IMG/VR virus record: IMGVR_UViG_3300042549_005931
Span: 124,001-188,000 of that record
DNA: 64,000 nt
Direction: 5' to 3' (one strand)
Position numbers and translations under genes: made by a program. Under the pieces are notes generated by a model. The model saw only the letters and a program-made list of their open reading frames with translations. It was not told the origin of the DNA and made no database searches. This document shows positions 1 to 64,000 of the stretch, piece after piece. How positions within the stretch are numbered: position 1 is the stretch's first letter; each line of letters starts with the position of its first letter.

Positions 1-36
1 ATTTCTTTCTTCCATAATATTTTTTTAAAAAGTTAA

Positions 37-483
37 TTAAAGTTGGTAATTTAAATAAGTTGTTTCCAATTCTTCAGATGATAATATGTCAGTAAGGTTG
101 CCCAACATTCTCTTTAGTTTCGGACGAATATCCACGGTATATCTCACCTTTGGGTGAAAATAATGTGCCGGAAATATCCTTTCAATAAATACATCCTCAC
201 CCAACTTTATTTGTAGTAAAAATTGTTCTTTATCCTTATCAGAATTTTCTTCCACATAATCAGAGGACTGGAAAAAATTTTGATTTTCACACATGTAATC
301 GGAAGTTTTTATTTTCAAATCATTCGAAATTTCCTCACAAATATTTTTAACATAATCATAAAGGTCCAATGAACGACGTGATTTAGGGGTGTGTTCCATC
401 ACATTAAAAAAACGTTGACATACAATATTTTTTTCTAATGTTAAGATGAATTCGAATTTAGTAATTGATTGCTCGTTACTCAT
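37..483 (-). CDS. hypothetical phage protein (148 aa)
   Basis: Intact ORF overlapping the end of the exonuclease gene; no recognisable motif. Confidence 0.7.
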   Translation of the reverse strand: MSNEQSITKFEFILTLEKNIVCQRFFNVMEHTPKSRRSLDLYDYVKNICEEISNDLKIKTSDYMCENQNFFQSSDYVEENSDKDKEQFLLQIKLGEDVFIERIFPAHYFHPKVRYTVDIRPKLKRMLGNLTDILSSEELETTYLNYQL

Positions 484-1495
484 AGTTTTTGATTTTAATA
501 ATTCTTTTATTTTTTTCTTTTCTTGTTAATCTTAGGAAAGGATTTAAGAATTTTGCAAATGCATCATCTGATTTTGGTAGGATATTATTAATCCCATCTT
601 CCGTCATTAATTTTATTGCGTTCTTATACGACCTTCCTTCAGAGTCAAGATTCTCCCCTATTAACTGGTTAATATTTTCCTTAGCATCTTCAGTTAGTAA
701 TGGTTCATCTAAATTAACGATTTTATTGTTAATTTCAAAAAACTCATCACCAAAAACACCATGTTTTGTTACACCGGTTAATAAATTTGTTATTAATTTA
801 TTATTTTTATCTTGTTCGAAGATAACATTACTTTTTTTAATAATATCATCTAAAGATAATTGTTTTGTTTGTACTTCAGGGAAGAGAGAAATCAATCTTT
901 TAATACCCATATTTTTAATACCTGAAATATTATCAGATGGGTCACCACATAATATCTTAATGATTTTTACATTTTCAATTAAGACATCTTCATGACTATA
1001 CTTAATAGTATCATTGACACTATAAAGTTTATGATGTGATGGATTATAAATTTTTGTGTTTTCGGAAACTAATTGAGTTAAGTCTCCATCTGAGGAATAG
1101 ACTATTTTCTTTTCCTCTGGTGAGTTCTTAGTGTAGTAAGCAATACAATCGTCAGTTTCACAGAATTCGTACTCTCCTTGACGAACAAATAACTCCTCAA
1201 GGTATTGTTTAACTCTATCTCTTTGATAATTGTATGAGTTTAATTCCTCATCACTACGAAGTCTGCTCTTTCTATTTTCTTTATAGAGATGATAAACTTT
1301 TCTTCGTGATGACGAACCTTCATGTCCATCCCAAAATACTACAATCTTGTCTAAGTGATATTCTTCGAAAGACCTTCTAAGGGTATTGAGGAAATGATAT
1401 ATTCCCCCAATATGATTTCCCCTATAAAAGAAGTTCTTACACCCGTAAAATCCGATTGTTAATAAATTGTCACCGTCGACAAGTAAAACGGACAT
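476..1495 (-). CDS. 5'-3' exonuclease / T4 RNase H-like flap endonuclease
   Basis: LLVDGDNL, VFWDG, YKENR, ETDDCIA, SSDGDLTQL and GDPSDNISGIKNMG (H3TH) motifs. Confidence 0.92.
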   Translation of the reverse strand: MSVLLVDGDNLLTIGFYGCKNFFYRGNHIGGIYHFLNTLRRSFEEYHLDKIVVFWDGHEGSSSRRKVYHLYKENRKSRLRSDEELNSYNYQRDRVKQYLEELFVRQGEYEFCETDDCIAYYTKNSPEEKKIVYSSDGDLTQLVSENTKIYNPSHHKLYSVNDTIKYSHEDVLIENVKIIKILCGDPSDNISGIKNMGIKRLISLFPEVQTKQLSLDDIIKKSNVIFEQDKNNKLITNLLTGVTKHGVFGDEFFEINNKIVNLDEPLLTEDAKENINQLIGENLDSEGRSYKNAIKLMTEDGINNILPKSDDAFAKFLNPFLRLTRKEKNKRIIKIKNYE

Positions 1496-1518
1496 TTGTT
1501 TTAATTTAAAATGTGAAA

Positions 1519-2559
1519 CTATTCTTCGTCTGAATCTGTGGCATCTAAAACATCTTCGAATTTGATGTCTTTTAAGTCAGATACTTTTTCACCAAACAAC
1601 TTGCTAATATAATCTAAATTATCTTTAACATATTGTTCACGGGAAATTTTTTCTTCAGCCGTTTCTTTTGCTCTCAAGAATCCATGTGGTGTTACCATAA
1701 TCTTACCATCAGCAAACGCAATACCATTAACGTGATTTTTCATTACGGAAATTTTACTTCTCGTAGCCACACTAATAGTTCTTTTGTTTTTTGTGATAGG
1801 TATTTTAGTTGTACCCGCATTCTTTTGATTACCAAATAAGAAAACCAATGTTGAGTTCAAATAAATTGCCTCACCACCTTTTGCTTTAATCTTTGGTTGT
1901 CCATAGATATTGTCCGGTAATTCAACCCAAGGTTGATTAACAATAATCAATGTATTTGTGTGTGGTTTCTCAGAACGACGAGAACCTGAAATACGTTGAT
2001 TGATACCCATACCAATTTTGTCAGCTAACGCCGCCGCATTGTGTTGTTTACCACCTTTACCTTCGTATGTCATCTTACAAGGTACTGAACCCACAGAATC
2101 CCAAAGGAATAACAAATCGTAAGGTATGTTACCTTTATCTTGAGCATCCATCAAATCGTTCATAAAGTCCGTAATTTGTTCGATGTAATCAAAATCGTTC
2201 TTGAAAATGTAAGGACCTGAATAAGTTACCTCACCAGTTGCCTCGTCAACTTCTTGTTCAACAGGGATACCCATAATCCTTGCGTGCTCAAAATCAAACT
2301 TTTGTTCTGTGATAATAAACACAGGTAACATTCCTTTTTTGACACCATCAGCCGCAGCACCTAATAGAGCCGTTGTCTTACCTGTATCTGAATGTCCTAA
2401 CAACATATTGATGTGACCAATTGCGGGACCAGGAATACCCGTTGCATCCAAGAAAGCATCACCTAAATCCAAGAACCTGTCGGCCTTGTAAGTAGTTTTA
2501 GTTGAGTATTTGTTTACAACACTCTCAATGCTTGAAAAATCTTGTTTTTTAATTCCCAT
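1519..2559 (-). CDS. uvsX: RecA/UvsX-like recombinase
   Basis: Walker A GHSDTGKTT, Walker B LFLWDSVGS, IVNQ and KAKGG motifs; lies next to SSB. Confidence 0.9.
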   Translation of the reverse strand: MGIKKQDFSSIESVVNKYSTKTTYKADRFLDLGDAFLDATGIPGPAIGHINMLLGHSDTGKTTALLGAAADGVKKGMLPVFIITEQKFDFEHARIMGIPVEQEVDEATGEVTYSGPYIFKNDFDYIEQITDFMNDLMDAQDKGNIPYDLLFLWDSVGSVPCKMTYEGKGGKQHNAAALADKIGMGINQRISGSRRSEKPHTNTLIIVNQPWVELPDNIYGQPKIKAKGGEAIYLNSTLVFLFGNQKNAGTTKIPITKNKRTISVATRSKISVMKNHVNGIAFADGKIMVTPHGFLRAKETAEEKISREQYVKDNLDYISKLFGEKVSDLKDIKFEDVLDATDSDEE

Positions 2560-2573
2560 ATATTTTGTTTTTA

Positions 2574-2599
2574 AAATGGGGTGGATATTTCACCACCCC
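2574..2599 (-). terminator. stem-loop between ssb and uvsX (terminator or processing hairpin)
   Basis: GGGGTGG-N8-CCACCCC followed by a short T run on the minus strand. Confidence 0.5.
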
Positions 2600-2605
2600 G
2601 TGATA

Positions 2606-3478
2606 TTAGAACGGTAATTCTTCGTCGATATCGTCATCCGCTTGTGGGTCCTCAACTACAGGAGCCTTAGCCGGTGCTGACGGTGTTGAAGGAGCTTGTG
2701 GTGATTGACCCATTGTTTCTTCGCCCGATGAGTTAGAAACCCATTTGCTCAAGTTAGAATCCCAACGTGGAACTTCACCATTTGCAACCATCTCTAAGTA
2801 ATCTTCACCTTTCTTAGAATAAACATCTGACCAAGTTAATTCGTCATTTGACCACGTACTACCGATGTTTTCATCTGTATGTAAAGGTCCCTTGTCTTCA
2901 GGAATTACTGAATTGATTGTTGTATACTCTTTACCGTTACCTGACTTAGCCAATGTTAACGATAAGATTAAATCACGACCATCAGCAACATTTGTGATGT
3001 CACCTTTATTACGGAAGATAGGGATAATTTTATCCAAGATACCATCTCCTTTTGCGTTGTGTTTAAATCTCCAAAACTTAACACCATCATTTTCGTTATC
3101 ACGGTCGATAACTTTCACAATATAAAATTTACGAGAACGATATTGACGAGCTAACTCACGGTCAGACTCAACACCTGTCATCATTAATTCATCATGAATC
3201 TCGTTTAATGGTGAACGTTTTCCTTCTTGTTTAGGGTCATATAATTTTACCCATTTTCCATCCACTTGAACTTCGTGGAAATATACCTCAACAAATGGTG
3301 AAGAACCATCTTTTGTTGGTAGAATACGAATACGTTTTTCCTCACCTTTAGAACCTTTTGGTAATACGGTAGTGAAATACTTCTTCATGCGGTCCTCAGA
3401 GGACACTCGATTTGCGTTGCCACTTGTGGCGTTCTTGTTTTTTTCGTACTGAGCCAGTACTGCATCAAATGTAGACAT
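2606..3478 (-). CDS. ssb: single-stranded DNA-binding protein, T4 gp32-like
   Basis: IRILP..DGSSPFVEVYFH, YIVKVIDRD..NDGVKFWRF and acidic tail DDDIDEELPF. Confidence 0.88.
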   Translation of the reverse strand: MSTFDAVLAQYEKNKNATSGNANRVSSEDRMKKYFTTVLPKGSKGEEKRIRILPTKDGSSPFVEVYFHEVQVDGKWVKLYDPKQEGKRSPLNEIHDELMMTGVESDRELARQYRSRKFYIVKVIDRDNENDGVKFWRFKHNAKGDGILDKIIPIFRNKGDITNVADGRDLILSLTLAKSGNGKEYTTINSVIPEDKGPLHTDENIGSTWSNDELTWSDVYSKKGEDYLEMVANGEVPRWDSNLSKWVSNSSGEETMGQSPQAPSTPSAPAKAPVVEDPQADDDIDEELPF

Positions 3479-3504
3479 AATTATATATGTTTTTAGTTAT
3501 GGAA

Positions 3505-3512
3505 CAAATATA
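3505..3512 (-). promoter_or_regulatory. Bacteroidota-type sigma70 -7 element (TATATTTG) upstream of ssb
   Basis: Matches TAnnTTTG; lies directly after a terminator and 26 nt before the ATG. Confidence 0.65.
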
Positions 3513-3515
3513 CAT

Positions 3516-3544
3516 AAAAAAAACCGCATTACGAAATACGGTTT
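3516..3544 (-). terminator. rho-independent terminator
   Basis: Minus strand AAACCGTATT-TCGT-AATGCGGTTT followed by a T tract. Confidence 0.8.
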
Positions 3545-3573
3545 AGTTATTAACATTAATTTTTTTAATAAAA

Positions 3574-3801
3574 TTACCAATTAATAGTATATTTTGGGTA
3601 CGTCCCCATGGTGTCAAAAGATTCAGTAACCGTATAACCATACTGTTTAAGTATGGTTATCATAGCGGAATTAATTTTTCCTCCATCTACTATTATTGTA
3701 TATAAACCCTGAGCGGTTGCTCCGGTTACTAAACTATCAATATATGATAGTGAACTTGTTGCCGTATTTGATGCAATTCTTGCTGCTGAACCTGATATCA
3801 T
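3574..3801 (-). CDS. small hypothetical protein, possibly virion-associated (75 aa)
   Basis: Intact ORF at the end of the late operon; Ser/Thr/Gly-rich with a TGAT motif. Confidence 0.65.
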   Translation of the reverse strand: MISGSAARIASNTATSSLSYIDSLVTGATAQGLYTIIVDGGKINSAMITILKQYGYTVTESFDTMGTYPKYTINW

Positions 3802-3819
3802 TTTATTTTATTTTTTTTC

Positions 3820-4200
3820 TTATTTGTTTAATGTAAGTAAATATTTTAATTTTTGGAATAAACCAAGCATTTCATCTCGTAAATTTAAAAGATTTGTATC
3901 TTTTTCATCGATACTGTCAGTCCATTGAACAAAAGATTTACACACGGTTTCTATCATTTCTTCAGGTTTTACATCTCCAATATTTACTAATTCAATTGTA
4001 TTTGTTTCATCATCTAACTGAAATCTACCGTATTGGCCCATTGATTGTTCAACAAATTCATCCATCAAATCTTCCAACGCATCTCTTGTTTTAGCAAACG
4101 CTTTGTGTCTTGCTAAACCTTTAGTTTGCCAATGAAATATTTTCAATTGACTGTGTAATCCTATAAGGAAATTTACATTAGAACTTAAATTCATTTTCAT
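3820..4200 (-). CDS. ferritin/Dps-like four-helix bundle protein
   Basis: HWQTKG..RH.....DALEDLMDEFVE pattern resembles the Dps ferroxidase-centre helices. Confidence 0.7.
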   Translation of the reverse strand: MKMNLSSNVNFLIGLHSQLKIFHWQTKGLARHKAFAKTRDALEDLMDEFVEQSMGQYGRFQLDDETNTIELVNIGDVKPEEMIETVCKSFVQWTDSIDEKDTNLLNLRDEMLGLFQKLKYLLTLNK

Positions 4201-4834
4201 TTTCTTCTCCCGTATCGTTAAATGTATCTCTTAATGTTTCTGGTGTAAAATCATTTACATCATCTTTTGTTAAAATGTATTCGTTTTTACCACTTGCTCT
4301 CATTTCTTCTTGTTTTTGTGAAAAGAAATCAGTTGGTTTTTGATTAAATGGATATGAATCTAATGAACGCATTTCCAATTTTTCTTGTGGTGTTTCAGGT
4401 TTCATTTGTTTTACCTCAGCACCTAATTGCTCAATCTTTTGAACTAAAGTATCCATCTCAGATAATTTGGATGCCAAGTCATCAAGTTTAGTAAATACAT
4501 CGTCCATTTTACCGATAACAGTTGAATTGTCGTTTTGTGTTCCCTCAATGTCTTTCTTAAGACTCTTAGTCATATTAACTAAGTCTGTAATATCGATTTC
4601 TTCTGTATCACCCATTGCCGGGTCTGCAGGTACGTCCATTGGTGCAGGTGCTTCACCACCTAATGCCGGGTCCGCAGGTGCTCCACCCAATGCTGGGTCA
4701 ACAGGTGCTGCCGCAGCATCTAATGCCGGGTCTGCCGGTGGTAGTGGTGCTTCTTGTTCCACTATCATTTTCTTAGCGTATTTGTTAATCGCATTATAAC
4801 GATTTAGTTCTTCTTGTAGTTTGTTTTCTAACAT
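4178..4834 (-). CDS. acidic Pro/Ala-rich protein, putative internal head protein
   Basis: N-terminal LQEELNRYNAI helix, IVE site, PADPAL repeats, coiled coil. Confidence 0.65.
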   Translation of the reverse strand: MLENKLQEELNRYNAINKYAKKMIVEQEAPLPPADPALDAAAAPVDPALGGAPADPALGGEAPAPMDVPADPAMGDTEEIDITDLVNMTKSLKKDIEGTQNDNSTVIGKMDDVFTKLDDLASKLSEMDTLVQKIEQLGAEVKQMKPETPQEKLEMRSLDSYPFNQKPTDFFSQKQEEMRASGKNEYILTKDDVNDFTPETLRDTFNDTGEENENEFKF

Positions 4835-4837
4835 GGC

Positions 4838-5041
4838 TTAATCTTGTAATAATTGTCTACCGTCGTTGGTAATATATTTTTTATTTATTCTTTCGACTAT
4901 TCCGTCTTTTTCTCTGATAGTATAACATTCTCCTGTTACCATATCACACTCTTCTCTTTCCATTCCATCGTTAGATGTGTTTCTAACTTGTTTTGGAGTT
5001 AAGAATTGGTCCATTGCGTTGTTAATTCTTGAATTATTCAT
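4838..5041 (-). CDS. small hypothetical protein (67 aa, CDMVTGEC motif)
   Basis: Intact ORF preceded by TATTTATA at 5053-5060. Confidence 0.7.
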   Translation of the reverse strand: MNNSRINNAMDQFLTPKQVRNTSNDGMEREECDMVTGECYTIREKDGIVERINKKYITNDGRQLLQD

Positions 5042-5081
5042 AACATTTTTATTATAAATATCTGTAATTAGTTAATATTCA

Positions 5082-8000
5082 CTATTCCATTTGAAAATAA
5101 ACCACATCTCCATCACCAACATCTAATTTCTTTGCCAATTGGTTAGATATTGCAACACCGTAACCCGTAATATTTGGTCCAATATTGATAGGTCCACTTA
5201 CTTGTGCCGGTGTAATGACGTTTTGATTACCAATTGCCGGTATATTAACTTTCTTTTCCAAATTTTTCGGATTAAAGAACGTAATGTTAGATGAAAGTAT
5301 ATGATTACCTGCCGGAGTATATTGAATATTAGGTAAATCAAATCTTAATGAATAATAATATGCGTTTGGTACAACTTTTTTTACTTCACGCCAAACAATA
5401 GCATTACCCGTATCACCAGTTACTACAATGTTTTTCGTGTAACTATAGATGTTCATTTTATCTTCAGATTCGATTTTGTATTTATCATCATTCATTTTAA
5501 CAGCAATGGCTCTAAAATATTCAACACCATTAAGTGTAACCTTCTGTATGTATTTCTCACCATTATATCCGTTGAATCTAACACCATATTGATTAACACC
5601 AGCCTCATTTACCAACTGTTCTCCATTAATAATATTCTTGGAATCTCCCTTATCAATTGTTAAATTACCTTGAGGTGTATTAATAGTTGTTTCATTGGCT
5701 TTCGGTCCTTTAATCATATTATCAGCCTCATTTTGTCTCGCCTGTGCCCTTTCTGTGATTTTATCAAATAATACACGGTAACTTGCCATGAACGAATCTT
5801 TTGGATTTGGTAATGATGCATAAGGTATTCTTGTACCCTTAAATGAGGTAGATATGATGTTACTTTTATTAATATTGTGTGTTACCTCAGTAATCCAATA
5901 TGTACCCCTAAACATTGGTACATTTTTTAAATAAAAATACATTGTAGGTTGTATCATCACATTACCTAAACAAGTAACGTCACATGTATATGATACACTT
6001 CTATAGATATCAAATAAACTTGTATCTATTTGTTGTGCGCCGGCACCATTTTCTGAACGACCTAAATTTTCAAGTACCGCAAATGATTCTGTGGTATTTT
6101 TTACTGAGGACTGGTCTAAGCTTACACTTTTAAAAATATTTTGATTTTGGTCACCCACACTAACTTCAAAAGCAACAACCTTATTTGATTTGGTCATATC
6201 ACTATTACTAAAAATACCCGGTATCGTTACAATTAATGGATTGTTATTAGCATCACCAATATCAAAACTATCATCACGGAATAAGTTTTTATCACTTATA
6301 TCTCTCATTTCAAGATGTTTAGATGTTGGACCAGAATATTGTACAACCATTTTAGGTGATGACTCCTCGTAATCAACATCTAAGAATGTACCAAATAAAT
6401 TATTGGCAGTCTTTTTAGAAGCATTTACCTTGCCTTTACTTTGATAGTTATTTCCGTAGAAATTAACATATGCCGGCATAGCCCTCATGTCAAATCCGGT
6501 ATCTTGAATTAACATTGATATTACACCATATAAGTTTTGTTTACTGTTGTTGACGTTTTCTAATGTCAATAATTTATCTAATGAAAGATATGCTTGATTA
6601 CCAATATATTTGTTAGCCTTATCTAAGAACATAAATTCTTCAATTAGTAATCTTTGTCCTAATGAATTACCGGCAACCCATTTATCATTAAATGATTTAA
6701 AGAAATTATATAATTCAAGTTTTAACGTTGTTTCATTATAACCCCTATCATATGTTAATGTCTGTGTGAATGTTTTTGGTTTTAACGTACCGAGTTTTGC
6801 GGTTAATGTAGCTAAAAACAATTCGTGTCTAACACTAGCACCATTTATGTCGGTTGTACTTGTGAAAACATTATCTCTAATATATTTTTGAAATTCTGAT
6901 TTGGTTAATGTGTTACCCATTTTAGCGTATCCCGCAAATATGTGAATCAATGTTCTAAATGTTAATATATTTTCCTCATTTAACTCAACGTCATTTGTAA
7001 TAAAGAATTCTTTATAGTAATCATCGTTTAAATCGGGATTACCACCAACATATAATTTTAATAGTTTTTGATTTTCGGTAGTATATTGAGACTCATTATA
7101 AGGATTAACCTTAAATGTTGTATTGTTATTCAACGCACTTAATCCCGACCAAGCGTATAAATCAATTTCTTTTGGGTTACCAATTGTAATCTTTAATAGA
7201 TTATTATCATTGATTATTTCTTGAGTTATTGTTTTTAATTTTTCAACTTGCTTTGTCTTTAATAATTTAATATATGTGTCATAGTTTGCGGTATCTGAAA
7301 TAACGACAGGGATAGTAGTCATTTCTTTTAATAAGGAAATGAAATTGTCATGTTTTATATTACTATAAACCTTTAATGGAATTTGTTCACCACTTTTATC
7401 TGATGCAAAGTCTAAAAATAACTTTTCAAACTCATCTAATATATTTGGATTAAATGTCGCAATAAGGTCATAGATTTCTCTATTAATATTAGTTATTAAA
7501 TATTGATTATCTAAGTTTCTGTTTGTTGGGTTGTATGATAAATTATATTCTTGAAAATTTGGGAATGGTAATGAATCATAGTCATCATTTAACTGAGTAT
7601 CTTCCCAAATAATACGGAAATTACTTTGTCTTGCCGACGCTACACTATTGTTTTTTAAATTAGTGGCACTATTAAAACCGTCACTAGGTAATAATGTGGT
7701 AAATTCATCAGTTAATTTTAAATCTTTATTATTTACAAATGCAGTCCAATATCTATTATTATTTACCACCTTTGACCTATAATATAATCCACCAAGTGTT
7801 GTTCCACTAGTGAATCCGGTGAGGGTATCATTGAATGTGTCATATCCGTTTATTATTTTATTATAAACAGATTGATAGTAAGGATGAAACCCACAATCAA
7901 AAGTTCCATTATAATTTATGTATTTTGTTGATAAATTATTATAATCATATGTTGGATATGTATTATCTGCCCCATTTTTATCATAATAACTTAGACCATT

Positions 8001-10850
8001 TATTGCTGTGGTTATGTTTTCATTCAAAAATCCATCTAATATATCAATTGGTGCACCTAAACCATCTTCTTGTGTTAAATAAGTTTTATATCTATGATAT
8101 AACGAACCCCATTTTAAAATCAAATGATATGGGATATGATGTGACGCACCAATTTCTTTTAAGGTTGTAGCAATTAGTGGACGACCTGAACCACCGGCCC
8201 ACTTATCAGATAAATCTCTAAATGGTAATGAATTTAATAACAAGTATGCAGAACCGGCATACTTTCCGTATGGACTTGTTTTTTTATAATCTTCAAAAAG
8301 TTGTTTATGAAAGTATGGTGTGTTTAAAATGTTTTCACTTGTATTATTTACCTTTAACTTTTGTGAAAATATGTTTTCACGCCAAGAACCATCAAGATTA
8401 TCTTTAATCCAAAATGTTGAACCTTTTGGATATGAAACAACAAGACCTTCGGTTGTATTAACACTTAATATACCATCAAACTTAAAATTATCTTTTAGTA
8501 ATTGTGGTTGATTAAGATATAAAAGATATTCATCGGAATTAAATGGATAGATACCCATTCTATATTCTTCAATTTTATAATTTAAAATATTGTCCGCTAA
8601 TTTTGTGTATTTATTATCGGTATCAACATTTTTAGTTGCTCCACTATATTGTTCTATTTTAAATGGACTATTTAAAAATTCGTTAATATATGGTGTAGTT
8701 GGTAGACTGTCTTGATAATACGGATATCTTTCAAAAGGTGATGTTGTTTTAAGTTTTTCTCTTAATTTATCTGTTGTGTTTACACCTTTTAATATACTAA
8801 TAACATCAAAATCTTCCTCAAGTACTTTTTGTAAAATTTCAAATTCAATATTAGCCAACTCTTTAATTGATTCGTTGTTAAATGAATCAACCAATGTTGC
8901 ATATTTTGAACGTTCCCATATTTCGTAAACAAGTGACGTGATATCTTTTGAAATATATGGTTGATAATTCATCCATTGGAATAGTGTAGAAATTTTTGGT
9001 ATATCTACATTTTTTTCATCATTAGCAAACACATAACTTATATTTCCAACACCACCCTCTTTTTCAGTGTTTGTGTCTAACTTTTTACTTGCAACTGCAT
9101 AATAATTTTCAAGAAAATCAATTTCGGGCCATAATCTTGGATTATTTGATTCTAATTTTTTTTCTAAATCTGGGTCACGAGGATATGCTAATATTTTTTG
9201 TTGTGATGTTGAAACTTTTTTAATTTCAGGCCACGGATAAATTGGTTTACCTTTTGTTTCATCACTTAAATTACCAATCTTTTTTGCTCTCTCCTCACCA
9301 ACCTCAAATGATTTTCTATGTGTATCTTTAAATAAACGAATATAAACATCGGCGTTAGCCATGATTACCGCAAAGATGTTCTGTATTGTAGGTTCAAAAC
9401 CAATACCCTTATCTTTATCTCGGATAATCTTATTCATTTCTTCTTCAATATTTTGAATAACCTTATTACGTTGTTTAACAAATGTATTACTTATCTCATA
9501 AATGTCTTTTAATATTTCATTTTTTGCTATACCATATATACCATTACTATCATCTTGATATGATTTATAATCTTTTATTTTAGTCGCCAAACTAATTTCT
9601 AACGCATTTTTGTCAAAATTTGCCCTTTGGTCCGCTTTTATTGTATCAAGAAGAACTTTTGAATTAGCCAATCTTCCAATATTTTGTCTAATAATATAAT
9701 CTAATGTACCACTACTGTTTTGGTCTGAATTATATACATTTTTTAAACTATTATTCTCTGATGTTGCTAATTTAAAATAATCAACACCATTTTTCACAAA
9801 GAAGTCATTTGATAATCGTACAGAAGACCATGACTTAATTTGTTCCTCAAATGTTGTGATACTTGTTTCAAATTCTTTAATACCTGAAAGAATTCTAAAA
9901 TCTACTTTTTGGTCAAATATTTCCCTTTCTAATATTTTATCTAATGAAGACGCAATAGTGATTATCTCTCTAAGAGTTCTTGGTCTTACATTAAAATCTT
10001 TCGGTAAAAAACCTTTTTGTATATATTCATCATATACCGCCTTCAATAAAACAAATCCTTTTGATGTTTTACTAATACTTTTTTCTACTCTATTTGTTTT
10101 TGGATTAAACTTACCTTTCTTATCTGTTTCTGATAAAAACATATAAGGAGCGTTTAAAATACCCTCTAAAGGTATGTCACTTAAAAAAGCGTATGTTGAG
10201 CCAACAAATGATGTTGCAATTTCAAAATTACCATTTTCGGTAAATTTTGATGTAAACTTAGTCATGTGTAACCTATAACGAATTGCCTTACCATAATAAC
10301 CTTTAACGGTTAAATAAAATATTGGCCATGGTAAATGAAAAAATGCTTTATATGGGGAATTTTCAGGTGATTCAAATAATGTCTTACCTCTAACATCAAC
10401 AAAGTTGATATTGATTTGTGGAATAAATCCACCACCCTTTATATTAATAACGATACTTTCAATACCAAAAGATTGTGCGGTGTCATCGCTTTGATAAAAT
10501 TCACCCGTTCCGACCATGTTACCATTTTTATCTTTAACCATCTTTTCACGGTTATCAAAAAATGAATCAGTCCAAGTAGAATCGTAATCCGAACCACCAT
10601 TCTTTTTCATGAAATTAAGTGTTCCTTGAGCAACTGATGTTAATGAACTTTTTTCGTCATTTGAAATTAATGTAGTTCTTGGAATTAAATCTGCCTCCAA
10701 GTTTACATACGTTACTAAATTTTCTTGTTTAACGCCCCTTGGTTGAATTTGTCCATCAACAACAGTACTATTTGGGTCAACATAAATTAAATTATTTTGG
10801 TCAACCTTTATTAAAATGTCCTCATGTTCATTAGTGTTACTGTTCTCCAT
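5082..10850 (-). CDS. very large baseplate hub protein (gp27/VgrG/late-control-D-like)
   Basis: C-proximal TCDVTCLGNVMIQPTMYFYL...GTYWITEVTHNI..STSFKG pattern typical of hub proteins; follows the tape measure, tube initiator and wedge genes. Confidence 0.65.
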   Translation of the reverse strand: MENSNTNEHEDILIKVDQNNLIYVDPNSTVVDGQIQPRGVKQENLVTYVNLEADLIPRTTLISNDEKSSLTSVAQGTLNFMKKNGGSDYDSTWTDSFFDNREKMVKDKNGNMVGTGEFYQSDDTAQSFGIESIVINIKGGGFIPQININFVDVRGKTLFESPENSPYKAFFHLPWPIFYLTVKGYYGKAIRYRLHMTKFTSKFTENGNFEIATSFVGSTYAFLSDIPLEGILNAPYMFLSETDKKGKFNPKTNRVEKSISKTSKGFVLLKAVYDEYIQKGFLPKDFNVRPRTLREIITIASSLDKILEREIFDQKVDFRILSGIKEFETSITTFEEQIKSWSSVRLSNDFFVKNGVDYFKLATSENNSLKNVYNSDQNSSGTLDYIIRQNIGRLANSKVLLDTIKADQRANFDKNALEISLATKIKDYKSYQDDSNGIYGIAKNEILKDIYEISNTFVKQRNKVIQNIEEEMNKIIRDKDKGIGFEPTIQNIFAVIMANADVYIRLFKDTHRKSFEVGEERAKKIGNLSDETKGKPIYPWPEIKKVSTSQQKILAYPRDPDLEKKLESNNPRLWPEIDFLENYYAVASKKLDTNTEKEGGVGNISYVFANDEKNVDIPKISTLFQWMNYQPYISKDITSLVYEIWERSKYATLVDSFNNESIKELANIEFEILQKVLEEDFDVISILKGVNTTDKLREKLKTTSPFERYPYYQDSLPTTPYINEFLNSPFKIEQYSGATKNVDTDNKYTKLADNILNYKIEEYRMGIYPFNSDEYLLYLNQPQLLKDNFKFDGILSVNTTEGLVVSYPKGSTFWIKDNLDGSWRENIFSQKLKVNNTSENILNTPYFHKQLFEDYKKTSPYGKYAGSAYLLLNSLPFRDLSDKWAGGSGRPLIATTLKEIGASHHIPYHLILKWGSLYHRYKTYLTQEDGLGAPIDILDGFLNENITTAINGLSYYDKNGADNTYPTYDYNNLSTKYINYNGTFDCGFHPYYQSVYNKIINGYDTFNDTLTGFTSGTTLGGLYYRSKVVNNNRYWTAFVNNKDLKLTDEFTTLLPSDGFNSATNLKNNSVASARQSNFRIIWEDTQLNDDYDSLPFPNFQEYNLSYNPTNRNLDNQYLITNINREIYDLIATFNPNILDEFEKLFLDFASDKSGEQIPLKVYSNIKHDNFISLLKEMTTIPVVISDTANYDTYIKLLKTKQVEKLKTITQEIINDNNLLKITIGNPKEIDLYAWSGLSALNNNTTFKVNPYNESQYTTENQKLLKLYVGGNPDLNDDYYKEFFITNDVELNEENILTFRTLIHIFAGYAKMGNTLTKSEFQKYIRDNVFTSTTDINGASVRHELFLATLTAKLGTLKPKTFTQTLTYDRGYNETTLKLELYNFFKSFNDKWVAGNSLGQRLLIEEFMFLDKANKYIGNQAYLSLDKLLTLENVNNSKQNLYGVISMLIQDTGFDMRAMPAYVNFYGNNYQSKGKVNASKKTANNLFGTFLDVDYEESSPKMVVQYSGPTSKHLEMRDISDKNLFRDDSFDIGDANNNPLIVTIPGIFSNSDMTKSNKVVAFEVSVGDQNQNIFKSVSLDQSSVKNTTESFAVLENLGRSENGAGAQQIDTSLFDIYRSVSYTCDVTCLGNVMIQPTMYFYLKNVPMFRGTYWITEVTHNINKSNIISTSFKGTRIPYASLPNPKDSFMASYRVLFDKITERAQARQNEADNMIKGPKANETTINTPQGNLTIDKGDSKNIINGEQLVNEAGVNQYGVRFNGYNGEKYIQKVTLNGVEYFRAIAVKMNDDKYKIESEDKMNIYSYTKNIVVTGDTGNAIVWREVKKVVPNAYYYSLRFDLPNIQYTPAGNHILSSNITFFNPKNLEKKVNIPAIGNQNVITPAQVSGPINIGPNITGYGVAISNQLAKKLDVGDGDVVYFQME

Positions 10851-11163
10851 AGTATAATTTATACAACTCTATTCCTCTTTTATAATCTTGTAGAGAGGTT
10901 GTTAATGGAAATGGAATTCTAATATACGCATTGTCCGGTATTTCAAATTCAAGACTACTGACAGTAGGATTTGCTTGTAATATTAACCAACCATACAAAG
11001 GTGAACCATAAAATTCTTCTGAAATCTTATCTAATCTATCTTTTCCATTTTTATATTGGTGATATTTGTCCGTACCCTTTATTGGTAATTCAATACCCGG
11101 TACAATTTTAAATTCACCATCAACTAAAAAATCCACATACCTATTGTAATATTGTCTACTCAT
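10837..11163 (-). CDS. baseplate wedge protein, gp53/LysM-like
   Basis: DRLDKISEEFYGSPLYGWLILQANP...IRIP is the gp53/tail-X LysM-like signature. Confidence 0.82.
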   Translation of the reverse strand: MSRQYYNRYVDFLVDGEFKIVPGIELPIKGTDKYHQYKNGKDRLDKISEEFYGSPLYGWLILQANPTVSSLEFEIPDNAYIRIPFPLTTSLQDYKRGIELYKLYYGEQ

Positions 11164-14100
11164 TTCTTATAATAGTTTAAGGTGGTACCTAATTTATTTT
11201 GTGCACTCATTATTTTAGTTAAAACCTCAGTATCATATCCCACTTCATTTGTTGGTGTACCGTATGAATATTCAACTTTTTTGTTTACATCATATGTTGG
11301 TACTTTACTATATTTAAATTTCACAGGACTCGGTGTTTCAATAAATTTTTTAAGTTTATCGTCAATTTTACTTATTATTTTATCTGTAAAATTTTTAGAG
11401 TCATTTTTATACAAATCAACAATATTTTTCTTCTCTCCTTGTAAGAATACAGATAATATTTCTTTTAATGTAGCCGTATCTATAGATGATGGATTAAATC
11501 CACTTGATAAGGTATCAACCTTACCACTTAATTTTGTATGATTATCTTTTATGAAATTAATTATTGGACTATATTCTTTATAAAAATTAGTACTACTAAA
11601 TTCACTTACGTTTAAATATAACTCCGTAAATAATTCACCCTCAATTTTACCATCAGACCCATATTGTGTTATAAAGTTCAAACTATCTAATGTTGACGTA
11701 ACGGATTGTCTATATTTTTCCAAATTTTTAATGGATTCCTTATTCATCATACCATCAATGTAACCTTCAACAAACTTAATCATATAAGGTTGTAATATTT
11801 TTTCAGAAGTTGAGCGTAATGATGATGGTATAACACCACTTAAATTTAAAATATCCGTTAAATCATTAGTGTTTATTGCGGTTACCATACCGGTTTTTAA
11901 TCCTCTTGTTTGATTTGATAAATCATCGGATACTTTATATTCACCAAGTAATTCTATCGTTTCATCCGCACCATCTGTTTTTACCGTAAACGTATTTATT
12001 TTTCTATATGTGTTTGAGAAAAATAAACTTACCGGTTTTTCACCGTATAATTTTAATAACTCATTATACGTTTTGTCATATAAATCAAAATATGCCTTGG
12101 TTCCTTCAAACGCCGGGTATATTAAAGATGGATTATAAGATAATTTTTCCCCTTGATTACCAATATATTTACCTTGAATATTTGTAATAGCACCGGCAGA
12201 ATCCGCCTCACTTTTAGGTTTAGTATTTGAAGGTAGATTAAGTCCATCTAAAAATTCTTTTGTGTATTCATCTACCGATTTACCATTAATTTTTGAAGTT
12301 ATGGTTGCTCTTTCATCATACATCTCAGTATTTGCATAGAAGTTTGAACTTAAAGCATTTTGTAATCTATCGACAGGTGCCTCTAAACCTTGTCCACCAA
12401 TAAACGCAATTTGTAATGACACATTTGCAATCATTGGTTGTACTCCAATACCTTCAGGATTTAAATCCCATACGTTATCGTCAAATGTTATATTAACATC
12501 CCTAATAATAATTTTTGAGTGATAAAAATCTCCAACTCTCATAACACAGATTGGTGGTGGACCAAATGATGTATTTCTTGCACCAATATCAAGACTATCT
12601 GAAATACCTTTAACAGGTATAGTATCACCCGGTCTTACACATTGTAATAAGAACGTTAGTCTACTATTCAATCCTTCAGGTGTCATTGAGTGAAATGCCG
12701 GATGGAAATACTTAATCTTCTCACTTAACGACTTAAACGCTAATGGTGAGTCATCTTCTAACTTCTTAAAGTAATAACACTCAGATAACATCTTCATGAT
12801 GATTCTTTGCATCACATTAATGGTTGGTTTTTTAGGTGCCGTACCTGGAATTGTATCATCATATTCCTCCATTAATGTTGTAACCGTTGTAATCGGGTCG
12901 GATACAGTTTCCTTTTGTTTTTGTGGTAATGGGGTATATTCAAGTTTAGCCGTTGCCTGTCTACAGAAAAATGCAATAGGTGCAGTAACTTTTAAACCTT
13001 TTTTAGTTGTAATCTTTTGTTTACAATTTATATTACCTTGTTCACCGGTTGGATTAGAAATATCACTATTTTCACCGTTTGTTGTGAATTTAATATTTAA
13101 TTTACCATCTTTTGCAAATCCTAAATCTTTGAAACTAAACTCTATTGGTAACGAAAATGAACCCGCTAAACCAACCAATTTCTTTACACCATCCGGTGTT
13201 ATCCATTTTTTGTTTAGAATTTCATCACTTGAGGTTCCCATTAAAACGTTTAGAAAATGTTTTAAAATACTGTTACCTCTTCTTACACCTAATAATAGGT
13301 TATAATTGTCGTCAGCAACTTCCGATGTTGCGGTTGTTATTGTTAAAGTAGCGGCATTTACTTCCCCACTTTCAATTTTAGTTTTTAAATCACTAATTTT
13401 AGTATTTAACTCACCAAATGTGGTATCCATAGTTGTGAATCCACCTGTTACAGATGTGGTTTGTCCACTAATTATTTCGTTTTTCTTAGTTGTTAAAGCA
13501 CCACCGGTTAAACCTTTTAATGGATATGGTGATTTAAAAATAACACCTCTATCATGTTCACCAGTTTTACCACTTAATGGACCAATAAGTAATTCATTTA
13601 AATCCTCAACCAATAATTTTATATACGAATCTTTTTTATTTTTATAATCGGTATATGTGTCGGCATATGTTTGACTAGCAACCGTATCACTTGACCCAAC
13701 TTTAGGGAAATCGTTTCGGAAATATAATTTTGCATTATAATTTACCGGTTCTCCACCTTTTGGTGGTGGTAATTGTGTTATAGGTACACCGGGGGTTGTT
13801 ATGGTTGTTGTAATTGGTCTCCATTTTTTAATGGTTACAGGGTCAGGATTATCACCTGAATTAAGATATGTCTGAATTAATATAGCATCCTCAATATCAA
13901 TAGTGATATAAGTTTTTAATAACTCATATAAATCTAAATCTTTACAACCAGCAAAGAAAGCATTGATATAATTGTCGGCTTCAGCTTCACTCATATCCTT
14001 GAATAAGTCTTGTGACATTAAATTCATAATACTTGGGTGGTCAACAATTACTTTAAATGAAACTTGACCACTTCTTGATGTGTTTTGATATGTGTAAATT

Positions 14101-15977
14101 GGTTCTGGTCTACCAATAAAACTATTCTCATCCCATCTTGCATTATTTTGTTCAGACACCTTTAAATCATATGGCGGAAACCACATTACACGACCACCGT
14201 TTGGTCCTCTTTCACATGCCGGTAAATCCGAAACTCTAAAACCATCGGTATTGGAACTCTTCCAAGCTAAGTTTTCAAGTGAAAACATATATTTTTTAGC
14301 GTAAAAATCACCTGAACCTTGTGTTTTTTCAACTATATTTGTTGAACCATCAAATGAACGTTTACCATTTGACATCGGCGCAATGTTTAAATTCCAAACT
14401 CTACTATCACCACCTAATACACTTGAATCAAACTTTCTAATATTTGAAGTTTTTTTCATTGTATCTGAATAATTCATATAACCTCTATCCTTTGTCCACA
14501 CTCTACAATACTCCACACCAGCTTCATCACTTGAATATTTATCAGTATATTTTATTGCAGAACCTCTTGATATTCTTGTGTCACCATCAACAAATACTCT
14601 ACTTGTTTGGTCAATAACATTTGCAACATGTGAACGAGACGCTCCACCATCTGATGGCATTGAATCTAATATTCTTTGAGTTTCTCCTAAAATTGAATCG
14701 TCTCTAAAACCATACTTGGTTGATAATGTCTCTTCAAATATTGATTGTTCCTGATTTGTATATTCGGCATTATTTGAACCTAACTTATTTTTTGAATTTT
14801 TACTATACCATGTTAAATTACCACCAATACTTCCACCTTCTGTAATATTTTTAGATTTGTGAAAAATTTCAGCCGAAACTTTATCAAACATTAATGAAAG
14901 ATAATAACTACTTCTAACGGGTCTATCGTTAAAATCACTCATCGCAAATTTTACATTATCACCCCTATCATCACCAATATACGCACTACCCTTAGGTGCT
15001 TCAAGACCTAAAACATTTTTTACACCTTGAGCCACATCATCAATAAAATTAAAAACTTTTGATGTATTTTGTGAACGAGCGGTTGTTGTATAGTCCGGTG
15101 CGTATTTTGAAAAAGCTAAACTATTGAATAATGACTGTTTTGGACCTTGACCCATATACTCAATAAGAAGGTCAGAAGGTTTTCTTGAATCTAATGGTCT
15201 TCTTTGAATACCAATTAATGAACCAATTGCCCCTGTAGCATCTTGTAAAAATTTACCGACTTCTGTTGTCGCCACAGGTCTTGTGTTGGATGGTCCGTTA
15301 AATGGGTTGGTTAAATAATCTCCAGGAATTTCTGTAAATGGAAGTGTTACACCGGCAACACTCTGTAAAAAATCAACAGCTTTACCGGGTAATGTTTTTG
15401 CTACAGTGATACTATTATTAAATTCAACTAATGGTTCTCTACCTGTAAGTAAATTAAGTGCGGTCGACGTATTACCATTTAACGCATCTATTAATCTTAC
15501 CTTACCATTGATTGTTTTTTCAATATTACGAGTTAATCTCGAATAAATTGGTCCTTCAGGACTATTTTTAATATAAGAAGACGCAAATTGAAATAATTTT
15601 GATTCGGAATCATATGCACTCGCATTTAAGATACCATATAAATTATATTTTGGTGGTTCAACATCAAAATATGGATATAATCTTAAAGGTAAACCAGTTT
15701 GGTCTAAAATATTTGTGTTTAATACTCTATCTAATCCTTCATAACCGTCTATTGGTCTGTAAAGATTAATATTGGAAGTTCTATTTAAAGTGTCTTCACG
15801 GTTCATTGTGTCATTTACAACAACATCACCGGAATTTGTATTTGGTAAGCTACTTAAATTATTATATGCATAGGTTGAATTAGTAAAAGTCTGAGGACCA
15901 TTTGGTTGATTCAGTGTTTTCCCAATGATAAAATCTCTAAATTTTTTGGTTGAGTCGAAATCTAAGTAACTTGGCAT
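11160..15977 (-). CDS. large baseplate/tail-tube initiator protein with an inserted OmpA-like domain
   Basis: Tube-fold halves (FPPYDLKVSEQNNARW..IGRPEPIYTY..TSRSGQVSF and PPICVMRVGDFY..IIIRDVNITFD..PMIANVSL) flank YN..LGVRRGNSI. Confidence 0.6.
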   Translation of the reverse strand: MPSYLDFDSTKKFRDFIIGKTLNQPNGPQTFTNSTYAYNNLSSLPNTNSGDVVVNDTMNREDTLNRTSNINLYRPIDGYEGLDRVLNTNILDQTGLPLRLYPYFDVEPPKYNLYGILNASAYDSESKLFQFASSYIKNSPEGPIYSRLTRNIEKTINGKVRLIDALNGNTSTALNLLTGREPLVEFNNSITVAKTLPGKAVDFLQSVAGVTLPFTEIPGDYLTNPFNGPSNTRPVATTEVGKFLQDATGAIGSLIGIQRRPLDSRKPSDLLIEYMGQGPKQSLFNSLAFSKYAPDYTTTARSQNTSKVFNFIDDVAQGVKNVLGLEAPKGSAYIGDDRGDNVKFAMSDFNDRPVRSSYYLSLMFDKVSAEIFHKSKNITEGGSIGGNLTWYSKNSKNKLGSNNAEYTNQEQSIFEETLSTKYGFRDDSILGETQRILDSMPSDGGASRSHVANVIDQTSRVFVDGDTRISRGSAIKYTDKYSSDEAGVEYCRVWTKDRGYMNYSDTMKKTSNIRKFDSSVLGGDSRVWNLNIAPMSNGKRSFDGSTNIVEKTQGSGDFYAKKYMFSLENLAWKSSNTDGFRVSDLPACERGPNGGRVMWFPPYDLKVSEQNNARWDENSFIGRPEPIYTYQNTSRSGQVSFKVIVDHPSIMNLMSQDLFKDMSEAEADNYINAFFAGCKDLDLYELLKTYITIDIEDAILIQTYLNSGDNPDPVTIKKWRPITTTITTPGVPITQLPPPKGGEPVNYNAKLYFRNDFPKVGSSDTVASQTYADTYTDYKNKKDSYIKLLVEDLNELLIGPLSGKTGEHDRGVIFKSPYPLKGLTGGALTTKKNEIISGQTTSVTGGFTTMDTTFGELNTKISDLKTKIESGEVNAATLTITTATSEVADDNYNLLLGVRRGNSILKHFLNVLMGTSSDEILNKKWITPDGVKKLVGLAGSFSLPIEFSFKDLGFAKDGKLNIKFTTNGENSDISNPTGEQGNINCKQKITTKKGLKVTAPIAFFCRQATAKLEYTPLPQKQKETVSDPITTVTTLMEEYDDTIPGTAPKKPTINVMQRIIMKMLSECYYFKKLEDDSPLAFKSLSEKIKYFHPAFHSMTPEGLNSRLTFLLQCVRPGDTIPVKGISDSLDIGARNTSFGPPPICVMRVGDFYHSKIIIRDVNITFDDNVWDLNPEGIGVQPMIANVSLQIAFIGGQGLEAPVDRLQNALSSNFYANTEMYDERATITSKINGKSVDEYTKEFLDGLNLPSNTKPKSEADSAGAITNIQGKYIGNQGEKLSYNPSLIYPAFEGTKAYFDLYDKTYNELLKLYGEKPVSLFFSNTYRKINTFTVKTDGADETIELLGEYKVSDDLSNQTRGLKTGMVTAINTNDLTDILNLSGVIPSSLRSTSEKILQPYMIKFVEGYIDGMMNKESIKNLEKYRQSVTSTLDSLNFITQYGSDGKIEGELFTELYLNVSEFSSTNFYKEYSPIINFIKDNHTKLSGKVDTLSSGFNPSSIDTATLKEILSVFLQGEKKNIVDLYKNDSKNFTDKIISKIDDKLKKFIETPSPVKFKYSKVPTYDVNKKVEYSYGTPTNEVGYDTEVLTKIMSAQNKLGTTLNYYKK

Positions 15978-16067
15978 TTATTTATATTTTATAATAAATA
16001 GATGAATATTATTTTCCTTTTCTTTTGTTCGGAGTTAAATTAACAAATCCTTTGGTATTTTTATGTG

Positions 16068-18002
16068 TTAAGCGTATTCTCTTGGGTTTACAGTCCTTGC
16101 AGCAAAACCGACTGCCGCATTTTTTCTTGCAGCTTCCGCAAATATGTCACCACCAGGATTTGATATAATATTGTGAGTATATTCAACTTTCTGTGGTGAT
16201 TGTTGTTGTACCGAAGCTATTGGATTTGGTGTCATTGTTTTTGTTAAATTATCTCTAATTATTTTTGCCTTCTCCATCCAACTTTCATAACTTGTTACGT
16301 CTAAATCTTTAATCGCATTAACAACATTTTTACCAGATTCTTGTGCCTTTTTAGGATTAGAGTCTAACTGTGTCTTTGATATTGTGTTCAGTAACTCTTT
16401 CATCTCTTTACCAAGTGCTGCCTCACCCATACCTTTTGCAAAATTTGCCGCCTGCACTTTAGCCCAAGTTGCCATAACCTCAATACCTTTTACCATTTGT
16501 TGAGTTTCTGTAAGTTGTTTCATCGCCATATCTTTAGGGCTCATATCTTCAAATGCCTTTTTGTTTGCCAATAACACATTCTTTTGTTCTTCGGTTAATT
16601 TAGATAATGTGATTTCACTTTGTTTACCTAATTTATCTTGTAAACTTTCAGGTACCACAATCTTCATTTCACCATCCTGCATTCTACTTAAGTTGGTAAT
16701 GAATTCTCTATCCTTATCGGTCATTGTTAATCCTCGAGACATTAGAGCTGTTGATGCTGCAACCCTTTCTTGTGCGGCAACTGCAGTTTTACCCAATTCT
16801 TCCATCGTCATACCTAACGCACTAGCCATTTCTCTTCCTCTTCTTAAGTTTATTCCTGTAATCTCAAATCTTCCTTGTGCTTGGTTATATGTTGCCAATC
16901 CTTTTGCCGCCCCAATTATCGAGTCTTGTAATCCCTCCATATTATTGGTAGATTCGTACATCATTTTTATTGGGTCACCCAAAGAACCTACAGCACCACC
17001 TAACACTTGTAATTTAGCCGCCATATCAATTGCACCATCAGGATTCATAACATCTTCAGCAACCTTAGCGACCTTATCCATACTTAATTTAAACTCAATG
17101 GATTTTTGAACCATTCTCTCTAAACCCTCAACACCGTTTTTAAAACCATATTCATTTAATTTACCGACACTATTTTTTATTTCAGTTGCAACCTTTGATG
17201 CATTTAATCCTAATGAAACTGACCTTGTTGCTGATTTACCAATAGCTTCTGTGGCTTCTTTAGCCCCAATACCAACTTTTTCATATTCACCAAGACTACC
17301 GGCCAATTCGGATAATGTCATGTTTAACGATGCTGCAACAGGTAATGCTTGTTCAATTGTTTGACTATTAATTAATGCAAATTTTCCTGATTGGTCAACT
17401 AAGGTTGTGTAGAACGAACCAATATCAGCTAATTCAAATCCATATCTTTTAGCCTCACCCTGAGCCGCAATCATTGACAGTTGGAGTCCGTCTGATAATT
17501 CACCACTAATACCTGTTTTTGTATTAATTTCCGACAATAAAACAGATTGTTCTTTTAATTGACCTAAAACCGCCTCACCTCCTTGTTTCGCTAACGACAT
17601 CGCTCCACCAAGAAAACCTTGCGTTTTTATTGTTTCTGCAATTTGTAAAAGAGTTTCATCACCTTGACCCTTACCTATTTGGGTCTCTAACGCCAATTTT
17701 GCTCCACCGGCAACAACTTTCACCGCACCATCAACAAGACCAAAAGCCGACTTTATACCACCGGTTAACGTGTTAATTGCATTTCCAACAAATCCTTTAT
17801 CACCAGTGGGTAATTCGGGTGTTTTGGTGAGACCACCACCAGTAAAACTTGTACTACTACCACTACTATTACCAATATTATTTTGCATTTTTTTAAATTG
17901 GTCATAAAGTTTACCCGCATTCGGGTCATTAGCGTTTTTGGAAATAAAATCACTTCTACTTGATGATTGATTAAATATGTCTAATGGAGTTAAGTTTGCC
18001 AT
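16068..18002 (-). CDS. tail tape measure protein
   Basis: Ala/Gly/Met-rich helical protein downstream of the tube and chaperone genes and upstream of the baseplate genes. Confidence 0.72.
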   Translation of the reverse strand: MANLTPLDIFNQSSSRSDFISKNANDPNAGKLYDQFKKMQNNIGNSSGSSTSFTGGGLTKTPELPTGDKGFVGNAINTLTGGIKSAFGLVDGAVKVVAGGAKLALETQIGKGQGDETLLQIAETIKTQGFLGGAMSLAKQGGEAVLGQLKEQSVLLSEINTKTGISGELSDGLQLSMIAAQGEAKRYGFELADIGSFYTTLVDQSGKFALINSQTIEQALPVAASLNMTLSELAGSLGEYEKVGIGAKEATEAIGKSATRSVSLGLNASKVATEIKNSVGKLNEYGFKNGVEGLERMVQKSIEFKLSMDKVAKVAEDVMNPDGAIDMAAKLQVLGGAVGSLGDPIKMMYESTNNMEGLQDSIIGAAKGLATYNQAQGRFEITGINLRRGREMASALGMTMEELGKTAVAAQERVAASTALMSRGLTMTDKDREFITNLSRMQDGEMKIVVPESLQDKLGKQSEITLSKLTEEQKNVLLANKKAFEDMSPKDMAMKQLTETQQMVKGIEVMATWAKVQAANFAKGMGEAALGKEMKELLNTISKTQLDSNPKKAQESGKNVVNAIKDLDVTSYESWMEKAKIIRDNLTKTMTPNPIASVQQQSPQKVEYTHNIISNPGGDIFAEAARKNAAVGFAARTVNPREYA

Positions 18003-18022
18003 ACATATAAATAGAAGAGTTA

Positions 18023-18181
18023 TTATTTTTCAGACTCTAATTCGATAATATAATTTACGTAATATCTTCTAATAAAAATAGGCATAGAAAGAATATCACC
18101 ATATGTGAATCCTTTCTTAACTAAAAATAAAATTTCGTCTAATTGATTTTTTCTATATTCCGAAGAAAGGGCGAAAAAATT
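18023..18181 (-). CDS. start-less 52-codon frame (gp51-like / gpT-type chaperone extension), probably reached by frameshift
   Basis: Open frame NFFALSSEYRKNQLDEILFLVKKGFTYGDILSMPIFIRRYYVNYIIELESEK fills the gap; no ATG/GTG/TTG before codon 33; overlaps the 3' end of 18153..18902. Confidence 0.75.
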   Translation of the reverse strand, partial: NFFALSSEYRKNQLDEILFLVKKGFTYGDILSMPIFIRRYYVNYIIELESEK

Positions 18182-18902
18182 CTACCCCGAATCCAATTTC
18201 AACTTGGATTGTGTCTCCTGACGGGGTTGTGATTGCTTGGGTTAAATCCAACCCCGGTTTATTTGCTAAAACATATTTTCTAAACTCTTGAGAATCTTTA
18301 ATAGGTAAATTTTCTACGAAGTTGTGAATGTTCATAATATCTTTATTACCACCAACCGATTTAATCATAAATTCAAGTTGTTTAGTAATTATCGGTGCAA
18401 CACCTAATCCGTTCCAATTTTTTTCAAGTTCATCAAGTTCTTTTAATTGTTTTACAGTTAAAAAATTAAACGTAATATTCACTTGACTTTTATTCATGAA
18501 AAATGGATACTCACCGTTTGCGTCTTCTTGTAAATTAAAATCTTTGACTTTAAGTGTTGTTAAATCAACTTTGGTGGTAAATGATTGATTAGTTTTTGGG
18601 TCTGTTGTTGTAATAGAATATTCTGTCCCAAATGAGGTATTTCTTAAAAATATTAAAATTGCTTGTTTGTCTTCTTCAATTAGTTCATCGATTGATAAAT
18701 CTCTATCTAAAATTTTTCTTTTTAATAATTCATCAGTCATTGTTCCAGAAATTAACAACATATTTGATGATAAAATATTTTCATCTGCAGCAGTTAAAAA
18801 GGATACCTTAACTGATTTCTTCTTATTTTTGTAGTAAATTCCTCTACTTGGTAATTCAACCACATCGTATGCGATAGTTGGGTCTATTCTATATTCTTCC
18901 AT
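18153..18902 (-). CDS. tail assembly chaperone / baseplate hub assembly protein (gp26-like)
   Basis: VELPSRG.YY, FLTAADENIL, AILIFLRNTSFG and C-terminal GVEFFRP; lies between tube and tape measure. Confidence 0.78.
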   Translation of the reverse strand: MEEYRIDPTIAYDVVELPSRGIYYKNKKKSVKVSFLTAADENILSSNMLLISGTMTDELLKRKILDRDLSIDELIEEDKQAILIFLRNTSFGTEYSITTTDPKTNQSFTTKVDLTTLKVKDFNLQEDANGEYPFFMNKSQVNITFNFLTVKQLKELDELEKNWNGLGVAPIITKQLEFMIKSVGGNKDIMNIHNFVENLPIKDSQEFRKYVLANKPGLDLTQAITTPSGDTIQVEIGFGVEFFRPFFGI

Positions 18903-18950
18903 AACCTATAATTTATATAATATATAGTTGAAAGTCAAGTTTTTGAGCAT

Positions 18951-18999
18951 AATAAAACCGGAAACCATTAGACAGATTTACTATTTTGGTTTCCGGTTT
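18951..18999 (-). terminator. 13-bp perfect stem-loop after the tail tube gene
   Basis: AAACCGGAAACCA (18955-18967) / TGGTTTCCGGTTT (18987-18999), 19-nt loop. Confidence 0.65.
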
Positions 19000-19017
19000 A
19001 AATAAATTTTTAAAATA

Positions 19018-19506
19018 TTAGTAAACTTGAATACATCTATCCATTCTCAAGTTACAAGTAATTGAAGCAATGGCGTCTTGACTATAATCCAAACTACCAA
19101 AATCTAAACTTGTTAAGAATGTTCCTTGGATAATCCATTTTTCCACAACAACACCTGTTGGGTCTAACATTTCTAATTCAATATCTTTCTTATATCCAGC
19201 AGCATAACCCATACGACCAGTTACTGATTCTGCATGTAAACGAAACCATTCCATCAATGCTTGTGAAGCTGAAGGTCCAATTGGGTCCTTAAACGTAACA
19301 TTCATTTCATCCCAAGTAAATCTACCAGCAACATATGTTGATGTATTTAAAAAAGGAATTTCAGTTGAAGTAATTTTAGCTGAAGGTCTTTTAGTTGATG
19401 TTACATACCATTCATTGATACCCATAGAAGAAGGGAATCTTAGAATAAATCTATTTTGTCTTTTCGGTTCAAATGGAACCGGCATTTTCATTAGTAAATC
19501 TGCCAT
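19018..19506 (-). CDS. tail tube protein (T4 gp19-like)
   Basis: FEPKRQNRF, YVAGRFTW, YKKDIELEMLDPTGVVVEKW; directly downstream of the sheath. Confidence 0.92.
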   Translation of the reverse strand: MADLLMKMPVPFEPKRQNRFILRFPSSMGINEWYVTSTKRPSAKITSTEIPFLNTSTYVAGRFTWDEMNVTFKDPIGPSASQALMEWFRLHAESVTGRMGYAAGYKKDIELEMLDPTGVVVEKWIIQGTFLTSLDFGSLDYSQDAIASITCNLRMDRCIQVY

Positions 19507-19626
19507 TTTGTATTTGTTAAATTTTTCTTTATTTTACTCTTATAAATATATAATATTTAAAAAAGTCATTTATTTTCTATTAATTATTTGACTTTGTCGT
19601 TTTTTTTGTTTAGTTTTTTACAAACA

Positions 19627-19739
19627 CCCAGTATTACTAGTTCCAGTATAACTTAATTTCTTTTATTTTACTAGAAAATTATTAATAATAAAGCTTATTA
19701 ATATAAATACTAGTATTACTAGTTCCAGTTTATACTGGG
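19627..19739. repeat. intergenic direct and inverted repeat element
   Basis: AGTATTACTAGTTCCAGT at 19630-19647 and 19712-19729; terminal inverted CCCAGTAT/ATACTGGG; central TATTAATAA/TTATTAATA. Confidence 0.85.
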
Positions 19740-19740
19740 C

Positions 19741-19770
19741 AAAAAAATGGGGATACCATCGTACCCCCAA
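19741..19770 (-). terminator. probable terminator after the sheath gene
   Basis: Imperfect GGGGTAC..GTATCCCC stem followed by T7 on the minus strand. Confidence 0.55.
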
Positions 19771-19787
19771 ATTCCCTTTAATTCATA

Positions 19788-22715
19788 TTAGATATTCTCG
19801 AATGATGCTCCTGTTGGAGTAATGATGAATTCTAAGTCAATAAATTCAAGTGCTCTCGTTGGCTTGATATAAATCTTACCTCTTAAAGTATTTGCATCAA
19901 TGTCCTCAGGGTCATTAGATACTGTAACTTTGAATTCATTTAAACCTCTTTCTTTCTTAATTGAATCCAAGATAGGATTAACCAATCTCAAGAACTCATT
20001 TCTTACTTGTTCGTCATTTTGTTCGAATAGTAATCTAACTGCTACTGCTGAAATTAACTTTCTTGCTCTTAACAATAATCTTCTTACGTTGATTCTGTCT
20101 AATGCAGATTCTTTAACTTGTAAAGTTTTGTTACCCCAAATGATTGTACCTGTATCAGCAAATGTTGCGATAGGGTTAATTCTATTTTTGTATAACTCAT
20201 CTCTTTCATCAAGTGTTAATTTTTTAGTTGCTTTGATTGCATTTACTAAACCTCTTGAATAACCTGCCGGTGCAAACCAAGGATACGCTACGTTATCTGT
20301 CAACGCGATGTTCTTTAATACTTCACCTGTTGGTGGGATGTAAAGTTGTGTTGAGTTATCAGTATCTTTTATTTGAACCCAAGGCCAATATGTTGCTGAA
20401 TAATTAGAGTCAATTGACATATTATCTAATTCACTTGCAATATCATCAGCGGTTGTGATATATTCAGGACCCGGAGCGTTTATTACGTATAATGAATCAG
20501 CTCTATCGTTTTCCACCATATCAATCGCATTAGAAACTAATGAACCATGATTTGACCAATCGATACCCGGTGTTGCGAATAAGTTAATATCAACAGCTTC
20601 AGGATTAGAGAATGTTTGAATACCTTGTAAGTAAGCGTAGTAGTCTGAGTTAGGTGAACCATCGGTGGTTACCTTAAACACACCACCATTATCAGTATTA
20701 CCACTTGTGTAAGTCGCTCTACCTAAAACAAATGCATCTGTATTTGTTCTTGTGTTTCTATAGATATCCCAACCATCAAATCCACCAAACAATGCAAATG
20801 TAAATTTACGATAATTGATATTTGTTAATTTATTATCTGTACCTGTTTGACCTTCTAAATCGTATGGTGTTGTTTGGAACTCAAATGATGGTATTGTATT
20901 ACCAGTAGCCTCACCTATTGTTGCTGCGTTAGATGATAAATGGAAACCATAAGTTACCGTATCCCCACTTACTCCTTTGAATTTCAATAAGTCACTATCA
21001 AATCCAACCTGTGTAGACAATCCTAACATTACCTTTTTAACTTTATCTCCACTTGTAGTATTTGGTACACCTGATGTACTGTAACCTGTTACATCACCCG
21101 CATCATAATATTGTGTTTTAAAAAGTACACTACCTAATGTATTACCATTATCATTGGTGAATGAACTAAAACCCTTGAAACCTGCCGGTATTGCATCTGT
21201 TGGATGATTGTCAGCTAAAATAATTGATACATATTTTGAACGTAATTCATAATCACCATCCGAAGTACCAATTTTTCTACCAATATAGCCGGTCGCCTCA
21301 GGATTCATTGAACATCTTGAATATTTCTCTAATACCACCATATTTTCGTCGGTATCACCATAATCACGAATTAATAAATCAAATTCCGCCGTGTCTAAAT
21401 TAATGTTAATTACAGAAATTTTCAATTGGAAGTTAGCGTCTTCACCATCTGAAATAGTTTGTAATTGGAATAAATCGGATACATTTCCACCACGTACCTC
21501 AGATACAACCATTGGTGATACAGTAGTATCCCACTCAGTTGCAAAATTACTTGTCTCAGAAGTATCTGTTAAAGATGAAACATCTAAACCTCTAATATAT
21601 CCTTTTTCAAAAGCGGTTGCCAATAATTTTGGATAAACTTCGTGTACATATAACGGGAAATCAGAAGCCGATTTATCGAATACTTTTCCACCTAATACTT
21701 TCTTAATGTATTTTGAAGATGATGTGTCTAATGAACATACGAATGAAGTTCCACCCGTAACGGTTGCCCCTGTTACGTTAATTACAAACTCACCTAATGG
21801 ATTAGTTGATAAATCAAAACCCGTATTATCAGAAATCGATACTTGAGTTGAACCAGTAACTTCAAGATTTAATTGTTGGGTAACACCATATGAACCACGT
21901 GGTCTTAATGCCGTAACAACAATTCCATCATAATCTGTATTTAAAACCGCATCAAATGAAAATCTTGTTACGTTAAAAATATTAGCACCACTACTCCATT
22001 CAAATAAGTATGAATAAACCGTGTCAGTACCATCGTTATATGTGTTATACCAGTTTTTATTATATGTTGATGATGCATAATTTGCACCCGTCATTGGTGA
22101 TACCACTTCAGTACCTGTCGGAATTTCAGCAGTTGGGATAACCCCAATTGCAAACCATAGACCAGTATTACCTGTTAGACCACTATATGTTTCATAAATG
22201 TAGTCAGTTACGGTACTACCATCAAAAGCCATCTTAGTTGAAAGTTCAGCATAATATGTACTACCTGTAAATCCTGATAATGGATTTGGGTCCATATTTT
22301 CAGTTACACCTGTAATCACATTATCCAACCATTGGTCTTCCAACGTCGCACCTGTTGCAACTACCGGTGAAAATCCACCTAATGTTGTGATACCTAAAGT
22401 AATATTAGGTTTATATCCAGTTAAACCAAGTACTCTTGTTACGAATAATTGATTTGACTCTTGTAAATAAGATTTTGCTACGTAAGGTAACTCATATTTT
22501 GGATTGTTGTTTCCGAATTTCTCAGGAGACGTTCCACCAAAATAAGTTTTGAATTCGTCGAAATTAGAAATTAAAATTGGTTCAAATGCTGGACCTTTTA
22601 ATGTCTCACCAACTAATCCCAATGTTGTTACTCCGACACTTTGCGCTACGAATGTTAAGTCTTTCTCGGATGTATAAACACCGGGAGAAACGAATACTCT
22701 GTTTGAATTTGCCAT
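19788..22715 (-). CDS. tail sheath protein (T4 gp18-like)
   Basis: VSPGVYTSEKDL N-terminus; YSATYWPW, WFAPAG..RG, WGNKTL, RINVRRLL, FEQND C-terminal domain. Confidence 0.96.
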   Translation of the reverse strand: MANSNRVFVSPGVYTSEKDLTFVAQSVGVTTLGLVGETLKGPAFEPILISNFDEFKTYFGGTSPEKFGNNNPKYELPYVAKSYLQESNQLFVTRVLGLTGYKPNITLGITTLGGFSPVVATGATLEDQWLDNVITGVTENMDPNPLSGFTGSTYYAELSTKMAFDGSTVTDYIYETYSGLTGNTGLWFAIGVIPTAEIPTGTEVVSPMTGANYASSTYNKNWYNTYNDGTDTVYSYLFEWSSGANIFNVTRFSFDAVLNTDYDGIVVTALRPRGSYGVTQQLNLEVTGSTQVSISDNTGFDLSTNPLGEFVINVTGATVTGGTSFVCSLDTSSSKYIKKVLGGKVFDKSASDFPLYVHEVYPKLLATAFEKGYIRGLDVSSLTDTSETSNFATEWDTTVSPMVVSEVRGGNVSDLFQLQTISDGEDANFQLKISVININLDTAEFDLLIRDYGDTDENMVVLEKYSRCSMNPEATGYIGRKIGTSDGDYELRSKYVSIILADNHPTDAIPAGFKGFSSFTNDNGNTLGSVLFKTQYYDAGDVTGYSTSGVPNTTSGDKVKKVMLGLSTQVGFDSDLLKFKGVSGDTVTYGFHLSSNAATIGEATGNTIPSFEFQTTPYDLEGQTGTDNKLTNINYRKFTFALFGGFDGWDIYRNTRTNTDAFVLGRATYTSGNTDNGGVFKVTTDGSPNSDYYAYLQGIQTFSNPEAVDINLFATPGIDWSNHGSLVSNAIDMVENDRADSLYVINAPGPEYITTADDIASELDNMSIDSNYSATYWPWVQIKDTDNSTQLYIPPTGEVLKNIALTDNVAYPWFAPAGYSRGLVNAIKATKKLTLDERDELYKNRINPIATFADTGTIIWGNKTLQVKESALDRINVRRLLLRARKLISAVAVRLLFEQNDEQVRNEFLRLVNPILDSIKKERGLNEFKVTVSNDPEDIDANTLRGKIYIKPTRALEFIDLEFIITPTGASFENI

Positions 22716-22759
22716 TGATTAATGTTTGGTTAAAATTTTTTTATTAGTTTTATTATAAA

Positions 22760-22839
22760 TATCTTTGTTTTTACCAAAGATTTCGATACTTTTCACATAA
22801 AAGATAGTAAATTATCTTTTTCTATCTTTATTTATCTTT
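22760..22839. promoter_or_regulatory. TATCTTT operator-like array between the divergent sheath and RHH genes
   Basis: TATCTTT at 22760, 22813, 22823 and 22833; inverted copies at 22776-22781 and 22800-22806. Confidence 0.6.
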
Positions 22840-22840
22840 T

Positions 22841-22999
22841 ATGGAAGAAAACAAATCTAAAAACGTAAAAATCAGTGAAAAACACCATGAGATGTTAAAA
22901 AACCACTGTGAAAAAAATGGATTAAAAATTTATAAAGTTTTAGAAAGGTGGATTGAAGATTATTGTAAACCCAAAAAGAAAGATATCTACGGTGATTAG
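22841..22999 (+). CDS. small ribbon-helix-helix DNA-binding protein (52 aa, not in ORF track)
   Basis: MEENKSKNVKISEKHHEMLKNHCEKNGLKIYKVLERWIEDYCKPKKKDIYGD: alternating beta strand, helix, Gly turn, helix; TATTTATC 4 nt before the ATG. Confidence 0.75.
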   Translation: MEENKSKNVKISEKHHEMLKNHCEKNGLKIYKVLERWIEDYCKPKKKDIYGD

Positions 23000-24246
23000 A
23001 ATAAATAAGTTACACCAATTCTTGAACCTAAATAAGGTGCACTTAACAATTTAATATTTCTTATACCATCAATATCATAACCCGAACCTTCCTCTTCTTG
23101 AAGACCGTTAATATCAACTGAAACAATACTATTAATAGGATTATTTAATTCAAATATTAATGATGAACCATCATAATCAAAATATTCCGTTGAAACTTGT
23201 AAAATGTTTCCATAATTGTCTATTACAATTGTATTTTGTCTACCCTTATAATATGTAATTGTCACAGTACTACCATCTGATGGTGGAGTATCAAATGTAA
23301 CTTTAGATGTATATGCAATATGGTAATAATCGACATTTTTTTCTTGTAACAAACCATTAACCGATACACTAAATAAAACACCAATACTTTCACCCACACT
23401 AAATTGTGTCTGAATACCATCGGCGGGAAAACTTACAATTGTTACATCAATATCTCTATTAAGAGATTTTCTCTTAGGTGCACCTTCTCTTGCAAACTCG
23501 TTTAATAAAAAGAATCTACTAATTGCTGGTTTAATTTCAAAATCATCACTATCAATTAAGAAACCTAACATTGTGAATTTGTAATTTTGTACATAATATC
23601 TACGGCCATCTATAGTATCTAATGGTGTACTATCATTAACACTATCTAAAACTATTGGGATATAATGACCTTTTACCGTTGTATACGCTTGACGAGATGA
23701 GAATTTTTGTAAAACTTTTTGATTAAACTTATTCAATTCTCTAAACTTTGTACATACAATTGTTACCTCGAAACTAATATCAACGGCAACAGGTTGTGGT
23801 ATTCTATATATGTCGGCACCAACCTGTGTACCATTCCAAGTTGGAACAGACGCATAAAAGAAAGTATCTCTATCAGGAATTGTTCTTTGTGTTACAGGAT
23901 TTGTACCGGGTTGAACATCAGGTTGTCTAATAATTGCAATAAATGGTAACTTTATATTTCTATCCTCATCAACAAATTCCCAACTATTTTCTAACTCCGC
24001 CCATCTTTGTATGGTTAAAATTTTTGGAATGATTGGTATTTGTTCACCATCTGAAACTATTTTAAAGTTTTCCTTAATGAAATCCAACATACCTAAATCT
24101 AAATCATCATGCAATATAGAATCAGGTAAGAATGTGTCGGATTTAGTTATTCTATCCAATAATTCTTGTCTTCTAACAGGTGCACTGTACACATCTTTGT
24201 TTGCACCATATACTTCTATATTGTTTTTTCTTTTAGGTATTGCCAT
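22996..24246 (-). CDS. tail terminator / sheath stabiliser (gp15-like) with two C-terminal beta repeats
   Basis: KLPFIAI.R and IPQPVAVDISFEVTI patterns; lies between neck and sheath; start reassigned to MAIPK (24246). Confidence 0.65.
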   Translation of the reverse strand: MAIPKRKNNIEVYGANKDVYSAPVRRQELLDRITKSDTFLPDSILHDDLDLGMLDFIKENFKIVSDGEQIPIIPKILTIQRWAELENSWEFVDEDRNIKLPFIAIIRQPDVQPGTNPVTQRTIPDRDTFFYASVPTWNGTQVGADIYRIPQPVAVDISFEVTIVCTKFRELNKFNQKVLQKFSSRQAYTTVKGHYIPIVLDSVNDSTPLDTIDGRRYYVQNYKFTMLGFLIDSDDFEIKPAISRFFLLNEFAREGAPKRKSLNRDIDVTIVSFPADGIQTQFSVGESIGVLFSVSVNGLLQEKNVDYYHIAYTSKVTFDTPPSDGSTVTITYYKGRQNTIVIDNYGNILQVSTEYFDYDGSSLIFELNNPINSIVSVDINGLQEEEGSGYDIDGIRNIKLLSAPYLGSRIGVTYLF

Positions 24247-24247
24247 T

Positions 24248-24760
24248 TTATACTCCTCTAAATTCAGTTTCTTGTGCCGGTGCACATGTTATTGTTCTGT
24301 AGAATGGTTTGTAACCAAACATACTATGTTTTCCATCTGAAACTACTTTACCATCGTTAGTAACTTGATAATATCTTACTCTATCTTCAGATTCTGCGTA
24401 TCCAATAAAATCACCATACTTTATATCTACACCCAATTCTTGTAAATGTTTGATATAAACTGATATTGTAATGTTACCTGGCTCATTAAATTTTATCAAT
24501 CCCGTTTTATATGATTTGTTTGTTGGTGCATCTATTTTAACCAATCCGTTAAATTCAACAGGTGGAAAATATTTGATTTGGTCTTTACCAACCTCACCAT
24601 ACACGTCGTCAGTCGTAGTTCTTGTTGTATCAACACGATATAAAACCAACTTCATATTCAAATCTCCATGTAGATACTCTGAACCCATTTGGACGTTCAA
24701 ATCAAAATCATCATTTGAAAGGAATTTAGATAGTCTTGTGATTGGTAATTTGTTTTCCAT
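24248..24760 (-). CDS. neck / head completion protein (gp14-like)
   Basis: DDVYGE..YFPPVEF and HLQELGVDIKYGDFI patterns; TATTTATA 5 nt before the ATG. Confidence 0.62.
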   Translation of the reverse strand: MENKLPITRLSKFLSNDDFDLNVQMGSEYLHGDLNMKLVLYRVDTTRTTTDDVYGEVGKDQIKYFPPVEFNGLVKIDAPTNKSYKTGLIKFNEPGNITISVYIKHLQELGVDIKYGDFIGYAESEDRVRYYQVTNDGKVVSDGKHSMFGYKPFYRTITCAPAQETEFRGV

Positions 24761-24810
24761 ATCCTTATAAATAGTAGATTTTTACGAACTTATTATTTAT
24801 ATTATAAATT

Positions 24811-26562
24811 ATGGAAATAATGATTCCCGAAATAGAGGCGAGAAATATACTTTTATCATATGAAGGGTCTAATAATCAATTATTAGATTGGAAGAAAAAA
24901 TTCACAGAGCTTAAAAGTTTTAAACTTACACGACCACAATCAGAATATGTACAAAAATATCATACTGTGGTACCAAAGGTTGCAAGAAAATATATTAACA
25001 TTGTGAGTACATTTGGTGAAAAACTTGCCGACGATAAATTACTACCAACAGTACCCGAAAAAATTTGGTGTGAAAAGTTATTATGTGAATCCGATAAGGC
25101 GTATCACATTTGGGGTAAATTATTTGAAAACGAACAACTTAGTGCTATGTGGTTACCAAAGGCCGCTATTATGCAGGAAGAAAAGAAACTAAATCGTGTA
25201 ATTGATTATTCAAAATATGGTAGTCGTCCACCAATGGACCACCAAAAAATTGCCATCGAAAAACTATTAGCAAATAATAAATTCATTTTGGCTGATGACA
25301 TGGGACTTGGTAAAACAACGTCCGCAGTTATTGGAGCTCTTGAGAGTGAAGCAAAAAAGATTTTGATAGTATGTCCCGCTTCATTGAAAATAAACTGGGA
25401 GAGAGAGATTAAGAACTACTCAGACCGACGTGTACTAATTGTCGAAGGACGTAAATGGGGTTCGACATTTGACTTTTATATTATTAACTATGATATCATT
25501 AAAAACTACCACTCGACAGATAATTCTAAAGATAGTGATGACTATAAGTTATTGGTTAATGCCGGTTTTGACTTGGCAATCGTAGATGAAGCTCACTACA
25601 TTTCAAATGCAACCGCAAACAGAACAAGATTGTTAAATGACGTACTTGACCAAATCCCAAAAGTTTGGTTATTAACAGGTACACCTATGACATCAAGGCC
25701 AATTAACTATTTCAACTTATTAAAGATTGTTGAATCTCCGTTAACATTAAATTGGCAATCATATGTTCGTAGATATTGTGCCGGTTATCAATTTAGAGTT
25801 GGTAATCGTAAAGTATGGAATACAAACGGTGCAAGTAATTTAGATGAACTTCGTGAAAGAACAAAGAATTTAGTTCTTCGTAGAATGAAAACTGACATTC
25901 TTGATTTACCTGAAAAAATTGTTACACCGGTATTCGTTGAACTTAATAGTAAAATGTACGATGAGGAATTAGAAGAATTTGCACGTATCACCAATGATAA
26001 AAAGAATGATGAAACCATTACAGTTACATTAAATCGTTTAATGAAAATTAGACAATTAATTTCTTACGAAAAAATTCCATATACTTGTGAAATAATTGAC
26101 AAATGTATTGAACAGGGTAAAAAGGTTATTGTTTTAACCAATTTTACTATGACATTGGATATGTTACATGAGAAATATAAAAAGAACTCAGTAACACTTG
26201 ACGGACGTATGCATAAAGATAAACGTCAGGAAAATGTTGATAGATTTCAAACCGATGATAAAATAAAGGTATTCATAGGAAATATTAAAGCTGCGGGTGT
26301 TGGTATTACATTAACTGCCGCTGAGGTTGTTATTATGAATGACTTATCATTTGTACCTGCAGACCACTCTCAAGGTGAAGATAGAGCGTATAGATATGGA
26401 CAGAAAAATAGTGTACTTGTTTACTATCCTGTATTTGAGAATACTATTGAAAAAATTATCTATAATATTCTACAGAAGAAAAAAGGTGTCATTGACCAAG
26501 TTATGGGTGACGGTGAATATTCTGAAACTTTTGGTAAAGACTTATTAAAGCAACTTATTTAA
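24811..26562 (+). CDS. SNF2-family helicase (HARP/SMARCAL1-like)
   Basis: LADDMGLGKT, VCPASLK.NW, DEAH, LTGTP, GVGITLT and QGEDRAYRYGQ motifs. Confidence 0.93.
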   Translation: MEIMIPEIEARNILLSYEGSNNQLLDWKKKFTELKSFKLTRPQSEYVQKYHTVVPKVARKYINIVSTFGEKLADDKLLPTVPEKIWCEKLLCESDKAYHIWGKLFENEQLSAMWLPKAAIMQEEKKLNRVIDYSKYGSRPPMDHQKIAIEKLLANNKFILADDMGLGKTTSAVIGALESEAKKILIVCPASLKINWEREIKNYSDRRVLIVEGRKWGSTFDFYIINYDIIKNYHSTDNSKDSDDYKLLVNAGFDLAIVDEAHYISNATANRTRLLNDVLDQIPKVWLLTGTPMTSRPINYFNLLKIVESPLTLNWQSYVRRYCAGYQFRVGNRKVWNTNGASNLDELRERTKNLVLRRMKTDILDLPEKIVTPVFVELNSKMYDEELEEFARITNDKKNDETITVTLNRLMKIRQLISYEKIPYTCEIIDKCIEQGKKVIVLTNFTMTLDMLHEKYKKNSVTLDGRMHKDKRQENVDRFQTDDKIKVFIGNIKAAGVGITLTAAEVVIMNDLSFVPADHSQGEDRAYRYGQKNSVLVYYPVFENTIEKIIYNILQKKKGVIDQVMGDGEYSETFGKDLLKQLI

Positions 26563-26761
26563 ACAGAAAGTCTTTTAATTCATTTAAAACACCTTTTAAT
26601 AATTCATTTAAATTTTCATCTTTTGGGTTCCCAATAAAGACTTCAATCTTTTTACCCTCTAAATCAACACTCGCACTATTTTCACCCTCACCCATTTTAT
26701 AGGAGAATTCATAATTGTACCTACCACCAATTTCAAAAAGTTCTATTAATATCTTGTTCAT
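26555..26761 (-). CDS. small hypothetical protein (68 aa)
   Basis: Intact ORF filling the gap; TATATTTA 4 nt before the ATG. Confidence 0.6.
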   Translation of the reverse strand: MNKILIELFEIGGRYNYEFSYKMGEGENSASVDLEGKKIEVFIGNPKDENLNELLKGVLNELKDFLFK

Positions 26762-26798
26762 ATCTTAAATATAAAGTATTTATAAGAATAAATCAATT

Positions 26799-27923
26799 AT
26801 GGCATCATCAATTATTACTACCGAAGAAAAAGATAAGTTATACACTCAAGTGTTTCATTTATTAGGTATGCCTGTTCGTGGTATTGAACTTACCGAAGAA
26901 CAAATGGATACTTTTTTGGAATTATCTTTATCAGAATACGAGCAATACGTATCAGATTGGTTAATCGAATCACAATGGTCCGCACTTGCCGGATTAAACT
27001 TGGACACGGCATCTTTAACACGAGCATTCACAACAAGAAGTTTAGATTATGAAACTCAATTTACACATGCATATTCTAAAATCGTCGGATTACAGACAGG
27101 TGGTGATAGTGAATTGAAAAAAGACTTCTTTACCGTTTCAGGTGGTACACAAACATATATTTTACCTGCAGGTCGTGAAATCAATGAGTTATTATGGTTT
27201 ACACGTGCTGAATTGACAGATTCCATTATTGACCCATTTTTAGGTGGATTTGGTGGTATAGGTGGTGTAGGTTTTGGAGGTATTGGTGGTTTTGCACAAA
27301 TTGGTTCTGCGGGTTCTTATTTTATGATGCCTGCTAACGACCTTTTATTGAGAATGCAAGATAGAAGTATCAAGAATAGATTAATTGGTGGAGATTTAAC
27401 ATATAGAATTACTGCGGGTCCTGAAGGTACCAAAATTGTACACTTATATAATGTGCCGGGTGGTAGATTTGACTTTGGTTCAACACAATCAAACAATTAC
27501 CAAGTTTGGTATTGGTATTATGATACTAACACTAAAGATAGAGATGAGTGTCTTGCTAAAAATAAAGATATTATTAGATTACCATCGGATGTACAAACAG
27601 AAGAATTAAAATGGTCTGACTTAAATCAACCCGCACAAAACTGGGTTAGAAAATATCTTATTGCATATTCCAAAGAAGGTTTAGGTAGAATTTGGGGTAA
27701 ATTCAGTGGAGACCTTAAAGTTCCTGATTCTGAATTAAAATTAGATTACACTTCATTACTTACAGAAGGTAAAGATGAAAAATCTAAATTGGTTGAAGAA
27801 TTAATGGCAAGACTTGAAAGACTTCGCCCCGACAAACTTCTCGAAAGAAAAGGTGCCGAGGCTGAAAATCTTAATAAGTCATTGAAATATAGAGCATTCC
27901 AAACTCCAATTACATCGTTCTAA
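26799..27923 (+). CDS. neck protein / head-tail adaptor (T4 gp13-like)
   Basis: LLGMPVRGIELTEEQMD N-terminus and WVRKYLIAYSKEGLGRIWGKF C-terminal signature. Confidence 0.82.
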   Translation: MASSIITTEEKDKLYTQVFHLLGMPVRGIELTEEQMDTFLELSLSEYEQYVSDWLIESQWSALAGLNLDTASLTRAFTTRSLDYETQFTHAYSKIVGLQTGGDSELKKDFFTVSGGTQTYILPAGREINELLWFTRAELTDSIIDPFLGGFGGIGGVGFGGIGGFAQIGSAGSYFMMPANDLLLRMQDRSIKNRLIGGDLTYRITAGPEGTKIVHLYNVPGGRFDFGSTQSNNYQVWYWYYDTNTKDRDECLAKNKDIIRLPSDVQTEELKWSDLNQPAQNWVRKYLIAYSKEGLGRIWGKFSGDLKVPDSELKLDYTSLLTEGKDEKSKLVEELMARLERLRPDKLLERKGAEAENLNKSLKYRAFQTPITSF

Positions 27924-30817
27924 ACTTCAACTGCGTGTAACACTGCATCAGTATCGGTATTCCCGATAATTTCGTCTTCATTACTTACAGTACTCTCTGC
28001 TTGTAAAAGTAGAACCTTTCTATTATGGTCTACCCAATATTGGTCGGCAAGCTCCAAACTATCTTCAACATACATAAAGAATGGGTCACGACCTACTTTA
28101 TTCCAAAAGACAACCTCACTATCCGATAAGGTCATAACCTCATCAAACTTATCTTGACCACTTTCTTTAAGTGGATGACCATTAACAAGTTCACATTGTA
28201 ACTTGGTAAAGTATTGTCTATCCTTAGGGTCTTCAATAAGAATGTCTTCACGAATGCTTGGACTAAACGCAACTAATAAAGGTTCCACACGTTTATTAAA
28301 GTTTGTTAAATAACGAGGAACATTATAATCACCCAATAAATCGGGATTATTTGTAATCTCCTTTTCATCAATCATATAACAATTAACTTCAATATAACCA
28401 TCCGGCATTGGGTATCCGTTTTTTGCAGTGAATTCTTCTTGTTGTTTCTTTGTGGGTTTTGTAATTTTCTGAACATCACCCGAAGATTTCTTTTCACCGT
28501 TATTCACATAATAGATGGTATCACCAAGACCGGCGGGATAATCACTCATCATGATTAATTCCATATGTGCTTGTCTTGACATAAGAGACCCCGATTTAGT
28601 GGTTTTCTTTACATACTTCTTATACTCATCAATCGATTGTTTAACACGAGCCTTATTGGCAATCTTTGATAATGGAATCTCTTTATTGTAAATCTTTTCC
28701 ACATAATCATAATACAACTCAACAAATGATAAACCATCACCATTCAACAAGTACTTTAAACCCTCATCCAAAAACTCCACAACATATTGTTGTAACTTCT
28801 TTGATTTAATGGTGTTACCGGTCAATTTGATTTTCTCTTTACCTTTCTTAATCAACTTGATGATATAGTTCTTACGAGATACGTTAATACAAGATGGTGC
28901 GGTGTAGTCAATATCAAGACCCATTTCGTTTCGCATAAAGATATCATTGAATTCGGCGGTGTGTGCTTCAATACCACGATATTCTTTACCTTCCTTAACA
29001 AGTTCATTAAGACCTTTACCAATGTATACGGCATCTGCAGCACTTTCAGGTGTTTCAAAGTTTACACCGTCCGTATCCATTACAAGTGGTTTATATCCTT
29101 TTTTCATATAGAACATAATCATCATACGAAGACATTGACGACCGATACAAGTAATCGTTTCACCCGAATCCATCTCACCCCAAGGAAATACATGTGGTGC
29201 AGATAATGAACCAAAGTATGCGTTGATGAAAATCTTAATTGGTAATTGTTTACGGTCGTACATCTCAGCAGCAACGGGGTCACTATCCTTCAATTCACCG
29301 GCAAGATGTTTGTACTTAATACGAATGTTACGGAAATACTTCAACATAGATTTCTGTACACCCATAACATCACAAGCGGGAAACACATCATATACTAATT
29401 GAATTGATGGATATAAGGATGAGTAGTCAAACTTTACAATGTTCTTTGCATAACCCACATTTAATAAACGAGATAACCCACCCGTGAATGGTCGTTTAGA
29501 ATCTTTTGCAGGTATTGCCAAATTATTTTCATATGACCACGCTAACATGATAATCTTCCATAATGTTGCAGTGCCCATAGTCGCAATTCGCTCATACGTT
29601 GTTGGTACAAGCTTTGAAAGTAAGAATGTAGACTGAGAGAATGAGTCATCAACAATCATTGTCTCATAAAGGTCATCATCAAGATATTGTTCAACAATTT
29701 TTCTACCCGTCCATATTTCAAACTTGCCGGGGAATCTTGTAAGTAAATCCTGTGTACCAGGTTCACCAATCATTTTGTAACCACCGGTTTTTGGATTCAC
29801 ATAATAACTCTCGTTCTCAAGATATATTTCAGAAATCTTATTACCTTTTACATAAACCCGATTTGGTTTTTCTTTTTCCAAATATGTGGTAATATACTTC
29901 AAACCCCAAGATTTAATCTCTGAGTTGATTGCTTGTGCTCTACGAACAGAGTGTGCAATATCGATAATATTAAAACCCCAAATCACGTGTTGGACATAAT
30001 CCTCCATTTCATTAGCAAGTTTTAATACACCTTTCTTTTCTTTCATCCCCGTACCTGTCAAGATTTTAGTTAAACCTTGAACATCAACACCTAAAATTTC
30101 TGCACGTTTTAAGATAAATGGAAAGTCAAAGAATGCGGAGTTATAACCAGCAACGATTGTTGGTTTTAATTCTCTAATTAAATTAAAGAATCTTTCAATA
30201 CATTTCTTTTCACCATCTTCACCAAATGCTGGAATTGTTTCTTGTAGACCACGGTTATCCTTAACTCCAATCAAAATGATTTTACAAGTCTCAGGGTCTA
30301 AACCTGTAGTCTCAATATCGAATACAAATCGATACACATCAGCATAATCCTCAATTCCTTTGAATAATCGTTTTCTTGTTTGAACAAGATACTGTTCTAC
30401 TGGTGATAGGATAGTAAAACATTGTTTTGTGTGTTCACCCCAAGGGTCAATACCACCTGTTTTGAAGAAACTGATAAGGTCGGTGTATGTCTTGATACTT
30501 TTAACCAAGAATTTCATACCAGATTCAAGTCGTTCATCACCGTGAGTATCCAACTTATCAATGATGATACCGTACTTACCCATCATTTGTTTTTGTTTTT
30601 GCTTGGAACCACCGTAGAAATTAAACTCGGTTAAGTCACCAACCCACAAAAATGGAGTAAATGAATCTGATTTAACGATTTTACCCTTTTCGGGGTCTTG
30701 AATGATTTTTGAAATCATGTTTGTGGGGTAGTCATACTCGACTCCAACGATGTACTTCTCATCGTCACCCCCGTTCAGGAAGCTCTCGATAACCTCCTGT
30801 GAGATTACTTCTTTCAT
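27920..30817 (-). CDS. family B DNA polymerase
   Basis: ExoI FDIETTG, ExoII YNSAFFD, PolA DYSSLYPS, PolB KIFINAYFG, PolC DTDG. Confidence 0.96.
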   Translation of the reverse strand: MKEVISQEVIESFLNGGDDEKYIVGVEYDYPTNMISKIIQDPEKGKIVKSDSFTPFLWVGDLTEFNFYGGSKQKQKQMMGKYGIIIDKLDTHGDERLESGMKFLVKSIKTYTDLISFFKTGGIDPWGEHTKQCFTILSPVEQYLVQTRKRLFKGIEDYADVYRFVFDIETTGLDPETCKIILIGVKDNRGLQETIPAFGEDGEKKCIERFFNLIRELKPTIVAGYNSAFFDFPFILKRAEILGVDVQGLTKILTGTGMKEKKGVLKLANEMEDYVQHVIWGFNIIDIAHSVRRAQAINSEIKSWGLKYITTYLEKEKPNRVYVKGNKISEIYLENESYYVNPKTGGYKMIGEPGTQDLLTRFPGKFEIWTGRKIVEQYLDDDLYETMIVDDSFSQSTFLLSKLVPTTYERIATMGTATLWKIIMLAWSYENNLAIPAKDSKRPFTGGLSRLLNVGYAKNIVKFDYSSLYPSIQLVYDVFPACDVMGVQKSMLKYFRNIRIKYKHLAGELKDSDPVAAEMYDRKQLPIKIFINAYFGSLSAPHVFPWGEMDSGETITCIGRQCLRMMIMFYMKKGYKPLVMDTDGVNFETPESAADAVYIGKGLNELVKEGKEYRGIEAHTAEFNDIFMRNEMGLDIDYTAPSCINVSRKNYIIKLIKKGKEKIKLTGNTIKSKKLQQYVVEFLDEGLKYLLNGDGLSFVELYYDYVEKIYNKEIPLSKIANKARVKQSIDEYKKYVKKTTKSGSLMSRQAHMELIMMSDYPAGLGDTIYYVNNGEKKSSGDVQKITKPTKKQQEEFTAKNGYPMPDGYIEVNCYMIDEKEITNNPDLLGDYNVPRYLTNFNKRVEPLLVAFSPSIREDILIEDPKDRQYFTKLQCELVNGHPLKESGQDKFDEVMTLSDSEVVFWNKVGRDPFFMYVEDSLELADQYWVDHNRKVLLLQAESTVSNEDEIIGNTDTDAVLHAVEV

Positions 30818-30874
30818 ACTTTATTTGTTTAAGTGACACATTAGCTTACGGTACTTCCGTAGTTAGTCTTGATG

Positions 30875-30889
30875 TTACAAATATAAATA
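30875..30889 (-). promoter_or_regulatory. composite promoter TATTTATATTTGTAA upstream of DNA polymerase
   Basis: Overlapping TATTTATA and TATATTTG; the same 15-mer occurs upstream of bS21. Confidence 0.6.
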
Positions 30890-30904
30890 CAAAATATTAA
30901 TTTA

Positions 30905-31261
30905 TCAAATTACGTTAATGAATAGTTTTTCTTTGATTGGTGTAATCAATATATTACCGTCACTAAATGTGATTGTAATAATACCCTCAAATCTTCCTTT
31001 TACCGATGTGTGTTCTGTGGTAAATCTATGTGTGATATAATACTCGTCTGTGGTACTATTGAATTTTTTAGTTCTTGTTGTTACAAGACATGGACTACCC
31101 AATATTGAATACTCGTTTGTTCTAACGTCAAACATCTCGAATGTAATTGTTGCACCACTCTCAAGCATGTCGTTAAATGATGATTTATCATTTTTTCCGT
31201 CATCAATTAGTCTCATTTTTAATATTGGGTCAGTTGCTCCCTGTCTGATAAAAAATTCCAT
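30905..31261 (-). CDS. virion protein, BppU-N-like beta domain
   Basis: FFIRQGATDP.L...L.D and GRFEGIITITFSDG..LITP patterns. Confidence 0.55.
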   Translation of the reverse strand: MEFFIRQGATDPILKMRLIDDGKNDKSSFNDMLESGATITFEMFDVRTNEYSILGSPCLVTTRTKKFNSTTDEYYITHRFTTEHTSVKGRFEGIITITFSDGNILITPIKEKLFINVI

Positions 31262-31272
31262 ATTATATAATA

Positions 31273-32085
31273 TTATGTTAATCTAATTAAAACGTAACTA
31301 CCACTTCTATATAGTCCTTGTAATGGTACTCCACCAGCCGCGGCTGCCGCGTCATTTGTAAAACTTGAGGTTACATTTGATAATATTGTAAATCCGTCCG
31401 TTTTTAAATTATTATTTAATTTAAGACTGCCGCTAAACTCGTATGTGTAACCACTTGTTACTGAACCGGTATTAAAACTAATTGTTGTTCCCGTGTGTAA
31501 AGTTATATGTGGAGTTTGCCAATTACCCATCGTAAATAACTTAACTTTGGCAGGATGTTGAGAACCACCTAATGTTCCGACATACATGTCTTTACCGGAA
31601 TTTATTAAGTACGAGTCATTAGCCAAACCAACCGCACCACCATTATACGTTGATGAGTTAATACCCAAATCAACATAATGAATTATCTCATTACCATTAT
31701 CTGCGGTTAATACTAAATCCGTACTGGCAAATGTACCACTATTGGTGTTTTTAATGTTAACTTGTGCATATACTTGGTTATTTCCCTCAAAATGTGCAAT
31801 GTTATAACTTCCATTATTTTGAACATGTAATATTTCAGGTTGTATGTCTTGACCACTTTGAAATGACCCGGTACCAATAATTAAACTTGGTATCTTTCCT
31901 GTAATTGTTAAATCACCATTAATTGTTTGACTCCCCGTAAATGAGTGTGAGCCACTATCAACTAATGACTGTCTTAATATAGATAATGTTGATTTATATG
32001 TTGTGCCACCATGGACAATTGCCGTTACCCCACTTAATGGTGGTGCTAGTGAACTTGATAATTCCGATATTTTTTTACTTGCCAT
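31273..32085 (-). CDS. short tail fibre / virion appendage protein
   Basis: KKISEL N-terminus, FTGSQTINGDLTITG, and C-terminal NDAAAAAGGVP..GLYR typical of fibres. Confidence 0.6.
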   Translation of the reverse strand: MASKKISELSSSLAPPLSGVTAIVHGGTTYKSTLSILRQSLVDSGSHSFTGSQTINGDLTITGKIPSLIIGTGSFQSGQDIQPEILHVQNNGSYNIAHFEGNNQVYAQVNIKNTNSGTFASTDLVLTADNGNEIIHYVDLGINSSTYNGGAVGLANDSYLINSGKDMYVGTLGGSQHPAKVKLFTMGNWQTPHITLHTGTTISFNTGSVTSGYTYEFSGSLKLNNNLKTDGFTILSNVTSSFTNDAAAAAGGVPLQGLYRSGSYVLIRLT

Positions 32086-32098
32086 TTAGATAAATAGT

Positions 32099-33211
32099 TT
32101 AATATAATAATATATTATTGTCCTCAGTTAATAAATTTTCACTATTTTCAGATAAAATACCCACATCCGTGAACCCATTCAAAACGTCACTACATGTATT
32201 TGTAACATCGGTTATATTATAATATGGTTTAACGGATGTTAAATAGTTATGATTTATCTGTATTGGGTTTAGTGGCTCTTCATAATATCTAAATCGCTCA
32301 AACCTAAAAGATGTATCTGAAAATTCATGAATACCACCTGAATAAAATAATCCACCACCCCAAACGTGTTCAATAAGGTGTTCTCCATCCCTAACTGACG
32401 GTATAATCTCTTCCCAATTCTCTAATTTGTAAATTCTTTTACCGTTTACAAATATTGACAAAGTACCTAATCTTTTATTTCTCTCATTCCACCACTTTTC
32501 ATTTAACACCTCAATAAATGACACGTCTTCAGTTGCGCCCGTTAGTGTATCCATTGGATTACTAACAGTGACTCCGGTTATCATGTCATTATAACCACCC
32601 TCATTTGCAATATCACAATCTGTATATTCGGAATAACGTTTGAAAGTAATTGCAATGTTGAATATTAAGTTATTATTACTTAAAAATGGTTCTTCAAACA
32701 TTTGTTCAGTTTGACCTGATGAGATATAACTGGTTTCAGTAAATCCTGAAATGGTATTACAATATCCAGAATACCTATAAGATAACCACTCAATCCTACC
32801 ATCTGATGTAAATTTAAATGATAAATTATTATCTAAATAATGTTCAGGTTCAGATTCGGAATTAATACCAATATAAAACAAATTATTCCCATTAGACCAA
32901 GGTTGACCAAATTTATTAATTGTGGCATCGATTGTCCAACCAAGTTCAGTTCTTCTTCTAATAAAAAATTCACAAGTACCACCTGAGTATTGTTCATTAA
33001 TATCGTAACTATAAGGTAATAAAAGACCGTTAACACAGTTAGAATCAAAAACTAAAGAATCATAGGTTATTGTACCACCGGTGGTTAAATCCAACAAGTC
33101 TTTGTCATAATCCGAGTCTGTTTGAACTAATTCAAAGTCATATAACTCCGAATTGTCTAATTTTAAATCCAATTTAGACCCATAAAACTTTAAAATATTC
33201 TGACTATTCAT
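32099..33211 (-). CDS. putative virion structural protein, lectin/LamG-like beta sandwich
   Basis: GTLSIFVNGK...FRYYEEPL...I..NY pattern; six [ST]GxT motifs; late motif upstream. Confidence 0.5.
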   Translation of the reverse strand: MNSQNILKFYGSKLDLKLDNSELYDFELVQTDSDYDKDLLDLTTGGTITYDSLVFDSNCVNGLLLPYSYDINEQYSGGTCEFFIRRRTELGWTIDATINKFGQPWSNGNNLFYIGINSESEPEHYLDNNLSFKFTSDGRIEWLSYRYSGYCNTISGFTETSYISSGQTEQMFEEPFLSNNNLIFNIAITFKRYSEYTDCDIANEGGYNDMITGVTVSNPMDTLTGATEDVSFIEVLNEKWWNERNKRLGTLSIFVNGKRIYKLENWEEIIPSVRDGEHLIEHVWGGGLFYSGGIHEFSDTSFRFERFRYYEEPLNPIQINHNYLTSVKPYYNITDVTNTCSDVLNGFTDVGILSENSENLLTEDNNILLY

Positions 33212-33264
33212 ATTTTAATAAATATCTTTCATTTGGTTTGATATTTATATAAAAAATATATCTA

Positions 33265-34038
33265 ATGAATAATTTTATAAAACAAGTTATTGAGGAGAAA
33301 TTCGCATCAAAGGCACAACAAAGGTTTTTTTATGCTCAGGCAGGTGAAGGTGGAAAAAAAGGTAAGAAGTGGTCAAAATGGGCAAAAGAATTTTCTGATA
33401 AAACAAATTATGATGAAATACCTGATAAAGTAGAGGAAGAGGATATTGATGAGATTATTGACACTAATGGAAACATTGAAACTAGTAAATTACCAACAAA
33501 TTTTAATTCAAAACAAACAACATCAAAAAGAACTTCAGATGACAACCAAAAAACTCGAGCAAATATGATGGGTAATTACGGTACAACAGGTGTTCAAAAT
33601 TATAGAAAGTATTGGATGGAAAATAGAAAAATAACTAAAGGTGAAATACTTGAAGTTATGTTAGGTGATACATTAGGTGCTGATGAGACTATATTAAAGG
33701 ATAAGTCATATAAAGAAGCGTATGTATATTTTACAAAAGAATTAGGATTAACAAGAGAAAAGGCACTTGATAAAATGGCGGACTTAGGTTATAGTGAAGA
33801 TTTACCTAAAGGTCAGGTTATTATGGTTGAAAATCCTAAAAAATACATTGAAGAATATATCGACGAACTTTTAAAGAAAAAAAATAATAATGATGATTTG
33901 GTTTCTAAAGATGAAGAAATAGAAGAAGTTGAAATCAACCCGATAGTAAAAAGACAAATCAATTCATTAAAAAATAGCATGAAGACTTATGGTTTAAAAC
34001 CTGACCACATAATGAAAGGTTTAAAAGACGATGAATAA
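33265..34038 (+). CDS. hypothetical protein, putative internal head protein
   Basis: IKQVIEE tag followed by a basic KFASKAQQRFFYA module; TATTTATA at 33242-33249. Confidence 0.65.
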   Translation: MNNFIKQVIEEKFASKAQQRFFYAQAGEGGKKGKKWSKWAKEFSDKTNYDEIPDKVEEEDIDEIIDTNGNIETSKLPTNFNSKQTTSKRTSDDNQKTRANMMGNYGTTGVQNYRKYWMENRKITKGEILEVMLGDTLGADETILKDKSYKEAYVYFTKELGLTREKALDKMADLGYSEDLPKGQVIMVENPKKYIEEYIDELLKKKNNNDDLVSKDEEIEEVEINPIVKRQINSLKNSMKTYGLKPDHIMKGLKDDE

Positions 34039-34528
34039 AGAATTAAAAGATAGAGTTTTTAATATCCCACAAAATGTTTTAAATCAAATCAATCATACGG
34101 TTGGTGGTTTAATGGGTAAACATGCAGATGGATTAATGAGAGCTAAAAAACTTTTATCAGACAAAACTGTAACTTACGGACAATTAAAAAGAATTATTCA
34201 CGATTTACAAACAATTGATAAGGTTAATAATATTACAAAATATAATTTGGCGGGTGGTGATTTAATGAACACTTGGTCTAAACAATTTTTACAAGGTGAA
34301 AGAAATTTAGTTAGTAATGCTAAAGATTCAAGAAAAAGAGCGGATGATATAGGTAGTATAACTGGAGAAAGAAGAAATAGTCACTTATCTTCACATAAAA
34401 AGAAAGATAATTTTAGAATACCGACAAATCCATTAAAAAGTAATTCAGATAAAACATCGGTTTCATCAATAACATCAACCGGTTTATTCGAAGAAATTGA
34501 AAAAATTAAAAAATTAATTATTTACTAA
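34031..34528 (+). CDS. basic hypothetical protein with C-terminal LFEEIEKIKKLI tag
   Basis: Intact, translationally coupled ORF. Confidence 0.65.
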   Translation: MNKELKDRVFNIPQNVLNQINHTVGGLMGKHADGLMRAKKLLSDKTVTYGQLKRIIHDLQTIDKVNNITKYNLAGGDLMNTWSKQFLQGERNLVSNAKDSRKRADDIGSITGERRNSHLSSHKKKDNFRIPTNPLKSNSDKTSVSSITSTGLFEEIEKIKKLIIY

Positions 34529-34529
34529 T

Positions 34530-35201
34530 ATGGAAAACAAAACACAATTAGAAATATTGGCAGAACAATACAGACAAGAAGTCGTATCAAAAAATTCTTA
34601 TAGTTCAAATCAAATATATGATTCTAACAATCCTAATTCATTATCTAATGGTGATGAAAAAGGTAAAGGAGACTATAACGGACAAATAGGTTCCTCAATT
34701 GATATTCAAAACCGTATTGGCAACTTAGCTAAAAACACTTACAACGAAAATAGTATATACGATAGTAATAATCCAAACGCATTATCTACCGGAGATGATA
34801 AAGGTAAAGGTGATGTGGGTGGACAGGTTGGTTCTTCGGTTGATATTCAAAATAGAATTGCAAACCTATCTAAAAATACATATAATGAAAAGTTTTCATA
34901 TGACTCTAACAATCCAAACGCACTATCAAACGGAGACGATAAAGGTAAGGGTGAATTAGAAACAAAAATTGGTTCATTAACTGACATTAATTCAAGAAAT
35001 GAAGTTATAGCTAAAAACATTTATAATTCTGAAAACCAATACTCGTCAATTAATTTAAATGCATTATCTAATGGTGACGATAAAGGTAAGGGAGATGTTG
35101 AAGGAAGGGTTGGTTCTTTAACTGACATAAATGTAAGAACAGAAGTTGTAGCAAAAAATAAATATAACGGTACAAAAGGATATCCTGACTTTGTAATATG
35201 A
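34530..35201 (+). CDS. protein with four tandem 47-aa repeats
   Basis: Repeat KNxY..YDSNNPNALSNGDDKGKG...GS..DI..R four times plus a partial copy. Confidence 0.8.
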   Translation: MENKTQLEILAEQYRQEVVSKNSYSSNQIYDSNNPNSLSNGDEKGKGDYNGQIGSSIDIQNRIGNLAKNTYNENSIYDSNNPNALSTGDDKGKGDVGGQVGSSVDIQNRIANLSKNTYNEKFSYDSNNPNALSNGDDKGKGELETKIGSLTDINSRNEVIAKNIYNSENQYSSINLNALSNGDDKGKGDVEGRVGSLTDINVRTEVVAKNKYNGTKGYPDFVI

Positions 35202-35896
35202 TTTTAAACAATGTTGTCCTTAAAATAATTGAGGAACAAAATATTAATACAAGTAAAACAAGACCTATTATTAACGCGATTAAAAATAGGAACAAGATTT
35301 CTTTTTATTACAAAGGACCAACAAGACCTAAAAAAACAAGTGTTAAACCCGGTTATCGTATTAAAGCTGAAGTGGTTGCATTAGGATTAAGTAAAAAGGG
35401 TAATCTACTTATTAGAGCATTTGTTAAGCCACCATCTACCTCTAAAAAAGGATTCACCAAGACGGGATGGAGAACTTTTATGGTTAGTAGAATGAGCGGT
35501 TTACAAATTACGGATGATGTATTTAATGAAAAAAGACCGGGATATAACGAGGGTGATGATAGAACATTTAGTGTGACTTATGTTAAAACAGATTGGGGCA
35601 CTAAGAGCGAACCAAAATCTATTGAAAAACCACAGGTGGAACCAACACCACAACCAAAACCACCGGTACAGGAACCAACAACTACAGTAGAACCAGAAAA
35701 AACAGAACTACCACAACCAAAACCAGTTGAAAAACCACAGGCGGAACCAACACCACAAGAAGAAAAACCGGAACCTGAAGAGTTACCTCAACCAAAACCT
35801 GAAGAAAAACCATTAGAAAATCCTGAAGAGGATGAAGATGAGAATCTTATGGAAAATATTAAACGAATAAAAGGTTTAATGTTATTGTTAAATTAA
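35198..35896 (+). CDS. stand-alone WYL-domain protein with Pro/Glu-rich tail
   Basis: AIKNRNKISFYY..G.R.......LG....GN.LIRAF....GWRTFMVSRMSGLQIT matches the WYL fold; no HTH. Confidence 0.75.
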   Translation: MILNNVVLKIIEEQNINTSKTRPIINAIKNRNKISFYYKGPTRPKKTSVKPGYRIKAEVVALGLSKKGNLLIRAFVKPPSTSKKGFTKTGWRTFMVSRMSGLQITDDVFNEKRPGYNEGDDRTFSVTYVKTDWGTKSEPKSIEKPQVEPTPQPKPPVQEPTTTVEPEKTELPQPKPVEKPQAEPTPQEEKPEPEELPQPKPEEKPLENPEEDEDENLMENIKRIKGLMLLLN

Positions 35897-35920
35897 TTAT
35901 AATAATAAAAAAATATAGAT

Positions 35921-36535
35921 ATGTCACAGGGAAACAACGGATTAAAGACTGGTCCAATTTCAGCAAATGATTTAATGAGTAAATTAGCTAAGGCAAGTAA
36001 AGTAATGCAAAAAGTACAGGGAGGAGATTTTTCAAGAGGTAATGTTAACGAGTCTATGTTATCAGGTGGATATGATGATGGTGGTGAATATGCACAACAA
36101 TCATACACTCAACCACAATTACAACAAAACCAATATAGTGCTCCTGATTTTGACGTATCTAAAATTCAAAATTCTAAATTACCTGACGCAATTAAAAAAG
36201 CTATGATGGAAAACCCAATCTCTCAAATCTCTTTAGGTGAAACTCTTGACATGGACTTTGTAAAAGGTGCTAAACGGTTAATTGAACAAGAAAATCGTGC
36301 CAACAACCCATCAAAATCAAACCAACAATCTAAACCAGTACAAAATGTTGGTGGTAATATTGATATGAACGCAATTGCAGTATTAATAGAGAATACTGTT
36401 CGTAAAGTAATGGATGAGAAACTAAATCAAATCTTAACTGCACAAACAACATCAACAATTAATGAAAATCTTGTGTTAAAAGTGGGAGATTCAATTTTCA
36501 AAGGTAAAATTACGGGAGTTAATAAATCTAAATAG
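35921..36535 (+). CDS. hypothetical protein (204 aa)
   Basis: Intact ORF with VNE, LIE and INE sites and an IENTVRKVMDE helix. Confidence 0.7.
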   Translation: MSQGNNGLKTGPISANDLMSKLAKASKVMQKVQGGDFSRGNVNESMLSGGYDDGGEYAQQSYTQPQLQQNQYSAPDFDVSKIQNSKLPDAIKKAMMENPISQISLGETLDMDFVKGAKRLIEQENRANNPSKSNQQSKPVQNVGGNIDMNAIAVLIENTVRKVMDEKLNQILTAQTTSTINENLVLKVGDSIFKGKITGVNKSK

Positions 36536-36583
36536 ATTTGTTTTTTAATTTTTTTTGTTTATTATTGGTTTAATAGTAAACAT

Positions 36584-37810
36584 ATGTCAAAAATTAAAAT
36601 ACTCGCTATTCCATCGGATTCACACGGTGTTGGCAAATTCAGAATCTTAGACCCATACAAATATATTGGGGATAATTACATTGGTGATATTCACGTTGAT
36701 ATTTCATTTAATGTACCCAATACAAACGAATCTTTCAATGGATACGATATTGTAGTATTCCATAGTTTTATACATCAAACAACACACGAAGATAATATTG
36801 ATAGAATCAAGTGGTTAAAAAAAGAAGGTATTAAAACTATCATGGATATTGATGATTTTTGGTCACCGGACCAAAGACATCCAATGTATCAACAAATAGT
36901 TACATCAAGAATTGCAGAAAGAAAACTGGATATGTTAAGATTGGTTGATTATATCACAACAACCACACCAATTTTTGCAAAAACAATCCAGAATAAATTA
37001 AACACAAAAAATGTATTAATTTACCCCAATTCAGTTAATGATGAGGAACCACAGTTTAAACCAAACCCAATAAAATCAGATAAAGTAAGATTTGGATGGT
37101 TAGGTGGTTCATCACACTTACATGATATTGAATTAATGTCCGATGGTATCTCAACAACATTAGATAATCTTAAAGATAAGACACAATTTGTGTTATGTGG
37201 GTTCGATTTAAGAGGCTCCGTAACTGAAATTGATAGAAATACCAATGAACAAAGAAAAAGACCTATCAGACCAACAGAAACTGTGTGGTATCGATATGAA
37301 CAGGCGTTTACCAAAAATTATACATCCTTAGATTTGGATTATCGAAATTATCTACTTAATTTTACGGAGTTACCATATAACGATGAGGATAAAATTTATA
37401 GAAGAAGATGGACTCAGGATATTATGAAGTATGCTAACAACTACAATTATTTTGACGTGTCTTTAGCACCATTAGTTGAGTCAACATTCAACGCAAATAA
37501 ATCTCAGTTGAAAGTTATTGAGGCGGGTTTCCATAAAAAAGCAATCATTGCAAGTGAAACTGACCCTTATACATTAGATTTAATATCTGCAGTTGATAAT
37601 GGTAACTTTAATAGTAATGGTAACGCATTATTAGTTAACCCAAAACGTAATCACAAAGATTGGGCTAAACACATGAAACGTTTAGTTGATAATCCTAATA
37701 TGATTGAAGATATGGGTAATCGTTTATATGAAACAGTAAAAGACAAATATTCATTAAGAAAAACCTGTCAAGATAGAGTAGAATTTTTTAAATCAATTAT
37801 TAACAATTAA
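36584..37810 (+). CDS. glycosyltransferase, GT-B fold (GT4-like)
   Basis: DIDDFW, RFGWLGGSSHLHD, DVSLAPL...FN..KSQLKVIEAG. Confidence 0.88.
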   Translation: MSKIKILAIPSDSHGVGKFRILDPYKYIGDNYIGDIHVDISFNVPNTNESFNGYDIVVFHSFIHQTTHEDNIDRIKWLKKEGIKTIMDIDDFWSPDQRHPMYQQIVTSRIAERKLDMLRLVDYITTTTPIFAKTIQNKLNTKNVLIYPNSVNDEEPQFKPNPIKSDKVRFGWLGGSSHLHDIELMSDGISTTLDNLKDKTQFVLCGFDLRGSVTEIDRNTNEQRKRPIRPTETVWYRYEQAFTKNYTSLDLDYRNYLLNFTELPYNDEDKIYRRRWTQDIMKYANNYNYFDVSLAPLVESTFNANKSQLKVIEAGFHKKAIIASETDPYTLDLISAVDNGNFNSNGNALLVNPKRNHKDWAKHMKRLVDNPNMIEDMGNRLYETVKDKYSLRKTCQDRVEFFKSIINN

Positions 37811-37820
37811 ATAAACAATT

Positions 37821-38054
37821 ATGTATTACACAGTAACAGTTGGCTACGAGTCAGAACAATTAGACAGAGAAGGTAATCCACGTATCACTAAATCAAGTGT
37901 TGTGGTTGCCGCACAATCAAATGTTGAGGCGAACATCACCGCAACAAAATTCTTGGCAGAAGATATGCGTTCAAGCCATATCATCGATGTGAAGAAATTA
38001 AAAATTGATTGCGTAATTGATGAGAAAAATTACCCATCATACTACGAAAACTAA
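37821..38054 (+). CDS. small protein resembling Bacteroidota DUF4494
   Basis: YY.V.V.YE......G......S.VV.A.S.VEA pattern. Confidence 0.5.
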   Translation: MYYTVTVGYESEQLDREGNPRITKSSVVVAAQSNVEANITATKFLAEDMRSSHIIDVKKLKIDCVIDEKNYPSYYEN

Positions 38055-38060
38055 TAAACA

Positions 38061-38096
38061 AACACCAGTCGTTAATTCGGCTGGTGTTAATTTTTT
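38061..38096 (+). terminator. rho-independent terminator
   Basis: AACACCAGTCG-N6-CGGCTGGTGTT followed by a T tract. Confidence 0.75.
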
Positions 38097-38104
38097 ATTA
38101 AGAA

Positions 38105-38716
38105 ATGGACAGAAAACAATTAGAAGAATATATTGAAAAATTAAAAAACTACGAAGAAATTCTTTCTTCAGAGGATGGTGTTGACCAAAAATTTATCAAT
38201 GAGTTAAACAGTGTTTTTAAACAATTGTCTCACGATGTTACACAAACACAACATCAAACAACACAGTCAAACTCATTTAATCCGCAACAATTAATTGTAA
38301 AGGTAAAAAAATTACATGAAAATGCAGTGATACCCTCGTACTCTAAACCTGGTGATGCCGGTATGGATTTAACCATCACAAGTCAAATGTCAAATACAAC
38401 ATTTGATGCGTCATATGGGTTTGGTATTGCGATGGAAATTCCCAATGGATATGTGGGTTTAGTTTTCCCACGTTCTTCGGTTAGAAACCAAGATTTACTA
38501 TTAACAAATTGTGTTGGTGTAATAGATAGTGGTTATCGTGGTGAATTACAAGCTACGTTTAAAAAAACAAATGGTTTCGAGTCAATAAAATATAATGTGG
38601 GAGACAGAGGGGCACAAATAATTATTTTACCATATCCACAGGTATTTATGGTGGAAAGTGATGAATTATCAGACACCGAAAGAGGAACCGGTGGATTCGG
38701 TTCTACGGGATTATGA
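38105..38716 (+). CDS. dut: trimeric dUTPase with N-terminal extension
   Basis: GDAGMDL, PRSS, GVIDSGYRGE, GDRGAQ and RGTGGFGSTG motifs. Confidence 0.96.
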   Translation: MDRKQLEEYIEKLKNYEEILSSEDGVDQKFINELNSVFKQLSHDVTQTQHQTTQSNSFNPQQLIVKVKKLHENAVIPSYSKPGDAGMDLTITSQMSNTTFDASYGFGIAMEIPNGYVGLVFPRSSVRNQDLLLTNCVGVIDSGYRGELQATFKKTNGFESIKYNVGDRGAQIIILPYPQVFMVESDELSDTERGTGGFGSTGL

Positions 38717-38756
38717 TATTTATCTACATAATAAACTTATTATAAATTAGGAAACT

Positions 38757-39470
38757 TTGATAAAGCCGAAAACTAAAACAGTAGTTACAGAGGAAAGAAA
38801 AACACCACATAAACAAAGAATTAGAGAGTTAATTAAAAGACCGAAAGAGAAATTCCTAACTAAAAACCAAGAAGAGTATTGGAGAATACTTGGAGAAAGT
38901 CAAATCACATTATGTTTTGGTCCGGCGGGTGTTGGTAAATCTTATATCGCGATGAAACGTGCGGTCGATTTATTATACGATGAAGATAACAAGTATGAGA
39001 AAATCATTATTGTTAGACCGGCAGTTGAAGCTGAAGAAAAACTTGGTTCTTTACCTGGTGGTTTGGAAGAAAAATTAGACCCGTACATCTATCCTTCTTA
39101 TTATCTTTTAAACAAGATTATTGGAAAAGAGGCTAGAGAAAGATTAAAAGATGAAGGATTTATTGAAGTAGCAGCTTTAGCTTACATGAGAGGATGGAAT
39201 GTAGACAATACAATACTTGTGTTCGAAGAAGCTCAGAACGCAACACCAGCTCAAATTAAACTACTTCTAACACGTATTGGTTTCAATTCAAAGTTCTTCA
39301 TTTCAGGAGACCTTGAACAATCGGACAAATACAAAGACAAAACTAAATCAGGATTATATGATGCCAAAAAGAGATTAGAAGATTTAAGTGGTGTTGGTAT
39401 ATTCGAGTTTAGTATCGATGATGTAGTTAGAAATCCTTTGATTGGTCAAATTTTAAAAAGATACGATTAA
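38757..39470 (+). CDS. phoH: PhoH-like ATPase
   Basis: GPAGVGKS, RPAVEAEEKLGSLPG, AYMRG, EEAQN, LTRIG, GDLEQSD. Confidence 0.95.
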   Translation: MIKPKTKTVVTEERKTPHKQRIRELIKRPKEKFLTKNQEEYWRILGESQITLCFGPAGVGKSYIAMKRAVDLLYDEDNKYEKIIIVRPAVEAEEKLGSLPGGLEEKLDPYIYPSYYLLNKIIGKEARERLKDEGFIEVAALAYMRGWNVDNTILVFEEAQNATPAQIKLLLTRIGFNSKFFISGDLEQSDKYKDKTKSGLYDAKKRLEDLSGVGIFEFSIDDVVRNPLIGQILKRYD

Positions 39471-39490
39471 CAATAAAGTTAATTTTGCAC

Positions 39491-39534
39491 AATAAACCCA
39501 CATCGTTTATCATAATGGTGTGGGTTTATTATTT
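39491..39534 (+). terminator. rho-independent (possibly bidirectional) terminator
   Basis: AATAAACCCACATCGTT / AATGGTGTGGGTTTATT inverted repeat. Confidence 0.75.
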
Positions 39535-39566
39535 ACTTATAGATTATTTAATTGTATATTTCCTAT

Positions 39567-40214
39567 ATGGAAATTTTTATTAGTATTGACGGTGTAATTA
39601 GAAACACGATACAGAAATTTGACTATCATTATAAGAACGAGTTTATTGATTCCGAATTCGATGAGGAAAATACATTTGAATACGGTATTTCAGATAAAGT
39701 CTTAAATGATAATCTTTTTAATTATTATAAATTCCAAGATAAAAATGAATACGACTTCTTTTTATACATGGAATATCCAATAGAAATATTTGGACACGCA
39801 GGATTAAGTTATCAAACTACGTTTACTGATTTGCATAAAATCATGCACGAAAATCCTGAACATACATTTACACTTATTGGTTTAGATGAATTAGGTAAAG
39901 CAAAACCGGCAACCTTATTCTTTTTATCAAAGAATGGATTCTTAGGTGATAACATCAAATTTATTAAAACATCACAAATTGAAGAAATGTGGTCCAAATG
40001 TGATGTGTGGATTACGGATAATAAATCAATCATTGACTTATGTCCTGAAGAAAAAGATTCAATCAAATTCAACACACCATATAACGAATACTTTACTAAT
40101 AAAAAAGAAATAACTAAATTAACTGAAATAACAGAACCATGGTTGAAATCTACGGAAAACACTACTACATTGACCTTGACGCAGTCACAGACAGATGTAG
40201 AATCGAGTCAATAA
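39567..40214 (+). CDS. HAD-superfamily 5'(3')-nucleotidase-like protein with degenerate motif I
   Basis: IFISIDGVIRN, CDVWITD and FNTPYN patterns; start reassigned to MEIF (TATATTTC + 4 nt + ATG). Confidence 0.6.
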   Translation: MEIFISIDGVIRNTIQKFDYHYKNEFIDSEFDEENTFEYGISDKVLNDNLFNYYKFQDKNEYDFFLYMEYPIEIFGHAGLSYQTTFTDLHKIMHENPEHTFTLIGLDELGKAKPATLFFLSKNGFLGDNIKFIKTSQIEEMWSKCDVWITDNKSIIDLCPEEKDSIKFNTPYNEYFTNKKEITKLTEITEPWLKSTENTTTLTLTQSQTDVESSQ

Positions 40215-40444
40215 AAAAATATGAAGAGGATGAAGAAGAGGATGAAAATTCAGGTTCTTTAAACATTTTCAAATACGAAATAGTAAAAATGTGTTTGGAA
40301 CGAGTTTTAGGTGAATATGATGAACAAGATGATGACTCCGATATATTTGGGGTGAAGAAAGCATCACAATCATTTAAAATTGCTTTTAACACATTAATAA
40401 AATATGAAATATTAATAGAAGAATTAAACGAAGACGATGAGTAA
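40139..40444 (+). CDS. acidic hypothetical protein (101 aa)
   Basis: Intact ORF coupled to both neighbours. Confidence 0.65.
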   Translation: MVEIYGKHYYIDLDAVTDRCRIESIKKYEEDEEEDENSGSLNIFKYEIVKMCLERVLGEYDEQDDDSDIFGVKKASQSFKIAFNTLIKYEILIEELNEDDE

Positions 40445-41501
40445 TATAGAAAACATTGAAAAATTAGAATCCGCATTGGGTAAATTAGAGTCGAGTGAAA
40501 ATGTTGTGTATTTTTTAACATACGACACGAGAAATAATGCAAGAGCATCAATTAAATACATTTATGATTTGGCTAAAACACTAAAAGAGAATGGAACAAA
40601 AACTAAGATTTTAGTTGAGGACAAAACTTATGCCGGTGTTGAATCTTGGTTAGGTGACATGTATAAAGATATTGAAGTAGTTTCAATTAAAGATGATAAA
40701 CCGGTTATTAACTTGGAAGATGTTTTAGTAATACCGGAATATTATTCAAACGCATTACAACAATTATCAAACATTCGTTGTGTGAAAGTAATGTTAGTAC
40801 AACAAAAAGATTACATCTTTGAAAACTTACCTATCGGTAGTAGATGGAGTGATTATGGTATTGATAGAGTAATCACTACCACGGAGGCAAGTAAAAAATA
40901 CATAATGGATTATTTTCCTGAATCGTTAGTATTCATTATACCACCAATCATTGAAGATATTTTCTCACCACTTGATTTACCGGCAAAACCATACGTAGCA
41001 ATTAATTGTAGAGATAGAATCATGCAGAGAAGATTGATTTCAGAATTCTATATTAAATTCCCACAATTAAGATGGGTTACATTTAGAGATATGATTCAAT
41101 TATCATATGATGAATTTGCAACAAATTTAAAAGAATGTATGGTTTCACTTTGGGTTGATGATGAATCGACATTTGGTACATTCCCATTGGAATCAATGAA
41201 ATGTGGTGTACCGGTAGTTGGTAAAATACCTAATACTGAACCTGATTGGTTAAATGAAAATGGTATGTGGACATATGACTCTAATAAATTGGTTGAAATT
41301 TTAGGAACATATGTTTTAGCTTGGTTAGAAGGTGTTGAATTAACTGGTGAAGTTAACAACAAAATGAAAGAAACACTTTTACCATACGAAAAATCAATAA
41401 CACAAAAAAACATAACATCAGTATTTGGTTCGTTTAAAAACAAAAGAATAACAGATATTACAAAAGCGATAGATAATTTAAAACAAGAAGAAACAGTATG
41501 A
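40437..41501 (+). CDS. glycosyltransferase-like protein, GT-B fold
   Basis: DVLVIPE and STFGTFPLESMKCGVPVVG (GT4 E-x7-E region, first Glu diverged). Confidence 0.78.
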   Translation: MSNIENIEKLESALGKLESSENVVYFLTYDTRNNARASIKYIYDLAKTLKENGTKTKILVEDKTYAGVESWLGDMYKDIEVVSIKDDKPVINLEDVLVIPEYYSNALQQLSNIRCVKVMLVQQKDYIFENLPIGSRWSDYGIDRVITTTEASKKYIMDYFPESLVFIIPPIIEDIFSPLDLPAKPYVAINCRDRIMQRRLISEFYIKFPQLRWVTFRDMIQLSYDEFATNLKECMVSLWVDDESTFGTFPLESMKCGVPVVGKIPNTEPDWLNENGMWTYDSNKLVEILGTYVLAWLEGVELTGEVNNKMKETLLPYEKSITQKNITSVFGSFKNKRITDITKAIDNLKQEETV

Positions 41502-42280
41502 AAAATATAACAGTTATTTTACCCATCCATAGATTAGATGGTAACTATAAAGAAATGTTTAGCAACGCAATTGAATCTTTAAAAGATTTCCATAATGACG
41601 TTAAACTATCTATCGTATGTCCAAACGATGTCAATATTACCCAAGAATTAAGTTCCATTACAAGTAATTTAGAAATTAATACTTTAACACATAATGGTCC
41701 TACCGATTTTTGTTCCCAAATTAATTATGGTGTTGAAAATTGTGATACAGAATGGTTTTCAATTTTAGAAATTGATGATGTTTATAAACCGATATGGTTA
41801 AAGTCAATGAATGAATATGTAAACATTTATCCAGATGTTTCAGTGTTCTTACCAATTGTAAAAGATATTAATGAAGAAGGTAAGTTTGTTAGTTTCACTA
41901 ACGAATCTACATGGGCTTACGGATTTAGTGAAAGACAAGGATTTTTAGATAATGAAGTATTGTTAGATTTCCAAAACTATCAAACAAGTGGTGGTCTTTA
42001 TAAAACACAAGTTATTAAAGATAATGGTTTATTTAAGGACAATATCAAATTAACTTTTAGTTACGAGTTCTTATTACGTTTAACACATAATGGTGTTGCG
42101 ATTATGACAGTACCTAAAATCGGATATCAACACGTAAATTTTAGAGAAGATTCATTATTTTGGAGTTATCAAAATGAAGGTACTAAACTATCTGAAAAAG
42201 AAGCTAAGTTTTGGTTGGAAACTTCTAAGAAAGAATTTTTCTTTAAGAATAAACGTGAGATTGAATATGTAGAAGCTTAA
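41498..42280 (+). CDS. glycosyltransferase family 2 (GT-A fold)
   Basis: ITVILPIH, INYGV...DTEWFSILEIDD, YEFLLRL. Confidence 0.85.
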   Translation: MKNITVILPIHRLDGNYKEMFSNAIESLKDFHNDVKLSIVCPNDVNITQELSSITSNLEINTLTHNGPTDFCSQINYGVENCDTEWFSILEIDDVYKPIWLKSMNEYVNIYPDVSVFLPIVKDINEEGKFVSFTNESTWAYGFSERQGFLDNEVLLDFQNYQTSGGLYKTQVIKDNGLFKDNIKLTFSYEFLLRLTHNGVAIMTVPKIGYQHVNFREDSLFWSYQNEGTKLSEKEAKFWLETSKKEFFFKNKREIEYVEA

Positions 42281-42978
42281 TGCCAAGAAAAAGAACCCAA
42301 AAGATATACTTTGGGGAGGAACAAGAACAAGCGGTAGTACGATATTTAGAATCCGATTCCGATATAGAAAGAAACAAGATATTCAATGAATATTTAAGAG
42401 ACCCCCTCGTTATAATGGTTGAATCAATTATTCGACGTTATAAATTATATAGAAAAGACTTAGAATTTGAAGACATACATTCAGATACTATGTCTTTTCT
42501 TATTACCAAAATTAATAAGTTTGACCACACTAAAAACCATAAGGCATATTCTTACTTTGGAACTATTTGTAAGAATTACCTTATGGGTGCCATACAAAAA
42601 GATACCAAAGAAACTAATCGTAGTGTGTCTTATGATGATATTTCATCTGACATCGAGGATAGGGCCGATTTATCTTATGTTATCGATGAGTACGTAATTG
42701 ACTATAGAGATGTTATCATTAAATTGACAATGTCTTTAGAAGAATTTATGGAAAGTGAACAACTAACGGATAATGAACAAAAATTAGGATACGCTTTACT
42801 TGAAATCTTTAGTAATTTTGATAAAATTTTTCAAGTTGGTGACGGAAATAAATTTAACAAAAATCTTATTTTATTGTCATTGAGAGAAATGACATCACTA
42901 TCCACTAAGGAAATTAGAATATCCTTAAAAAGATTTAAAAGAATGTATGACGGTATTTTAGGTGGATTTTTAGAATAA
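42280..42978 (+). CDS. phage RNA polymerase sigma factor (T4 gp55-like late sigma)
   Basis: Region 2-like EDIHSD...LITKINKFD..K.HKAYSYFGTICKNYL. Confidence 0.75.
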   Translation: MPRKRTQKIYFGEEQEQAVVRYLESDSDIERNKIFNEYLRDPLVIMVESIIRRYKLYRKDLEFEDIHSDTMSFLITKINKFDHTKNHKAYSYFGTICKNYLMGAIQKDTKETNRSVSYDDISSDIEDRADLSYVIDEYVIDYRDVIIKLTMSLEEFMESEQLTDNEQKLGYALLEIFSNFDKIFQVGDGNKFNKNLILLSLREMTSLSTKEIRISLKRFKRMYDGILGGFLE

Positions 42979-42992
42979 ATCTATTTATTACT

Positions 42993-43373
42993 ATGAGACC
43001 GAAAAGAAATTTAATAACGTTGGAGATTGATTCAGCGTTATCTTTGATGCAAGAAATCTACAATGACATTGTAGAGCAAAAAAACACGGCATCTTTAATT
43101 ATGAAAAAGATGTTATCGTTTATGAAAGACGCTGAAGACATGAGCGTTATTGGACCTGTCATTAAGGAACAACAAAAAATTCTTAATGAATGTACCGAAA
43201 AGAAAATATCATTAGTTAAGTTACAAGGTGTTATGTTGAAACAACAACAATCAAGTGGTGCTGCCGGTGGTGGTTTCACAGGTAAATTAACATTATCTGA
43301 TGAGGATAGAGATATATTAGATAAGTTAATGAATGATGATTCAGATAAAAGTACTAACAACTACAAGATATAA
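42993..43373 (+). CDS. helical hypothetical protein (possibly terminase small subunit)
   Basis: Two long helices plus a flexible tail; late motif 3 nt before the ATG; function is a guess. Confidence 0.4.
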   Translation: MRPKRNLITLEIDSALSLMQEIYNDIVEQKNTASLIMKKMLSFMKDAEDMSVIGPVIKEQQKILNECTEKKISLVKLQGVMLKQQQSSGAAGGGFTGKLTLSDEDRDILDKLMNDDSDKSTNNYKI

Positions 43374-45283
43374 TGAGTAAGATAAAAGATTTACGAAATA
43401 AGATTAAGTCCAATATTGAGTCAGTTAAGAGAATTAACGACCAAACAAAAGACAAGGTATCTGAAAGTAAAAAGAATGCGTCAGATAAATTTGATAATTT
43501 CTTAAAAGACCTACCAAGTTCGGACAAACTTTTTAGTAAAAAAATATCTGATTACGCAAACAACAAAAAAAATAATAAACAACAAAAAAATAAAGTTTTT
43601 GAAGATTTATTAGAAATTGTTCAAGGGTTTGTTGGTGTTAATAATGTTGTTGAAACTTCTGATTTATTAAGTAACAAACAAAAATTAAAAAACATTACTT
43701 TAAAATCAATTGACCACACATTAAAAAGTTCACAAAATGTAATTACGGGTAATGTTAAAAAAGTGTTATTTACGGGTGATGGTATATGTGGAGGTAATCC
43801 AATAATGCCGGTTAATTCGATACAATTAAAACCTACCGAATTTGATTTTATGAATGTTTTAACTGTAGACCCAAATAGTAATAGCGGTAAAATTGTATAT
43901 GAACAAGATTCAACACTACACAATAGTGGACTAATCAAAATGAATAGTTTATTATATGAATCATTTTCAGGTGGTGTTAAACCATTCGATTTAAAAAATG
44001 ATATCACACTTTTTAATATGGAATGGAGTGAATCAAATCAAGAATACAACTTTACTAATTTAACTGGTGGTACAAATAATATTGAAGATTGGGTTACATC
44101 ATATTATAGTAATATTGAATTCCTTGACATAAGTGGTGTAACAAAAAATGCTGTGTTAATGACCTTAAAAGGTGACGGAAATGAACCACCATTATTTGAC
44201 AAGGGTTGGAATGATTTAAATCGTTTAATGGCTAAAATGTGTGCAAGTTGTGGTAATCCAAATACTGGTTTAAATCCAAGTACTGCAACACAATTTAATG
44301 AAAATGATGAAGATGTCTCATCATACTTTGATTTTGAATCAAGTGAAGGTATTGATGTGGACGAAGAGTCTGCAAGATACAATAAAGTCTTAAAATTTAA
44401 AGATTGTAACAACTATGAAGTAAAAAGTAATCCGGAACATTTTGAGGATTTTGCGTATACGTCACAAAAAAAGAATATTAACGATGCGGTAAATGATGCA
44501 TTACTACATAGTGCCGGAGAAGCTTATGAAAAATCGGGTCAGTCACAACCACTTGATAATTTTCATATTTCTATTATGAATTCATTTATTGCAAATTTAC
44601 CAAACGCTTTAATGGGTGCAGTATTGTCTCCAAAATATATATTACCGATTTCGTTGATATATAAAGCAGTAACAACCACTGAAGAAACTGTTAAAAATTT
44701 AATGAGAAAATTATCAAAATTATTTAATCAAATCATTACAGATTTATATTGGATTTTTATTGAACAATTTTGGAAATTGATAAAAGTTGAATTACTTGCA
44801 CTTTTAAGTAAAACTGCTGCCAAAATATTACGTAACAAATTTGCAGATTATACATTAATAATTACAACATTAATATCGTTATTAACTGACATATTGGATA
44901 ATACTTTAGATAATTGTGATGGGCTATATAATGTTATTTCAAAAACCATAGACATTGCACTTAGTGGGAAAGGTGGTACACCGGCAATACCGGGATTATT
45001 ACTATCAATTGCAGATTTAAAAGGTGGTTACAGTACTGATTTAGCACAAATAGACATTATGCAAAGAGTTGAAGGTTTAGGTGTTAATACCTCAACAATT
45101 AATGGAGAAACAAATAAATTACATGATTTAGTAAAAGGTATTTTAGATGGACAATGGTCAACACAAAAGAAACATGGTTATACTGAAGCGTCTAATCAAT
45201 TTGTGATATTACCCCCACCAGTACCTGGAGTCCCAATGATTTTACCACCGGGTTTAATAAAAACAGTAGGTATACAAAGATAA
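43373..45283 (+). CDS. hypothetical, probably structural protein (636 aa)
   Basis: Intact ORF in the late operon upstream of the spike-like gene. Confidence 0.65.
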   Translation: MSKIKDLRNKIKSNIESVKRINDQTKDKVSESKKNASDKFDNFLKDLPSSDKLFSKKISDYANNKKNNKQQKNKVFEDLLEIVQGFVGVNNVVETSDLLSNKQKLKNITLKSIDHTLKSSQNVITGNVKKVLFTGDGICGGNPIMPVNSIQLKPTEFDFMNVLTVDPNSNSGKIVYEQDSTLHNSGLIKMNSLLYESFSGGVKPFDLKNDITLFNMEWSESNQEYNFTNLTGGTNNIEDWVTSYYSNIEFLDISGVTKNAVLMTLKGDGNEPPLFDKGWNDLNRLMAKMCASCGNPNTGLNPSTATQFNENDEDVSSYFDFESSEGIDVDEESARYNKVLKFKDCNNYEVKSNPEHFEDFAYTSQKKNINDAVNDALLHSAGEAYEKSGQSQPLDNFHISIMNSFIANLPNALMGAVLSPKYILPISLIYKAVTTTEETVKNLMRKLSKLFNQIITDLYWIFIEQFWKLIKVELLALLSKTAAKILRNKFADYTLIITTLISLLTDILDNTLDNCDGLYNVISKTIDIALSGKGGTPAIPGLLLSIADLKGGYSTDLAQIDIMQRVEGLGVNTSTINGETNKLHDLVKGILDGQWSTQKKHGYTEASNQFVILPPPVPGVPMILPPGLIKTVGIQR

Positions 45284-45284
45284 T

Positions 45285-45485
45285 ATGGATGTAGAAAAAT
45301 TAATTGATGTAACAAAAGATTATGAAAACAAATCAAATAAAGACTTATTTGATGCTGTTAACTTATTATACGAAGAACATGAAAAAACTAAAGAACTTAT
45401 TATTGAATTAACAAAACATTTAGAAAATGTTGAATATTATTATAATAAAGTTAATGACGAAGTAGGAAAAAGAATAAAGAAATGA
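45285..45485 (+). CDS. small coiled-coil protein (66 aa)
   Basis: Intact, coupled ORF. Confidence 0.65.
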   Translation: MDVEKLIDVTKDYENKSNKDLFDAVNLLYEEHEKTKELIIELTKHLENVEYYYNKVNDEVGKRIKK

Positions 45486-46993
45486 AAATAATTGATATTG
45501 CGGTTTGTATTGATAATAGAGACCCCGAAAATTTAGGTAGAATACGTTGTATACGTTATTCAAATTACACCGGACAAATAGAAAAGGCTTTTGATTATGA
45601 GGCGTGGGATGATAAAGATTTATTCACAGCTTTACCATTCTTACCAAACAATATCAACTTCATTCCCGAGATTGGTCAAACTGTTAAGGTTATAAATTAT
45701 AATACTGACAAAGAAACTTCAAATGCGGAATATATTGCGGGTCCATTTACTACTCGTCATGATTATAACGCACAAACACACTCCGTACAACTTGAAAGAA
45801 CCACATATGGTAATGCCGCAAAACACGGTAAAAAAATAATTGACGATAAAGGTAATTTTATAGATAAAAAATCCCAAGGTGTTTTAGCAAAACATAGTGA
45901 CTTTGGTGTATATGGAAAATATGGTTCAGATGTTTTATTTACTGAGAATGGTCTACAATTGAGAGGTGGTAAATTAACCACCAAAGATTCAGCAAAAGGG
46001 AAAGAAAAGAAGGATATGTTATACAAACCTTTATTAAGTAAAAAATTGGCAATTTTGTATTTAAAAAAATTCTCTAAAGCAAAAGAATATAAAATCGAAG
46101 AAGTTGAAACCAAAAAATTAGCTAGTGCCGACATTAGATATTTTATTGAATATAATATTAATAATTTTAATGGAGGCTCTGTCACCATAGATTATTATGT
46201 TTATCAAGTTAATAAAGCGTATGGAGATGTTTATAGAACATATAACCCAACATTACTTGACGCTAAATTAATTGATGGTCATTATAAATTAATTAATACA
46301 GATGGAACAACAACAACACCAACATTTACAAAAACGGCATCCAATTTAGTTGAAACTTATGTAACCATAAGAAATGATATAAAGTCATTACACTATAAAG
46401 GTTTAAATGAATTTAATGTCACCTATACTAGTGATGATTTACACCCATTTTATTTTAGACCAACAAAAGAATCTAGAGAAAATTTGGATTTAACTAGTGC
46501 ACAATTAGAAAACCGTATTAATATTTTTAAAAATATTTCTATTAATTCAAAATCAGGTCCCGAACATGGTTTAGCATTTCAAAAAACATCAATATCACCG
46601 CCGGAAATAACAATAAAACGAAAAGAACAAGTTTTAAAAGATTTGACAGGTAGTATGGAACAGACATTTTCCGCATTAAAATCTGATAAGATTTATTTTT
46701 TAACAACCGACCCATACAACTCTTCACAAAAACCGATTAATTTTGAGAAATTAGACAAATACGAATTAACTCAAGATAATTATTTAAAAGATATTGAACC
46801 TAACACTTATGCGACGGTAAGAGGTGAAACGTTATTAGAATTTTTACGTTCAGTGTATGAAGTATTAACAACCCACATACACAACATTAACGAACCTTAT
46901 GCTAAGTTAGCATACGATTCACATGATAATATGGAAATATTATATCAAAAACTTGAAGAGGATATTTTAAATAAATCGATTAGAATAAATTAA
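45482..46993 (+). CDS. baseplate central spike-like protein (gp5/VgrG N-terminal OB fold)
   Basis: DNRDPENLGRIRC, IPEIGQTV.V...YIAGPF, and C-terminal VRGETL....THIH. Confidence 0.7.
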   Translation: MKIIDIAVCIDNRDPENLGRIRCIRYSNYTGQIEKAFDYEAWDDKDLFTALPFLPNNINFIPEIGQTVKVINYNTDKETSNAEYIAGPFTTRHDYNAQTHSVQLERTTYGNAAKHGKKIIDDKGNFIDKKSQGVLAKHSDFGVYGKYGSDVLFTENGLQLRGGKLTTKDSAKGKEKKDMLYKPLLSKKLAILYLKKFSKAKEYKIEEVETKKLASADIRYFIEYNINNFNGGSVTIDYYVYQVNKAYGDVYRTYNPTLLDAKLIDGHYKLINTDGTTTTPTFTKTASNLVETYVTIRNDIKSLHYKGLNEFNVTYTSDDLHPFYFRPTKESRENLDLTSAQLENRINIFKNISINSKSGPEHGLAFQKTSISPPEITIKRKEQVLKDLTGSMEQTFSALKSDKIYFLTTDPYNSSQKPINFEKLDKYELTQDNYLKDIEPNTYATVRGETLLEFLRSVYEVLTTHIHNINEPYAKLAYDSHDNMEILYQKLEEDILNKSIRIN

Positions 46994-47015
46994 TTGATAT
47001 TTATAATATAAAAAG

Positions 47016-48395
47016 ATGTCATATTTTCGTTCATATTTTGAGAAAAACAACACATTAATAAAAAATGCTCATGTCAATACATCTAAAAACCCGACCACTG
47101 AGATTTTTTATGGTTCCGCATATTCAAGATTTTTATTTAAAATTGATATGGTTGAACTACAATCAATGATTAATAATGGTGACTTAGTTGTTGATGATAA
47201 TACAAGACATTATCTTAAAATGACTAATACCATTTTTGGTGATGAAGGTTTAAAAGGACAAAACAGACAAACAGGTAGAGATAGAGCAACATCGTTTAGA
47301 TTGGAGTTATTTGAAATAACTGAAGATTGGAATGAAGGTTACGGTTTTGATTATGAAGATGCTGGTTATGATTTTACTTCAGGTAATAAAACATTTAGTG
47401 AAGTCCCATCAAACTGGTTTAAAAAGAATACATTGTCGGATTGGCAAACACAAGGAGCATATATTGGTACCGGTACAACATTAACAATTGTTGAATTTGA
47501 TAACGGTAACGAAAATTTAAATGTTGATATAACTGATTACGTAAATGGTATTTTAACAGGTAACACCACAAACCACGGAATTGGTATTAAATTTGTAGAT
47601 GATTACGAAACGTTAAATGCAGACGTTGACCGTTCAGTTGCTTTCTTTACAAAATATACACAAACATTCTTTGAACCATTTATGGAATCTGTTTTTGATG
47701 ACAGAATAAGTGATAACAGACAAGACTTTGTTGAAAAGACATATCAGAATCTTTATCTATATGTAACTAAAGGAACAAACTATTATGATTTAGATGAATT
47801 ACCGATAGTTAACATTTTAGATAATACAAATACCCCAATTGCCGGTTTAAGTGATTTAACTACAACAAAAATTAAAAAAGGAGTTTATCAAGTTACATTT
47901 GGTATTGATGGCGATGTATTTGTGTGTGACGGAAAGAAATTCTTCTATGATAATTGGAGTAACTTATCAATTGATGATGTTTCATTATCCGACGTAAAAC
48001 AAAAATTCATTCCAAAACCATTAACATCAAAATATACAATTGGAGATAATCCAACAGAATTAAAAAGATATTCTATTCAATATTTTGGAATCAATCAAAA
48101 TGAAAAAGTAAAACGTGGTGAATTACGTAAAATTGTAGTTTCATTCAGGTCAATAAATGAACCTAAAACAGTTTTATTTGATGAGGTTTATTATAGAATG
48201 TTCATCAAAGAAGGTAGAGTTGATGTAATGGTACATGATTGGACTCAAATTGATAAAACAAATGAGAATTCTTTCACATTAGACACATCTTATTTAATAC
48301 CAAGAGAATATTTTTTAGAAATTAAAGGTAAAACACATTCTGAAGAAATATTTTATAACAACTACATAAAGTTTGAAATACTATCCGAAAAATAA
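47016..48395 (+). CDS. virion structural protein (DNRLRE-like plus Ig-like domains)
   Basis: SRFLFKID, ITEDWNEG.G, VDITDYVNG, NHGIGIK patterns; late motif upstream. Confidence 0.55.
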   Translation: MSYFRSYFEKNNTLIKNAHVNTSKNPTTEIFYGSAYSRFLFKIDMVELQSMINNGDLVVDDNTRHYLKMTNTIFGDEGLKGQNRQTGRDRATSFRLELFEITEDWNEGYGFDYEDAGYDFTSGNKTFSEVPSNWFKKNTLSDWQTQGAYIGTGTTLTIVEFDNGNENLNVDITDYVNGILTGNTTNHGIGIKFVDDYETLNADVDRSVAFFTKYTQTFFEPFMESVFDDRISDNRQDFVEKTYQNLYLYVTKGTNYYDLDELPIVNILDNTNTPIAGLSDLTTTKIKKGVYQVTFGIDGDVFVCDGKKFFYDNWSNLSIDDVSLSDVKQKFIPKPLTSKYTIGDNPTELKRYSIQYFGINQNEKVKRGELRKIVVSFRSINEPKTVLFDEVYYRMFIKEGRVDVMVHDWTQIDKTNENSFTLDTSYLIPREYFLEIKGKTHSEEIFYNNYIKFEILSEK

Positions 48396-48409
48396 AAATA
48401 TTTATTAAT

Positions 48410-48922
48410 ATGAAAAATTTAAATCAAATCATTAAAACTCAACTTAGAAAAGTTATTGAGGAACAAGAAACTGAGAACTATATGTTTTTTGGTAATTTAG
48501 AACAAATCAAAAGACAATGTGAATTGTTATTAAGTTTTGATAAACAAATGATTGAAAATTTATTACAAAATGGACACGATTGGGCTGATGACCATGTATC
48601 GGAGGCTAAGAATAATATGGACCAAGTTTTTGATTTTATTATGAATGAAAAAGAAAAAGGTCAAACAGTTAATGAGGCATCATCAGCAGCACAACAAGCA
48701 GCAATTGCTATCAACATGAAGAAGAAAGGTATTAAACCTAAAAACGAATCTGTTGAAATGGAAATTGATGAGAGTAAAAATTGTCCGACAGACCCAGCAA
48801 AATGGGCTGCATCAAAAGCCGCAGCGAAAAGAAAATTTGACGTATATCCTTCAGCATATGCAAATGGATGGGCTGCAAAAAATTATAAAGCTAAAGGTGG
48901 TGGTTGGAAAAAATGTAAATAA
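48410..48922 (+). CDS. modular protein, putative internal head polyprotein
   Basis: IIKTQLRKVIEE tag; basic modules after VNE and IDE sites. Confidence 0.65.
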   Translation: MKNLNQIIKTQLRKVIEEQETENYMFFGNLEQIKRQCELLLSFDKQMIENLLQNGHDWADDHVSEAKNNMDQVFDFIMNEKEKGQTVNEASSAAQQAAIAINMKKKGIKPKNESVEMEIDESKNCPTDPAKWAASKAAAKRKFDVYPSAYANGWAAKNYKAKGGGWKKCK

Positions 48923-48923
48923 T

Positions 48924-49673
48924 ATGAAAATATTAGTATCAAAAGAAGATAAGGATTATATTTTTGAATCAATTAAATCCGGTGAAGTTTTAGCGGAGGA
49001 TTTAAGAAGATGGTTTAAAGAGAAGTGGGTAGATGTATCTAAAAAAGTAGACGGTAAACACCCACCATGTGGTAGAAAAGATGCCGATGGTAAATCATAC
49101 CCAAAATGTAGACCATCTAAAAAAGTTTCTAAAGAAACACCAAAGGTGGCATCATCATATAGTAAAAAAGAAAAAAAATCAATGACTTCTCAAAAGAGAA
49201 GAGCTGAAAAGAAAGACCCTAAAGTTGGTAAAGGAAATAAACCGACAATGACACATTTTGATGAACAAAATCGTAAAAAAATGAATATAACAATTACAGA
49301 AGAACAATTTAAAAGATTGTTTGAAAATAATGAAGAAACTCCCGTATTGATATATGAAGATGAATTTGGTTCTATTGAAAATACTGACTTTGTTGTGGAC
49401 AATTTATTAAACGAAGCTGAATACCAAGGACGTAAAGTACAACTTGGTAAAATAATGCAAGGTGATATTAAAAAATTCAAAGTATACGTTAAAAACGATA
49501 AAGGTAAAGTTGTAAAGGTAAACTTTGGTTTTGGTGGTAAATCCGCTAAAGGTAAGAGAATGGTTATAAAGAAAAATAATCCAGCAAGACGTAAATCATT
49601 TAGAGCTAGACATAATTGTGCAAATCCAGGTCCACGTTGGAAACCAAGATATTGGAGTTGCAAAGCGTGGTAA
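48924..49673 (+). CDS. basic two-module protein, putative internal head polyprotein
   Basis: Start reassigned to MKILV (48924); modules DLRRWFKEKWVD..CG..YPKC and AEYQGRKV..RKSFRARHNC..YWSC..W follow LAE and LNE sites. Confidence 0.7.
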   Translation: MKILVSKEDKDYIFESIKSGEVLAEDLRRWFKEKWVDVSKKVDGKHPPCGRKDADGKSYPKCRPSKKVSKETPKVASSYSKKEKKSMTSQKRRAEKKDPKVGKGNKPTMTHFDEQNRKKMNITITEEQFKRLFENNEETPVLIYEDEFGSIENTDFVVDNLLNEAEYQGRKVQLGKIMQGDIKKFKVYVKNDKGKVVKVNFGFGGKSAKGKRMVIKKNNPARRKSFRARHNCANPGPRWKPRYWSCKAW

Positions 49674-49811
49674 TTAATTTTTACAAAAGATTGGAATCAT
49701 AATACACTGTATTGGTCTTCAACCAAATACACAAAAAATGATAAAATCACTAGAGGTAAGCATAAAGGTTTTAAAGTTACATTAATAGAATCCCCTAATA
49801 AAATTGTTTAA
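49674..49811 (+). pseudogene. possible remnant of a homing endonuclease C-terminus
   Basis: Start-less 45-codon frame ending ..ITRGKHKGFKVTLI.. Confidence 0.3.
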
Positions 49812-49838
49812 TTAAACATACTTTCATATATTTGTCAC

Positions 49839-50003
49839 ATGAAAGTCACAAAGAATGGTAATGGGTATATTTTTGAGGTGTCACTTAATGAAAAAGAAAA
49901 CCTTTATAAAATCGGGCAACTTATACTAAAAAAACAATGTAAATTCTTTTACTTCGCTACTGACAAATTATATTACATTTCAGATGTTAAATTAGAATCA
50001 TAA
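49839..50003 (+). CDS. small hypothetical protein (54 aa, not in ORF track)
   Basis: MKVTKNGNGYIFEVSLNEKENLYKIGQLILKKQCKFFYFATDKLYYISDVKLES; TATATTTG at 49827-49834, 4 nt before the ATG. Confidence 0.6.
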   Translation: MKVTKNGNGYIFEVSLNEKENLYKIGQLILKKQCKFFYFATDKLYYISDVKLES

Positions 50004-50437
50004 TAAATAACATCGACACCACACTCACCTAACATCTGTTTAGACATTTCCTGAGATTCTAACCATTTATCTTTATTTTTAGTTGTACATTCCGATTTAC
50101 AATATACAGTAGTAATTCCCGAATTAATGATTGCACGAGCACAATCTGCACAAGGTAATCCCGATGTTAAGTATATTGCAGAACCTTTAAGTGAGACACC
50201 TATACGAGCAGCGTTGTAGACTGCATTCCTTTCCGCGTGTTCAATCCAAAAGTATTTCTGTGGTCTTTCCTGACGTTCAGGTAAATCGTCTCTTAAACCC
50301 CGAGGAAATGAGTTATAACCCGTAGATAAAATTTCTTTATCCTTACCAACAATAACTGCACCTATTTGTGTTGATTCGTCTTTTGATTTGAACTTAACTT
50401 GTTCAGCAATATTTAAAAAATAATTTTTCCAATTCAT
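49973..50437 (-). CDS. dCMP deaminase
   Basis: SKDESTQIGAVI, TGYN, HAERNA, PCADC; start reassigned to MNWK (TATATTTG + 4 nt + ATG). Confidence 0.93.
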   Translation of the reverse strand: MNWKNYFLNIAEQVKFKSKDESTQIGAVIVGKDKEILSTGYNSFPRGLRDDLPERQERPQKYFWIEHAERNAVYNAARIGVSLKGSAIYLTSGLPCADCARAIINSGITTVYCKSECTTKNKDKWLESQEMSKQMLGECGVDVIYYDSNLTSEM

Positions 50438-50465
50438 ATTACAAATATACCAAAAAATTGATAAT

Positions 50466-50494
50466 AAAAAAAGGGACAACTTCGTGTCCCTTTT
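50466..50494 (-). terminator. rho-independent terminator after the major capsid gene
   Basis: AAAAGGGACA-N6-TGTCCCTTTT with a T tract on the minus strand. Confidence 0.82.
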
Positions 50495-50516
50495 AATATT
50501 ACTACAATTCTATTGA

Positions 50517-52241
50517 TTAACGTAAAGTATCGATAGAGAATGTTTGTAAACCACTTACATTAATTACACCAAAGTAACGGTTGTTAACCATTTTCTTCGC
50601 ATAACGAGTCATGATACCTTTGATAGGTGTGAAGTTAAATGGATTGTACATTGTTGGAGTTAATTGTAATGGTACGTATGGTGCGTAGATGTAACCTGCA
50701 TCCAATAATGACTTACCTTTGTGTCCAATCAAGATTTTTCCTGCTGGGAAGTAAGGGTCACGGAATACTTGGTAACGACCTGCTAATGTACCAACTTTTT
50801 CAATACCCATGTTGTATGAGTCTTGCTCAGGACCTGCGTTTGAAACGTGGAAGTACTCTAAATCGTCAAATACTGCAGAAACTTCTGAAGAAATAACAAT
50901 CCAGTTAGCACCACCTCTCAAAGTAGTCTTGTGGATTTGTGCTGAAATTTGGTTAACTTTAGTAATTAAAGTTTGGTTCCAGTCTTTTTGAGTGTAACCT
51001 TGTAAAGTTGCACCACCGTTTCCACCATATTTCCACTCATTGTAATCCCACTTAGCTGTCCAAGCCGCACCTTTACGTAAATCACGTAAGATTTCACGGT
51101 CAACCTCAGCAGCGATTTGCTCAGATAACAATGCAGTTAATTCTGCTTCAGCATCAATGTTGTGGAACGCTGAAACGTCTTGAGCTAACTCAGGAGACCA
51201 AGAAGCTCTTAATTTTCTTTCAGTTACAGAAACTGTTACAGAATCTAAATCGAAAGAAACCTCACCGATAGCATCTTCAAATTCTAAAGAAGCGTATTGA
51301 CGATAAGTTGCAACAAAGTCAGAACCAACTAAAGTTGAACCTGCAACTGTGTGGTTACTGAAACCTGCTGTAGATGAATAAGTTTGTAAATCAACGTTTA
51401 AGTAGATTACACCATTAGCATCACAAATGTCATTATATTGACCAGTAATACCTGCAGATTTTGTTCCGTATTCTACAATACCTTTACCGTATTTTTGAGT
51501 TACCACAGTAAATGGTAAAGCCGCACCCGATTGAACTTGTGCCGCTGAGATAGCCAAAGAAGCTAAGAATTCTTCAGTATCCATTTCGTTTCCGTTAGGA
51601 CCCGCTAATTTACCTGCACCACCACTAGTGAAACCTGATAACTTAACGATAACAGAACTTAAAGAAGTACCTGTAGTTCCTGTGTAAGCACTTTCAACAC
51701 CTGAAGCGAAAGTAACGATTGATGTTCCAGTTAAAGAAATTGTTGAATAATCACCTTTTGAGTAATCAAACAATCCTGAATCAGCAGCATCTGAAGTTTC
51801 ATAGAAACGGTCATAAAGATTAGTTCCTGTGTAACCAGTTGTTGCAGATGTTCCACCAGCACCACCAGGGATACCGTATGGAGAATAGTGTGCTCCTGCA
51901 TTTCTTTCCTGAATTTTAGGAATGAAATAGAATAATTTACCGATAGGTAAGTTCATAGCCTGAACTGAAACGATATCGTTCGCTAATAATTTAGAGAATA
52001 CACGACGGATGATAGGGAATACCACTGTCTCGAATGAACCTGAAGCGTCAGATACTGCTGCTTCGTTGATTAAGTAAGACGCTTGGTTTTCATATAATTG
52101 CGCGATGTTATCTCTTTGGTGACCGTTAAGACCTTCTAAAAAGCCTAAATCATCCCATTTTTTGATGGTATCTTCTTTGATAACACGAAGGTGCTTAAGA
52201 CCGATGTTACCAACCATACCTGATTCTAATAATGCTCCCAT
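50517..52241 (-). CDS. major capsid protein (T4 gp23-like)
   Basis: VSVQAMNLP.G, RKLRASWSPELAQD..AFH.IDAEAEL, YAPYVPL, P.KGIMTRY. Confidence 0.97.
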   Translation of the reverse strand: MGALLESGMVGNIGLKHLRVIKEDTIKKWDDLGFLEGLNGHQRDNIAQLYENQASYLINEAAVSDASGSFETVVFPIIRRVFSKLLANDIVSVQAMNLPIGKLFYFIPKIQERNAGAHYSPYGIPGGAGGTSATTGYTGTNLYDRFYETSDAADSGLFDYSKGDYSTISLTGTSIVTFASGVESAYTGTTGTSLSSVIVKLSGFTSGGAGKLAGPNGNEMDTEEFLASLAISAAQVQSGAALPFTVVTQKYGKGIVEYGTKSAGITGQYNDICDANGVIYLNVDLQTYSSTAGFSNHTVAGSTLVGSDFVATYRQYASLEFEDAIGEVSFDLDSVTVSVTERKLRASWSPELAQDVSAFHNIDAEAELTALLSEQIAAEVDREILRDLRKGAAWTAKWDYNEWKYGGNGGATLQGYTQKDWNQTLITKVNQISAQIHKTTLRGGANWIVISSEVSAVFDDLEYFHVSNAGPEQDSYNMGIEKVGTLAGRYQVFRDPYFPAGKILIGHKGKSLLDAGYIYAPYVPLQLTPTMYNPFNFTPIKGIMTRYAKKMVNNRYFGVINVSGLQTFSIDTLR

Positions 52242-52277
52242 TTTTTAGTTTTTGTTTTTTGGTTTAATTTTAATTTA

Positions 52278-53456
52278 TTATTTTATTTTTGACATCAAAT
52301 CCTTCATTCTTTTGAATTGTGGATTTTCGTACGCCTTTGATTCCGCTAACATTTCTTTAGAAGATGATGTTGTTGGAGTGTTAGAAATTTTATTAGCCAC
52401 TGTTTCTGTTATAGGGTTTTTAGTTTCTAACTCATTTTTTATTGTATTGAAAAGTGCTTTTGATTCGTTCATATTATTGATACCATCAAATCTCTTCAAT
52501 ATGTTTAATTTTTCTTGTTTTGTAGTTGAATGTTCTGTGAACAAACGAGTTGAATATGCTAAGTTTGCGTTGAAAACTGCAACCTCGTTAAGTTTTTCCT
52601 TGAATAAAACTAAGGCTTTCTTATATTCACCATTTTGTTTTTTCAATTTTTCAACTTCTTCGTTAATTGCTCCTGAACCTGCTTTGTATTTTGTTTTACT
52701 ATCTAAACCAGCTCTGTCTTGACCACCTTTGTTGCCATGTACATTTGATTTAGTTCTTGCAGCTTCTTCCATTTCTTCTTCTTTAGAATCATCATCTTCT
52801 TCATCTAATTCGATTTCGTAGATAACCTCATCCTCAGTCATTTCAACGTCATAAGACATATCATCACCTTCTAACATATCATCATCATCATATGACATAT
52901 CATCTTCTTCGGCAATCTCTTCACCATCTTCGTCATCGAGTTTAATGATATAATCATTATCTCCATCACTGAAGTGAACAGAGTCACCATCTTTCTTTAC
53001 GATAATACCATCTTCAGGTTTCATAGCTTTGAATACTTTCATTACTTCTTCATCAGAAGCTCCTGTCATATCCATTGCATCATCTTCATCTTCAAAAGGA
53101 TTCTCATCTTCTTCACTTTCTGAAGAATACTCATCGTCTTCTCCTTCTTCTGAATCTAAATCTTCACCTTCCTCAGAATCTAATCCTGCTGGCATTTCGT
53201 TATCAAGGTTTTCTTCTCCTTCAGCATCTTCAGCACCTTCTTCATCGGCACCTTCGTCTGACATGTCATCTGTTTCCTCTTCTTCAGGATTTGGTTGCTC
53301 AGCAACGTCTTCCTCTTTTTCCATACTTTCTTTAAGCAAGTCATTTAGTTCTTGTTTCATTGTTGAAGCAAGTATACCCTTTGCATTTTGCTTTACTGCT
53401 TCTTCAAGTGTTTGTACTTGAAGTAACGCTTGTTCTAAAATTGATTTTTCAGTCAT
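52278..53456 (-). CDS. prohead core / scaffolding protein (gp22-like)
   Basis: Highly acidic with coiled coils; lies between protease and MCP. Confidence 0.8.
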   Translation of the reverse strand: MTEKSILEQALLQVQTLEEAVKQNAKGILASTMKQELNDLLKESMEKEEDVAEQPNPEEEETDDMSDEGADEEGAEDAEGEENLDNEMPAGLDSEEGEDLDSEEGEDDEYSSESEEDENPFEDEDDAMDMTGASDEEVMKVFKAMKPEDGIIVKKDGDSVHFSDGDNDYIIKLDDEDGEEIAEEDDMSYDDDDMLEGDDMSYDVEMTEDEVIYEIELDEEDDDSKEEEMEEAARTKSNVHGNKGGQDRAGLDSKTKYKAGSGAINEEVEKLKKQNGEYKKALVLFKEKLNEVAVFNANLAYSTRLFTEHSTTKQEKLNILKRFDGINNMNESKALFNTIKNELETKNPITETVANKISNTPTTSSSKEMLAESKAYENPQFKRMKDLMSKIK

Positions 53457-53537
53457 TTTTTTGTTTTATTATCTTATAAATACTATGGTTTTATTAAAAA
53501 ATCTCTTTTAACGGGGTCATAAACAAAATAAAATCTA

Positions 53538-54221
53538 TTATTTAGATAAAAATTTGTCTAAACCACCCATTAATTTTTTCATTCTGTCATTAAGTTCAGG
53601 TTTCTCTTGTATAGACTCTTGATATTGGTCTCTATCTGCTGGGTCATTAAATACATATGCCCCCGGTGTAGATGGAGACGACACTAAGTCAAAACATACT
53701 AATTCAAAATCATCTTGAACAATATTTTGACCTCTTTCACTTTTTAATGAACCAACACCACGTGATGATATACCTAAAGTTGCACCATTCATGATTAACA
53801 TTGCCGCTTGGTCACCTTTAGTAGAAACAATACCCATCTTCTTCCAACCTGGAGAAGTGAATAACTTTATTTTACCCATTAATATTTTTCCATCCCAATA
53901 TGTTTCAAGAATTGAATGGGATACTCTATCTAAGTCGATAAGAGATGATGATGGGTGATTTAACTCATTAAGAGCACCACCTTTTTTAATAAGTGTTTGA
54001 TATTTTTCTACTTCTCTTTTAAGAAGCATTTCAGGATAGATTCTCCCGTTCTTATTTGGTGTATCGTATTTCTGTAAAACAGCATAAAGGATAAGGTCTT
54101 CTGAAAAGTCCATATCCCTCATCTCTGATATAATTTTTTTATTGTCGTCAGGGGACACATGACCCGCGTCATATTCAATAAGAATACCTTTCCCTGTTTC
54201 GTTCGGACCTAAAATCTTCAT
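53538..54221 (-). CDS. prohead protease (T4 gp21-like)
   Basis: NKNGRIYP, ELNHP, VSH, GISSRGVGS, DLVSSPSTPGA. Confidence 0.95.
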   Translation of the reverse strand: MKILGPNETGKGILIEYDAGHVSPDDNKKIISEMRDMDFSEDLILYAVLQKYDTPNKNGRIYPEMLLKREVEKYQTLIKKGGALNELNHPSSSLIDLDRVSHSILETYWDGKILMGKIKLFTSPGWKKMGIVSTKGDQAAMLIMNGATLGISSRGVGSLKSERGQNIVQDDFELVCFDLVSSPSTPGAYVFNDPADRDQYQESIQEKPELNDRMKKLMGGLDKFLSK

Positions 54222-54256
54222 TTATAGTTTTTACTATAAATACATCGATAATTAAG

Positions 54257-54682
54257 TTATTTCTTTGTTTTGTGAAAATTGTATAAATTTTTGTTAGTTA
54301 AACTATCATCAATTATACCCGAAATTAATTTTTTGATTGTATTTTTTATATCTTTTGTTTTAATATCAAATTGATTTTCAACAAAAAGTGTAATCTCTAA
54401 GTTCATAAAGGACCTTTTTTCAAGTTTTATTCCTTTTGTTCTTATATCCAAATCAACAATACATTGTTGTTTAAATAATGGATTTCTTAATTCGTAAATT
54501 GAATCTTTTATTTTACGTCTTGTTTTAAAAATTGATGAGTCGAAATCATCAGTTTCGTTTTCGGGTTGAACCCACGAATTTAATTTTAAGTAAACGGTTT
54601 TTAAATTTTTGTAATCAACGGTACCATAACCAATTTTTACGTTATTGTATTCCCCTAAAGGGATATACTTTCCTATTTTCAT
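54257..54682 (-). CDS. hypothetical protein (141 aa)
   Basis: Intact ORF divergent from bS21. Confidence 0.7.
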   Translation of the reverse strand: MKIGKYIPLGEYNNVKIGYGTVDYKNLKTVYLKLNSWVQPENETDDFDSSIFKTRRKIKDSIYELRNPLFKQQCIVDLDIRTKGIKLEKRSFMNLEITLFVENQFDIKTKDIKNTIKKLISGIIDDSLTNKNLYNFHKTKK

Positions 54683-54755
54683 TAACTTTTCATATTATTA
54701 TATTTTTATGGTGTATTCAAAATATAAGTAAAAAAAATTTAAATACAAAAAAATA

Positions 54756-54770
54756 TATTTATATTTGTAA
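54756..54770 (+). promoter_or_regulatory. composite promoter TATTTATATTTGTAA upstream of bS21
   Basis: TATTTATA 54756-54763 overlapping TATATTTG 54760-54767. Confidence 0.6.
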
Positions 54771-54787
54771 TATAAACTAATTTCCAT

Positions 54788-54976
54788 ATGTTAATTGTTG
54801 ATTTAAGTAAAGAAAAAAGTATTGAGAGTGCTTTGAGAACTTTTAAGGGTAAAGTTTTAAAAACTAAGCTTGTTCAAAAATTAAGAGAAAGACAAGAGTT
54901 CACAAAACCCTCAGTTACTAAGAGAAAACAGAAATTGAAAGCTGTTTATCTACAGAAAAAAAATGGTCTTGATTAA
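54788..54976 (+). CDS. rpsU: ribosomal protein bS21 (phage-encoded)
   Basis: IESALRTFK.KV.KT......RERQEFTKPSVTKR...KAVY, Bacteroidota-type bS21. Confidence 0.93.
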   Translation: MLIVDLSKEKSIESALRTFKGKVLKTKLVQKLRERQEFTKPSVTKRKQKLKAVYLQKKNGLD

Positions 54977-54991
54977 ACAAGACCATTTTTT
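54958..54991. terminator. bidirectional terminator spanning two convergent stop codons
   Basis: AAAAAATGGTCTTG-ATTAAA-CAAGACCATTTTTT perfect 14-bp stem. Confidence 0.75.
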
Positions 54992-55710
54992 AATTGTACC
55001 AATCTGTAATAATTAAATTTCGATGGTTTCATTTCATTAACCTCGTCTTTTACTTTGGTTAATTTACCGGTTAAATCATTATCTTTAGACTCACTCAGGA
55101 TATTACCTACTTGACCTAAAATAGATTCTTTTAAATCACTTATTTTAACTTCAAGGTCTTCGTCCGTTAAAGATAAAATACCCTGTAATTCTTTTTTCTG
55201 TGATTCATTTAATGAATTATTATATAATACATTAAAATTGTTTGCTAATACTGCATATAGAAGATTTTCATTTTCTACTAATTGTGTTTCTTCTTTTTTA
55301 ACGATTTCTTTTTTTGTTGTTAAATGTTCTACTAATTTTTTCTTCGCAATAATTTTTTTGTCAACATTACTTAAATTTTCTTCTTGAACTAATAAGTCTA
55401 AGTTTGAATATAATTCGTTTTCGTTAATTTCTACGTTTTTTAACTTTGTATTTAAATTTTTTGTGAAACTTGCGATTTTATCTGACTTGTCTTTTAAGAC
55501 CGATTGAATTTCTTCTACATACAGTTTAGCTATTTCTTTATCATCGAAGTATTTGTTTTCGATTTCTTCATAAAACAAATACATTTCTTTGAAATCTTTG
55601 TTTTCTTTAATTGTATTTAAGATATCCTTAACTTCACCTTTATTCTTGTTTGAATAAGATTCAGTTAGTTTCTTTAATATCTTTGTTTTTAATATTCCAA
55701 ATTTGTTCAT
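54973..55710 (-). CDS. head-module hypothetical protein (245 aa)
   Basis: Helical K/E-rich ORF directly downstream of portal; LTE, LNE, LKE and LSE sites. Confidence 0.7.
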   Translation of the reverse strand: MNKFGILKTKILKKLTESYSNKNKGEVKDILNTIKENKDFKEMYLFYEEIENKYFDDKEIAKLYVEEIQSVLKDKSDKIASFTKNLNTKLKNVEINENELYSNLDLLVQEENLSNVDKKIIAKKKLVEHLTTKKEIVKKEETQLVENENLLYAVLANNFNVLYNNSLNESQKKELQGILSLTDEDLEVKISDLKESILGQVGNILSESKDNDLTGKLTKVKDEVNEMKPSKFNYYRLVQLKNGLV

Positions 55711-55712
55711 TT

Positions 55713-57527
55713 TTAGTCGTTTAATATGTCTGTTATTTTAGTTTCTATTTCATAAATATTCTGTTGTGCTTTATTCATATCAAATAAGATATTAAAATCT
55801 TCTTTTTCCTCACCTAACATACCTAATATTTTTGATTTTCTTGAAGTAGATTCACTTAATGGTTCCGCAGCAGGTGCTTCGGCAGGTGCTCCACCACCCA
55901 TATCCATTCCACCACCGGCAGCAGCTTCACCACCACCTGCGGCAGCTTCAGCCTTTTCTCTTTCTTCCTCAGGGATACCATACTTAGCATCCACATTGTC
56001 GAAGATACCTGAACGTTTAATGATTAACTGACTCGTATTCATTAATTCGAAACCAACCGCTCTTTCAAGACGTTGTTGTTGTAAATCAAGTAATACTTCA
56101 GCATCACTCATACCAAGAATATTTTTCTTAGCCCATGTATGAGACACCGGTAAAATACCCATTTGAGATTGGTCAGATGTTGCATCCTTATAAAGAGTAA
56201 CCTTTTCTTTCCATTGTTCAATACGTAATAAATCAGATTGTGCTGATGGATTAGTTAAACCTAACGTAAAGTTATTTAATTCATCCTCTAAACCTAATAG
56301 ATACAAGTGAACTAATGCTATTTTATTTAACTCTTGAATAACTGATTTTTGAATTCTGTTAATTGTACGAGCAAAACGAATATCCATTAATGCTAAACTC
56401 TTACCTTCACCAACAACCTCTTCAAAACCTAAGAAAGCTTTTGGTATACGTAAAGCTGCAAGTAGTTTCTTTTGAATATATTCAATATCGGCAATTTCAC
56501 CTAAGTTTGTTGCTCCGGGTAATGTATCGATTGGACTTGGAGCTGCAGGGTCACGTACAGGGATAAAATAATCTTGGTCTACTGACATTTGATTATATCT
56601 CATATCTACCTGACCATTACGTGGGTCGGATATTTGGTCTCTTTTGAATTTACTTGCCACACGTTGTACATAAGCTTCAATATCTTTATCATCCATGTTA
56701 CCCACAAATATTTTAAAGATACGTCTTTCAGGTGCTCTTGATGTTCTATAAATTAACATCGCATCTTCAGCAAGAAGTAATTGTTTCCAAATACGTCTAA
56801 TCTTATCTAACATAGAAGTACCATAAGGTAATTTTCTATCGTCACCTAAAATTCTAAAGTGTGCAACTTCCCAAGCTTGGAATTCCATATCTTTATTCTT
56901 CCAATGGAATCTCAATTCACGTGACGGCATTTTAACATCTCTAGCTTGTCCCGCAGTTTTACTTGATGCGCCTTCCAATCTTTCAATTTCAATGTTTGGT
57001 AATTGTTGACACCCAATGATACCCTTTTCAGGGTCAATTTTTAAGTATACAAAGTTATCCCCATACTTACATAGACCTCTTGTCCACATTTGTAAGTTGG
57101 TGTTAACATCTAATACGTTTTTGAATAAGTCATCAAGGATATTCTTTACTCTTGTTGATTCAGAAAATATTGTTAATATTTCACCCTTCTCAGACATTGT
57201 GGTTGATTCTTCAGCATAGATATCTAAAGCTGCGGAAATCTCCGGAGTAAATTCCATAGATTCATAATCATAATATGCAGCCAATCTATTTGGTTCGTAA
57301 TAAACCGATTGGTTATATAATGATTGGTCAAGTTTAGCCCATTTATCAGCAATGTACTGACTTTGTTGAGCTTGTAATAACGCCTTTTCGTATTCTTCTC
57401 TACTATCGGTCTTTAATAATTCGTCTTTTGAGAAACTAAATGATGGTACTTGGTCGGGTCTTGTTTTCCCCGGATATCCAAACATCTTGGTCAATTTCTG
57501 AAAAACTGTAAAATTCTGTTCTGCCAT
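55713..57527 (-). CDS. portal protein (T4 gp20-like)
   Basis: PEISAALDIYAEE, EDAMLIYRTSRAPERRIFKI.VGN, DYFIPVR, IDTLPG, ALRIPK. Confidence 0.96.
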   Translation of the reverse strand: MAEQNFTVFQKLTKMFGYPGKTRPDQVPSFSFSKDELLKTDSREEYEKALLQAQQSQYIADKWAKLDQSLYNQSVYYEPNRLAAYYDYESMEFTPEISAALDIYAEESTTMSEKGEILTIFSESTRVKNILDDLFKNVLDVNTNLQMWTRGLCKYGDNFVYLKIDPEKGIIGCQQLPNIEIERLEGASSKTAGQARDVKMPSRELRFHWKNKDMEFQAWEVAHFRILGDDRKLPYGTSMLDKIRRIWKQLLLAEDAMLIYRTSRAPERRIFKIFVGNMDDKDIEAYVQRVASKFKRDQISDPRNGQVDMRYNQMSVDQDYFIPVRDPAAPSPIDTLPGATNLGEIADIEYIQKKLLAALRIPKAFLGFEEVVGEGKSLALMDIRFARTINRIQKSVIQELNKIALVHLYLLGLEDELNNFTLGLTNPSAQSDLLRIEQWKEKVTLYKDATSDQSQMGILPVSHTWAKKNILGMSDAEVLLDLQQQRLERAVGFELMNTSQLIIKRSGIFDNVDAKYGIPEEEREKAEAAAGGGEAAAGGGMDMGGGAPAEAPAAEPLSESTSRKSKILGMLGEEKEDFNILFDMNKAQQNIYEIETKITDILND

Positions 57528-57580
57528 TTATATAAATACTTTTTTTTATAATATAAACTAAATTATTAGTAATGGAAATA

Positions 57581-59365
57581 TTATTTTTTTCTTCCATTAA
57601 ACAACCATGAGTATTCCATATATGCTTCTCTACCAACTTGTTGATTAGTATTACCCCCATACATTGAATTGCTACTATCCATACCCATAGAACCTATTTG
57701 GTCAAATGACCCACCATATGAATAAAAAGATTTTTGTGGCTCATACGTTCTTTCAGACATTGTCCATGATTCAATCATTGCTCTATTAACTGATTCGGTT
57801 TTTTGTAATTGATTGAAACATAAATCACCAGCATATAATGCCATTGACATACTCATAATAGCATCATCGTGAGAACCTTTCATGTGGTCAGGTCTTCCGT
57901 TCATATAAACAAACGTATTAAGTTCATTTAATAGTCTACTTGACCTAACTTGAAAACCTTTTCTTAATTGTTCTTCAAATGCCGCAACAATCTGCGTTCT
58001 TTTATTGTTAAAGTTAAGACCGGGTATTTTTTCCATGGCCTTAGCGTTATATTCCCAAATGTTTTGAGTATTAACACCATCAATATAAATATTTTTATAA
58101 TTTAACTCTTGTAATTTTCTTGATGTTGCAACACCCATACCACCGGTGATATCAATAACGATAAAAGCGTTACCATATATCACACCCCACTTATACGCAA
58201 TTTGTGCCAAATCGTCCGGTGGTATCTTACCAATATATTCAAGTACTTGTTCTCTATCATCAAAATCGACAATACTAATTGCTGAAAAGTCTTCACTATC
58301 ACCTCTACTAACATCGACACCCATAATATAACGGTGACCTTCAATTGGTTCTTTCCACTGCCATAATGTAGCTTGCATGTATTTCTCAATAGGAACACGA
58401 ATCATGTTCTTAGAAATATTCTCTTGAACAAAACCCGGTATAACACCATCACCCGAACCCAAGAAGTCACACTCTAATTCTTGTGAAATTTTACGTCTAT
58501 CGTATTTGAACTTTTTAGACATAGACTCAAACCAAGATGAATATGGTTTATAACCCTGTTCTTCCAATTCTTTATAATTGGACATATCAAACTCATAAAT
58601 AACAACTTCGTTATCATCATATTGTTCTCTGTTTAACATGTAATGACATATATCCTGACATTTAACCCATCGTAAGTCTTTGGTATAACGAGGGTCTTTA
58701 AACCACCTTAAATCTGTTATGTGGAAATCATTAATTCCACGAATAGCTTGGTCGTATACACCATAATAAATTGGGTCGTAACCATTTGGAGTTGAGATTA
58801 GAATAATCTTACCACCCGTAGATAGGGAGGCCATAGATGCAGCCCAAAAATCTTCTCCTGCTTCAATATATGCAGCCTCGTCAAATACAAGTACGGTAGG
58901 TGTAAAACCACGAAGTGCATCCGCAGATGTTGCAACAGCTTTAACTTCGGAACCGTTATTTAATCTAAATCTACTCTCAGAGTTTTTATCGGGTGAAAAT
59001 CCAACATTAATCCATTCGGGCCATTGGTCTAAGAAGTTTCTAATCTTATTAGCCATTTCCACGGCGGTATCTTTCTTATTGGCAATAATCAAAACTCTTT
59101 CAGGATTTTCTGGTTTGGCAAATTGTAATTTCTTTGATAACCAAGCGGCTGTTACGGTTGTTACACCGGCCTGACGATATTTCTTTGTGATGTTTTCGTT
59201 ATAATCTTCGTAATCTTGAATTAATTGTAATTGGTCAGGAAATAGGTTCATTGGAACGAATTTCTTTTGCGTGTTATCGTATGTTTGTAGATACGTTCTT
59301 AACGCATATGGTGTATCTTTAATGATACGGGCATATTCTTTTAGTTGTTCTAATTTACTATTCAT
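57581..59365 (-). CDS. terL: terminase large subunit (T4 gp17-like)
   Basis: KYRQAGVTT, DEAA, ISTPNG, QELEC.F, GVDVSRG, HDDAIM; start reassigned to MNSKL (59365). Confidence 0.96.
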   Translation of the reverse strand: MNSKLEQLKEYARIIKDTPYALRTYLQTYDNTQKKFVPMNLFPDQLQLIQDYEDYNENITKKYRQAGVTTVTAAWLSKKLQFAKPENPERVLIIANKKDTAVEMANKIRNFLDQWPEWINVGFSPDKNSESRFRLNNGSEVKAVATSADALRGFTPTVLVFDEAAYIEAGEDFWAASMASLSTGGKIILISTPNGYDPIYYGVYDQAIRGINDFHITDLRWFKDPRYTKDLRWVKCQDICHYMLNREQYDDNEVVIYEFDMSNYKELEEQGYKPYSSWFESMSKKFKYDRRKISQELECDFLGSGDGVIPGFVQENISKNMIRVPIEKYMQATLWQWKEPIEGHRYIMGVDVSRGDSEDFSAISIVDFDDREQVLEYIGKIPPDDLAQIAYKWGVIYGNAFIVIDITGGMGVATSRKLQELNYKNIYIDGVNTQNIWEYNAKAMEKIPGLNFNNKRTQIVAAFEEQLRKGFQVRSSRLLNELNTFVYMNGRPDHMKGSHDDAIMSMSMALYAGDLCFNQLQKTESVNRAMIESWTMSERTYEPQKSFYSYGGSFDQIGSMGMDSSNSMYGGNTNQQVGREAYMEYSWLFNGRKK

Positions 59366-59369
59366 ATAG

Positions 59370-59377
59370 TATAAATA
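59370..59377 (-). promoter_or_regulatory. putative late promoter TATTTATA (one representative of about 20 copies)
   Basis: 4 nt before the TerL ATG and directly after a terminator; see findings for the other copies. Confidence 0.7.
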
Positions 59378-59378
59378 C

Positions 59379-59405
59379 AAAAAAAGGAGGTTAAACGCCT
59401 CCTTT
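59379..59405 (-). terminator. rho-independent terminator
   Basis: AAAGGAGG-N7-CCTCCTTT with a T tract on the minus strand. Confidence 0.8.
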
Positions 59406-59425
59406 ATTGTTTGTAGTCATAATGA

Positions 59426-60964
59426 TTACCTAAATTGATTTAAGAAATCTTCGTCAGATTCCTCATCATCTAAGTCGTCTTTTGAAAGTGATATTCCTTT
59501 ATCACCTAAAAAACCATTTAAATCATTTAATAATTGGTCATCATTTGTATTGTTTGACATGGAGTCAAGTTCCGTTTGATATTGTTCCATTGCATCTTCA
59601 TAATCCTCATCACGTAACATTTTAACAATACCTCCATAGATTAATGCGATTAGTCGTTTACCTCTATCCGTTTCACCCATTATTTCTTTCATTAATACCA
59701 AGAATTTTTTTGCCGGTAATGCAAAAATTTCCATCATGATATAGTTTTGAAGATTTTTATTTTGTTCTTCTAAAGTCTCTATTGGGAACGACTCATATAA
59801 TCTACGCCAAATTGCAGGTCCTAAACGTAAATCCCATATTTCATACGACAGCAATTCTTGTTTATCTCTAATTTCGGTATACATACCTTTTGATGGTTGA
59901 CCTTCTAATGCCAAAGTTTTCATCAAACCCTTTAATATTTCATGAATTAATACAGGGAAATTAACACCTTTAACTATGATATTTGTTTTTTCGGGGTCAA
60001 TTCTTGGGTCATTTGGTGTAAAATCATCCTCATCATCCTCAGGTTCATCCATATCACCACCCCCCATCATATCCCCTTCAAACTCATCGTCATCATCATC
60101 GTTCCCTGAAGTTGGTCTAACAACATCAACTCTACCGGCAATTGAACCTGCCTGAGCCATTTCTAAGTTAGCAGCACTAAATTGCCAATAATTTAAATCA
60201 TTAACTGACATCATCACACCATATAAATTGAATAATTGGTCTGAACCTGTAATTTGACGTAATCTTTCACCTAAAAGTTGGTACATCCAATGACCTTTTT
60301 TAGAAGAACCCGCAACTATCGCTTTAATTAAACGAAGCTTTGATTCTTCTAATTCTTGAGATGAATCCACATTTTGAACATCTTGAAATAACTCCATTTC
60401 CATTTCTTGATTTTCAGGTGTAATGTTGGCGATTTCTTCATCTGATAACATTTCCTCATCACTAACATCGGGGCTTTCTTGTTTTGCCGGTGAAATTTGT
60501 CCACCCATTTTAAAACCTTCTGAATTAGGATGACCCATATCTACAATAAATTTTATTTTATTTTCAATATTATCAGGTAATCCCATTTCTTTTTTAACCA
60601 CCTCAATTGCTAAATCAATAAGCTCCTGATGATAATTGCGTTCAAGTCTTTGAATTTCTGTATGTGCATTTATCATCATCATACCTAATGGTCCCATATT
60701 TTGACCAACAATTGGTCCTTGATATTGAGTTATTTGTCTAACTTTATCAACTACCTCCTTATATCTTTCAGAAGCTAAAAGTTCAAGAAAATTTTGGTTA
60801 GCCCTACCTGTTTCTGGTGTTGGAACAATACTAAGCGGTGTATTACCCGCTTCAAGGTCCCTATCAACATCAGGGTTTGGTCTTTCAGGTCCTTCGTAGT
60901 CAATTGCCATCTCTTGTAAATTTTGTTTCACCAAAGATAACAATTCTTTCTTTGTAACTTTCAT
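59426..60964 (-). CDS. acidic hypothetical protein, putative head core protein (512 aa)
   Basis: MKVTKKELLSLVKQNLQE tag; internal HEILKG; upstream of TerL. Confidence 0.65.
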   Translation of the reverse strand: MKVTKKELLSLVKQNLQEMAIDYEGPERPNPDVDRDLEAGNTPLSIVPTPETGRANQNFLELLASERYKEVVDKVRQITQYQGPIVGQNMGPLGMMMINAHTEIQRLERNYHQELIDLAIEVVKKEMGLPDNIENKIKFIVDMGHPNSEGFKMGGQISPAKQESPDVSDEEMLSDEEIANITPENQEMEMELFQDVQNVDSSQELEESKLRLIKAIVAGSSKKGHWMYQLLGERLRQITGSDQLFNLYGVMMSVNDLNYWQFSAANLEMAQAGSIAGRVDVVRPTSGNDDDDDEFEGDMMGGGDMDEPEDDEDDFTPNDPRIDPEKTNIIVKGVNFPVLIHEILKGLMKTLALEGQPSKGMYTEIRDKQELLSYEIWDLRLGPAIWRRLYESFPIETLEEQNKNLQNYIMMEIFALPAKKFLVLMKEIMGETDRGKRLIALIYGGIVKMLRDEDYEDAMEQYQTELDSMSNNTNDDQLLNDLNGFLGDKGISLSKDDLDDEESDEDFLNQFR

Positions 60965-60967
60965 TTT

Positions 60968-61990
60968 TTATTTTTTATTTTTTACTAATTTATCTTCTTT
61001 TAATGCATCGGGTCTTGGATTAGGTCCAGGTCCCGGTTGGAATGGAGTACGTCTTTTTGGTTTTTGACCTGGTTTTACTTTTGGTGGTGCCTTAACAGGT
61101 GCAGGTTGTTGTTCTGCAACTTCCAACGCAACCGGATAGTCTTTTTTCTTTTCCTCTTTTTTCTTTGGATTTGTTTTAGGTTCCTCAGGTTCATTGAATC
61201 TTCTCATTGGGTCATTTTTATATGGTCCTCTAAATGGGTCGATTGGGTCGTTGTCTCTTTTTCTCTGTGGTAATTTAAATTCATCTAATTCCATTACAGC
61301 ATCAGGTCTTGGATTAGGTCCAGGTCCCGGTTGGAATGGAGTACGTCTTTTTGGTGTTGTACCCGGCTTAGTCTTTGGTGGCGCGATTACGGGTGCGGGA
61401 TTGTTACCAGTTATTGATTTAGATGAAAACCATTCAGGAATACCATTGTGACCCTTTGTTACATTTGGTCCAAATTCGTGAATTTCTGATTCATTTAATT
61501 TCATTGAGATTAATTCCATGATTTCGTTTTTAGATGTGAAACTGTGATAATTTGTTTCAGCTAAGTTACCAACCCACTCATTAATTTCCAACTGTGATTC
61601 TTTTAAACATTTATCTTTCAAAGAATTTAATGTACAATCGTGTTTCTTCATGTATTTGAAGATATCCAATTTCATTTCTTTTCTTGACGGTTCTTCACCA
61701 CCTTTAATATGATTCCAAATTTTAGAAATTTCATCAGACTTCAATGTATCAACATCATTTAATCCACCTTCTTCTTTTTCTCGTAATTCAACATTCATAC
61801 CAGAATCGGTAACTTTTTTAATGTCACTTGGATTACTACCCTTTCTCATTATCACAGCACCTCTACCGGTTGATTGTTCACCTAACATTCTTGATGATAA
61901 ATCATTAAGTTGTTTATCGGTGAAGTTAACTAAAGTTTTCTCTGAGAATCCTTCGTTTATCATTTTCTGAATTATTTCGTTTCTTTTCAT
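60968..61990 (-). CDS. modular protein with a duplicated Pro-rich basic peptide
   Basis: Two copies of PAPVxAPPKxKPGxxPKRRTPFQPGPGPNPRPDA; many (L/I)xE sites. Confidence 0.7.
   Translation of the reverse strand: MKRNEIIQKMINEGFSEKTLVNFTDKQLNDLSSRMLGEQSTGRGAVIMRKGSNPSDIKKVTDSGMNVELREKEEGGLNDVDTLKSDEISKIWNHIKGGEEPSRKEMKLDIFKYMKKHDCTLNSLKDKCLKESQLEINEWVGNLAETNYHSFTSKNEIMELISMKLNESEIHEFGPNVTKGHNGIPEWFSSKSITGNNPAPVIAPPKTKPGTTPKRRTPFQPGPGPNPRPDAVMELDEFKLPQRKRDNDPIDPFRGPYKNDPMRRFNEPEEPKTNPKKKEEKKKDYPVALEVAEQQPAPVKAPPKVKPGQKPKRRTPFQPGPGPNPRPDALKEDKLVKNKK
61005..61355. repeat. 57-bp intragenic direct repeat (one mismatch)
   Basis: Copies at 61005-61061 and 61299-61355, 294 bp apart and in frame. Confidence 0.9.
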
Positions 61991-62388
61991 TAGTCTTTGA
62001 ATTTTATTTCTTCATTTATTAGAAGATAACTTCTAAATTTTAATTTCTTTGTAACACTATCAATTGATTCACCGAATTTAAATGTTAATCTTTCTTCATC
62101 CGAGTCAATATCAAATTTTTCCCATGCTAAAGCAACTACACCATCTACAGCGTCAATAACTCCGAAATAATCGGAGTCTTGAACTAATTCTAACTGTAAA
62201 TCTGTGTCTTTTAATAATCCCACGGTATCAACGTATTCAACGTCAGGGGATTTTGATGATACTTCTAAAGAAGCGGGAATTGTAAACCACTCATCCATGT
62301 CAATCTCAGTACTTGTACTAAAAATGAACTCATACTGTTTTTGACCCTTATAATCGGAACCAATTTCGTTGACATAGATGAGGTGCAT
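61990..62388 (-). CDS. hypothetical protein (132 aa)
   Basis: Intact, coupled ORF. Confidence 0.7.
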   Translation of the reverse strand: MHLIYVNEIGSDYKGQKQYEFIFSTSTEIDMDEWFTIPASLEVSSKSPDVEYVDTVGLLKDTDLQLELVQDSDYFGVIDAVDGVVALAWEKFDIDSDEERLTFKFGESIDSVTKKLKFRSYLLINEEIKFKD

Positions 62389-62391
62389 TGT

Positions 62392-63594
62392 TTACTTAAA
62401 ATATTTTGATAATGTTGTGTGAATATTATTGTTAATTTCGTTTTTAATTTCGTCTAAGTCGATTTCAACTTCATCTTCCATAATATCATCATCTTCCATT
62501 ATTTCTTCATCTTCCATTATTTCTTCATCTTCCATAGATTCTTCCCCACTTAAACTTGGTGATACGTAATCTGGTTTGAAATCAAACATACTATCATCAA
62601 TAGCTTCTTCATCTAAGTCAGCGTAATCATTGATGTTAAATTCGTACATTTCTTCTTCATTATCTAATCCTGATAAATCTTCCTCGTTAAAGTCTGTATA
62701 TTCTTCATCAATTGATGAATTAATAAAACTTTCTAAAGCGTCCATTGGATTTGATTCTTCACCTAATTCTTCATCAGCTGCGACAGGCTCTTCTGCAGGT
62801 AATTCCTCACCGCCAAGTTCTTCACCCCCAAAATTATCTTCTCCACCCTCAACTGCTCCTTGTTCTTCATCTCTTTCAAATTTTTCTGCAATGTCTTCGA
62901 TATCTTCATCGTCTAATTTGTCTAAATCAACTGCGGAAATAATCATATTAAGAATGTACTTAATATCATCACTTTCCATTTTATCTTTAATATCTCTTAA
63001 TTCTTGACCTAATCTACCAGCATGTTTTTGAGCTTCTGACATATAATCAGAACGTTTTCCTTCTGAAGGTGCTTCTTCTTCACCACCCATGTCTTCACCA
63101 CCTTCCACAGGAGGTAATTCAGGTAATGGTTCTTCACCTGCAGGAGACTCACCACCCTCTGCCGGTGGCATTGGAGGTAATGCCTCATCCGCAACTGGTT
63201 CTTCAGGCATTGCAGGTACAGGTGCTGGTGCTTCAGCTTGTGCTGGCTTATCAGTTTTTAAAACATATTTTGTAGCTTCGTTAATTAACTCTTCTTGACC
63301 TTTAATTAATTCAAGACGTTTAACCGCTTCAGCATATGATGAAAACTTATTTTTGTTCTTCATGAACATTCCTCCGATATAGTCAAGAGAATTTTCATTC
63401 AATCCTCTCTTTACATAGTATCCGTCTTTTTCTTTAACGACACCATATACACCACCTGTCTTAGATTCTGCTACAACCTCAGCTTTCGATGTATTTTTTT
63501 TATTATCGGTTTTGTAGTATGCCAATTCAAGGATTCTTTTTAATTTGTCATCCCCATTGAGCTTCTCACTACCAAGTGGTTTTAAATCTGCCAT
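62392..63594 (-). CDS. very acidic protein, putative prohead core protein (400 aa)
   Basis: KLKRILEL helix, LINE site, E/D/P-rich linkers; TATTTATA at 63629-63636. Confidence 0.65.
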   Translation of the reverse strand: MADLKPLGSEKLNGDDKLKRILELAYYKTDNKKNTSKAEVVAESKTGGVYGVVKEKDGYYVKRGLNENSLDYIGGMFMKNKNKFSSYAEAVKRLELIKGQEELINEATKYVLKTDKPAQAEAPAPVPAMPEEPVADEALPPMPPAEGGESPAGEEPLPELPPVEGGEDMGGEEEAPSEGKRSDYMSEAQKHAGRLGQELRDIKDKMESDDIKYILNMIISAVDLDKLDDEDIEDIAEKFERDEEQGAVEGGEDNFGGEELGGEELPAEEPVAADEELGEESNPMDALESFINSSIDEEYTDFNEEDLSGLDNEEEMYEFNINDYADLDEEAIDDSMFDFKPDYVSPSLSGEESMEDEEIMEDEEIMEDDDIMEDEVEIDLDEIKNEINNNIHTTLSKYFK

Positions 63595-63665
63595 TTTGTA
63601 TATAAATTAGATTAACTTATTCTTATCCTATAAATACATTGTAATACGGAAAAAAATAAGGTTCT

Positions 63666-64000
63666 TTATTGTGTTATGGATAATTTCTTATCCGCAACTT
63701 CACTTTTTAAATTAATTAATTTTTCTATATAACCGTTTCTACGAAGTAATTTGAAGGTTAAATTCTCATATGAGTACTCGCCACCGTCATCTAAACCACT
63801 TTGTCTAAATCTCTTTATCTTATCTTTTAATTCATCAATTTCTTCACTTACATCTTCACCATCCTTACTTTTTGAAATTAAATTGTCTATTTGGGTACCA
63901 TATTCCTCACCTTTTTCAATAATTTTTCTATCATCAATCTTGGGATTTGATTTTTCAGGTTCTACTAACCATTTATCATGTAGTACAGAATATACTCCGG
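63666..64000 (-). CDS. 3' part of a phage nucleotidyltransferase-like protein (truncated by window edge)
   Basis: Frame GVYSVLHDKWL..P...KRFRQSGLDDGGEYSYENLTFKLLRRNGYIEKL; catalytic N-terminus lies outside the window. Confidence 0.5.
   Translation of the reverse strand, partial: GVYSVLHDKWLVEPEKSNPKIDDRKIIEKGEEYGTQIDNLISKSKDGEDVSEEIDELKDKIKRFRQSGLDDGGEYSYENLTFKLLRRNGYIEKLINLKSEVADKKLSITQ

What the first reader, a model, noticed from the sequence alone, without database searches (positions are those of the whole stretch)
54756..54976. Phage bS21 keeps Tyr54 but has no Shine-Dalgarno
Seen: a 62-aa bS21 lies antisense within the head module, with Tyr at position 54 and leader TATAAACTAATTTCCAT (no SD). 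Known: bS21-encoding phages with the gene beside head genes have been described. In Flavobacterium, bS21 (including Tyr54) helps sequester the anti-SD, and host rpsU is autoregulated through an unusually strong SD. Inference: the phage copy escapes that feedback, keeps the anti-SD occluded, would suppress host rpsU translation, and so remodels ribosomes for SD-less or leaderless phage mRNA.
Basis: partly seen in the sequence, partly recalled or inferred. Interest (0 to 1): 0.6.

Follow-up and report, generated by a model that had tools for sequence, protein, structure and literature searches.

The report
Phage ribosomal protein bS21 gene cassette
A giant freshwater phage of Bacteroidota carries its own copy of ribosomal protein bS21 as a self-contained gene inside its head-gene cluster. 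This arrangement was published in 2022, and its lack of a Shine-Dalgarno sequence is simply the norm for this phage.

Summary
Window 54788..54976 (+) encodes a 62-aa bS21 (Pfam E 7.7e-12). It aligns without gaps to Flavobacterium johnsoniae bS21, so Tyr54 matches Tyr54. Its leader cannot pair with the anti-SD. The gene lies opposite to all its T4-like head-gene neighbours.

Most of this is already known. Synteny, reverse strand, GC content and tRNA load match the 'bS21 phages' of Chen et al. 2022, who already reported Tyr54 and proposed substitution into Bacteroidetes ribosomes.

The missing SD is not special. Only 5% of this phage's 296 ORFs have an SD-like leader, against 10% of random sites.

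New here:
- The gene is a monocistronic cassette with a promoter-like box, a 15-20 nt AU-rich leader and a conserved bidirectional terminator.
- The box TATTTATA precedes 44 phage genes, 13 of them only 3-4 nt before ATG, which suggests leaderless mRNAs.
- One sister lineage (12 contigs) keeps a strong SD (AAAAGGAGG, -11.8 kcal/mol) before bS21 only.

So 'escapes feedback' fits this phage but is not general to the family. Repression of host rpsU remains inference, and the host is unknown. 'Remodelling' is doubtful because host ribosomes already ignore SD sequences.

The parts
54756..54763 (+). TATTTATA, a phage-wide promoter-like box, 24 nt before the bS21 ATG
   Evidence: The record holds 67 copies, 44 of them within 60 nt upstream of a same-strand gene start. 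The box occurs in 37 of 143 intergenic upstream regions against 0.9 expected. It is conserved 18-24 nt upstream of bS21 in most related clades. The promoter role is inferred; no transcription start site data exist.
54760..54767 (+). TATATTTG, a perfect match to the Bacteroidetes primary-sigma -7 element TAHHTTTG, overlapping the phage box
   Evidence: Seen in the sequence. Consensus and geometry (G at -5, transcription start 4-5 nt later) come from Baez et al. 2019. The element is conserved 17-20 nt before the ATG in the window's clade. No -33 TTTG is present.
54768..54787 (+). Predicted short 5' leader (15-20 nt, start about 54768-54773), AU-rich, without SD and unstructured
   Evidence: Anti-SD pairing is +2.4 kcal/mol. 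The fold of 54764-54830 is -2.6 kcal/mol with z +1.4. The initiation-region score lies at the 20th-43rd percentile of phage genes, with C at -3 and -4. The start position is inferred from promoter geometry only.
54788..54976 (+). bS21 coding sequence, 62 aa plus stop; Tyr54 codon at 54947-54949
   Evidence: dN/dS 0.06-0.31.
54958..54991 (.). Bidirectional intrinsic terminator hairpin (14 bp) flanked by A and T runs. It contains the last codons and the stops of both bS21 and the convergent 245-aa gene.
   Evidence: dG -20.1 and -20.0 kcal/mol, z -5.7 and -5.6 on the two strands. It is conserved in 9 relatives with one compensatory pair, U-A to A-U.
54973..55710 (-). Conserved 245-aa all-helical protein of unknown function, convergent with bS21 (4-nt overlap), directly downstream of the portal gene
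   Evidence: The AF2 model has pLDDT 81.8 but no PDB fold match. No Pfam or PHROG family.
54257..54682 (-). Conserved 141-aa alpha/beta protein of unknown function, divergent from bS21 across a 105-bp intergenic region
   Evidence: The AF2 model has pLDDT 82.5; the best PDB matches are at noise level, Foldseek E 0.011 and VIA Z 7.5.
53538..54221 (-). Prohead core protease (Peptidase_S77), with a TATTTATA box at 54235-54242
   Evidence: Pfam E 2.4e-21; box.
55713..57527 (-). T4-like portal protein (gp20 family), with a TATTTATA box at 57531-57538 only 3 nt before the ATG
   Evidence: Pfam Portal_T4 E 4.2e-78. The box and its spacing are conserved in the clade.
57581..59365 (-). Large terminase, named by position and by conserved synteny with the published family; no family search was run on it here. 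It has a TATTTATA box at 59370-59377, 4 nt before the ATG.
50517..52241 (-). Major capsid protein
   Evidence: PHROG 138 'major head protein', E 1.8e-65.

Best explanation
This is a working, phage-encoded copy of small-subunit ribosomal protein bS21. It sits as a self-contained one-gene cassette (own promoter-like box, short SD-less leader, own terminator) on the opposite strand inside the T4-like head-gene cluster. The carrier is a roughly 270-330 kb freshwater myophage of Bacteroidota, a member of the published 'bS21 phage' family.

The most likely mechanism is as follows. The protein is made during infection and binds host 30S subunits at the normal bS21 site through its conserved C-terminal helix. 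Through Tyr54 and Leu55 it keeps the 16S 3' tail (the anti-SD) tucked into the platform pocket. This keeps ribosomes replete and competent for the SD-less, A-rich or possibly leaderless phage mRNAs at a time when host bS21 supply may fail.

Because its own leader has no SD, its synthesis is not coupled to the pool of bS21-free ribosomes, unlike host rpsU and unlike the SD-bearing sister phage lineage. The systematically altered N-terminal half may add a preference for phage mRNAs.

Shown here: identity, conservation, anatomy, absence of an SD, and the family context. Inferred: incorporation into 30S, occlusion of the anti-SD, timing of expression, and any effect on host rpsU.
For: - Identity and Tyr54 equivalence.
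- Purifying selection: dN/dS 0.06-0.31.
- Same synteny and orientation in about 60 related viral contigs, matching Chen et al. 2022. That paper also reports bS21 among the most transcribed phage genes together with late structural genes.
- The residues that contact the 16S tail in F. johnsoniae are Tyr54 and Ile55. The window has Y54 and L55, and the whole helix 38-56 is shared with Flavobacteriales bS21.
- The phage is of the Bacteroidia type: SD sequences are depleted, initiation regions are A-rich with A at -3 in 62% of genes, TAnnTTTG promoters occur, and the nearest bacterial bS21 are Bacteroidota.
- Ribosomes lacking bS21 initiate worse on SD-less mRNA (McNutt 2023).
- Cassette anatomy: promoter-like boxes, unstructured leader and terminator.
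- The SD-bearing sister lineage shows that phage bS21 genes interact with the anti-SD circuit.
- According to the discussion in McNutt 2023, the bS21 of another phage (HTVC008M) enters E. coli ribosomes.
Against: - There is no direct evidence that this protein is expressed, enters 30S or occludes the anti-SD. The RNA libraries found held short contigs over the protease and the 245-aa gene but none over bS21.
- Twelve positions in the N-terminal half differ completely or almost completely from Flavobacteriales bS21, including loss of Arg14, Arg18, Arg21 and Arg/Lys30. The C-terminal tail is more basic (+6) than in Maribacter (+1). Its behaviour on the ribosome may therefore differ from host bS21.
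- The host is unknown.
- The promoter and transcription start assignments are motif inference only.
Confidence: 0.6

Rival explanations
1. The SD-less phage copy is a feedback-blind competitor. It fills the bS21-free 30S pool, which shuts off translation of the host's SD-dependent rpsU mRNA. It progressively replaces host bS21 and so converts the ribosome population to a phage-type one that favours SD-less or leaderless phage mRNAs.
For: The window leader has no SD, whereas many Bacteroidota rpsU genes depend on a very strong SD that is read best by bS21-free ribosomes (examples). Tyr54 is kept. The N-terminal half is phage-specific (Chen 2022). Thirteen phage genes carry the promoter-like box 3-4 nt before ATG, which suggests leaderless mRNAs, and this is conserved at the portal gene.
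Against: Lack of an SD is the genome-wide default, not a trait of this gene. A sister lineage has a conserved strong SD on bS21, so the family does not uniformly escape feedback. The host and its rpsU leader are unknown, and SD-regulated rpsU is lineage-dependent. Host ribosomes already ignore SD sequences, so occlusion by Tyr54 adds no new specificity. Most host leaders are also SD-less, so this mechanism alone cannot tell phage mRNAs from host mRNAs. McNutt et al. argue the opposite direction, that autoregulation would help the host restore its own bS21.
Confidence: 0.25
2. This is a plain supply model with no selectivity. The phage copy is functionally equivalent to host bS21. It only compensates for the loss of the loosely bound, late-assembling host protein after host transcription is shut off or a host defence stalls translation. 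It has no effect on mRNA choice.
For: bS21 is added last to the 30S subunit and can dissociate, and its loss lowers initiation on SD-less mRNA. The C-terminal anchoring helix and Tyr54 are conserved. The SD-bearing sister lineage looks like a homeostatic, demand-coupled supply. No other pocket component (bS18, bS6) or S1 is encoded in the record.
Against: Twelve N-terminal positions are fixed differently in 45 distinct phage sequences compared with 25 Flavobacteriales sequences. This points to long-term selection for a property that the host protein lacks.
Confidence: 0.3
3. The protein acts off the ribosome. It might be packaged in the capsid and delivered with the DNA, or it might bind another RNA or protein partner such as one of the two conserved flanking proteins. 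Its place in the head module would then reflect a structural or early-injected role.
For: The gene lies among prohead core genes, between the portal and the protease. Chen et al. raise encapsidation as a possibility and note that a neighbouring opposite-strand gene has a matching phylogeny.
Against: All ribosome-anchoring features are conserved. The gene sits on the opposite strand with its own promoter-like box and terminator, so it is not part of the head operon. The flanking proteins gave no functional clue. I did not test binding.
Confidence: 0.07

Closest known systems
bS21-encoding freshwater Bacteroidetes jumbo phages, clades a-e of Chen et al. 2022, ISME Commun 2:31 (PMC9723584)
   Same: bS21 lies on the reverse strand between two conserved hypothetical genes, flanked by TerL, portal, prohead protease and MCP. 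Tyr54 is kept. GC is 32.3% (published range 31.0-33.7%). The record has 22-24 tRNAs (published 5-25) and is 269 kb at 81% estimated completeness (published 293-331 kb).
   Different: Nothing substantive differs; this is a further member. The paper did not examine leaders, SD sequences, promoters or terminators. The cassette anatomy, the TATTTATA box and the SD-bearing sublineage are additions made here.
Host rpsU/bS21 of Flavobacterium johnsoniae and other Bacteroidia (Jha et al. 2021, PMC7797042; McNutt et al. 2023, PMC9976891)
   Same: Same family and length, with a gapless alignment. Shared features are Tyr54, a hydrophobic residue at position 55, the KPS motif and the C-terminal helix 38-56. 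A host-type -7 promoter element is also present upstream.
   Different: The window has no extended SD, at +2.4 kcal/mol against -12.6 to -13.3 for canonical-SD rpsU leaders. Residues 8-10, 14, 18, 21, 23, 24, 27, 28, 30 and 34 are phage-specific. The C-terminal tail is more basic than in Flavobacteriales. Identity to F. johnsoniae bS21 is about 46% over residues 1-57, counted by hand from the alignment.
SD-bearing sister lineage of the same phage family (loci L023-L029 = L106-L112, and L113-L117)
   Same: Same synteny and orientation, same TATTTATA box 19-20 nt upstream, Tyr54, and 64-66% protein identity to the window.
   Different: The leader carries AAAAGGAGG 8-9 nt before the ATG (-11.8 kcal/mol). 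It is conserved between two sublineages that differ in 14% of bS21 residues. Neighbouring genes lack it, and AAGGAGG is not enriched in a 166-kb record.
bS21 of Pelagibacter phage HTVC008M and other aquatic phages (Mizuno et al. 2019, as cited in McNutt 2023)
   Same: A phage-encoded bS21. It is reported to enter E. coli ribosomes in vivo, which supports the general substitution model.
   Different: It belongs to a different phage lineage whose host uses SD sequences. I did not compare the sequences here.

Membership tests
Ribosomal protein bS21 (Pfam PF01165) | Significant match to the family profile over nearly its full length | tested here: met
   E 7.7e-12, 45.2 bits against a cut-off of 27, profile positions 2-52 of 55. 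PDB bS21 chains match at E 1.5e-10 to 6.7e-3.
Bacteroidia-type bS21 (anti-SD sequestering) | Signature Tyr at F. johnsoniae position 54, which stacks on A1534 | tested here: met
   Gapless alignment 1-57 to 7jil_z places Tyr54 on Tyr54. Tyr is present in 44 of 45 distinct phage sequences and in all 25 Flavobacteriales sequences.
Bacteroidia-type bS21 (anti-SD sequestering) | Hydrophobic residue at position 55 that contacts the 3' tail (Ile55) | tested here: met
   The window has Leu55; relatives have L, I or V. This is a conservative change, and its effect is untested.
Bacteroidia-type bS21 (anti-SD sequestering) | C-terminal domain (after Ser42) markedly less basic than in other phyla | tested here: inconclusive
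   Net charge is +6 (pI 10.4) in the window, against +1 in Maribacter and +4 to +5 in Hymenobacter, Pontibacter and a Bacteroidales MAG. No set from other phyla was compared here.
Bacteroidia-type bS21 (anti-SD sequestering) | Actually binds 30S and occludes the anti-SD | not testable with these tools
   This needs ribosome mass spectrometry, reporter assays or cryo-EM.
'bS21 phages' of Chen et al. 2022 | bS21 on the reverse strand between two conserved hypothetical genes, within a few genes of TerL, portal, prohead protease and MCP | tested here: met
   The same order holds in about 60 related contigs. Published description.
'bS21 phages' of Chen et al. 2022 | Large genome (293-331 kb), GC 31-33.7%, 5-25 tRNAs, standard genetic code | tested here: met
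   The record is 269,133 bp at 81% estimated completeness, with GC 32.3% and 22-24 tRNAs. ORFs are open under table 11 with 93% coding density.
'bS21 phages' of Chen et al. 2022 | Placement inside clades a-e on the TerL tree | not tested
My protease+141-aa tree only relates the window to IMG/VR contigs.
rpsU-type autoregulatory leader (extended SD read by bS21-free ribosomes) | Exceptionally strong SD upstream of the bS21 start codon, standing out from all other genes | tested here: not met
   The window leader pairs at +2.4 kcal/mol with the 9-nt anti-SD and at +0.8 with the 14-nt 3' tail. The feature is met instead in the sister lineage L023/L113, at -11.8 and -12.2.

The most novel reading that the evidence does not exclude
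Phage bS21 genes of this family may come in two regulatory versions at the same locus. One is SD-less and blind to feedback (this window and most clades). The other carries an extended SD and is coupled to demand (the L023/L113 lineage). That would show that these phages are wired into, or deliberately unplugged from, the host's anti-SD sequestration circuit. In the SD-less version the phage protein would act as an unregulated occupant of the bS21 site. It would silence SD-dependent host rpsU and lock ribosomes in the SD-blind state that suits the phage's short-leader and possibly leaderless late mRNAs (TATTTATA followed by 3-4 nt and ATG at portal, TerL and 11 other genes).
Probability: 0.25. 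Interest if true: 0.65.

Novelty: new member of a known kind. Interest (0 to 1): 0.35.

Why it matters
The gene itself only adds one more genome to a family described in 2022. Its value lies in the comparison. The same phage family offers a natural pair of bS21 leaders, one without an SD and one with a conserved strong SD, in hosts where strong SD sequences are essentially reserved for rpsU autoregulation. That makes two open questions directly testable with existing F. johnsoniae tools (an rpsU depletion strain and strong-SD versus SD-less GFP reporters). The first is whether phage bS21 occludes the anti-SD as host bS21 does. The second is whether phages exploit or evade the specialised ribosomes that lack bS21. 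The genome-wide TATTTATA box, with its preferred 3-4 nt spacing to ATG, also gives a concrete lead on promoters and possible leaderless translation in Bacteroidota phages.

Tried and rejected
- Megablast of window 50000-60000 against 50,697 GenBank phage records found no match.
- RNA evidence gave no verdict. One search found four runs kept only as assembled contigs. Three RNA libraries from one study hold near-identical short contigs over the protease (53617-54226) and over the 245-aa gene and portal end (55035-55769), but none over bS21. Contigs cannot show starts, strands or levels, and DNA carry-over is possible.
- Rfam found no family in the window at gathering thresholds.
- The flanking 141-aa and 245-aa proteins stay without an assigned function. 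They have no Pfam or PHROG family (one weak 18-bit PHROG hit was ignored) and no ESM Atlas look-alike. Their AF2 models are confident (pLDDT 82.5 and 81.8), but matches are at noise level: Foldseek E >= 0.011, and VIA Z 7.5 for the 141-aa model. Weak hits of the 141-aa model to aIF2-alpha C-terminal domains (E 0.02, TM 0.33-0.48) were not taken as evidence.
- No complex prediction was run, because I make no binding claim.
- Chance antisense ORF: rejected (Pfam match, dN/dS, conserved synteny).
- Recent capture from a host: rejected. Twelve positions are fixed differently from Flavobacteriales bS21 across 45 distinct phage sequences, in agreement with Chen et al.
- bS21 mRNA itself leaderless: rejected for the window, where the box lies 24 nt upstream. 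The L009-L022 subclade does have TATTTATA only 4 nt before the ATG.
- Other pocket components in the phage: bS18, bS6 and S1 were not found in the 81%-complete record.
- My sample of 30 Flavobacteriales rpsU leaders used one canonical anti-SD for all genomes. It therefore undercounts lineages with variant 16S tails and does not contradict the 80% figure of McNutt et al..
- In one search, four short bacterial bS21 sequences were copied into the script from the output.
Full report
**What is there**

The window is bases 124001-188000 of a 269,133-bp IMG/VR virus record with an estimated completeness of 81% and GC 32.3%. At 54788..54976 on the + strand lies a 62-codon ORF. It matches Pfam Ribosomal_S21 at E 7.7e-12, 45.2 bits against a cut-off of 27, and the PHROG family 'ribosomal protein S21'.

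Its best solved relatives are two Bacteroidota-like bS21 chains, 9i5v_9 (E 1.5e-10) and F. johnsoniae 7jil_z (E 8.7e-9). Both align residues 1-57 to 1-57 without gaps. Tyr54 (codon 54947-54949) is therefore the equivalent of F. johnsoniae Tyr54.

The 17 bases before the ATG read TATAAACTAATTTCCAT and do not pair with the anti-SD (+2.4 kcal/mol).

Every neighbour is on the - strand:
- major capsid protein, 50517-52241 (PHROG 138)
- an acidic scaffold-like protein, 52278-53456
- prohead protease S77, 53538-54221
- a 141-aa protein, 54257-54682
- a 245-aa protein, 54973-55710
- T4-like portal, 55713-57527
- TerL, 57581-59365

**Is the gene real?**

Against relatives at 58-97% protein identity, dN/dS over the first 56 codons is 0.06-0.31, with synonymous sites near saturation. 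Two scans of IMG/VR gave 150 loci, some of them from the same contigs. In about 60 contigs the order protease(-), 141-aa(-), bS21(+), 245-aa(-), portal(-), TerL(-) is kept. It is a conserved, selected gene.

**It is a member of a published family**

Chen et al. 2022 (PMC9723584) described 47 phage genomes plus 14 from IMG/VR, 293-331 kb long, with GC 31.0-33.7% and 5-25 tRNAs, from freshwater lakes. [quoted passage not shown]

They predicted Bacteroidetes hosts. They found Tyr54 in 54 of 61 phage bS21 and an aromatic residue in all of them. They mapped phage-specific changes to the N-terminal helix, found bS21 transcribed together with late structural genes, and proposed substitution into Bacteroidetes ribosomes with a preference for phage transcripts.

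The window matches on synteny, orientation, GC content, tRNA number (22 by ARAGORN, 24 by Rfam) and size. The core of the finding is therefore already known. The paper says nothing about leaders, SD sequences, promoters or autoregulation. Two further literature searches found no paper on that topic.

**Is the missing SD meaningful?**

Within the phage it is not. Of 296 crudely called ORFs, only 5.1% have an upstream stretch that pairs with the anti-SD at -4.5 kcal/mol or better, against 9.9% of random positions. GGAGG occurs before 2 of the 296.

The start-region logo is of the Bacteroidia type: A-rich at -14 to -10, A at -3 in 62% and at -5 in 60% of genes, and G at 3-10% (compare Baez et al. 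2019). The bS21 start region is ordinary to weak, at the 20th-43rd percentile, with C at -3 and -4. It is unstructured, at -2.6 kcal/mol with z +1.4.

The contrast is with host rpsU. Jha et al. 2021 and McNutt et al. 2023 showed that bS21 (Tyr54, Ile55), bS18 and bS6 sequester the 16S 3' tail. They also showed that rpsU carries an exceptionally strong SD that is read best by ribosomes lacking bS21, and that Y54A derepresses an rpsU reporter about 3-fold. By their count, strong-SD rpsU occurs in about 80% of Flavobacteriales, nearly all Sphingobacteriales, half of Chitinophagales, 20% of Cytophagales and no Bacteroidales.

My own look gave these results:
- Maribacter rpsU has AGAAAGGAGGT (-12.6) and Pontibacter has -8.4. 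Hymenobacter, Rufibacter and Bacteroidales MAGs have none.
- Of 30 rpsU loci from 81 sampled Flavobacteriales genomes, 7 had a canonical SD at -8 or better and 21 had none. All 30 had Tyr54. This undercounts genomes with variant 16S tails.

The phage gene therefore does lack the element that host autoregulation needs. Whether the real host has that element is unknown.

**A sister lineage does have the SD**

Seven contigs (L023-L029) and five more (L113-L117) carry AAAAGGAGGAAAAAAA(A)T before the bS21 ATG. These are four distinct combinations of leader and protein. The pairing energy is -11.8 kcal/mol with the 9-nt anti-SD and -12.2 with the 14-nt 3' tail. The spacing is 8-9 nt, as in bacterial rpsU.

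The two sublineages differ in 14% of bS21 residues and in the sequence just upstream, yet the SD stretch is identical. The neighbouring protease, 141-aa, 245-aa and portal genes have no SD.

In the 166-kb record of this lineage, AAGGAGG occurs 13 times against 19 for the reversed control. The bS21 site is the only one in a clean intergenic arrangement of SD, spacer and ATG-started ORF.

On a protease+141-aa tree the SD-bearing contigs form one clade (support 100/98). That clade is nested in the second of the two major clades, and the window sits in the first. The bS21 protein of this lineage is of the phage type, so the SD was kept or evolved in place and was not re-imported with a host gene.

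This mirrors the host rule of one strong SD per genome, located at rpsU. It is indirect evidence that phage bS21 synthesis can be tied to the pool of bS21-free ribosomes. It also shows that 'escape from feedback' is a lineage trait and not a property of the family.

**Anatomy of the cassette**

The octamer TATTTATA occurs 67 times in the record. Forty-four copies lie within 60 nt upstream of a gene start on the same strand. It occurs in 37 of 143 intergenic upstream regions, against 0.9 expected.

It precedes the scaffold, protease, portal and TerL genes, many other genes, and bS21 itself (54756-54763, 24 nt before the ATG). It is conserved before bS21, portal and protease in relatives.

Overlapping it is TATATTTG (54760-54767), a perfect match to the host primary-sigma -7 element TAHHTTTG. 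In that element G sits at -5 and transcription starts 4-5 nt later. Either box predicts a start at about 54768-54773 and a 15-20 nt leader.

At the 3' end, a 14-bp hairpin flanked by A and T runs (54958-54991) folds at -20 kcal/mol on both strands, with z about -5.7. It is conserved with one compensatory pair. It holds the last codons and the stops of both bS21 (…KNGLD) and the convergent 245-aa gene (…KNGLV). This gives a second, non-ribosomal reason for the conserved C-terminus in this clade.

The gene is thus an independent, moron-like, monocistronic unit of about 220 nt. All promoter and transcription start statements are inference. The only RNA libraries found are kept as contigs and do not cover bS21.

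**Possible leaderless mRNAs**

Thirteen of the 44 boxes lie exactly 3 or 4 nt before an ATG. These include portal (57531-57538) and TerL (59370-59377), and the portal arrangement is kept in five relatives. With host-like geometry, transcription would start at or next to the A of the ATG.

In F. johnsoniae, 87% of predicted leaders exceed 10 nt. A set of leaderless late genes would therefore be a phage peculiarity.

**How phage bS21 differs from host bS21**

I compared 45 distinct phage sequences with 25 distinct Flavobacteriales sequences.
- Shared positions: 1, 15, 16, 20, 22, 26, 32, 33, 35, 38, 40, 42, 43, 46, 51, 52, 54 and 56. These include the anchoring C-terminal helix.
- No overlap in residues: positions 8, 9, 10, 14, 21 and 28.
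- Almost no overlap: positions 18, 23, 24, 27, 30 and 34.

Arg14, Arg18, Arg21 and Arg/Lys30 are lost, Asp24 becomes Tyr, Gln or Leu, and Gly27 becomes Lys. This reproduces Chen et al.'s result.

The tail after Ser42 carries +6 net charge, against +1 in Maribacter and +4 to +5 in other Bacteroidia. The record encodes no bS18, bS6 or S1.

**Judgement**

The best explanation (confidence 0.6) is a functional phage bS21. It occupies the normal site on host 30S and keeps the anti-SD sequestered. It thereby keeps ribosomes competent for SD-less phage mRNAs, and in this phage it is expressed without coupling to anti-SD availability. An added preference for phage mRNAs through the altered N-terminal half is possible.

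Its 'remodelling' step is weak, because host-replete ribosomes are already blind to SD sequences (confidence 0.25). A plain supply role (0.3) and an off-ribosome or packaged role (0.07) remain open. These figures are judged one by one and overlap, because the first three share the incorporation step.

**Novelty and score**

The finding is a new member of a known kind, and its headline features are published. The added value lies in the cassette anatomy, the phage-wide TATTTATA box with its 3-4 nt class, and above all the SD-bearing sister lineage. That lineage turns the feedback question into a simple comparative experiment. Interest 0.35.

Noticed in passing
Genome-wide; in the window for example 53475-53482(-), 54235-54242(-), 54756-54763(+), 57531-57538(-), 59370-59377(-), 63629-63636(-): The octamer TATTTATA is a strongly position-biased promoter-like box. 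The record holds 67 copies, 44 of them within 60 nt upstream of a same-strand gene start, and it occurs in 37 of 143 upstream regions against 0.9 expected. It differs from the host -7 element TAHHTTTG. Read on the opposite strand, it is the T4 late-promoter word TATAAATA.
   Followed up: partly
Window 57527-57538(-) portal, 59365-59377(-) TerL, 18002-18013(-), 24760-24773(-), and 9 more outside the window: Thirteen genes have the box exactly 3 or 4 nt before the ATG, so their mRNAs may be leaderless. The portal arrangement is conserved in five related contigs (L003, L006, L007, L010, L012).
   Followed up: partly
L023-L029 (= L106-L112) about 2980-3000; L113-L117 about 1480-1500: A sister lineage of the same phage family carries a conserved strong SD (AAAAGGAGG, -11.8 kcal/mol) in front of bS21 and of no neighbouring gene. 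This mirrors host rpsU autoregulatory leaders.
   Followed up: yes
Same virus record, outside the window: G000:C1:213221-213603 (L186:10222-10604): A full-length GOLLD RNA (Rfam RF02032, 280 bits, E 1.2e-79) lies next to the tRNA cluster.
   Followed up: no
Same virus record, outside the window: G000:C1:215469-215870 (L186:12470-12871) and 203558-210601: There is a phage-encoded tmRNA (Rfam RF00023, 87 bits; ARAGORN tag GNVYKNMEIAGILATSNVAVA) and a cluster of 22-24 tRNA genes. Together with bS21 this makes a sizeable translation toolkit.
   Followed up: partly
L009-L022, the 30 nt before the bS21 ATG: In this subclade a TATTTATA box sits only 4 nt (in L011, 1 nt) before the bS21 ATG, with TATATTTG 17 nt upstream. 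Here bS21 itself may be leaderless or have two starts.
   Followed up: no
L087-L090 (Allomuricauda and Flagellimonas genomes), L191 (second copy in the Maribacter genome G001): Some Flavobacteriaceae genomes hold a divergent second bS21 gene without an SD (MLKIEVKPGESIERALKRYKRKYRNTKRLEQIRERQEFTKKS…). Like the phage proteins, it has the RERQEFTK motif. It could be a paralogue or a prophage gene.
   Followed up: no
L072 (MAG 'Flavobacteriaceae bacterium SAT1509', 24-kb contig) compared with L038: The bS21 and its leader on this MAG contig are identical in protein sequence to those of viral contig L038, and the leaders differ by a single-base insertion. The contig is probably a phage contig binned with a Flavobacteriaceae genome, which is at most a weak host hint for a different bS21 phage group.
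   Followed up: no
Window 52278-53456(-) and 55713-57527(-): The scaffold-like protein is extremely acidic, with long D/E runs. The portal protein has a C-terminal Gly/Ala-rich stretch (…AAAGGGEAAAGGGMDMGGGAPAEAP…), which accounts for internal AAGGAGG words in related records.
   Followed up: no
Window about 128856-143853 in window numbering (G000 about 252.8-267.9 kb, outside the 64-kb window): Host-type promoters (TTTG or TTG about 20 nt upstream of TAnnTTTG) cluster before small + strand genes in this region. This is possibly the early region, as opposed to the TATTTATA class elsewhere.
   Followed up: no
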